From Octopus vulgaris (Eukaryota): a stretch of 64,000 nucleotides of DNA. Under the pieces are notes generated by a model. It worked only from the letters and a program-made list of their open reading frames with translations, had not been told where the DNA came from and did no database searches. The stretch lies in the NCBI GenBank assembly GCA_951406725.2, contig OX597823.1:4402001-4466000 (forward strand), given 5' to 3'. A program made the position numbers and the translations under genes. Below are positions 1 to 64,000 of this stretch, piece by piece. Positions within the stretch are counted from its first letter, which is position 1, and every line of letters begins with the position of its first letter.

Positions 1-559
1 TATGTAGTCTCACTTCTATATAAGTATAGATATTCACTCTGCAAAGATTTTGTGAACATCCTGTATGTGCGGACACACATAATTTGTTTATTAAACATTC
101 CCAGACATCTAATTTATTCTGCTGCCCGTAACCCCAAGTTACTCCAAAATTTTAATTATCCGATAATGTTTTCCAGTTTTCCTCTTTATTTGAAATCAAC
201 ATGAGAGAGTGACCCCTGGAAGATACCGGCTTCTTCTTATCCCCTGTGTCAGGTGATAATCCCTGTAAGTTTACCCTAGAGTTTCATGTTTTTGTAACAC
301 TCTCCTATTTGGAACCATATTCTCATATTATAAAATTGATGCTGATAAATACATTGTGATGATTGATGTGGGTAATATTTATATATCCCCTAGTCACCAG
401 TATTTTATTTAAAAACTTATTGTAATGTAATTGTCTCAATAAATGGGTGAATGAACTGAAAAAAAACCCCCAAAAAAACTGGTACATTTGTTTGTTTTGT
501 TATTTATTTGTGTAGAAAGTAAAAGTGCTTCAAGAATACACTGAAAGCCTTACTGAAGA

Positions 560-790
560 GCTTTGAGATCAACCCCAACCCAAGCACAAGACCATCCTAC
601 CTGGCACATCTGCACCAATAAAGGTGCCACCTCCTACGAATTGAACAGGATTGCAAGGGACACAAAGAAACGGTGAACTACACAAGTCCAGAGCCCACTT
701 GTTGCTTTCAGTCCCAACAAACCACCAGTGCCTGACCTGCAGCAGAGCCTTCTGAGCACGCATGAGCCAATCCCACTGTGACTCATCTTC
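560..790 (+). mobile_element. Degenerate RTE-clade LINE 3' coding end
   Basis: Fragmentary frames resemble the IxKGA...ExxRIA...CxxC zinc-finger C-terminus of RTE/BovB-like ORFs. Confidence 0.45.
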
Positions 791-2181
791 CTCCATCTTT
801 GTCTCTTTCTTCCTCTTCCCCTACTTCCTTGCATATTCATTTCCCTTCTTTCATTCTTTCCTCAGCACATGACCCTACCTTTTCATCCCGTTTCTCATCA
901 CAAAATCCATTTCAACCTCAAACAATTATTGTTGCTAATCCAGGACCTTAAATAATTTCTTACATGGTCACAAGGCTAGAAATTTGAGGGGGTGGGGAGG
1001 AGTTAGCCAATTCAATCGATCCCAATACTTGACTGATTTTGTTTCATTGACCTTAGAAGGATGACATCAACAAAATTTGAACTCAGAATGTGAAGAGCCA
1101 ACTGAAATACAAGACATTTTATCCAATGTTCTGTTAATTCTGCCAATCTAAATAACGCACTTGTTTCTAATGCAGGCAGAAGGAAGAATATTATTGATTC
1201 TTTTGGTTCCAGTGCTTGGCTGGTATTTTTTATTTTGTCAACTCTACAAGGATGAACAGTAGAGTTTGACCTCCATTCAGAACGAAGTGCCTTACCAAAA
1301 ACCAGTGGGCTTTTCACCTGACCCTCTAACAGTTACACCAATCTGCCAAGTAATAAACAATAGGTAGTTGGGCACTTTGTTTTCTTACCTTGTGGTGTCA
1401 AGTTCAGTCCTGCTGCATAACACCTTGGGCAAGTGTCTTCTACTATAACACAAGCTGACCAAAGCCTTGTGAGAGGATTTGGTCAACAGAAACTGAACGA
1501 AGCCCTGGAAGAGGGATTAAAGATGATGATGATGGATAATGCAGTCCTAGATGCATTTGAATCATAGATCTGGTGAGTGAGGCTGACCAAAGCCTAAGTA
1601 ACAAAAACAACAGAGAGGTGCAGTGTGGCTCCCTGGACATGTTCCATTCTCAATAGAGAGAAGACCTGGCCATATACACAGAGACTGCACCCAAGATTTA
1701 TCCCTGCACATTGAAATTGCATTCATTCTAATTGCAGGGTTTCCAAAGAGAGGACCTCAACCAACCCGCACTCCCTGTTCTATTCCCTCCCACTGCTATC
1801 CAACTTGAACCTTGAGGGGATACCTACACACTCATCACCATTATTTTTATGTCCTTCTGGTTCTGCCCTAAAAGTGAGAAGCCATGTATCTCCTCTACAG
1901 AAGAAATTCGCTCTGGCCCTTCTCTCAAAGTTTACCCCCTCATAATCTAGCATAAAGCCACCTCCTTCAGGGAGCATAGTCAGCATTTTGCGTCCTAGGA
2001 TGGAGTATTCATCAGAGTGCTGGTTATATGGACAACACACTCAGTACATGCCATAAAGTGGTTGCCATTAGGAAGGGCATCCACTCATAGAAACCATGTC
2101 AACACAAACACTGGAGCACAAAGCAAACATTGGATCCTGTCCCACTGTACAACCCATGCTGACATAGAACACGGACGTTAA

Positions 2182-2216
<35 letters not shown>

Positions 2217-3167
2217 ATGTACAATATTGGTTTTTAGCAAGGAGGAGCCATGATATACCTGGTACCTCATCATTCAGCTTGCTGCCTGCCTGCCATAGAT
2301 GTGCTTGGTCAGAGCTGACCTGGGGTTACATAACAATAACAACATACCTGGTTCTTTGGTATATTTAGCCACATTCATACTAATGAAACTATCTCTGCTT
2401 CTGTTTCCACCAAACATTTATTTTTTTTTCCTTTTCTACAAACATTGACCTTTTTCCTTATCTACAAACACAGATAAGAGCATTGACCTTATCACTCACT
2501 AATCTTTGACAGCCGGCAAGTTCCTAACAAACGTTGTTAATCACTCTGATTAGTGGAACTTGGAGATTAGTTATCACAACTTTATGAGGAATGAAAAGAG
2601 CATGGAATTAGGGATGGGGGTCCCTTCATATTTTCGTATTTTATATAACAGAGAGTTATATTCTAAATGAATTTTGTTTTTACATTTTTGTTCCCAATTC
2701 TGTGCCTAGTAATAGTTTTTCCAAAACTCCATACTCTCTGATATATGTATTATATGTGACCATGTTCTGTTGTCAAAAGCAGGATACGTGAACCATGTGA
2801 AATCATATGAAAATCGTAATGCTCAGAAAGGGAATGATCTTGGAGAGCAACCACCTCTTATGACTTGTGTCATATGTCAACAAAACCTGTGAGACAACAT
2901 CTGGACTTGAAAGACATTCTTTCAGAATCAGATTCCAAAGGGCAAAGATAGAGAAGAAACTTGTATAATATCTGTCACTTGTGTTTCAAGCCCTGTCAGT
3001 CAGCAGCTGGCCTTAAATGTCATCTGAGGGCTGATCAACGGAGGGATTGTGCTGTCTGATGAGGTGGTGGGTGTGTGTGTTAATGGGACGGCTATCATCT
3101 CTCAAGATGAAGCAATTATCAATATTCATATATATATATATTATATAATAATATTAATAATATATAT

Positions 3168-4454
3168 CATCATCATCATCATCATCGTTTAACATCTGCT
3201 CTCCATGCTGGCATGGGTTGGATGGTTTGACTGAGGTTTGGAAAGCCAGTAGCTGCACCAAGTTCCAATCTGGCAATGTTTCTACACCTGGATGCCCTTC
3301 CTAACACCAACCACTCTTTTTACGTGCCACCAGTGCAGGAGGCAGGCCTGGCATCGATCACATTTGGATGGTGCTTTTTATGTGCCACCGGCACAAGAAC
3401 CAGTCAGGGGTTGCCGGCATCAGCCACGATTCATTGGAGCCTTTTACGTGCCGCTGGCACAGGAGCCAGTCAGAGGGCACTGGCCACAGCTATGATATTG
3501 GTTTTACTTGACTCAACAGGTCTTCTCCAGCATATCATATCACCCAATGCATTAGGGGTATTCTTAACAGGGCCAGATGTGTGGCTGCAATTTCACCTTA
3601 GTTGTTGGGTCTTCTCAATTACAGCATATCTCCAAAGGTCCCAGTCTCCCGTCATTGCCTCTGTGAGGCCCAATGTTTGAGGGTCATGCTTCACCACCTT
3701 GTCCCATGTCTTCCTGTGTCTACCACAGGTTCCTTCTTTAGTTAGGGAGTGGCACTTCCTCACACATCTGTCCTCATCCATATGTAACACATGACCACAC
3801 CAACGCAGTCATCTCCTTTGCACACCACATTTCATGCTTCTTATGCCCAATTTTTCTCTCACAGCACTTACACTCTGTCGTGTATGGACACTGACATTAC
3901 ACATCCAGTGGATCATACTAGCTTCATTTCTTTCAAGCCTACGCATGTCCTCAGCATTCATGGCCCATGTTTCACTGTCTTGTACCATGGCAGTCCACAC
4001 ATGTGGATCCGTGGAACAAGCTGCCAGACGAAATGGTGAAGATGCCGACGACCGCTTTGTTCAAAGTCTCTCTTGACCTCAAGTGGCCTGGACTCTTTAC
4101 ATGAACACCACCCTGTACTTAACTCCATGTCCCCCTACATGGCCTTGCTATTTGCTTTTGAGCCAAAAATTACCTAACTAACTAACATACAATCTATCTT
4201 TCACCCTGAATAAGAAGCCCTTAGTTGCCAGCAGATGTAGGAGGTCCCTATTCTTACTCTAGTCGCTACACTCTCAGAGCAGCCTCCCCACTTCAGACTT
4301 GTTCACCTAGGTAGCGGAAGCTATTAACTACTGGTTTCTTCCCCTGGCATGTGATGGAATCTGTTTTCTGTACATCTTCAGTGTTTATTGCCCCAGTGCA
4401 CCTACCACACAAAAACTATTTTCCCGGTTAACCTTCCTTGGATGTTGCTGCACC

Positions 4455-4470
<16 letters not shown>
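3168..4470 (-). mobile_element. 5'-truncated RTE-clade LINE with 3' UTR and (GAT)n tail
   Basis: SETWAMNAEDMRRLERNEASM..WMCNVS, MDEDRCVRKC..GRHRKTWDKVVKHD motifs. Its 3' UTR/tail is the abundant cgtttaacgtccg...ggatgcccttcctaacgcc repeat. Confidence 0.85.
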
Positions 4471-4519
<49 letters not shown>

Positions 4520-6697
4520 ATGTATGTATGTATGTATATATATATATATCATCATCATCATCGTTTAACGTCCGTTCTCCATGCTAGCATGGGTTGGACG
4601 GTTCGACCGGGATTCTGGGAAGCCAGAAGGCTGCACAAGACAAGTAATACAAAGAACGACCCTTCATCAGTTGTTGGCTGTCTATCTACTCCCCGTTTTG
4701 AGTGATCAACGACAATAGGAGTCTTTGAAGACAGTTGCTCCCATAAGTACCAAAATAAAATTTGGGGTTTATGGAGGGTCAAAGTTAGGAACAAAAATAG
4801 AACAGTGGAGATACTCAGGGAAACCGAATGAAAACAGACATGGAGGGTTGTTAGACTTGAACGAGGGGAAATAGTGAATGCTGAGAGAAATATTTTCTTT
4901 GAAAAGAGAAAAGATAGAAGAGAGAGATAGGGAACGTCCAGTCCTTAAAACACCTGTACAAGAAAGAAAGATGGACGAGAGATAGGACATGTCCAGTCCT
5001 TAAAACACCTGTACAAGAAAGAAAGATGGACGATGATCATGTGTGAGCAACAAGAGAGAGAAAGAGGGGGGGAGACAAATAGAAAATGGTGAAAGGGAGA
5101 AAAAGGGAATTAGAGAGGATGGGATATATATATAATATTGAATAATAGGGATTAATAAATCCAAGCAGTTATCTTATGAGCACTGAATGGTTAAGTGACT
5201 TGTTTAACTACATCAAACAATCAGATATCTATAGATTCAATGTGCATTTTCCATGCTGGCATGAGATGGATGGTTTGGTAGATCTGGCAAACCAGAGGAC
5301 TGTGCCAAGTTCTGGAGTTAGTTTTGCATGGTTTCTGTAGCAAGATATGTGCCAACCACTTTACAAAGTGTATTGGGTGCTTTTCTATGGCAGCAGAAGG
5401 GTTGAGAAGTGCTACAGGAGATAGCTCTGTGCTGGTTGACAACAGATTAAAAAGAATGGTAAACAGATATGTCAAACAGGTTTATACTGAGTTCTAACAC
5501 TGGGTCATTAGTATTGCTATGTCTTAGCAAAATATCGGTTTCAAATTTAGACACAAGGCCAGCAGTTTCAGGGGAAGGTGTACATTGACCCCAGTACATG
5601 ACTGGTACTTATTTTATCAACTTTGAAAGGATGAAAGGCAAAGCTGACCTCAGTGAAAATTGAACTCAGGATGTAAAGACAGACAATGTAAAGATGGACA
5701 AAATATTACTAAGCATTTTGCCCAGTGTGCTAATGATTCTGCCAGCTCACTGCTTTAGCAAAATATTCTTTTCTACTCTAGGCAGAAGGCCCGAAATTTG
5801 TGGGGAGGGGGCCAGTCGATTAGATCAACCCCAGTGCACAACTGGTACTTAATTCATCGACCTCGAAAGGATGAAAGGCAAAGTCAATCTTGGCGGAATT
5901 TAAACTCAGAACATAAAGGCAGACGATACTTTAGCAAAATATTGAAATACGTGTGTGTACGTGCGTCCATGTGTGCGTGTGTGTGTGTGTGTGTGTCTGT
6001 CTGTCTGTCTGTGCCTTCAAGTGTCCCTATCGTACAAGCAGTGTCATTTGTTTTCAATCCTCCATGGAAGCATATCCAGACAGCGGGGAAATGTTACCTT
6101 GCTTTCCAAACAAGTAAGGGCTGGCGATTAGGAAACCATGGAGGGTCTGCTTCAATAAAACCCCCCCTTGCAAGCCTGGGAATCTGGATGTTAAAGCATT
6201 GATGATGATGATGATGATGATGATGTTAGTGGTGATGACTGTCTTCAAAACAAGAACATGGTTGCCTTCGTCTGGAATGCCTTTAATTACAAAGTCTCCT
6301 GGATTGGGGCCTGACTTGGAGGAAAAAAACAATGATGGCGACAACCACCACCATTACTACTACTACTACTGCTGGTGCTGCTGCTACTACTACTAAATAT
6401 TACTGTCGTCATTTTATCTCTTTAATTCTTTTTAAAGATTTTATGAATATCTAATTATTGAATATTTGTTATGATGATTAAGAGCAGAATTGGAATAACA
6501 AGATAAAATCATATTTGGGTCATATGAAGTCAGAACAGTTGTAGAATTTCACATCAAAGATAAAAAAAAGAAAAGAAACTGGAAGGAGGAAAAAACAAAG
6601 AAAAAATAACCAAAAATGCCTACTTTGTTGTATCCAGAAATGTGTCATCAGAGCATTTGAGAAAATTCGCTGATGTTTTGGGGTTGGCAACCAAAAA

Positions 6698-6706
6698 GAT
6701 AAATAG
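6698..6706 (+). promoter_or_regulatory. TATA-like element upstream of secreted-protein gene 1
   Basis: GATAAATAG about 55 nt upstream of the ATG at 6761; position only, no functional evidence. Confidence 0.3.
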
Positions 6707-6760
6707 CAGCGGGTTTTGTCTTGCGAAGATATTCTGACCCAGGACATCTGAACTAGCAGA

Positions 6761-6773
6761 ATGAAGTTATTCT
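6761..6773 (+). CDS. Gene 1 coding exon 1 (MKLF + 1 nt), start of signal peptide
   Basis: AGA-ATG AAG TTA TTC T followed by consensus donor GTAAGT (6774). Phase 1 joins exon 2 in frame, giving MKLFLIFLLTSCLVVEKTHG, a typical signal peptide. Confidence 0.7.
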
Positions 6774-7029
6774 GTAAGTAGGTTTTGTTGTTGTTGTTGT
6801 TGTTTAGCTCCCAGCTTGACCCTTCAGTATCTTGGGCAGACCCCAGTTATTTTGCAAGCAATCTAAACCATACTATCTTACCTGAGGGATGACGTCCACC
6901 TATCACAAAAAGGACCCTGAAAAGAATTATGGTGGTTTGTCCTCTACTTTCCATTTAGCCCTGATCAAGCAAACATTGGTTGAGAGACATTCCAGCCATA
7001 TATATATATATATATATATATATACTCTT

Positions 7030-7405
7030 ATTCTTTCTCTTTTACTTGTTTCAGTCATTTGACTGCGGCCATGCTGGAGCACCGCCTATAATCGAGCAAC
7101 TCGACCCCGGGACTTATTCTTTTTGTAAGCCCAGTACTTATTCTATCGGTCTCTTTTCCCGAACCGCTAAGTAACGGGGACATAAACACACCAGCATCGG
7201 TTGTCAAGCGATGTTGGGGGAACAAACACAGACACACACATACATATATACGACAGGCTTCTTTCAGTTTCCGTCTACCAAATCCACTCACACGGCATTG
7301 GTCGGCCCCGAGGCTATAGTAGAAGACATTTGCCCAAGATGCCACGCAGTGGGACTGAACCCGGAACCATGTGGTTGGTTAGCAAGCTACTTACCACACA
7401 GCCAT
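7030..7405 (-). mobile_element. tRNA-derived SINE family 1 (internal (TA/TG)n)
   Basis: A box TGGCTGTGTGG, B box GGTTCAGTCCC, tail gaaacaagtaaaagag; many copies in the window. Confidence 0.85.
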
Positions 7406-8167
7406 ATATATATATATACATATATATGACTTTTGTACATAACCCCATGTGCTCTATATACACCTTTGATGGATTGTAGTGCTCCTGAGCACTGTACACA
7501 GTAATTCCATTATTATTATTATTATTATTATCATGGGGAAGAACAAAGAATATACACCACTTGCTGGCTCTGCACCATTTGGCTTTCAGTTTTCTCCTTT
7601 CACATATTTTCTATATAATCGCCTGCCCCCCACCCCTCTTTTCCTGTGTTTTTCTTTAATCTTTTTGATACAATATTCCTGTTGAAATACACTGACACAA
7701 CTATTAAGCTGGTGTTTGAAACTTCAATTAACATGAAATTTTGATGAAAGGTTCTGATTTAGTTCACATCAGCCCTTTTGTTTCTGATGAAATACACCAA
7801 CTTTGCTTCAATTCATTTTGAAAATTATGAATAAATAAATATAATAACATTGTCATTGAAAAGCATGGAAAAGGATGCTTAAAGTGATGATGATGATGAT
7901 ATATCATGATTTGCTTAGGTATAGTGATGCTACCATTGTTTTTATTTTAAATGGTTTTGAGGAAGCTGTGAGATGTTGTACAAGCAATTAGCTCCGAGTG
8001 CACTGCTTTTTATAGCAGAAACAACTGTGAGCTAATGCAGGTGAATATGTAACACCTGTTCTTTTGTCATCCATTATTTGATGTGCATGTGTGTGTGTGT
8101 GTGTATTACCCAACACATTTTTCTCTCTGTTTTCTCCCTTCTTTCTCCATTTTTTCCCCTCTTGTCC

Positions 8168-8203
8168 CTTTCTGTAGAAGAGCATAGGCTCGAAACATCA
8201 AAG
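8168..8203 (+). ncRNA. Minimal hammerhead ribozyme-like motif in Penelope-type repeat remnant (core variant)
   Basis: CTTT-CTGTAGA-AGAGC-ATAG-GCTC-GAAA-C-ATC-AAAG; core A6 substituted by T. Confidence 0.5.
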
Positions 8204-8409
8204 ACTTTTCCATTTTTCCTGAGTATCAAACTAATACACCTGCCTCTTGTTCCCTCACCTGTCTTTGTCTTCTTAACATTTGAACTATATATATAAAACA
8301 TATAGAGCAACACATAATATAAGAGAGAGAGAGAGACAGAGAGAGAGACAGACAGACAGAGAGACAGACAGACAGAGAGTCAGAGAGAGAGACAGACAGA
8401 CAGAGAGTC

Positions 8410-8440
<31 letters not shown>

Positions 8441-8496
8441 GCAACCAAGTGAAAGAAACACAAAAATGGTGTTATATTATTTTTCTGTTTTTGCAG

Positions 8497-8696
8497 TAAT
8501 TTTCCTCCTGACTAGTTGCTTGGTGGTAGAAAAGACCCATGGTCTACCTGACCTGGCTGGAATCATTGCTGGCCTCAGCGGCAAAACAATTGAGTTGCTG
8601 AAAAAAGTCACAGTACCAATTTTGGATACACAGATTGGTTTCCTGAGAAGCCACATTGAACATCTGGTGTCGTTCTTCAAAGGAAGCGAAGGCGAT
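8497..8696 (+). CDS. Gene 1 coding exon 2 (rest of signal peptide and amphipathic helical N-terminus LPDLAGIIAGLSGKTIELLKKV...FFKGSEGD)
   Basis: Acceptor ttttctgtttttgcag, 200 nt of open non-repetitive frame, donor GTAAGT at 8697 (phase 0). An in-frame ATG at 8466 is an alternative start. Confidence 0.8.
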
Positions 8697-9069
8697 GTAA
8701 GTATTCCCTTACTTTTATGCATTCTAAGGTTAATAAAAGTTCAATCAACAAATGCCAGGGCTATAAATCTGCTCCGCTCATCTTCCTTACCCCTCCTCAT
8801 TTCTACCCCTATGTAGTGCCATCTCCTATCCTCTCTTCTGTTCTCCTTCAGTTGTAGGGGCCACCTCAGGTCCTTAGTCTTTGCGAGGTATAAGGTGATC
8901 ATCAATTAGTACAGGTGCCATGGAAAAAGCATCCAGAACATTCTATAGATTGGTTGGTATAAGGAAGGGCCTCTGGCTGTGGAAACCCTACCAGACGAGA
9001 GAGTGGGGCATGTCTTGATCTTCTGGTTCATCAGATCCTGTCAAATCCTCCAACCTATGCTGGCATGGG

Positions 9070-9370
9070 ATAATTGATGATGAGGATGATGATGGTAGTG
9101 GTGGTGGTGGTGGTGGTGGTGATGGTAGTGGCAGTGGCAGCAGTGGTGGTGGCAGCGGTGGTGGTGAGGGGAGGAGGATGAGGAAGGGGATGAGGAGGAA
9201 GGAGAGGAGAAGGAGGAGAAGAGATGGAGGAAGAAGAGGAAGGTGATGAGAAGGGTGGTGGGGAGGTAGAAAAGGAGGGTGATGAGGAGGAGGAGGAAGA
9301 GGGGAGGGAAGGAGAGGGAAATGAGGAGGAGGAAGAGATGGAAGTGGAGGAAGATGGTGGTGGCAGGAGC
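9070..9370. repeat. Purine-rich (GGT/GAG/GGA)n low-complexity tract
   Basis: Trinucleotide-like runs; explains the poly-S and poly-E ORFs. Confidence 0.9.
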
Positions 9371-10717
9371 TTTAAAGAGGGGTCATGTCTGCGTATGTGT
9401 GTGTGTATGAAGTAATGTAATGGTAAGCTATTGGCAACCCAAGACTTTGATAGAAGTCCCCTTGCTTCTCGTTTCACTCAGTTCATTCCTTATTCTCAGG
9501 GCTACCATCAGAGTCAATAACTAGACCAGCAGAGTTTATAGAAAGATGGATAAATTCCATTGCCACGAAGAGTAGAAAGTCTTACATTTCTGGATCTTAC
9601 AATTCAACAGAAAACAGGAAAATATTTGGCTGTTAAAGCAAGCAGGGGAGATCCAGAGCTTTCTTGACTTTGATCCATAGTTTACAGAGATTAAACTGAC
9701 TGTTTTACAGTGATATCACCTTCCTTCCTTCATGAGCCAAAAGGGGATTAAGGGTCCATCATTCATTTATTCACTCTCTCTTTCATCTTATATTTATCTA
9801 CCTTCCTCACTCTCTCTTTCTCATTCCTTGCTTTTCTTCTTCTTGCTCTCTCCTGCACCCATCTCCCCCCCCTCTCTCTCCCTCTCTCTCTCTCTCTTTG
9901 TTTCTTATTCCTCTTCTTTCTTCCTTTGACTAATCCCTCCAGAAAATATGTAAAAAACCCCTGAAGGGCCACGAATTTGTTCTGGGGTAGTAGATGTAAT
10001 CTTAGTTTGACAAACGCAATAATGTTTTCCATAAGGCAGCAAGAAATGTTAGCATGGAGGGTGAAATGCTTAGGGGTGCTTCTTACATTCTGAGTTCAAA
10101 TTTGCTGGGGTTGAATTTACCTTTCATCCTTTCGAAGTCGATAAATTAAGTACCAGTTGCATACTGGGGTCAATCTAATCGACTGCCCCCCCCCCCCACT
10201 TCCCAAAAATTTTGGGCCTTGTGCCTAGAGTAGAAAAGAATAATGTTTTCCATATTGGTGTGGGTTGAACAGGGACTTATTGAGCCAATGTGTTTATGGC
10301 GGGGTGCTCTTCCTGTCATCAACTCTTGTCTGTTTTTTTCAAGTCAACTTTTGAAAGTGCAGAGTTTCAGGATGTTTTGAGAGTTGTTTACAGGGGGTGA
10401 AAACTTGACAACACTGTTTTCCTCATACAGTGTCATGTTACAATGTTGAATACACACACACACACACACATGACAGGCTTCTTTCAGTTTCCATCTACCA
10501 AATCTACTCACAAGGCTTTGGTTGGCCTGAGGTTATAATAGAAGACACTTGCCCAAGGTGCCATGCAGTGAGACTGAACCCAGAACTACAGGGTTGGGAA
10601 GCAAGCTTCTTAACACACAGCCACCCTTGCCTATACATGTATAAATTTTAATTGTTTCTTATTGTTATAATGGTATTTATGGGGGTAGGGGTTATATAAT
10701 TTGTTATTTTTGTCGTT

Positions 10718-11005
10718 GCACTCTGTCGGTTACGATCCAGTTGATCTGATCAATGGAACAGCCTGCTCGTGAAATTAACGTGTAAGTGGCTGAGAACTCC
10801 ACAGACATGTGTACCCTTAAAGGAGTTCTCGGGGAGATTCAGCATGACACAGAGTGTGACAAGGCTGGCCCTTTTGAAATACAGGTGTTTTCGCTTTTAG
10901 GTGTTTTCGCTCAATAAACACTCACAACGCCCAGTCTTGAAATCAAAACCATGATCCCAAAACCACAAGTCCACTGCCCTAACCACTGGGCTATTGTGCC
11001 TCCAT
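10718..11005 (-). mobile_element. tRNA-derived SINE family 3 (partial)
   Basis: Matches copies at 18443-18762, 21387-21665 and 59140-59520. Confidence 0.75.
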
Positions 11006-11149
11006 TTGGTATTTTATTTAAGGGTTGAGCAAGGAATGAAAAATTATTGTTAAATATTCTTCTATTGATGTTTATTTTGGATTTTGGGTTTAACAGTAAA
11101 ATGTGTTTTTTAAATAGTAAAATCAATGTCTTATTGTATTCCTTACTAG

Positions 11150-11225
11150 ATACCTGTTCCAGAGACCAGTTTTGTTCTTCATTTTGTTGCTGACCGATGC
11201 CACATCATTGGGAAACGTTTCTTGT
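11150..11225 (+). CDS. Gene 1 coding exon 3 (IPVPETSFVLHFVADRCHIIGKRFL + 1 nt)
   Basis: Acceptor tattccttactag, 76 nt, donor GTAAGT at 11226. Phase 0 to 1 bridges exon 2 to all four terminal exons and supplies one Cys, making four in total. Confidence 0.75.
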
Positions 11226-11425
11226 GTAAGTATAAAGCCTGTTTTATTTTTGATATTTCTAATAAACAACATGTCATACAACAGCAAAAGCAACAACAAC
11301 AAAAAAACAAGCTTCACTTACGTCTCACAACAGAGTGGTCAGTTATAAGAAAGGGCACCCAGCTATAAAAGCAGTTGCTACAACAAATGACCAGTGACAC
11401 TCACAGTAACTCAGGCCTAAGAACT

Positions 11426-11599
11426 AACAATGGGAATAAATAAGCATTACATTTTCTTGAGTGATTTGAATGCTTAAAGACTAAAGGTGGTGTGTTAGGC
11501 CTACCATCCTGGTTAGTTCTTAGGCCTAACACGTCCCCCTTTAGTCTTTAAGCATTCAAATCACTCAAGAAAATGTAATGCTTATTTATTCTCATTGTT
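11426..11599. repeat. Near-perfect foldback (arms ~78 bp, short loop)
   Basis: aacaatgggaataaataagcattac...ttaggccta pairs with taggcctaac...gtaatgcttatttattctcattgtt. Confidence 0.9.
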
Positions 11600-13154
11600 T
11601 AGTATGAACGATGCATTGACTTGTAGCTTTGAGATTTCAATGATGGGATTTAGAATGATGTAGGGTAGGTGTGAGAGGACAGATCTGGTCAGTGTTAAAA
11701 TAAAACAGGTAGAATATTTGAGCCAGAAAGGGTCAGTTTAGATGCTAAAGGGTTAAACAGAGCACATTCTCTTGCAAGTATTCAGACCGAACTCTCAGTT
11801 CTCTCCTTGTTCAGAAATTTCCGGTTTCGGTTTTTGGCACCAATCATATCCGTCTCACCAGTCTATGTGGGTGGGCTGTGGAACTACAAAGGTTATGTCA
11901 CTGCCATTCTTTTAGACTTTGGTCCATCACCACCCCTAGGGCTAATAAGACTAGCAGGAACTTAACTTGGTTTCCATGTTGTATAAGTGACTGAGATGCC
12001 AACATTTCCTCTCCCCTGGATGGGATGATGGTCCATCACAGGGTTAACTTCCTATCTATTGCTGGAACTCATTTAAGACTCAGTGAACTGGAAGAGTGAG
12101 AAATGAAGAGTCCTGCACAAAAGTCCAATGTGCTGCTTAGCCTGGGAATTGAAACCACAATCTTATGATTGTGAGTACAACACCCTAACCACTAAACCAT
12201 ACACTTTCACAAGCATGGTGTAAATGTTGCGAATCAAGTTTCCTCATCGTTTCAGCATTCATATTTTCATGCTTGTTTAAGTGAGATGGAATTCACTGAG
12301 GCATGATGTCCATGGCTGGAGGGCATTCCTCTTGCCAGCTCTTACCTGTCTCCAAGCAAAGTAACATTCCTCCATGGCTGAACATGCCTTTCATGGAAAA
12401 TTGGAAACAAATGATACCACTTGTGTGACAGTGATTCTTGTTTACGACTATCATGTGATGTCAAGACAAGAAGACATAAACACTTACACACACACTTACA
12501 CACATGTGTGTGCGTGTGTGCGCAGGCAATGAGCCTCTTTGAATTTTCACATGACTTTTTGATTGGCTTCATGCTATATTAGAAGACACTTGCCCAAGAT
12601 GCCACACAATGGGATTGAACCTGAAGCCTTGAAGCTGGAAACTAAGCTTCATGACCATATAATAGGTTCTTTACAAAACAATATCAGAGTATTTGATACA
12701 AATATTAAATCAAATATGTTAAATGTTTTATTTCATTAATGATAATACCTCATGACAGAGTTTCCTGTTCAAGTATGTTTCCACACCATCATCAGACAAA
12801 TCAATAATTGACCAAACTTGAACTTAAATGTCTGTGACATACATAAATTAGTTTATATTGGGGGGGGGGTTAAATATTACAAGTGTAATTCATATAGTGA
12901 ACAGTGAGTTAATTTACATGGATTGGTTTAAAATAGAATCTTAATCTTCCATGAGAAGTTGATAATTTGAAATAATAAAGGAATCGATGAGTGTATCCTT
13001 ATATAAAATGTGGAGTTCCTAGTAGGGAATAGAGGTATAAAGGGAAGAAATTGTTGAGACTGATATGGTGTTCACAACAAAGAAGGCAAATAGAGACATT
13101 GTGAGTGCTGGTACACAGGTGATTATTAATTTATTCAAGCAGGTGATAGTATAA

Positions 13155-13510
13155 GTTCCGGGTTCAGTCCCACTGCATGGCACCTTGGGCAAGTATCTTC
13201 TACTATAGCCTCGGGCCAACCAAAATCTTGTGAGTGGATTTGGTAGGCAGAAACTGAAAGAAGCCCATCGTGTATATGTATATATGTGTGTGTGTTTGTG
13301 TGTCTGTGTTTGTCCCCCCCCCCCCAACATCACTTGACAACCGATGCTGGTGTGTTTACGTCCCTGTAACTTGGCGGTTCAGCAAAAGAGACCAATAGAA
13401 TAAGTACTAGTCTTACAAAGAATAAGTCCTGGGGGGTCAATTTCCTCGATGAAAGGCAGTGTTCCAACATGGCTGCAGTCAAGTGACTGAAACAAGTAAA
13501 GGGAGAGTAG
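13155..13510 (+). mobile_element. SINE family 1 copy (5'-truncated)
   Basis: gggttcagtcccactgc...gaaacaagtaaa. Confidence 0.85.
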
Positions 13511-26239: not shown

Positions 26240-27206
26240 CACCTGACTGTCGTCTGTGTCAGTGATACATAAAAGCACCATCTGATCGTAGCCGTTTGCC
26301 AGCCTGCTCTGGCTCCTGTGCCGGTGGCATGTAAAAAAAGCACCCACTACACTCACGGAGTGGTTGGCGTTAGGAAGGGCATCCAGCTGTAGAAACACTG
26401 CCAGATCAGACTGGAGCCTGGTGCAGCCTCCTGGCTTCCCAGACCCCAGTCGAACCGTCCAACCTGTGCTAGCATGGAAAACGAACGTTAAACCATGATG
26501 ATGATGATGATGATGATATATACATATATATATATATATAAAAGCACCATCCGTCCGTGTCCGTTGCCAGCCTCGGCTGGCCCCCGTGCCGGTGACACGT
26601 AAAAGCACCGTCCGCTCGTGGCCGTTTGCCAGCTCTGTCTGGCAACCGTGTCGGTGGCACGTAAAAGCACCATCTGTTCGCGTCCGTTGCCAGCCTCGGC
26701 TAGCCCCCGTGCCGGTGACACGTAAAAGCACCATCCGTTCGTGGCCGTTTGCCAGCTCTGTCTGGCCCCGTGTCGGTGGCACGTAAAAGCACCATCCGTC
26801 CGTGTCCGTTGCCAGCCTCGGCTGGCCCCCGTGCCGGTGACACGTAAAAGCACCGTCCGCTCGTGGCCGTTTGCCAGCTCTGTCTGGCAACCGTGTCGGT
26901 GGCACGTAAAAGCACCATCCGTTCGTGTCCGTTGCCAGCATCGCCTGGCCCCGTGCCGGTGACACATAAAAGCACCATCCGTTCGTGGCCGTTCACCAGC
27001 TCTGTCTGGCACCTGTGCAGGTGGCACGTAAAAAACACCCACTACACTCGCGGAGTGGTTGGCGTTAGGAAGGGCATCCAGCCGTAGAAACACTGCCAGA
27101 TCTGACTGGGCCTGACGAAGCCTTCCAGCTTCACAGACCCCAGTTGACCCGTCCAACCCATGCTAGCATGGAAAACGGACGCTAAACGATGATGATGATG
27201 ATGATG
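26240..27206 (+). mobile_element. Two tandem RTE 3' UTR fragments; the second has eight ~61-bp tandem units (26540-27030)
   Basis: AAAAGCACC recurs every 60-62 nt; both fragments end in (GAT)n. Confidence 0.85.
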
Positions 27207-27237
<31 letters not shown>

Positions 27238-29109
27238 CATGCACATACACATACACTCACAACATTCAGCTCTGAAAACCTTAAATTGATTCCCCTTTTT
27301 GCCTGGAGCCATTTCAACTGCCTTCTTTTATCAAGTTTTGCTTTCTCCAGACATTGCACTTGTTACATACACAGACTTTCCACCAGTTTTATCATTGTGC
27401 ACTTTATTATTTTTGCCTCTGCCTTAGCGAAGGCAGAGGTATTGTTTTTAGTTGCATTTGTTTGTTTGTCCATGGACAAAATATCTCAAGAACCACTGGA
27501 TAGATTCAGATGAAACTTTCAGGGATGTTTCGCCTCGTGGCTGGCACAAACTGATTAGATTTGGGGATCGATCTGGTGCTGGACAAGGATTCTGGATTAT
27601 TTTTCCGTTTTTTTTTTTACTTAATTTCTGAGAGTGGTTGGGTTCATTATTAGTATTCTCGTTTGTGAGAGCAGTTGAGTTTATTTCAGATATTCTCATT
27701 TTAAAAATCTTCTCCGGCTGATCGTTGAGAAGATGTTGGTGTTGCCTTGGCAGAGGTCTGCTCGCTCTGAGTGCTCTTGTTTCTATTATTGCACTTTTGC
27801 ATTGGTGCTTCTTCCCAAATACCACAATTCTTCTTAGCTTCACCTTCTCCTCACACTTGCATCCGTTACCTTCTCACCCCCCCCCCACCTTCCTTGTACA
27901 TAAAATACAATTACACGTACATACCATCCTCCCATCTCACCACGCTCCCATACTTGCACACACCCCCATACCCTCACACACCTACACACCTCTCTCTAAG
28001 CTCATCTCTACACATGGATATACTCCTACATAGGCACACATCACCCTACTCCCTCCTTCTTAAACCCACCCCACCCCATAGAATTGCCTCCCCATTACCT
28101 CTCATTCTCATCTTTTGTTTTTCCTTTCCCATCTCTCTTCCAGCATCCATCAAAACATTCAGACTCTTTTCTTTCTTTGTAAGCATTAAAGTAATTCATT
28201 TATTAAAACTTGTTTCCCACCCCAACTCCATGCTGTCTTCTTTCTGTATTCATTGTTCTCCTATACATACATACATACATACATACATACATACATACAT
28301 ACATACATACATACATACATACATACATACATACATGTGTGTGTATAATACAAATAATATACAAATATATGCATAATATACATACATATATGTACATACC
28401 TACATATACATGCATATATGGGTACAGGACATCAAAAAAATGTTGAACACAATGAGGAACGAAAACATAAAAACAAAAACATAGAAACAAACCTTTTTTC
28501 GAACAACGAAAAAAACAAACAGAGAAACGAGTCATACAACATAAAGAATATTCCCCTTCTTCGTAGTTGTCCCTGTTTCATCTACTCCACGTGACGAAGG
28601 CAAGGACAAGATGCAACTTCATTGAAACAGTCCTTCTCGCAAAGCAAATTAAATAAAATTTGGGATTTTTTGCAGAGGATGAAACGGGTAACAAGAACAG
28701 GACAATGGGAACAAAACAGTAAAAACAGTAAAAGACGGGACAATGGGAACAAAAAAGTAAAAACAAACGATGAGGGCCGTTAAGCCAAGATGATGGAAAA
28801 ATTATTCTGAACGTTTAAGGAGACGAGCTTATGAAGAGACAGTATAAGCCCATTTAGTCTTTGCAAAGGTACCTTCACAAAGTTATTTCCATTTCCATGA
28901 CTGTTAAATTCTTAGCGTTTTCTTCTATTTCAGTTCTTTTTTTATTCAGTTTGACGTTATTCTTATTCTGAATATTTACTTTCCCAATCTTATTAGAATA
29001 GCTTTTATTGAAATTTTGATATTTTTTCGTAATGAGCTGCTGTTATTTGGGCAATGGTTCTACTGTTAGAATAAACCATATGGATCTTGTGTTTGTTTTA
29101 ACTACAAAG

Positions 29110-29183
<74 letters not shown>

Positions 29184-29324
29184 TCTGTGTGCGTATACAT
29201 ACATACATACATACATACATGCATGCATAAACACACACACATACATATATGTTTCAAAATGTAACTGCATGTGCATCAATGGCGATTTTCTTCCTCCGTC
29301 TTCCCTTCCTTTGGACTTTCCTCT

Positions 29325-29360
29325 ATTTCTGAAGAAGAGCATTGGCTCGAAACATTAAAT
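29325..29360 (+). ncRNA. Minimal hammerhead ribozyme-like motif in Penelope-type repeat remnant
   Basis: ATTT-CTGAAGA-AGAGC-ATTG-GCTC-GAAA-C-ATT-AAAT. Confidence 0.55.
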
Positions 29361-29602
29361 TCTCTTTCCTTCCTTTCCTGAGCATCTGATAATACGTCCT
29401 CGTGTTATTGCTTTTTCTTGTTTGTTCTTTTTTGTTTGCATTCACTATATCATCATTCATTTAGCGTCCGTTTTCCATGCTAGCATGGGTTGGACGATAT
29501 ATATATATGTGTGTATATATAAATATATGTATGTATGTATATATGTATTACATACTTACATATATATATATGTGTGTGTATACATGTATGTATGTATATT
29601 AT

Positions 29603-29633
<31 letters not shown>

Positions 29634-29711
29634 TATGTATAGTGTACATTTCCAGAATGGTAAGGTTAACGTGTAAAGTATTCCACCTGGTGAGAGATAA
29701 TAAACACAATA

Positions 29712-29960
29712 TATGTTTTTATGTGCTACTGTTAGTTTCATGTGATGAAAGTATGCCAGAAAGTGTTATTGAATATGTCTGGTGCACTAGTGCACTCTTC
29801 AGGCACTGCCCACAGAGCATAACAAGCCAAAAATAGGACAATAGGATGAGAGAGAAACAAGAAAGAAGATATATAAAAGGTGGAAGACACCAGGTGTGTT
29901 AAAAATACTGTCTGGCATGCTTTCATCACCTGAAACTAAATAGTAGCACATAAAAACATA
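29712..29960. repeat. Inverted-repeat (MITE-like) element
   Basis: tatgtttttatgtgctact...tgatgaaagtatgccaga pairs with tctggcatgctttcatca...agtagcacataaaaacata. Confidence 0.75.
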
Positions 29961-29974
29961 ATATAAATATACAC

Positions 29975-30862
29975 ACACTGGTTGTGGTGACTATATTGTC
30001 GTCTAAGTGAAGCAAAAATGAAAATAACACTCACAACTCATTTTAAAAGATATATTTACCAAAATTACATAAAAATATCTTGAAATACTAAAGAGTAAAT
30101 TTATTCAATAAAATCGCCATTGGCTTCAACCACGGCTTCCAGATGACTTCGGAATCTCCTGCAACTCTTCTGGATAGTCTCCTTGTTTAAGTTGGTGAAT
30201 GCTGCCATAATCCTTACCTTCAGTTCATCTTTGGTGTTACAAGGAGTTTTGTTAGTCTCTTGCTCCACTGTGCCCCCACACATAATAATGAAGGAGTTAC
30301 AGTCTGAGGAGTTAGGTGGCCAGATGTTAAGGGTGATGTGGTTGCAGAAATTGTCTGACTGCCATAACTGGGTTCTCCTGCTTGTGTGGGATGGTGTAGA
30401 GCCCTGTTGCCAGACATAGGGTCTTCGAGCAGCCACTCTCTTGACCCAGGGCAGTACTACCTCCTCCAGGTACTTGATGTAGGCATGTGTGTTCAGTCTG
30501 AGGCAGTGTGGGAAGATGAATGGAGGCATAATGTTGGCACCACTAGTGATCACACTAAACACCATGATGTTGACTGGATGTTTGATTTTTATCACTGTTG
30601 GTACATGTTTTGGGAACATGGCAAGTCAACAGTTGTTCTGTGTGTGTTTACCTTTGTTCATAGTGGAGCTTCCAGCATGAATGTCAAGCAATACAGCATG
30701 TCATTTGCAAATTTCTGGCAGAGTGAATTGCAGCATGACACTGTTTTTCTCACAGACAGTGCCCAACTGACCCTACTATACTGTGTAGTCAACAAAATAA
30801 AAAGCAAACAATGTGCATGTGCGAAATTAAGAATATAAAATGGTGACAATTTACCCATTGTG
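29975..30862 (-). mobile_element. Internally deleted Tc1/mariner transposon, DD37D (maT)-like transposase pseudogene (30101-30619)
   Basis: KHPVNIMVF, YVWQQGSTPSH (degenerate QQDxAPxH), WPPNSSDCN, CRRFRSHLEAVVEANGDFIE. Catalytic Asp lost. Confidence 0.85.
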
Positions 30863-30923
30863 TGTGTGTGTGTGTGTGTCTGTGTCTGTGTCTGTGTCTC
30901 TGTGTGTGTGTGTGTGTGTGTGT

Positions 30924-31001
<78 letters not shown>

Positions 31002-31231
31002 CATTGTTTTAACATCCTCTTTCCCATGCTTGCACGGGTGAGATGCAAATCTCTGAAGCAGACCTTTTATCCAAAATTACTAAGGGACACACACATACAC
31101 TTTCACATCACTCATCACACATTGCTCTCCTCTGCCAACACTCTCTCCAAAAACAAGCGATACATGAATGTTGGCTAAATTATAAAGCATGAAGCAAGGA
31201 AATGACCTGACCCTTTTTACTCTCTTCCTAG

Positions 31232-31410
31232 TTGTTTGGCCAGCCCAATGTAAGGCTACAGCTACTGAGAAAAAGACTGGACTGAGTGCGACTTGTGAGA
31301 GGCTGAACCCTAAACTAGCCATCGAATGCGCAGTATTGAAGGCAGCCAACTTGATGAAGAGAGTTGCAGAAAAACTGGATGAAACAACATCAGATTCAAG
31401 AAGATTTTGA
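31232..31410 (+). CDS. Gene 1 terminal exon B ((F)VWPAQCKATATEKKTGLSATCERLNPKLAIECAVLKAANLMKRVAEKLDETTSDSRRF*)
   Basis: ctgac branch-point-like motif, acceptor ctttttactctcttcctag, phase 1, same Cys motif and same 17-nt offset to the first Cys codon, TGA stop. Confidence 0.82.
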
Positions 31411-31580
31411 CTTTTCCAATGGGCTAACAAATAGGAATATATAATTTACATACACAGATACGTACGTACATACATATATACATCCATCCAACCATATATA
31501 TATATATGTGTGCTTTATAGATGTGAAACCCAGGATAATTCCATAGACCAGCCTTATCTGTCTTTATATATATATATATG

Positions 31581-31626
<46 letters not shown>

Positions 31627-31633
31627 TATATAC

Positions 31634-31693
<60 letters not shown>

Positions 31694-31765
31694 ATGTGAC
31701 CTCGTGTGTACCGTTGGCGATTTTTTTCCTCCGTCTTCCCTTCTCTGGATCTTTCCTTCTCCTAT

Positions 31766-31800
31766 GTTTCTGACAAAGAGCTCCGCTCGAAACGTTAAAC
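31766..31800 (+). ncRNA. Minimal hammerhead ribozyme-like motif (core G8>A, probably inactive)
   Basis: GTTT-CTGACAA-AGAGC-TCC-GCTC-GAAA-C-GTT-AAAC. Confidence 0.5.
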
Positions 31801-31909
31801 CCTCCTTCTTTCCTTCTTTCCTTCCTTCCTGAGTGTCCAATAATACTATATTTGTTCCACGTCCTCGCGTTGTTGTGTTTTCTCTTTGTGTTTTTATGTT
31901 TGGATTAAC

Positions 31910-31968
<59 letters not shown>

Positions 31969-32018
31969 ATGTAGTGATACATTAAATGTTTATAACTTCC
32001 ATCCTAGGATTATTTTTG

Positions 32019-32100
<82 letters not shown>

Positions 32101-33774
32101 TTATATACACATATATATAAGTGCATGTGTGTGTGTATCTGTGTGTAGATATATAAAATGCACTCATATATATGTACCTATACATGTTCATGTATGTATA
32201 CATGTTTGTATGAATGCATACATGTATGTACATACACACACACACCAGCATATCTATATAAAATCATACACAAGTAATTTTGAGTGCCAGTAATTCACTG
32301 AATGCACACATACAGACACCTCTATCTCTCTCTATGTATATATATACACATACACACACACACACATATTTAAGATACAGAAATAGTTTATTCTCAAATG
32401 CATGATAATGCTGATACAATAGCCTGAACAGGATAAACTATCCATATATTATAGGAAAAATCGTTACCAGCCAGCCATGAGACTTGAACTCACATCGCTG
32501 TGATCACGCGTAATAAACTTTAGTTGAAAAGTCTTTGGCCAGTGATTTTAGTATTTCTAGATTAAGTCAGTTCTATTTCCTGATTCCATGTGTGTCAGGG
32601 TTTCTATCTGTGTCTTGGGCAGTTGTGGTTTGCTGATTGACAGAGTTCTGGGGTATGGAGGAAAAGAGAATAGGATGCTGTGGAATTTGTGTGTTCTCCA
32701 ACAATATCAGGGTGGGGGAAACCTTTAGAACATTGAAAGAAAGAAAGAAAGAAGGAAGAGAGAAAGAAAGAAAAAAGAAAGAAAGAGAGAGAGAGAGAGA
32801 AAGAAAGAAAGAGAGAGAGAGAAAGAAAGAAAGAAAAGCGGTGGTTGTGACATTTATGCATTTCCCAGGAATATTTGTGCAGTATTTGAAGTCAGTCCAT
32901 TTAAGTTTGCAATCTCCCTCATACATTTCATTTATCAACAATCCAGCTCTGTACTAATATTAACCATCCACAGGCAAAGGTTTTCATAGTAAAAAAAAAT
33001 CCCTTTTTTTTTAAAATGTAAAATTGGAGTCATTCCTTTGACTCCAATTTCCTTATAAAAACAGAAACAATTTCTTAAACCAAAAAAAATGTTAAAATAG
33101 GTGCCATCATACTTTTATGGTTTTCATTGGAAATTAGTTTTGATGAGAATAGTTTTTGGATAATTCTTAACCCTTTTGATACCAACCCACTTGAGCCCAC
33201 CCTTGGGGTCTATGATACAAACTTTCAGTTTTAAAGTGATCTAAAATGAAACTTTCAGTTTTAAAGTGATCTAAAATGAAACTTTCCATTAAAATTTAAA
33301 GTTAATTTATGTCCTAAACATGAGTTTAATAATGACAAAGTTATATTAATAAATTCTCCATTATTTTTAAACTTAATTAAAACAGCAGCAGTGTATTTCA
33401 ACAGGAATATGGTGTCGAAAGAGTTAAGTTTTGCTTCGAAAACGTCTACCAATTGGTAATTGGATACATTTATGGATATAGTAATGGAATCAACAACCTT
33501 CAAAACCAATCAGTGACCAATGACAGAAATTCTAGGAAGAATAGCAGAAAGTTTTCAGAGAAGCCTCACCCTATCCCAAGCCAGTGTTTTGGCCCTTGGC
33601 TCCTTATATACTTAGGAGGGTCAGGCTGAATCCAGATTATGACTTCCAGATGCTCCTCTTCTGCCGCATTCTATGCTACTATCTGAACTGCAACCTGCGC
33701 CTTTCTGGTTGGTCAAGCTGCCCCAGAGCTAAAATACCTTGGATGTTATAACCTCTTCTGACGCTCACTTTCAT

Positions 33775-34180
33775 TCCTTCTTGACCAAATCCAGATGCAA
33801 CTGCACCCAGAATCTTCTGCCATGGCCTTAATGGCTCTGGTTCTCTTTCAACCAGAAAATTAGAACCATTTCATGAGATAATTGGCAGATTAGCCTACAG
33901 ACCTTCTCACTCCCATCCATATGGCAAAGACTTTGGTCTGGAAGCCTGATTTTCTCAGCATTATGACATTTTTCAGTCTTGTAGATATGGTTTCCTCCAT
34001 TCCGCTTTCATGTGGCACAATTTCTGATTGAATTTATTCCACCAGAATTACTTGTTTTGATGAAAGTGAGTAAAATACAATGTCCAGTCTCACTGAGTTG
34101 GTTTGTAGAAGGTTTCAGCTGTGGACTCATGCAACTTGGCTGTCTTGATAGTCTTCCCATCTTTCAGAGCAAAACTGGGT
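33775..34180 (-). mobile_element. Degenerate HERO/R2-superfamily non-LTR element, C-terminal endonuclease
   Basis: Reverse frames read RLDIVFYSLSSKQVILVE..VPHESGMEE..GFQTKVFAI..IKAMAEDSGCSCIWIWSRR. Confidence 0.6.
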
Positions 34181-34788
34181 TTGTAGCAGAGAGAAAGGTG
34201 ACTTCATGCCAGGTGTTGAGAGAGTAAAACATGACAGAGGAGCAGGTACAGGTGTCTTGCTATGGAGGAGATCGATGACAACAGCATATTACATAAGGTT
34301 TGGGTGCAGGTTGCTGGAAAGATGATTAAATATGTTGGTAACGCAGAATCCAGGCAAACATTCAAGGTACAAGAAGTTGAACAGGAGAAAGGCTGAAGGC
34401 AGGGTGTTTGGAGGGGGGTGGGTAGTGATGTCAGAAACATGTGGGAGTGGAGCAATGGATGGTTAGAGGTGGGGGTAGAGGTGAATGTAGCGAACGGTCA
34501 TCAAGAATATTTTAATATTCTCTAGAATGAAATATTAAATCAAGACAACTTACTAACATGTTTTTACAGAGACCATTGTTAAGGTTAAGGCCTGAGTCAG
34601 CTCTGATTGAGTTGATCTTTGAGGGCAGAGGTTCCCTACGTGACCATTTCTTCTTTTCATCTCTGCATATAATATATTTAAGCCCACATTCTCAAATAGC
34701 CAACAATGTCCTTCCTACTTTGAATCGTTAGAACTATGATTTCTATGGCCTTCTCTAATCCCATGTAACATGTTTGCGTCTGTTTCAG

Positions 34789-34949
34789 TGCGAAGCTTCC
34801 TGAAATGTAAGGCCACAGTCACTGAGAAACAGACTGGTCTTGCTGGTACTTGTCAGAAGCATTATCAAAAGGAAGCGATTCAGTGTGCAATGGCAAAAAC
34901 TGTCAAACTCCTTCGGGAACTCATAAAGAAAATCGATGCAGGCGCTTAA
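34789..34949 (+). CDS. Gene 1 terminal exon C ((L)RSFLKCKATVTEKQTGLAGTCQKHYQKEAIQCAMAKTVKLLRELIKKIDAGA*)
   Basis: Not in the ORF track; read manually. Acceptor tctgtttcag, branch-like ctctaat, phase 1, same motif, TAA stop. Confidence 0.85.
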
Positions 34950-35085
34950 AACACACACACACACAAGATATTAATATATAATATATAATTATATACATAT
35001 AATCATATATAACCATATATATATATATACATATATAAACTATCTTTTATCCTTCTCTCCCTCTTTCTCTTGGTCTCTCTTACAT

Positions 35086-35162
<77 letters not shown>

Positions 35163-35353
35163 GTGTATATTAATTACTGGTGAAGGCTGGCTTCTAATGT
35201 TATAGTAATTAATATAGACTGCTCTACTTTGTAAGAGTGGGTTTCTCCCCATTTATGTTTTTCTAAAAAAACAATTATATATATATATATATATAAATGT
35301 AAGATCCAGGGACCAAGGTGTAGGTGTGTGTATATATATGTATATATATGCGT

Positions 35354-35406
<53 letters not shown>

Positions 35407-35471
35407 CACACTCACAGATTCTTTTGCCTTGTTCAACTGAAGATGTCTTAATAAAATAATGATTTTAATAG

Positions 35472-35477
35472 AATAAA
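35472..35477 (+). terminator. Candidate polyadenylation signal of terminal exon C
   Basis: AATAAA in context tagaataaaa, conserved in the homologous 3' flank of exon D. Confidence 0.5.
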
Positions 35478-35676
35478 ATTGATTTTATCTAAAATCCATA
35501 ATCTTATAAAATTGTTGTTCATGGTGTTCTGATGACTTCAGAAATCTTTCACAAAATCAGACGAGTAAAGTTTAAGCTGTGTCAACGCATGCAACATGGT
35601 TAACGGGATTTTCTTCACAACATCATTCAGGCCAGAATTCTGTTTTGTTGGTTATTGGTAGGGAACTTTAAGGATC

Positions 35677-36031
35677 CCATTGCACCCATCTAACACCCGT
35701 GGACATATTTACAAAGTCAGAAAACAGCACAGCTCCCATGACTTTAGGAAACATTTTTTCACGCTAAGTGTTGCTGAAATATGGAACAAACTGCCGGCAT
35801 CAGTTGTTAGTTGTCGGAGCACTGCATCCTTCAAAACTTCCATGCTTCCTGAGATTCGCCAACACTACACCTGATTTTCTCCCCTCCATACACACGCAAG
35901 CATGTATCTGACTCATACATTGTTCTCTTTCCAGACATTTTTACATTACTGCATATACTCTATATGCACTTTCTGACAAGTTGTGGTGCACCTGAGCACT
36001 GTATACAATAATTTCATTATTATTACTATTA
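35677..36031 (+). mobile_element. CR1/L2-clade LINE 3' end with 10-bp target-site duplication
   Basis: TRGHIYKV..RKHFFTLSVAEIWNKLPASVV..SFK, (ATT)n tail, TTTAAGGATC at 35667-35676 and 36032-36041. Confidence 0.88.
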
Positions 36032-36272
36032 TTTAAGGATCAAACAAAACTGCATTCTTACTTTTCCCATTTTGAACACACAAACATTATTCTCAAATTA
36101 TTTGTTCAGGCTCTTTACATTTTGAGATCAAATCCCACCAAGGTCATCTTTGCCTTTCATTTCTCTAGGTTGACAAAGTACCAGTTAAATACTGGGGTTG
36201 ATGTAATCAGTTCATCTCCTCCCTTCAAAAATTGCTGTTTTTCTGCCAAAATCAGAAAAAAATTGTTAGTAT

Positions 36273-36450
36273 AGGCACAGGAGTGGCTGTGTAGTAAATA
36301 GCTTGCTTACCAACCACAGGGTTCTGCGTTCAGTCCCACTGTGTGGCACCTTGACAAGTGCCTTCTACTATAGCCTCAGGTTGACCAAAGCCTTGTGAGT
36401 GGATTTGGTAGACGGAAACTGAAAGAAGCCTATTGTATATATATGTGTAT

Positions 36451-36483
<33 letters not shown>

Positions 36484-37165
36484 CATATCAATCAAATCAA
36501 ATCAAACCAAATCAAAATAGATGAACATCAATGGAATTTGTATCCTTGTGGTACCAGTGCCGGTGGCACATAAGAAAACCATCTGAACGTGACCGTAGCC
36601 AGTACCGCATCGACTGGCCTCCGTGCTGAGGGCACGTAACAAACACCATCCGAGCGTGGCCGTTCGCCAGCCTCGTCTGGCACCTGTGTCGGTGGCACAT
36701 AAAAACACTATCCGAGCGTGGCCGTCTGCCAGCCTCGTCTGGCACCTGTGTCGGTGGCACATAAAATCACCCACTACACTATCGGAGTGGTTGGCGTTAG
36801 GAAGGGCATCCAGCTGTAGAAACACTGCCAGATCTGACTGGCCTGGTGCAGCCTTCGAGCTTGCCAGACCCCAGTTGAACCGTCCAACCCATGCTAGCAT
36901 GGAAAGCGGACGTTAAACGATGATGATGATGATATATATATATATATACATAAGTTTGTATATGATTGTGTGTCTGTGTTTGTCCCCTCAACATCGCTTG
37001 ACAACTGATGCTGGTGTGTTTATGTCCCAGTAACTTAGCAGTTCAGCAAAAGAGACCGTTAGAATAAGTACTAGGCTTGCAAAGAATAAGTCCTGGTGTT
37101 GATTTGCTCAACTAAAGGCATGGCAGCAGTCAAATGACTGAAACAAATAAAAGAATAAAAGGATT
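36273..37165 (+). mobile_element. SINE family 1 copy split by a nested RTE 3' UTR fragment (36500-36930)
   Basis: SINE halves flank an RTE tail inserted in the internal microsatellite. Confidence 0.8.
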
Positions 37166-38194
37166 ATTTTTTTAAAAAGGCACCAATCTGGCAGAATTGC
37201 TGAGGTGTTGGACAAGTCACTTAGCAATATTTCTCCAGGCTCTTTACATTCGGAGGTCAAATTCCGCCCAGGACAACTTTGCCTTTCATCTTATCACAGT
37301 CAATAAAATAAGTATCAGTTGAGCACTGGGGTGTGTGTAATCAACTTAGCCCCTCCCCTTCAAATTGCTGGCTGGACTCACACCAAAAAGTGAAACAACA
37401 ATTTTTAGAATAGGTACTGATGATCTCTAAAAAGAATGAAATAGTGCCACACATGATTACCACAGACTGGAAATTTTAAGAAGTCCATTTTAAGTAAAAA
37501 AAGAAAAAATGAAATACCTGAATTCTTTGCATCTTCTTTCTTAAATTTCCTTAATTTCAATTTCAATTTTCTAATCCGGTTCTGAACCATAATCTAATGA
37601 TTATCTCCTGTGTAATAGCTGTTACTACTAGAGGGACCACGTGAATTATACCAGGCATGGGTAGCTTTTTTTTTCAAGAAGTGAGCAGCATGAGGCATGA
37701 ATCGCCATCAGGTGGGCCATACTACTAAGAAAATTCAAGGTAACTTTCATTGAAGGTGCACTTCAGAGAAACCTGTAGGTTGTAGATTGTCCTGACTGAG
37801 TTAGACAATCAGTTTTACAATACCTGCCAGGAGTGGAGATTCTTAACCTTGATTTTCTAAAAATCATTCCATAACTGCCAAGAATGCACAGATACAAACA
37901 CCACCTGAAATATTAGTGATTCAATGTAGAAATATTAAAAAACCCAAAGTATATTTCAACTAAGGTGATACAGAGATGGATACAGGTGTACACACTCACA
38001 CCCAAATTTAGTGTGCGTGATTATATGTATGTTTGTGCATATTCTTATATGCAGATATGTGTGTGTGTGTGTGTGTGTGAAAGAGAGGGGGAGAGAGGGA
38101 GAGGGTTGTATTTAAATGTGTGGGGGGTGGAGATTGTTTTGGATGCTGTGTGACAGTTGAAAACTTGTTTTTCAAAGGTCATTATACCAATAAT

Positions 38195-38244
<50 letters not shown>

Positions 38245-38956
38245 TTCTATTTCATTTTTATTATTATTAGTCAACTGATTAACCATTCAATCAATCATTT
38301 GATTAACTGTTTGGTCAATCAATCAATCAGCTAGGTCTTTTGTCACCATTTGCTGCCTCATCAATGACGTGCTTTCTCTACTCCAGGTTGCTAATGGTAA
38401 CAACAGGACTCGGATAGAACAAGCTGTTTGATTGGTTGACCTAACAATTAATCAAAAAATCAATTAGTTAATTAGTTAAATGGTCAACTAGATGAATAAT
38501 AACAATAAAATAAGTGAAATAGAGCCAGTGCATGTGTTTATTATTGGCATTAGGACCCTCCCAAGATACAACAAAATCTGTTTCAACAGATGATCTCACA
38601 TCAAGAATTTTGGGAACCAAATACAAAAATGAATCAAAATCTTTGTGAATAATAAACATACACTCCTTAAAGAGGTGCCATTCCACAAGAGATAGATAGA
38701 AAAATGGTTTGTATTTCATCATTGGATTTGGTGCTGCTTTTCTATCTCGAAATGGTGTAACACATCATATTGAAAATCTCTTCAGATAATTATTTCAAAA
38801 TTTAATCATTTTAAATCATGTGTGAATGAACGTATGGTGTTATGTAAGTTTTTACTTAAATAAAGCCGTTTGTTTCCATTTTGACTTTTACAATCCTGGT
38901 GTTGCAATGCTTATAGTTTTTCTCTAATTGCAAATATATATTTACATCTGTTTCAG

Positions 38957-39117
38957 TAACTGATTTCAAGAAATGTAAGGCTACTGTGAAAGAAGCACAA
39001 ACCGGTCTCAGTGCTACATGTGAGAAACATTATCAAAAGGAATCAATTGAATGTGCGGCCAAAGAAGTTATTGATCTTCTGCAGGCATTAGTAAAGAAAG
39101 TTCAATCAAGTGCCTAA
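38957..39117 (+). CDS. Gene 1 terminal exon D ((L)TDFKKCKATVKEAQTGLSATCEKHYQKESIECAAKEVIDLLQALVKKVQSSA*)
   Basis: Not in the ORF track; read manually. Acceptor tctgtttcag identical to exon C, phase 1, 30/53 aa identical to exon C by manual count, TAA stop. Confidence 0.85.
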
Positions 39118-39497
39118 TACACATATATATATATATATACACACACTATATTTTTGAGTTGACAAGGCTACCAGTTGTTTCATGCACTGAGAAATCTCTT
39201 GAGTATTATCAAGTCTGCCACATGGGAACGTTGGTAATCATCTCTGAATGAGAATACATGAAGATGTAACAGGCTTGATAAATGTTGAGAGATTTCTCTC
39301 TACATGAAACCATTGGTAGCCTCATTAACCCACAAATAAAGAATATTTATCCAACAATGCAGAGTTGAACACACATTCTTACTGGTTCAATATTAGCAAC
39401 TATATATATATACACACACATACATACATACATACATATATATACACACACACTCAATTTATTTGACTAATGTTTTAATAAGGCAATGATTTCCTAG

Positions 39498-39503
39498 AAT
39501 AAA
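39498..39503 (+). terminator. Candidate polyadenylation signal of terminal exon D
   Basis: AATAAA at the position homologous to that of exon C, followed by U/GU-rich sequence. Confidence 0.5.
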
Positions 39504-39944
39504 ACTGAGTTTATCTTGAATTTATCTTTTTCTTGTGTTCCATGACATTACAAAAGCCTGTCACAAAATGAGGTTTATAGAGTTTAACGCCTTCGTTTGC
39601 AATATATCTGTTAACATTAATTCATTTTCAATTAATTTTGAAATTCCTGAAGAATTTGAGTAAAATAATTTTATCATTATTAAACTGGTGTTTGGAACTT
39701 AAATTAAAATGAAATTTTTGATAGAAGATTTTGCTTCAGATTACTTTTAAAACAGGGGATTTATTTCATAGGACCAGGGGGACTTTCAGTTCAGGAAGGT
39801 TGATATCAAAAGGTTTATAGTGTAAACTTATCCAACTCTGTTGTTGTCATATTCTTCTCAGAATTATTCAGACCAAAATTCAGTTTTGCTGGTTATTGGC
39901 AGAGAATTCTAAAGATGATTCAGAAGGTTGCAAACAAGATTCTT

Positions 39945-40180
39945 ATTTCTTTGCTGCCCACAACAAGGGGCTACACACAGAGAGGACAAACAAGGACAGA
40001 CAAACGGACAAAGTCAATTATATCAACTCCAGTGCATAACTGGTACTTATTTCATCGACCCCGAAAAGATGAAAGGCAAAGTCGACCTTGGCGGAATTTG
40101 AACTCAGAACGTAGCGGCAGACGAAATACCGCTAAGCATTTCACCTGGTGTGCTAACGTTTCTGCCAGCTCACCACCTTT
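39945..40180 (-). mobile_element. tRNA-derived SINE family 2 (MetaSINE-like central domain)
   Basis: Diverged match to the core gcctttcatcctttcggggtcgataaattaagtaccag; other copies at 5540-5930, 10034-10240, 53355-53578 and 54908-55140. Confidence 0.75.
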
Positions 40181-40429
40181 CTGAGGGCAGAATCTTGCAA
40201 ACAAGATTCTGTCCGAATCTTGCAAACAAGATTCTGTCCAGAAATCCCACCGGATTCATATCCAAGATGATAGAATTTTCTCTGTCCACAGACTTGAAGA
40301 AATGCATGCACTGAATAAAGCTTCTCTTCAAGGGGTTGGCTGTGATATTGCGTGTGTGTGTGTGTGTGGATGTATGGACAGATACACAGTGTACCACATA
40401 TCATGTATCAAACTGACCACATGAAATAA

Positions 40430-41210
40430 TGCTTTGATGGGAACAAAAGCAACCCCGGTTCTTGCAAGCCTATCAATGGGATATTTAGAATTAACCATAT
40501 ATGAAGTATCACAACAAAAGCATGGATACCCATTCTACCATTATATAAAAGAGAGCTGGAAAAGATGACTGCTTTATCCTTTAAAATGAGACCATTGATA
40601 AATTCTTTGAATCTAAATCACTACTAAATAGTATAAATCCAATTATTCAATTTAAAATGGAATACAGCAAAGAACAATTCCTATTCCTTGATATTTTTGA
40701 TGAAAAAAGTCAACAATCAAATTGAAACCAATGTCTATTATAAAGCAACAGACTCAAAGCAATATCTTCTGTTTAGCTCATGTTACCCAAAACACATCAA
40801 AAGAAATATTCCTTTTAATTTAGCAAAAAGGGTTTGCACAATAGTCTCTGATGCAAATACTCAGGACCTTTGACCTCAGACCTCAGAACCACACCAGCTA
40901 AGAGACACTATCCACCCTCACTTATTGATGATGAGATTAAACATACCAAGAAAATAGATACCAAAACACTAAGGGAAGCAGAACAAAGTCCCACACCTCA
41001 TCCACAAATATTATTCTACACCCAACCCTAGAAATGGGGCATACAACACCATTCTTCAAAATCTACCAATGACTCAGGAGGGATCCAAAAATGAACCACA
41101 TTCTACAAACACACAAATTCATCAAATGTTAAAAGCAACCCAAATCACTAAAAAGAATATTGACAAATGCAAAATTATACCCAACAACAACAACAAAACC
41201 AAAAGCTAAA
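40430..41210 (+). mobile_element. Degenerate Penelope-like RT fragment
   Basis: FLDI..IETNVYYKATDSKQYLLFSSCYPKHIKRNIPFNLAKRVCTIVS (RT thumb of Penelope-like elements). Confidence 0.8.
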
Positions 41211-42831
41211 ATTTTTTTATTAAACCGTTTTCCAATATATATATGTATATATGCCTGCACACACACACAAAAAAGAAAACATCACAACACACACACACAC
41301 AAATACACACACACATACAGACAAAAGAGAACATTACAAAAAACCATGCACACACAAAAACACATACATACATTCACACATACACAAACACACAAAACAA
41401 AATATCCCAAAAACACATACACCTCTGCACATATGAACACACCTCTGCACACACACACACACACAAATACGCACAAAAGAAAACATCGAAAAAACATATA
41501 CATACACACACACATCTGCACACACATACAAACACACACACATACACACAAAGGAAAACGTTGCAAAAACACACACACACACACACATACAAAAGAAAAA
41601 CAACTCAAAAACACATATACACACAAAAGAAAACATCGCAAAAAACACATTCATATACACACACAAATACACCCACACATACACACGAACACATAAACAC
41701 ACACACATGCATACACACAGCTAGTGACCACACACATACACACAGGTGGAGACACTCAAAAGAATACCTCCAAACCAAAGGAAAATCCTAATTCTTTCTT
41801 CAACAAGACATTTATCACACCCATCAACACACAGCTGGTCACATTCCAAACAAATTGAAAGGACATTCAACACAGTAAACACAAACACAGACACCCTCAT
41901 ATACAGGTGGACATAAAATGGTTTTTAAGCCACTCCCTTGGCAGGAACCCACAAAGTTTTCTTTTAGACAATAGACAACTACACCCCCTCTCTTACTCTC
42001 TGACACTTTGAACTCCATACCAAATTATATTTAAAGAAGACTTCCAGGAAAAATCTCCAGACAGAAGATAAATTGTTTTTGCTTCAAATTTTTACAAACT
42101 GTTACTAATATTTGATAAGATGAGATTCATCATTGCAGTTCAGCAAAAGAGATCAAAAGAATAAGTGAGTACCAGGCTTTCAAAAAACAAGTACTGGAGC
42201 CAAATCATTCGAGTAAACATTCTTCAAAGCAGTACCCCAGTATGGCCACAGTCTAATGATTGAAACAAATAGAAAATAGAAGAAAAGATATACATTTCGA
42301 CTGTTTGAGGAGGAAATATAGAAAGGAGTGGCTGGTGCCAATATGGGTGGGAAAAGGGAATGATAAGTGGTATGGTGTGAAGAAGACCAAATGTGCAAAA
42401 TGATGACAGCAGCGTGGGGCAAGTATATAAGAATTATGAGTTCGCTAGACTAGCCCCTGGGGGTGCAGGTGACATACAGCAAGATAAGGTATATCTTACT
42501 TTGAAGTACATCTCTACAGATATTCTATAGAATTTAGAGGCAGCACAGCAGGTTCGAACATTTCATACACAAAGATGTCTTTGTAAATACCTAGACATGT
42601 GCAGGTGTGGCTATAGGTGCAGGCCTGGCTGTAGGCACAGACGTGGTTATAAATGCAGGTTCCAGGTTCAGTCCCACCGTAAGGCACTGTGTGGTCTTCT
42701 ACTATAGCCTTGGGCCAACCAAACCTTTGTGAATGGATTTGGTTGACAGAAACTGAAAGAAGCCCATCGTATGTGTGTGTGTGTGTGTGTGTGTATTTGT
42801 GTGTGTGTGTGTGTATTTGTGTGTGTGTGTA

Positions 42832-42864
<33 letters not shown>

Positions 42865-43398
42865 TTGTGTGTGTGTGTGTGTGTGTGCATATGTCTGTCT
42901 GTGTTTGTTCCCCTGCCATTGCTTGACAACTGATGTTGATGTGTTTACGTCCCCATAACTTAACAGTTCAACAAAAGTACCTGATAGAATCAGTACTAGG
43001 CTTACAAAGAATAAGTCCTGGGGTTGATATGTTCAACTAAAACCCTTTAAGGCAGTGCTCCAGCATGGCTGCAGTCAAATGACAGAAACTAGTAAAATAA
43101 TAAAAGAAGGAAAGAATATTTGTATATGAAACTTCACAGCCAAAACATCCTGGCTTTCAGTGCTGGCAAAGAAGATAAAGAACTCATTGACTACAAAAAG
43201 TGAGAAACATCCTTGAACTTACGTAGAGATCCTTGTAGATGTGAAGGTGTAAATTGGCTGACTATCGTGATGGTTTGAAAAGAAAAAAACTATAGAAAAT
43301 CTGTAGAGATACACTTAACAAATGAAAATAACTCGCTGCAAACACAAAGTAGAACACCGTATTGTCTTATAGTAGTATGTCATGGTTGCAAAATGAAA

Positions 43399-43619
43399 TA
43401 CGAGGGGGTACTGAAAAGTTGTGGTTTTAAAGGTATTGTGACAGGCTTGGTTCAAGGCCCAACCTTTCTGGGTTCTTTTCCAAGGCTTAGAAAAACTAAA
43501 GGACTGCTGCAATAAGTGTGTGAATCTGAGAAGGGAATATGTTGAATAAAACCATCATTAACTGATCCTCCTGTATTGTCTTTTACCAAAAGCCAGGAAC
43601 TTTTCAGCAGCCCCTTGTA
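43399..43619. mobile_element. mariner-derived MITE
   Basis: TA-CGAGGGGGTACTGAAAAGTT ... AACTTTTCAGCAGCCCCTTG-TA terminal inverted repeats. Confidence 0.7.
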
Positions 43620-44594
43620 GAGAGTCCCTAACAACAACTGATAAGAATATTTACTATTTACAACAGTTTGGTGTGGTGGTCAATGCAATGTATGCTGGAG
43701 GGAACGGGTCTTACTACGGACAAAGGGAGAAAAAATGCTAGAAGGATGAGAGGTAATTTAAGTATAAAGTTTAAAATACCATCTAATTACAATAGGGTTC
43801 TGTACCCAGATGACTGTATTTGTTGATAATTATCAAAATGAAGAAATTATTTATTGTAACCAAAAAGAAAATGATATTTAAAACTGTAAGTTCAAAGAGG
43901 AGTATAATGGAAGGCAAGGTTTACGATATTGGGAGAATATCGCCTTCTCTCATTATATCTTGTTCTTTGAGTAGTTCAGGTTCCAGCAGGTGAAGAAAGA
44001 AGCCTTTAAGTACAAAGCAATTTACAACCGGTTTATTTACAAGTTTCACAGAACAGGTGAAGTGTGTGGCTCTCAGCAACCATCTCGAACTGTGTGCGTG
44101 CTGTTGTATCTTCATTAGCACCGGCACATTGCCACTGGACGGCCAACATGGAACGGGCCCAGCCAGTGAAGCCAGTGAAGCCTGCTCAGTAAGTGCTGCT
44201 GTGAAGAAACGAAGAGAAAAGAATGAATCTGTTTCTGTTTTGCCATTATATACAGTTTGCCATCAAGAGCCAAATGGATACAGGTGAGGTCTTGGAGATG
44301 GCAATGGCAGCCACGAGATCTCATCCAATGTGGCGCTGGCTGCTTGAGCAGCTACAGGAGTATGCAGAGGGTAAAGCTTGGGTATAGGAATAGAAAAGGA
44401 GTGAAAAGGGAAAGGTTTGAAGTGTGTAAATTAGCAGAGAATATCCAAGATGGATGCCAAAATGTTTGACGTGATTGCTTGAGAATAATATTTAGTCGAA
44501 TCATTGTGAAGTCAGAAGGAAGAATGAAATTAAGAAATATGGAATATGGAATCATAACTGTGTTTATGTACACATATTTATATACATACAGATA

Positions 44595-44765
44595 GGCGCA
44601 GGAGTGGCTGTGTGGTAAGTAGCTTGCTAACCAACCACATGGTTCCGGGTTCAGTCTCACTGCGTGGCATCTTGGGCAAGTGTCTTCTGCTATAGCCTCG
44701 GGCCGACCAAAGCCTTGTGAGTGGATTTGGTAGACGGAAACTGAAAGAAGCCTGTCGTATATATG

Positions 44766-44796
<31 letters not shown>

Positions 44797-44985
44797 ATAT
44801 GTTTGTCCCCCTAGCATTGCTTGACAACTGATGCTGGTGTGTTTACGTCCCCATCAATTAGCGGTTCGGCAACAGAGACCGATAGAATAAGTCCCGGGGT
44901 TGATTTGCTCGACTAAAGGCGGCGCTCCAGCATGGCTGCAGTCAAATGACTGAAACAAGTAAAAGAGTAAAGAGAAAAGAGAGTA
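44595..44985 (+). mobile_element. SINE family 1, full length
   Basis: ggcgcaggagtggctgtgtggtaag head through the aagtaaaagag tail. Confidence 0.9.
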
Positions 44986-45067
44986 CATATGTATACACAC
45001 ACGCACACATACACACACATATAGATATGTGTGCGTGTATTATGAACTCTCCCTTCGTTAGGCATAT

Positions 45068-45116
<49 letters not shown>

Positions 45117-45392
45117 GTTCTGCAATTTCTTGCTGAACAACTCCACAGGTGTTTTGGGATCAAATGTTTGCGTTGACATATGCCCCCTTCCTGCATCAAA
45201 TCAACATTACCTGTACAGGTATGGAATGTGCCACACGTCAGATGATGAAAAATGGCAGAGCAATGTGAAATGAAGTGCTTTGCTCAAGAACACAACGCAG
45301 CGCCCGGTCTGGGAATCGAAACCACGATATTGCAATCATGAATGCAACACCCTAACCACTAAGCCATGCATCTTCCCACACACACATATACA

Positions 45393-45426
<34 letters not shown>

Positions 45427-45458
45427 ATGTGTGTTGTGTTTGCACATATAAATCCATT

Positions 45459-45507
<49 letters not shown>

Positions 45508-45681
45508 TTGTAATTCATACTGTTTGGATTATGTGGTGCAGAGCATACATACGCATGCGCGGATGTATGCATGTCAGTGTATGAGTGTTTGTATGAGTGT
45601 GTGTGTGTGTGTGCGTGTGTGTGTATAAGTGAGTGATTCTGTATGTATTTGCTTGTTTCTATATGTGAGTGCATGAATGTA

Positions 45682-45717
<36 letters not shown>

Positions 45718-45959
45718 CATGTGCGAGTGTGTGTGTGTATTTGGTTAGATCATGAATTTTCCACTGTGTACAAATTTCCTGGGGTTTTATTTTCACCCCT
45801 GAAGGGTAACAAACCCTAATCCTACTGACACATTCACATCCCCAATGCGACCCCCCTGCACACCCCCTCACCCACCCCTACCACCGAAGACAAAAACAAA
45901 AACAACAGCAATACAAACACCAATAACCTCCACCTTAACAAACATCAACAACAGCAACT

Positions 45960-47035
<1,076 letters not shown>

Positions 47036-49749
47036 ATAGGCATGTGGCCAAGTGGTTAGAGTGTTGAAATCCTAATCCCAAGATCATGGGTTCAATTTCT
47101 AGATTGGGCAACACATTGGATTCTTGAACAAAACAGTTAATTTTGTGCAGCCTCTGTCCACTCAGCTGTAAATGGATAGCCCAGTGACAGAAGACCCTTC
47201 TGATCTGGGGCAATGCTGGCCTGCTTGCCTGGTCAGCTGTGTGGCATCATTCAAAACCTAACCTAATGTGAAGCGCATTGTGATCAATGATGTATAACAA
47301 CATCCAATAGTCTGGTCAATGCCATGATATGTATATATGCCACACACACAGGTCCTACCAAAGCTGTAGGCTCATAAGGCCACTTTCCTGGATCTGTCCT
47401 GCTGGGTGGATGGTGTTATGAAGGGCATCCAGTCGTAAAGACCCTGCGAAAACAGACACAGCAATCTGGTGCTGGCTCTTGCCTGGCCAGCTCCTGGCAA
47501 ACCGTCTAACCCATGCCAGTATGGTTAAACGATGGCAATGATGATGATGATGATGACGACAATGATGGTGAAGATGATGATGATGATGACAATGACGATG
47601 AAGACGACGGTGATGATGGTGGTGGTGGTGGTGGTGGTTTTGGTGGTGACAATGATGGTTATGATGATGATGGTGGCGGTGTTGTTGGTGGTGATGATGA
47701 CGGTGGTGGTGGTGGTGATGATGATGATGATGGCGGCGGCGGTGGTGGTGGTGGTGGTGGTGGTGGTGGTGGTGGTGGTGATGATGTATATTCCCCAGCA
47801 GTTCATAGCAGGATCACTCTGTTTTTTTGTAGCTGACTGGGCGGGAGCAACATGAAGTGAAGTGTTTTGCTCAAGAACACAATGTATCGCCTGCTTCAGG
47901 AACCAAAACCACCAATCTCACAGTCACGGGTACAGTATTCCAACCACTAAGCCACAAACCTCTACACACACACACTGAGAATGTAACACTGGTGGATGCA
48001 TAAATGTGAGTATAATTTTGTAAGCAAGAAAGGAAGCTATTAATGGTGTTTGTGTTTGTTTATGTAAAATTGATGATTAAAGTTTTTTCCTTTGAATTTT
48101 GCCAGTGTGTATAAAAGAGAGGATGGGACAGGTAGGTGTCCTTACGTGAATAAATTAGTTTTAACTCTGCAGCTCCAATGGGAAATATGTCAGACACCTA
48201 GACCAGCTTTTGTTTTCAGGCTCAATAAAAATACATCAGACATATTTTCTATGCATGAAATCTAGAGAATATGTCTGGCTTGAGTTTAGAACTAAAAATG
48301 TCAGGTCATCTTAATATCTAATTTATAGCGGTGGGCACTGCTGGACATTGCTTTATATTGAAACATGAAACTGACCGCAAGCAGTGCAGGTAACTCTCTC
48401 ATCAAAATATACTCACCTTTCCTTATTCTTCTTGGTTCCTTGCAGTCATTTGTTTCTATCGCGTAAGTCTGATCAGGTAGATCGACCCAACTTAGAATTT
48501 AGAGATTTCAAAATCAATCAGAATATCAATTTTTATAGAATTCTGAAGAATCATGTTCAACATGTGTTACAAAAAGAAATCTTATGTAGCACATTGGACT
48601 GAATCAATAATTGCTTAAACGGTTACAGCATTATGCAATATTTGTTATATTGAATTGTGATGAAACGATTGTAAATGAAATATTGAAATGTTTTGCTAAG
48701 GCCATTCTTTGATTTTTGTCCTCACGTGTGTGTGTCTGTCTGTCTATCTGTCTATCTGTCTGTCTGTGCACTGACAAATGTGAGTAACTCTTCTGTATAT
48801 ACAATGTTTCTGAGAAGAGAAAAATATAGAACAACCAATTTTTGAATTGGGAATTCTCCAATGCAAGAATACAGCATTCAATTAATTCGGTTTATAATAT
48901 GTGATAAATAGATTAGTGACAAAGAACTGCTTTCATGCCTTTCACAAGGAAACCATTTCAGAACTTTCAAAGCAAAAATACAGTACACAAAACATTTGGT
49001 TATTAGTTCCTTAGAATAATGATCAACTGTAAGATATAATAAATAAATTAGAGATAACAAACTTAATCACTACCTCTCACAAGGAAATCATCTCAGAATT
49101 CTCCAAAACAAGATTACAATACACAATTCATTCGGTTATGATTCTTTAAATTAGTAACCAACTTCAATGTACAATAAATAACTGAGAGATACAGAGACAA
49201 AGTTCATAGAGTGCCACATTCTGTCCTTCAACAAAAAATACATATATAGACCACAAAACCCAGGTTATCTTCATCATCATCATTGTTTAATGTCCATCTT
49301 CCATGCATGGGTAGGATGGTTCATAGGAAAAATAATACCATTTTTAGAGCACCAAGAAAAGGGGATATCACAGGATTCTTTCTTTCAGTACTGGATTTTC
49401 ATGATATAAATTGTGAAATTAATACAGAATCATACAAAAATGTTGAAAATTTGCATTTTCCTGTTGTCCTAAAAACAAGTAAATAATTTTTGGCCATATT
49501 ACTTGAAAACACTCAAGCAATCACTGAAGTTAATTAATGTCAGGTTTATTTAGTAATTAGATGGGCAGCCACTTGGGAAACCTAGGTGGGTTTTATAGGC
49601 ATGAACAGAGCTGTGCAGTTCAAAAATGCTCACTTTGCTATAGTGTGGTTTGGGTTTTGGAACTTTGAACAGGTGACCTCTCCTTTAGCCGCAAGCTGAC
49701 CAATGCCTTGTGAGTGAATTTGGTCGAAGGAAAGTGTGTAGAAGCCAAA

Positions 49750-50071
49750 TGTATATGTATGTATGTATGTGTGTATGTATGTGTGTATGTATGTATGTGT
49801 CTGTGTGTGTGTATGTATGTATGTATGTGTGTATGTATGTGTGTGTGTATGTATGTATGTGTCTGTGTGTGTGTATGTATGTATGTATGTATGTGTGTGT
49901 ATGTATGTATGTGTGTATGTGTGTATGTATGCACGTATATATGAATGTATGTATGTATGCACATATATATGTATATATGTATGTATGTATGTATGTGTGT
50001 GTGTATGTATGTATGTGTGTATGTGTGTATGTATGCACGTATATATGTATGTATGTATGTATATATGCACG

Positions 50072-50105
<34 letters not shown>

Positions 50106-50175
50106 TGTATGTATGTATGTATGTATGTGTGTGTGTGTGTATGTGTGTATGTGTGTATGTATGTATGTATGTGTG
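49750..50175. repeat. (TATG)n/(TG)n compound microsatellite
   Basis: Directly visible. Confidence 0.95.
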
Positions 50176-51559
50176 TTGTGTCAGGTCACTTTCGAGTGCT
50201 ACTGGTAACATGTAACCCAGTACAACCTGTTGCATGGTCGGGTCGTCGTCGGCTAAACTGGCCACGCCACCAAGCTTGCTTGGTGAAGAGGGCGTTTATT
50301 GGACACCGCAGGATGGAAAACAAAACCCGTCAAAGGGCGGAGGAACTCTTGAGAGTGAACGGCCATCCAATAAATGTCTTAAGGATGTATCATGCGTGGG
50401 GACATAGAAATAATCGGACTGAATACCCAATTGCGCAGTTAAACCATTGGGAGTGAAGGATTCCTAGCCTTTGTTAGGGCATCCTTCTAGGAGAAGGTAA
50501 CTCAGGTAACTGGGATAACTCCGACATAAAACCTGCGGCTCAGTGGTTACCGATGATGTTGACTTGTTCTTCTTTTCGGATTATGACTGCTGTTGCATAG
50601 TGAGTGGGATTGACTCAGTGCACAGCCTTTCCTCACTTTAAAAAAACTCTTCTTGCACAGGCATTGCATGATAACAACATTGATTAAGCTTCATGCAATG
50701 GCCATACTCGATAACGAGGGGGCAGCCACCATATATATGTATGCATGCATGTGTGTATGTATGTATGTATGTATGCAAGTATATATGTATGTATGTATGT
50801 ATGTGTGTATGTATGTATGTATGTGTGTGTATGTATGTATGTATATGTGTGTGTATATGTATGTATGTGTGTGTGTATCTATGTGCATGCGTGTCTTTGT
50901 ATCTGTGTTTGTCCTCCCAAACTACTTTAACGACTGATGTTGGTTTGTTTGCATCCCCATTACATAGTAGTTCCACAAAGAGTCTGATAGAATGAGTACC
51001 AGGCTTTAAAAAATAAGTACTGGGGGTCTATTCATTTGACTAAACCCCTTCAAGGCAGTGCTGCAGCATGGCCACAGTCCAATGACTGAAAACGATAACC
51101 TACATCATTGCTTTTTAGTGTTAAATAAACAAAATGGAAAGAAGCCAGTCATATTTGATAAAGCTGTGTGGTCTGGCCGGAGGGAACGGCTGAGAAGAGA
51201 ACGGAACTCTTAATCTGTTATTTCTTATTCAACGTTAATTATGTCTGAATGCATTGTCAGTGGGACAATGGAAGAGTCGAAGGGGACCGTTGTTGTGTTT
51301 AGGGAATCAGTTTGCCCTAATCTGGCTGAGCAGACCACCTTGATGGCAATGGGAAAAATACAGTTCACTACCGTTTGTTGAAGAAGCACAATGTTTTCAG
51401 AGGTCAAAATACTCAGATCCAATTTTCCTGTTGATTACTTGAGAGAAGATATAAACATTGCATTCAAGTGGACAGAAATTCCAACAGAACTCAACCTGCT
51501 GCTGCTCAGATTTGTCTCTTTTTACACTCATCTCAACAGACTTTTTGCCCTTAATACTC

Positions 51560-51973
51560 TTTACTCTTTTACTCTTTTACTTGTTTCAGTCATTTGACTG
51601 CGGCCATGCTGGAGCACCGCCTTTAGTCGAGCAAATCGACCCCGGGACTTATTCTTTTGTAAGCCCAGTACTTATTCTATCGGTCTCTTTTGCCGAACCA
51701 CTAAGTGACGGGGACATAAACACACCAGCATCGGTTGTCAAGCAATGCTAAGGGTACAAACACAGACACACAAACATACATGTACATGCATATATATATA
51801 TATATATACGACGGGCTTCTTTCAGTTTCCGTCTACCAAATCCACTCACAATGCTTTGGTCAGCCCGAGGCTATAGTAGAAGACATTTGCCCAAGGTGCC
51901 ACGCAGTGGGACTGAACCCAGAACCATGTGGTTGGTTAGCAAGCTACTTACCACACAGCCACTCCTGCGCCTA
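51560..51973 (-). mobile_element. SINE family 1, full length
   Basis: Reverse complement of the 44595-44985 family. Confidence 0.9.
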
Positions 51974-51979
51974 TTAATG

Positions 51980-52619
51980 CATTTTTTTTATTTTCGAATA
52001 AGTAACTCTTTAAAAGAGTCAATGATTTTTTTATGACCATTTTTTCCTAAATTATTTTATTTGAAGCATTGCAATAAAAAAAGTAAGTATGCTGTTTCCC
52101 AATTGGAATCCATTTTAAAACAAAAAGTATAAAAGTTTTTAGGACTTTTTTCTTCTAAATCGGTCAATAGCATAAAAATAAAACCAAACATGTTTATCAT
52201 GTTGCTTAAATGAACGTTTTTACAACTGTTTTTCTTCTAAAATAGTTATTTTGATGGAGCATTAACAACAAATATATTTCTTTATCTTGCCAGAAAAAAA
52301 TACCTCTTTTAACTGTAAATGTTTTCAAGATCATATTTTCTCTTCAGAATATCAATTGTCATATAACAAAAAGTAATAAATGCATCATATTTCTCAAATA
52401 AAATCCGTTTCAAATCCGTAATTAAATATCAGAAGAATGTTAATTCCTGGAGCACCACCTTTAGTCAAACGAATTGACCCCCAGGACTTATTCTTTGTAA
52501 GTGAATTACTTATTCTATAGGACTCCTTTGCTGAACCGCTAAGTTACGGGGACATAAACACACCTGCACCGGTTGTCAAGTGATGGTGGGGTGACAAACA
52601 CAGACACACAAACATATAC

Positions 52620-52651
<32 letters not shown>

Positions 52652-52757
52652 TGCCAGATCTGACTGGCCTGGTGCAGCCTTCGGGCTCCCCAGACCCCAG
52701 TTGAACCGTCCAACCCATGCTAGCATGGAAAGCGGACGTTAAATGATGATGATGATG

Positions 52758-52791
<34 letters not shown>

Positions 52792-54140
52792 GTATATATA
52801 TACTGTATATATATATTTGTATGTATATGTTTGTGTGTCCATGTTTGTCCCAGCAACATCGCTTGACAACCAAAACTGGTGTGTTTACATCACCATAACA
52901 TAGCAGTTTGGCAAGAGAGAGTGATAGAATAAGTACTAGGCTTACAAAGAATAAATCCTTGGGTCGATTCGCTTGACTAAATGCAGTGCTCCAGCATGGC
53001 CGCAGTCAAATGACTGAAACAAATAAAAGAACATAAAGAATAAATGTTTGTACAACCAATTTGTTTTTCTTGAAATAAAGTCATTCTGATGCACAAATTT
53101 GTGAAGAAATGCTTTGAAGACTGTTTTTCTTCCAATACAGTTATTCTGACATATTTAGCATGATATGTTTCTCATTGAGAATTCCTATTGAAACTGTCAA
53201 TGAATATTTATTGCAGTCGCTTCCTTCTAAAACACTTGACCTGACGGAGCATAAGAATGAAAGTCTGTACTTTATATTATGTTCTTCCTTCAAATAAACT
53301 GCATTTTAAAAACTAAATGTTTTTATTTATACTTTCTAATACATTTATACTTATTTTTTTATTACCCTCAAGGGGCTAAACATAGAGGGGACAAACAAGG
53401 ACAGACAAACGGATTAAGTCGATTACATCGACCCCAATGCTGGTACTTACTTTATCGACCCTGAAAGGATGAAAGCAAATTTGACCTTGGCGGAATTTGA
53501 ACTCAGAACGTAAAGGCAGACGAAATACGGCTATGCATTTCACCTGGTGTGCTAACGTTTCTGCCACCTCGCTGCCTTCATTTACACATTTATTCTATTC
53601 AAGCAAAAATGGTAATGTGTTATGTTTCCCAAATAAATCCATTTTCAAAATGTAAATTAGACATTTTTGGACTGTTTTCCTTTTTCTCATTTTTATAATG
53701 ATGTAACAGGATACATATAGTAAATATTCTATATTTCTCAAATAGAATCTTTCCTCAGTCTTAAACCTCTAAATACATGTTTCTTAAGACCATTTTTCAG
53801 CTGAAACAGTTATTCTGACATGGCGTAAGAGGAAGTCTCGGCTGTTACATTAGTTTTCTTGAATCAACTCCATTTTGAATCAGTAAAAAAATGTTTTCAA
53901 GATGGTCTTTCTTTTAACATGTTTATTCTGACATTTTAATAGTAAATAGATTACATTATGTTTTTCAAGAAAAGTCAATTTTGCAGGTGTAAATAAATGT
54001 TTTTAAGATCATTTGTTTCCTAAAATAGTTATTTATTGCAACATAGAATACTGAAAATGTAACACTTTCCTTCTACAAAACTTATTCTGAGGTACAAAAT
54101 GGCATAGAAATGCCTTTAAGAACATTTTTATACAAAATAT
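51980..54140. repeat. Degenerate AT-rich minisatellite (unit roughly 85 bp) interrupted by SINEs
   Basis: Recurring tttttcttctaaaa(t/c)agttattctgac and tttctcaaataaa..ccatttt motifs. Confidence 0.6.
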
Positions 54141-54907
54141 TTAAATTCATTAAATTATAACGAGAGCTGGCAAGTAATATAACTGCAGCCAGTGTATGTG
54201 TCAAGAGAAAGCTTTATAACTTGAGAACCTCATTATTTATGGAGTAATAGGAAGCATCACGAGGTGGGTCTGTGATAAGATTGTTCAAATTGGCTGCTAA
54301 TGAGGCAGGAATGGCACTCAAAGAGATATGTAACTGTTGTTGTTCTGATGTGTTCTTGTTCACCATGAAATTTGCCTCCATTGGTGCGAACCAAACGCTT
54401 TACATCACCACTGAATACTGGCAACATAGAGTGACTGATGCCAACCAAAGAATGCAACACTAAGAAAGGAGTTCCAACATGCACAAGTCAGCAAAATATG
54501 GCAAGCACTGCTCTCACAGAAAAGGAACCACAAGTACTGCTAGCAAATCCAGGAAAACAACATAAATTTACGAAACAGGCCTGAATTTAATATCAATGGC
54601 AGTGAGCAGGATAATGAAATCCTAATCAAAGCAAGACATATGCTTTGGGCACCATTGTGCATACCTAAGGCATGACGAGGTCATGCATGAAAAAGAAAAG
54701 TCGACAAGAAGGGCTGCCATATTAAAAAAAAACAAATGTGTGTTTGTGTATCTGTGTTTGTCCCCCCAACATCGCTTGACAACCGATGCTGGTATGTTTA
54801 CGTCCCCGTTACTTAGCGGTTCGGCAAAAGAGACCGATAGAATAAGTACTAGGCTTACAAAGAATAAGTCCTGGAGTCTACCCTCTGTCTATATATAGGT
54901 CTAACAA

Positions 54908-55140
54908 AAGCGGCGAGCTGGCAGAAATGTTAACACGCCGGGCGAAATGCGTAGCCGTATTTCGTCTGCCATTACATTCTGAGTTCAAATTCTACCGAGG
55001 TCAACTTTGCCTTTCATCCTTTTGGGGTCGATAAATTAAGTACCAGTTACACACTGGGGTCGATATAATCAACTTAATCCGTTTGTCTGTGCTTGTTTGT
55101 CCCCTCTGTGTTTAGCCCCTTGTGGATAGTAAAGAAATAT
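54908..55140 (+). mobile_element. SINE family 2, near full length, with long target-site duplication
   Basis: tatatataggtctaacaaa(a)gc occurs on both sides (about 54890-54911 and 55140-55160). Confidence 0.85.
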
Positions 55141-56162
55141 ATATATAGGTCTAACAAAGCATCTATGAGCAGAGAGGTGAGCGATTTTCAGGAAGGTGGG
55201 TCATGCTATTTTCCTGCCGTTATTCCTCAGAACAGAATTAATATAACGGATCACATGTAACCAACGACGGCCAGAACTGAATTATCCAAAAGATGGATAA
55301 ACTATACAACCACCAGAATTCGTGATGTGTTTATTTTGTCCGCTGTATTATTTAACGGAGGAATAAAGTCTTGCTGTTATTTTTAAAGTTTGTCTCCTGT
55401 ATTATTTCCTCAAGTGAACACACAACATATGTATTGGTATGCAAGATTCCATAGTAAAACCAAGGGAGACTTTATACCAACACCATTAAATGTCTATTAT
55501 ATCCATGCATCTTTTATGCCATCAAATTTGGTAAATGCTAACTGTCCAGAGGTGGTCTGAATATAGCTGTTGTTAACACAAAAACCTACTTTACTGTTTT
55601 GTACATTGGAGTGGTTGGTGGTTAAGAGACATTTATTCTCAACATAATAACTTTGTTAGCTGAATTCAATTAAACCATCATCATCATCATCATCGTTTAA
55701 CGTCCGCTTTCCATGCTGGCATGAGTTGGACGGTTCAACCAGGTCTGGGAAGCCCGGAAGCTGCACCAGGCTCCAGTCTGATCTGGCAGTGTTTCTACAG
55801 CTGGATGCCCTTCCTAACTCCAACCACTCTGTGAGTGTAGTGAGTGCTTTTAACGTGCCACCACTCCTTGTATCTCAACTACAATTTCCATTTTATTTTT
55901 ATTTTGATGTTGATGTACTGAGTTTGAATGTATTATAGCAAAAAGCTAGTATGTTGAAGTTAGAGGGGTAGGGGGAACATAGACTACTAGTGATCTAGAG
56001 GTTTTAATGTTCCTTATCATGTAACATCCAGATTCTATATTAAGAAATTTAAGTAAATATTCTTTAGACAATTTCCTAAAGGATTTCAATAAATATTAGT
56101 ATCTTATATAGGGATAGAAAATATCGAAATCATTTCATATTTATATAAATATATATATATCC

Positions 56163-56628
56163 ATTTCTATTAATATATAATCATAATTAGCTAGTAAATG
56201 GTGATTTTTTTAATGGGTTGAATTAAAAGAAAATGTTATACATAATATTTACTAACTGTGGTAAAAAAAAAAAACCTTATTAATTTAGCACATATGTCAG
56301 GAGTCAATAAGATATATTAAAAAGTAATGAAAGGGAGGTAAACAAGATGAACCAAGTAATTTCTCTAGATATATAGAATTTTTTGCAGTTATTTCATATT
56401 AATATATCTCTATTTCTATTAATATAAAATCATAATTAGCTAGTAAATTGTGATTTGTTTTATTAATGAGTCGAATTAAAAGAATATGTTAGACATAATT
56501 TTTACTACTTGTGGAGTAAAAACTTTATCAATTTAGTAAAGATATCAGGAGTCGATAAGATATATTAAAAAGTAATGAAAGGAAGGTAAACAAGATGAAC
56601 CAAGTAATTTCCCTAGATATATAGAATT
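56163..56628. repeat. Tandem duplication, unit ~248 bp
   Basis: atttctattaatata...ctagatatatagaatt occurs twice. Confidence 0.85.
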
Positions 56629-58500
56629 CACGAAAAAATAAAAGACGAAGACAGGTGGTGTAGAAAACAAACAGATGTATTAGTATAACGCTCAGGAATA
56701 GAAAAAGTCCTTAACGTTTCGAGCCTATGCTCTTCCTCAGAAAGGAACACAGAAAGAAACAAGGAGAGAAAAAAATGTGTGTAGTGGCTAGAGGTGGTGA
56801 GAGTGGAGTGATGAATGCTGACCGAAATGTCAAGAGACAGAAGTGTCAGAGATAGTGCAGGAGAAGTGGAGGGGAAGATGGAAAGATTTGACAAAAGAAA
56901 GGAAGGAGTCTAGATGTGAGGTCACAATGATACAGTTGTCAATATAACAGCCATATAGTTCGGGAGTGGGGCCAGTGAATTGTGAGAATATTTGGGCCTC
57001 AACATAGCCAACGAACAGGTTCGCATAGTTGGGGCCCATTCTTAATCCCTTGGCCACTCCCGAAAACTGCTGGTAAAAATCACCAGTGAACAAGAAGCAG
57101 TTGAGTGAGAGGGCAAGTTCTGCCAGACAAAAGAATATGGATGTGTCGGGTTGGGAGTTGGGTCAAAGGTCAAGGAAATGTTGGAGTGCACACAGCCCCT
57201 CATGGTGAGAGATCACCGTGTAAAGGCTCTGGATGTCGAGAGTGAAGAGAAGTTTAGGGAAGCCAGATGGAAAGGAGAAAGAGTTGAACAAACGAAGTGC
57301 ATGGTTGGTGTCATGGATGTGAGAGGGGAGGGAAGCCACTCCGGGTGGGGGGGGGGATACGGTCAAGATATCTGGAGATGAGTTCGGTGGGGCAGTTGCA
57401 GGCAAAGACGAGGGGGCAGCCAGGGTTGTTATGTTTGTGGATTTTGGGAAGGAAGTAAATTGTGTGGTTGTGAGGGGTGTGGAGAATGAGGTTGGAGGCA
57501 GTGGGGGGAGACGGGAGGAGGAGATGAGGTCATGGATAGTGGATGACAGTCTGTTGGTAACTGGGTATGGGTCAGAGGGCAGTAAAAGGAGGTGTCTTGA
57601 AGTTGGCGGAGAGCTTCCTCCTTGTAGAGGTCTGCGCGCCACACCACCAGTGCTCCACCCTTGTCGGCCGGTTTTATGATGATGTCAGTGTGGCATCGGA
57701 GACATCGAGGGGCTGAGAGTTCGACTGGGGAGATGTTCAGATGACAGGGATGCCTGAAAAAGTGAAACCAGTCCACAGCGCGCTGGCAGGCACCCACAAA
57801 AAGATTGACTGCTTGGAGTTGGCCAGGGGCTGGCATCCACTGGGATGGTCAGTGGCCCAGGTCAGTGAAGCAGTCCTCCTCATTAGATGCAGGTGGAGGG
57901 GTCGGGGAAAAGTGCACAAAGCTGTGGATATCAGCACGAGTCTGAAATTCATTGCTGGAGTGAGTGGGGATGAAGCACAGACCCTGCTGAGGAGGGAGGA
58001 GCGCTCCACCTCAAAGAGGGGAAGATCTGGAGGAATGGTAACAACAGACTGAAGTGGAGAAGGGGTGGTGGGGATGGTGGAAGGCTGGGAGGGAAGGGAC
58101 GGGGGTAAGTGTGTGGGGTGGTTTGAGGGACGGGAGGTTTGGCGAAGGTGGGGAAGCATATCAGGGAGGGAGAGGGGTAGTGGCGTCGGGTGTGATGAAA
58201 TGGAGGAGTGAATTGAGTTTACGTTGTTTGGTGTGAGCAAGAAATTGATGAAAGAGAGGATTTAAATGAATTATGGAATGTAACGTGGTGTTGGCCATGG
58301 GAGGGCGGCGAGCGAGAGGAGAAGAAGACGGAAAAAGCAAGAGGGAGGAGGAGGTCGATGGAGAGATTAGAATGAATGGTGGCGCACATAAGGTGGTAGG
58401 ATGTAGTAGAGAGAATGTGTAGGATGGTTTTAGCAGAGAGGAGAGTGGGGTGGAAATAGAGGTGGAAACCTTTAGGGATGAGGCAGAGATGTAAGCAGCA
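56629..58500 (-). mobile_element. Penelope-like element (RT, internally deleted) with terminal repeat carrying a hammerhead motif
   Basis: IKPADKGGALVVW, LFTLDIQSLYTVISHHEGL and QQFSGVAKGLRMGPNYANLFVGYVE..YIDN motifs. Confidence 0.9.
56709..56744 (-). ncRNA. Minimal hammerhead ribozyme-like motif at the end of a Penelope element
   Basis: Reverse complement reads CTTT-CTGAGGA-AGAGC-ATAG-GCTC-GAAA-C-GTT-AAGG, adjacent to Penelope RT on the same strand. Confidence 0.62.
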
Positions 58501-58613
58501 ACTGGAAAATGAAATGTGACAACAGAAACGAATTATTTTTTAAATTTCTAGGGAAAGGTTAATAAAGGGCTGAAAGCAGCAGAAAGGGAATATGGAAAGG
58601 TGTTGTTTTAGGC

Positions 58614-58815
58614 CAGTGGTTTTCAACCAGGGTTCCGCCAGTACAGTCCAGGGGTTCCGCAAGAAGTTACAAAACTGCTAAAATCGGCAGTAATTTTTAA
58701 TTCTCCTGTGCAGATATGTCTGCATAAGACTTATTAAATTATTGCACAGGGGTTCCTTGAGCCAGTGGAATGTTTCCTTGGGGTTCCGCTCCAGCAAAAA
58801 GTTTGAAAACCACTG
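58614..58815. mobile_element. hAT-type MITE
   Basis: TIR CAGTGGTTTTCAA/TTGAAAACCACTG, 8-bp TSD TTTTAGGC/TTTTAGAC. Confidence 0.85.
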
Positions 58816-59066
58816 TTTTAGACGGTAATGAAAGTGGGGGATGATTGTAAAACGAGAAGAGAAGAGAAAGAAAGGAGAAAAGGGGGAGAGAAGGTAAATA
58901 AAGACATGGGGAGGAAAAATTCAAAAGGCTTGAGGAGAAAAAATATATATATATGAGAGGTGGGAGAAGAAAATAAAAACAAGGAAAGAAAGGATGAAGA
59001 TGGAAGAAATAGAGAAAAGGGGGAAGAAGGGGAGAAGAGAACATGAAAGGGAAAAAGAACGGGAGG

Positions 59067-59104
<38 letters not shown>

Positions 59105-59139
59105 GAGAGGTAACAAGGTAATAGGTGCTGATTTTTTTG

Positions 59140-59520
59140 AAGCACTCCGTCGGTTACGACGACGAGGATTCCGGTTGATCCGATCAACGGAACAGCCTTC
59201 TCATGAAATTAACGTGTAAGTGGCTAAGCACTCCACAGACACGTGTACCCTTAACGTAATTCTCAGGGATATTCAGCGTGACACAGAGAGTGACAAGGCC
59301 GGCCCTTTGAAATACAGGTACAACAGAAACAGGAAGTAAGAGTGAGAGAAAGTTGTGGTGAAAGAGTACAGCAGAGATCACCACCATCCCCTGCCAGAGC
59401 CTAGTGGAGCTTTACATGTTTTCGCTCAATAAATACTCACAACGCCCGGTCTGGGAATCGATACCGCGATCCTACGACTGCGAGTCCGCTGCTCTAACCA
59501 CTGGGCCATTGCGCCTCCAC
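59140..59520 (-). mobile_element. tRNA-derived SINE family 3, full length
   Basis: Head ggaggcgcaatggcccagtggttagagcagcggactcgcagtcg..tcgattccc is tRNA-like. Confidence 0.8.
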
Positions 59521-59687
59521 TAGGTGCTGATTAGCGAAAACAGTAAGAACAACCAGAGTAGGAAGAAGAGACAATAGGAAAAAGCAGAAAGTACACACAC
59601 ACACATACACGTATGAAACATACCTATATTTGTATGCGTGTATATATTTTTCCTGGCTTATGGACGTTTAGACGGCTTATGTGTTTA

Positions 59688-60072
59688 GGCGCAGGAGTGG
59701 CTGTGTGGTAAGTAGCTTGCTTACGAACCACATGGTTCCGGGTTCACTCACACTGCGTGAAACCTTGGGCAAGTGTCTTCTACTATAGCCTCGGGTCGAC
59801 CAAAGCCTTGCGGAAACTGAAAGAAGCCCGTCGTGTATATATATATATATATATATGTATATATGTGTGTGTGTGTCTGTGTTTGTCCCCTCAACATCGC
59901 TTGACAACTGATGGTGTGTATACGTCCCTGTAACTTAGCGGTTCGGCAAAAGAAACCGATAGAATAAGTACTAGGCATACAAAGAATAAGTCCCGGGGTC
60001 GATTTACTCGACTAAAGGCGGTGCTCCAGCATGGCCACAGTCAAATGACTGAAACAAGTAAAAGAGTAAAAG
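59688..60072 (+). mobile_element. SINE family 1
   Basis: Family consensus match. Confidence 0.88.
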
Positions 60073-60360
60073 GGTATATATATACATGTGTGTGTGTGTG
60101 TCCGTCCGTATATGTATGTATATATATGTATCTATATATGTATGTGTGTGTGTATATATATATATTATATTATATTATATTTGATATGTATACACACACA
60201 CACACGTAAGTCGTCTAAAAGTCCGTAAGTCAGAAAAAAGGTACACGCCTATATATCTGTCAATGGAGTGGGTGTGAGACTGTACAGCCCCGATTGCGTG
60301 TGCGCGAACGCGTTTGTATGTGTGTACGTACGTATGTATGTATGTATTGTGTTTGTGTGT

Positions 60361-60406
<46 letters not shown>

Positions 60407-60627
60407 CTTGCTCCCCTTAACCTTTTCTCGCAGGTCAGTGACAATGAATTGTTGTCATAACACAATTGACGAATGAAACGGCATTTCGAGAGCAGTCAAT
60501 AAATACATCGAGACTCAAAGCCAAGCTTCAATGCTTTCAGTCTCAGCCGTCAGAATAAGAGACCAAGTGAAAGAGACAGGTTGAACCAATCCCGCTTCTC
60601 TTCCCAGTTTACCTTCCACTCTTCAAC

Positions 60628-60682
60628 ATGAACCGAATCCTCCTCTGTTTCATAGCTATTTCTCTTCTCTCCATCTGTCAAT
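60628..60682 (+). CDS. Gene 2 first coding exon: signal peptide MNRILLCFIAISLLSICQ (+1 nt) of an unidentified secreted protein
   Basis: CAAC-ATG start context, basic N-terminus plus hydrophobic core, donor GTGAGT at 60683 (phase 1). Upstream CAATAAATA (60497) and Inr-like TCAGTC (60537). No downstream exon found in the window. Confidence 0.7.
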
Positions 60683-60981
60683 GTGAGTACACAACAATTA
60701 TTTCTTCATCTTACACTTGTATTTCTCTTGTGTAATTTAAAAGTAAAAAAAAAAAACGCTTTCAAACAGTTTTATATATGAGGAAATATTTATATTTATT
60801 TTATTTCATTTTGAATAGGTATTTATTTAGTTCTTGGGAAATTGGTCCATTATTATTCACGTTCTTCACAGTTTAAACTTTTTTTTAGGAATGAGTCAAA
60901 AATTTTATATTTAAATCACAGAATATATACGTCACAAAACTGGTTGTACACTTGTCATTTTTTTACATATGGTTAGATATT

Positions 60982-61040
<59 letters not shown>

Positions 61041-61071
61041 TATCTATCTATCTATTTATCTATCAATCTAT

Positions 61072-61692
61072 CTAAGGTCAATATCGTCACGCCTCCTTCC
61101 TTCAAATTTTCATCATACTTGTGGCTATGGCGAAAGAATGTATCTGGTGGACGCGTCTGAAAGGATTGGAGACAAACACTTTCCTCTCTGGTCAATCTCT
61201 CATCAACTTCTTCAAGTATCACCTGAAAAGGAAAGTGAGAGTAGAGAGGCAAGTTTTGTCCAGCGAATGTTTCAAAAAAAGATGGGTGAATGTAGCAAGG
61301 ATGGCACGTATGAATGACGAAGCCACCTTGAGTATGATCCTATGAACCCGGAAAAATTTAAAACAGAGAGTTACTTACTTGCAAATAAATGTGTTAACAT
61401 GTGACATTATTGACCGAGGTTGCCGTGGTCTTTTCCTTAGGCTTTTCTTTCCACGGATAAACCTCATCTGTTTCCCCACTTTATATCATGACATTTCTGT
61501 GATACACGATCCCTATTGATCTTTTTTTCTTTTCCTTTCTTTCCTCTTTCTCTTTCTTTTTTCTTTCCTTTTTACAGTCCCTTTTGATCGAAAACCTACC
61601 ACCACCTTTTTTTTTCTTTTCTCCCCAAAAGGAAAAGCTCTGCCTTGTAATTTGTCCCGTCTGTGTGCAGCCCTGTGTGGCTAATAAAGAAA
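61072..61692 (+). mobile_element. Tx1/L1-clade LINE 3' end inserted in a (CTAT)n tract, in intron 1 of gene 2
   Basis: AKECIWWTR...FFKYHLKRKVRVER...FKKRW C-terminus, pyrimidine-rich 3' UTR, AATAAA, (CTAT)n on both sides. Confidence 0.7.
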
Positions 61693-61694
61693 CA

Positions 61695-61709
61695 TATCTA
61701 TCTATCTGC

Positions 61710-61744
<35 letters not shown>

Positions 61745-61756
61745 TCTTTCTATCTA

Positions 61757-61815
<59 letters not shown>

Positions 61816-61840
61816 GTCTATCTATCTATCTATCTGTCTG

Positions 61841-61879
<39 letters not shown>

Positions 61880-61916
61880 GACTGTCTGTCTGTCGGTATG
61901 TATGTATATCTGTCTG

Positions 61917-61961
<45 letters not shown>

Positions 61962-61965
61962 ATGC

Positions 61966-62009
<44 letters not shown>

Positions 62010-62096
62010 ATGCCTATCTATCTATATGTCTATCTATCTATCTATCTATCTATTTATCTATTTATCTATCTATCTATATGACTATCTATCTATATG

Positions 62097-62170
<74 letters not shown>

Positions 62171-62192
62171 AATTTATCTATCTATTCATCTA
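61695..62192. repeat. (CTAT)n/(CTGT)n microsatellite
   Basis: Directly visible. Confidence 0.95.
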
Positions 62193-62214
62193 TGTGTGTG
62201 TATATGTATGTATA

Positions 62215-62945
62215 TCATCATCATCATCATCATCGTTTAACGTCCGTTTTCCATGCTAGCATGGGTTGGACGGTTCGACTGGGTCTGGGAAGCCAGGAGG
62301 CTGCACCAGGCTTCAATCTGATCTGGCAGCTGGATGCCCTTCTTAACGCCAACCACTCTGTGAGTGTAGTGGTTGCTTTTTGCATGCCACCAGCACAGGG
62401 CCAGGAGAGGCTGGCAACAGCCATGATCGGCTGGTGCTTTTTATGTGCCACCAGCACGGAAGCCAGTCAAGGTGGCGCTGGCATCGGCCATGTTCGTATG
62501 GTGCTTTTTACCTGCCACCGGCACAGGGATCACAACTACAATTTCCATTTGAGTTTTGATGTTGATGTACTTGACTCAATAGGTCTCCTCAAGCACAGCA
62601 GGTCGCCCTATGATCCAAGTTAAGCACAGCAGGCTGTCCTGCGATCCAAGGTACTTTGGATGGGCTGGGGTTTCTATGTGAAGCTGATGCAGGAAACAGC
62701 CATGAACTCACGCTATTTGTCGGGTCTTCGCAGTCACATCATACATCATATCTCCAGAGATCTCGGTCTTTTGTCATTGCCTCTGTGAGGCCCAACGTTC
62801 AAAGGTCATGCTTGACCACCTCATCCCATGTCTTCCTGGGTCTACCTCTACCCCAGATTCCTTCAACTGTTTGGGAGTGGCACTTCTTCAAACGTCTCTC
62901 CTCATCCATCCATAGTACATGACCATACCAGCGCAAACAACTCTC
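62215..62945 (-). mobile_element. RTE LINE 3' end
   Basis: LRWYGHVLWMDEERRLKKC..GRGRPRKTWDEVVKHDL plus 3' UTR. Confidence 0.88.
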
Positions 62946-63364
62946 TATATATGTATAGATATATATGTATACACACACACACACACACACACATACACAC
63001 ACACACACACACACATGTACACGTGTGTGTGTGTGTTTAGTAAGAGAGGGTGAGTGAGATTTATAAATTGGATATATAAAATAGATCAGTGAATGAAGCT
63101 TTTACATATCTCCCTTGATCTCTTGTTCACACAAATATACTTTATTCTTTAAACTTCCAACAAAAACTGATTTATTGTTGTCATAGCAACAGCCATCTAT
63201 TGGAAATACCAATGCCATAAACTGAAGATTTTACTTGGAATACTTTTTTCTGTTCTTTTTCTTTTCTCTTTTGTTTTTAGACAAAAATGTATCGGAAATG
63301 CATTATCAAGATTCTGCTTAACATTTAGAAGCGCATACTGCTGCACACATATGCACGTCGCACT

Positions 63365-63476
<112 letters not shown>

Positions 63477-63495
63477 TCAATAACTATCAATCAAC

Positions 63496-63880
63496 AGGAG
63501 TGGTGTGTGGTAAGTAGCTTGCTTACCAACCACATGGTTCCGGGTTCAGTCCCACTGCGTGGCACCTTGGGCAAGTGTCTTCTACTATAGCCTCGGGCCA
63601 ACCAAAGCCTTGTGAGTGGATTTGGTTGACGGAAACTGAAAGAAGCCCGTCATATATATGTATATATATGTATATGTTTGTGTTTGTCCCCCTAGCATCG
63701 CTTGACAACCGATGCTGGTGTGTTTATGTCCCCGTCACTTAGCGGTTCGGCAAAAGAGACTGATAGAATAAGTACTAGGCTTACAAAGAATAAGTCCTGG
63801 GGTTGAGTTGCTTGATTAAAGGTGGTGCTCCAGCATGGCGGCAGTCAAATGACTGAAACAAGTAAAAGAGTAAAAGAGTA
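63496..63880 (+). mobile_element. SINE family 1
   Basis: Family consensus match. Confidence 0.9.
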
Positions 63881-63904
63881 TATATATGTGTGAAAATATG
63901 TGTG

Positions 63905-63938
<34 letters not shown>

Positions 63939-64000
63939 TGTATGTATGTATGTATGCATGTATGTATGTGTGTGTGTATGTATGTTTGTATGTATGTATG

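Follow-up and report, generated by a model that had tools for sequence, protein, structure and literature searches.

A predicted secreted-protein gene of Octopus vulgaris with three constant exons and, very probably, four alternative last exons in use

We analysed a 64-kb window, meaning the whole 64,000-nucleotide stretch of Octopus vulgaris contig OX597823.1, and found three constant exons followed by four homologous terminal exons (cassettes A to D). Coordinates are those of the window.

6700..6705, + strand: candidate TATA-like box about 60 nt upstream of the start codon, read from the sequence
6761..6773, + strand: coding exon 1, where the predicted signal peptide begins (start codon plus the first 4 codons); donor in phase 1
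8497..8696, + strand: constant exon 2, with the remaining predicted signal peptide and a helical region at the N-terminus; runs from phase 1 to phase 0
11150..11225, + strand: constant exon 3, with Cys88 and Gly-Lys-Arg; phase-1 donor common to all four cassettes
11210..11218, + strand: Gly-Lys-Arg, two codons upstream of the junction; could be a convertase/amidation site or else a basic tip of the loop
19528..19691, + strand: last exon A, coding part; isoform of 150 aa
31232..31410, + strand: last exon B, coding part; isoform of 155 aa, for which no annotated protein was found
34789..34949, + strand: last exon C, coding part; isoform of 149 aa, the most basic form
38957..39117, + strand: last exon D, coding part; isoform of 149 aa

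The constant exons have GT/AG ends and join in frame to 289 nt (96 codons plus one nucleotide, phase 1), as an earlier sequence-only reading of this DNA had claimed, and the N-terminus from exon 1 matches three RefSeq proteins exactly. The same reading had described four homologous exons, each with an acceptor 17 nt ahead of the first Cys codon and its own stop, and this holds for four of four; the acceptors are AG, with 12–16 pyrimidines in the 17 positions upstream. The gap-free motif CKAxxxExxTxLxxTCx5KxxIxCAx6L likewise recurs in all four cassettes, and all four products, within the 149–155 aa originally given, have the spacing C88-X14-C103-X14-C118-X10-C129. The cassettes find one another by tblastn within the window at E 1e-6 to 1e-18, the next-best non-cassette match having E 0.36. 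C and D are the closest pair, with 29/52 identical residues, or the 30/53 reported before when the junction codon is counted, and the other pairs share 17–23 of 52–53. The end previously set for the gene, 39503, is that of the AATAAA at 39498, after D. Duplicated alternative last exons are recognized as at least two homologous tandem terminal coding exons in the same phase, each with a stop, and such exons are present here, with A to D all using one upstream exon set.

Among the cassettes dS is saturated in four of the six pairs and 1.42–1.70 in the other two, and dN is 0.36–0.74. Because dN is well below dS, selection on the cassettes is purifying and not diversifying, in line with the original proposal of selection on all four. 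A and C show 3/54 and 4/53 residue differences between species. By these comparisons the cassettes are old, encoding four stable forms under purifying selection rather than hypervariable ones. The earlier term 'diversification system' overstates the case for forms as stable as these.

Support for the individual forms comes from annotated isoforms and from one sequencing run. The joins of exon 3 to A, C and D rest on RefSeq predictions: the O. sinensis isoforms X1, X3 and X2, under one gene id, reproduce the splices of A and C without a difference and that of D with 1, and the O. bimaculoides X1 and X2 are orthologues of A and C. The RefSeq C and D proteins carry an identical constant part, and the O. 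vulgaris protein records hold the A form only. The join to B comes from one contig (346 nt, word depth 364, in one of four runs) that begins exactly at the B acceptor, 31232; the 9 loose letters before this point are the last 9 bases of exon 3, a 9-mer that occurs once in the window and fits 1 of 54 upstream GT[AG]AG donors. The RNA status of this run is a guess, and its organism label is unlike that of most runs matching the locus, none of which was on record as RNA in our run search. The other three runs showed no B exon, one of them having 56 intron letters and two being blank, which proves nothing, and 17 guessed-RNA runs that contain 0.08–0.28 of the words of 8400–11300 were excluded from the evidence. 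The B form, for which homologue searches gave no annotated protein, is new; the other three were already in RefSeq as 'uncharacterized', unnoticed.

The upstream exons were then considered for hidden copies. By tblastn, profile and donor scans exons 2 and 3 have no second copy within the window, which agrees with the sequence-only reading for exon 2 between the cassettes and extends it to exon 3, and neither has a close second copy genome-wide (one match of one candidate each). None of the 71 phase-1 donors between cassettes is exon-3-like (best profile score 0.2 bits), whereas the profile scored the own exon 3 of four C4 paralogues outside it at 15.5–33.3 bits. The window has two weak exon-3 profile matches, scoring 13.5 and 10.6 bits, which were dropped as being short and on the minus strand. 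An ordinary tandem gene family, in which B, C and D would have their own diverged upstream exons as the four C4 paralogues do, and for which there are 11.5, 3.4 and 4.0 kb between successive cassettes, is largely refuted and exceedingly improbable, as the + strand between cassettes holds no exon 2 or 3 homologue, the bases preceding B in the contig are those of exon 3, and RefSeq C and D share the constant part. It is also very improbable that A alone (or A, C and D) is genuine and the others are pseudo-exons or prediction artefacts. The lack of B in annotated proteins and in three of four runs would fit this, as would the A-only O. vulgaris records and the Ser that D has where the other cassettes and O. 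sinensis D have Ala, but one run shows a spliced B at a depth of 364, C is retained in O. bimaculoides, and all four reading frames are open, with acceptors intact, although synonymous sites are saturated. The gene, then, very probably consists of three constant exons and four tandemly duplicated alternative last exons, all four of them used. One gene with alternative last exons is what had been proposed, and the RefSeq isoforms for A, C and D, the contig for B and the lack of upstream exons belonging to B–D all agree with it. The cassettes had been called 'mutually exclusive'; strictly, they are alternative last exons with alternative poly(A), in the terms of the available text of PMC8373072, and not internal exons.

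Candidate poly(A) signals follow each cassette, and an inverted repeat brackets cassette A.

19343..19464, + strand: inverted repeat, upstream arm, 122 nt, 91%
20173..20293, + strand: inverted repeat, downstream arm, ending 11 nt short of the ATTAAA at 20304
20304, + strand: first candidate poly(A) signal after A, hexamer ATTAAA
31981 and 32512, + strand: first candidate poly(A) signals after B, hexamers ATTAAA and AATAAA
35450, + strand: first candidate poly(A) signal after C, hexamer AATAAA
39335..39503, + strand: two AATAAA hexamers downstream of D, at 39335 and 39498, as candidate poly(A) signals

At each cassette, use of its acceptor and poly(A) site would compete with read-through towards the following one, and cassette choice would be settled in this way; we consider it fairly likely that this competition is the switch. 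The locus-specific inverted repeat may help skip A: its inner arms are the only two copies found genome-wide, and their mismatches (3 G-U, 3 A-C, 4 other) have no strand bias. Among the five longest inverted repeats per region, none similarly brackets B, C or D. The outer inverted arms around A (18440-18762 / 21386-21666) are not special, belonging to a common repeat with 5277 candidates. A docking/selector scan gave one antisense match to intron 3, at A only and within a 17-copy repeat, and none in the B, C and D flanks at the pairing lengths that the scan detects, short pairings being missed; no selector element shared by the four cassette flanks was found.

The family has at least six loci in the O. 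vulgaris genome. Each of the five paralogues elsewhere has its own exon 3; for the four C4 paralogues no exon 2 turned up, and the C10 paralogue agrees with the present gene in its exon phases and in the 17 nt, with one last exon within the 80 kb scanned. Relatives were seen in Argonauta and in one chiton, Liolophura sinensis, whose uncharacterised LOC135463155 (XP_064596543) is 35% identical over 91 aa and has the same four Cys and Gly-Lys-Arg. This chiton protein consists of a propeptide and three near-identical 127-aa repeats with Lys-Arg before Gln between them; the whole domain is multiplied in one precursor, whereas the octopus gene has alternative last exons. We read a TSP1 match on it (28.5 bits over three repeats, a 24-residue stretch) as a repeat artefact. 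Squids, bivalves and gastropods contributed no member to the homologue searches (4, 4 and 5 proteins returned), an absence that carries little weight given that a word index was searched. Two of five matches in a representative protein search were genuine, the remaining three being repetitive proteins that we dropped. Pfam, NCBIfam and PDB sequence searches of the octopus protein returned noise only, and an ESM Atlas search no usable match. The protein appears to belong to an undescribed mollusc family that has no Pfam family. Nothing on this gene was found in the literature by gene or protein ids, titles or abstract starts.

A tree of 11 cassette-type rows, with the four C4 exons left out, has no branch at 95/80 support. 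The Argonauta cassette is identical to D at 29/44 positions, to C at 27/44 and to A at 20/44, a hint that the split between A and C/D may be older than the Argonauta lineage. The ancestral gene would have ended in a single last exon, which is still the state of the paralogues, and the last exon alone would have been duplicated here, long ago, with all four copies retained by purifying selection. The single-last-exon paralogues provide a built-in ancestral control.

A hydrophobic, signal-like stretch by hydropathy at the N-terminus predicts a signal peptide and hence a secreted protein. The cassette encodes about a third of the 150-aa protein and three of its four mature cysteines. Both fold models, which are weak (mean pLDDT 45.6 and 53.7), have a helix-four strands-helix topology in a single predicted domain, where the exon-3 strands and the cassette strands would build one sheet; structure searches gave no significant fold match for either model. 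The C-terminal helix is amphipathic (hydrophobic moment 0.44–0.57), and the mature net charge (K+R-D-E) is 0 for form A and +7 for form C. The junction would fall within the predicted Cys88-Cys103 loop, two codons past Gly-Lys-Arg, and a cassette swap would replace half of this loop together with two strands and the amphipathic helix at the C-terminus, moving the net charge between 0 and +7.

What such a protein does can be approached from several sides. A different role, as a gland product of saliva, mucus or the egg case whose amphipathic helices act on membranes, would suit a small, predicted secreted, Cys-bonded protein from an expanded family with an amphipathic C-terminal helix; we think it unlikely, given that no known family or solved sequence matches and that the chiton has a close-looking homologue.

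Gly followed by a basic pair is a convertase/amidation signal, and a predicted signal peptide together with a conserved Gly-Lys-Arg, as found here, is one mark of a convertase-processed, amidated peptide precursor. No dibasic site other than G-(R)-K-R is present in every form, and this one is retained in 8/8 family genes examined, despite a distance to the Cys that varies between 3 and 5 residues, and in the model it sits in a low-confidence loop (residues 89–100, pLDDT <50). The product might be a prohormone- or pheromone-like precursor, cut at Gly-Lys-Arg into an amidated constant chain and a cassette chain linked through Cys88-Cys103, with exon choice swapping one chain. The chiton repeats, split by Lys-Arg, suggest that the family likely meets convertases, and cuttlefish pheromone precursors follow the same logic in the available part of PMC3484142; however, the cuttlefish peptides given there are by eye unlike the octopus protein, the models give one domain with exon-3 and cassette strands in one sheet, and a loop tip also fits Gly plus basic residues. 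We regard this precursor as possible but doubtful. Convertase cleavage and a defence role are mutually compatible.

The most likely role, which we put forward tentatively from the models, is that of an anti-LPS-factor (ALF)-like secreted defence protein, the four forms of which would bind different surfaces. Foldseek places shrimp ALF (2JOB) 4th (E 0.18, prob 0.60, with a weak model), and VIA-align places it 12th, within 1 Z of the top (Z 5.1, rmsd 4.2, 83 of 102 aligned). Chains of dsRBD type score like ALF or higher (Z 5.9), and ALF is not in the top 50 structural matches of the first model. The ALF profile PF11630 has no match to the proteins (E<=1 or 5) and its best genome match, at E 6.5, lies elsewhere; searches with profiles of the octopus family did not retrieve 2JOB at E<=10. 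ALFs are recognized by three helices set on a four-stranded sheet, by a single disulfide that closes a basic/hydrophobic hairpin of 20 residues, and by lipid A binding together with microbial inhibition. The 14-residue Cys loop of the octopus protein contains Lys-Arg and hydrophobic residues, with a model loop pLDDT <50. The net charge of 0 in form A counts against an ALF-like reading. In a bolder version, which we hold to be decidedly unlikely, an ALF-like family would have been multiplied three ways, as octopus gene copies, octopus last exons and a chiton polyprotein; the junction past the convertase site would swap the whole variable chain of a disulfide-linked two-chain effector, and an RNA hairpin specific to this locus would loop out cassette A.

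Taken as a whole (layout, origin, switch and defence role), this account of the gene is likely, the ALF-like role being its most tentative part. New here are the fourth isoform, the family, the possible remote link to anti-LPS factors and a conserved candidate cleavage motif where the constant and variable parts meet. Should the defence reading hold, cephalopods gain a named effector family, and the gene offers a small four-way model of last-exon duplication retuning one ligand-binding domain.

Among known folds, the top structural matches of both models are dsRBD-like alpha-beta-beta-beta-alpha folds (Z 5.9–6.6, where Z <8 perhaps reflects a common arrangement). Unlike a dsRBD, the octopus protein is predicted to be secreted and disulfide-bonded, and we rejected a dsRBD identity on the lack of a dsrm Pfam match and on a signal-like N-terminus, which argues against an intracellular location. 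Like ALF (PF11630, 2JOB; PMC10672452), it would by prediction be a small secreted alpha/beta protein with a hydrophobic N-terminal region and a four-stranded sheet plus helices, in which two Cys flank basic and hydrophobic residues. Compared with the ALFs in the available text of PMC10672452, which lists them from arthropods only, it has four mature Cys instead of two, a loop of 14 residues between Cys instead of 20 (Cys31-Cys52) and one long predicted C-terminal helix instead of two.

At the level of gene layout, Drosophila PGRP-LC, CG42235 and pipe, as described in the available part of PMC6191721, likewise have constant 5' exons and tandem 3' cassettes, with cassette choice linked to 3'-end formation. 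The comparison with PGRP-LC and pipe drawn in the sequence-only reading stands for architecture; however, the Drosophila genes use docking-site/selector pairing, and no common docking or selector element was found in the octopus flanks. The octopus cassettes, moreover, are single exons, unlike those described for the three Drosophila genes. The likeness to PGRP-LC is architectural only, and a sequence relation is not expected. The locus is a case of duplicated alternative last exons (alternative polyadenylation), an already known layout: in the part of PMC8373072 available to us, C-terminal substitutions arise from tandem duplication of 3' coding exons combined with alternative poly(A), and some human genes have three or more such C-termini. 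Those cases and the octopus gene share tandem homologous last exons, one per transcript, that are old and conserved, whereas the octopus swap affects a single-domain secreted protein outside known families.

Re-reading the sequence confirmed all the exon and cassette coordinates that the sequence-only reading had assigned to this gene, in which a constant part (exons 1-3) precedes four homologous last exons, cassettes A to D:

6761-6773, + strand: exon 1 (constant), canonical splice ends
8497-8696, + strand: exon 2 (constant), canonical splice ends
11150-11225, + strand: exon 3 (constant), canonical splice ends
19528-19691, + strand: cassette A coding part, AG acceptor with polypyrimidine tract, own stop
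31232-31410, + strand: cassette B coding part, AG acceptor with polypyrimidine tract, own stop
34789-34949, + strand: cassette C coding part, AG acceptor with polypyrimidine tract, own stop
38957-39117, + strand: cassette D coding part, AG acceptor with polypyrimidine tract, own stop

Joined, exons 1-3 give 96 codons plus one base. The first Cys codon lies 17 nt into each cassette, and the products (150, 155, 149 and 149 aa for A, B, C and D) all carry mature cysteines at 88, 103, 118 and 129. An in-frame ATG in intron 1 (window 8466-8496) would give the alternative 156-aa N-terminus of the O. vulgaris model CAI9728594. Matches among the cassettes within the window had E values from 1e-6 to 1e-18; the best non-cassette match was at E 0.36. 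Cassette C as query against the 2.8-Gb genome gave 4 matches among 8 candidates, all at this locus. Hidden copies of exons 2 or 3, a possibility raised earlier, were not found in the window, and in genome searches each exon recovered only itself.

The genome also contains at least five paralogues, on contigs that we call C4 and C10:

C10:23208384-23212714: paralogue at ~23.21 Mb, acidic/neutral C-terminus, Gly-Arg-Lys-Arg, exon 1 not located
C4, 63.82-63.86 Mb, + strand: paralogue pair 1, copies about 26 kb apart
C4, 129.62-129.66 Mb, - strand: paralogue pair 2, copies about 26 kb apart

The C10 paralogue has the same exon phases, the same 17 nt before Cys and one last exon within the 80 kb scanned. 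In each of the four C4 paralogues a separate exon 3 precedes the last exon by about 2.4-3.6 kb; the two pairs are perhaps a segmental duplicate of each other, and the copy at 63.825 Mb, where CT replaces GT at the exon-3 donor, may be a pseudogene. The C4 genes served as a positive control for exon-3 and last-exon profiles not trained on them: their exon 3s scored 15.5-33.3 bits, and their last exons 33.5-39.6 bits versus at most 10.7 in five shuffled windows. By the same exon-3 profile no candidate phase-1 donor between A and D (71 in all) exceeded 0.2 bits, and among 130 candidates only the true exon 3 had the Cys..Gly-Lys-Arg pattern. A tandem gene family with private upstream exons is thus very unlikely, there being no exon 3 candidate between A and D while the control profile works on C4. 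Because the paralogues keep one last exon and their own exon 3, we infer from sequence an ancestral gene with a single last exon, which alone would later have multiplied here.

The proteins place the animal in the vulgaris/sinensis group of Octopus. Predicted RefSeq models of O. sinensis (LOC115215941) reproduce the window A splice (X1) and C splice (X3) without a difference and the D splice (X2) with one; those of O. bimaculoides (LOC106883259 X1 and X2) differ from A and C at 6 and 7 positions; a predicted Argonauta protein joins the constant part to a C/D-like end. Cassette B is absent from all these models. RefSeq isoforms of this kind are usually supported by aligned RNA. For B, contigs of four sequencing runs were compared with 31030-31440, and one of the four showed the exon: a single contig of run X7, RNA by our guess, is 346 nt long at word depth 364 and begins exactly at 31232 without the intron. 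The nine loose letters ahead of 31232, a short overlap, are the final nine bases of exon 3; this 9-mer occurs once in the window, counting both strands, and of the 54 GT[AG]AG donors that precede B, one agrees with it in at least 6 of its 9 positions. Run X11 gave an intron piece only, and X1 and X2 no contig on this region. The sole difference of the X7 contig, A-to-G at window 31354 (Met to Val in cassette B), may be a species difference, an allele or RNA editing. Support for the proposal of one constant part with four last exons comes from how the exons are laid out, from the lack of upstream exons belonging to B-D alone, from annotation of the A, C and D forms and from a single B junction.

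Four of the six cassette pairs show saturation at synonymous sites; dS is 1.70 for B-C and 1.42 for C-D, with dN of 0.53 and 0.36, respectively. Third codon positions are the least conserved in all six pairs, no branch of the cassette tree is well supported, and between species the mature constant part differs at 2 of 76 residues, A at 3 of 54 and C at 4 of 53. Selection on all four cassettes, as previously suggested, agrees with dN < dS, but 'diversification system' is too strong a term: judged by these comparisons, the cassettes are of long standing and have stayed stable under purifying selection, unlike a fast-varying repertoire.

No sequence matches were found in Pfam, NCBIfam or PDB. The single distant homologue, chiton XP_064596543 (35% identity over 91 aa), has a propeptide and three near-identical 127-aa repeats (124-126 of 127 residues) with Lys-Arg between them, and may represent either a genuine polyprotein or tandem genes that were merged. 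A cassette-like exon in an unnamed Logan contig, read with intron-derived N-terminal residues, is identical to A at 25 of 44 positions, likewise to B, and is probably from another cephalopod.

The protein would be secreted, with Cys88-Cys103 closing a loop. A likeness to anti-lipopolysaccharide factors (ALF) had been presumed from the sequence pattern before the fold searches, as a guess rather than a test. The two predicted models are weak (mean pLDDT 45.6 and 53.7; 71-77 for residues 101-140 of the second) and both begin with helices, continue with four strands and end in a helix, with residues 89-100 an uncertain loop. Neither gave a significant fold match; dsRBD-type and related chains ranked top (Z up to 6.6 and 5.9). 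With the weak second model shrimp ALF ranked 12 (Z 5.1, rmsd 4.2, 83 aligned) and fourth by Foldseek (E 0.18); with the first it was not in the top 50. The PF11630 profile gave no match, and by the ALF features in the available part of PMC10672452 the octopus protein does not qualify for the family by sequence, and by fold it may or may not belong. Mature net charge runs from 0 (A) up to +7 (C). We tentatively suggest an ALF-like role: four binding faces would be presented on a constant scaffold. The main rival, compatible with this role and only slightly less probable, is that the protein would be cut at Gly-Lys-Arg to give two chains, one constant and amidated, the other variable. In all 8 genes compared (the octopus gene, five paralogues, Argonauta and chiton) exon 3 or the corresponding region closes with Gly-(Arg)-Lys-Arg, at variable distance to Cys. 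Cuttlefish pheromones, in the part of PMC3484142 available, are peptide precursors with comparable cleavage, but no homology to the octopus protein was seen.

Poly(A) hexamers lie 3' of every cassette. Three close inverted pairs occur in the window:

19343-19464 and 20173-20293: arms round A, 122 nt, 91%, enclosing the A acceptor and coding part
51560-53044 and 53329-55162: two other pairs, about 250 nt, 82-84% identity, likely repeat copies

The 122-nt repeat occurs genome-wide as these two arms only; their predicted fold pairs 113 of the 122 bases. Because arm mismatches show no strand bias, help in skipping cassette A is only a lead. Outer inverted arms round A belong to a common repeat and were discarded as a special element. 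Elsewhere, decayed frames at 30101-30625, 25295-25696 and 56830-58261 (all - strand) resemble what we take to be Tc1/mariner transposase and reverse-transcriptase elements, and GC-rich tandem arrays of 61-67-nt units at 26539-27033, 14990-15170 and 36631-36771 form one interspersed repeat family.

Literature searches by gene or protein identifier and by topic, with supplements outside their scope, found no papers on the gene; within them no description appears to exist of the family, of isoform B or of the three multiplication routes (octopus whole-gene copies, octopus alternative last exons, putative chiton polyprotein). The last-exon layout itself is an already known kind of arrangement. By the definitions in the available text of PMC8373072, duplicated 3' coding exons are selected via alternative poly(A), and some human genes have three or more such ends. 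According to the portion of PMC6191721 available, docking/selector pairing operates in PGRP-LC, CG42235 and pipe, whereas no non-repeat selector common to the cassettes was found here. The same portion holds that scanning and splice-site arrangement may be enough for choice, and in this gene the cassettes would be chosen by competition of acceptors and poly(A) sites.
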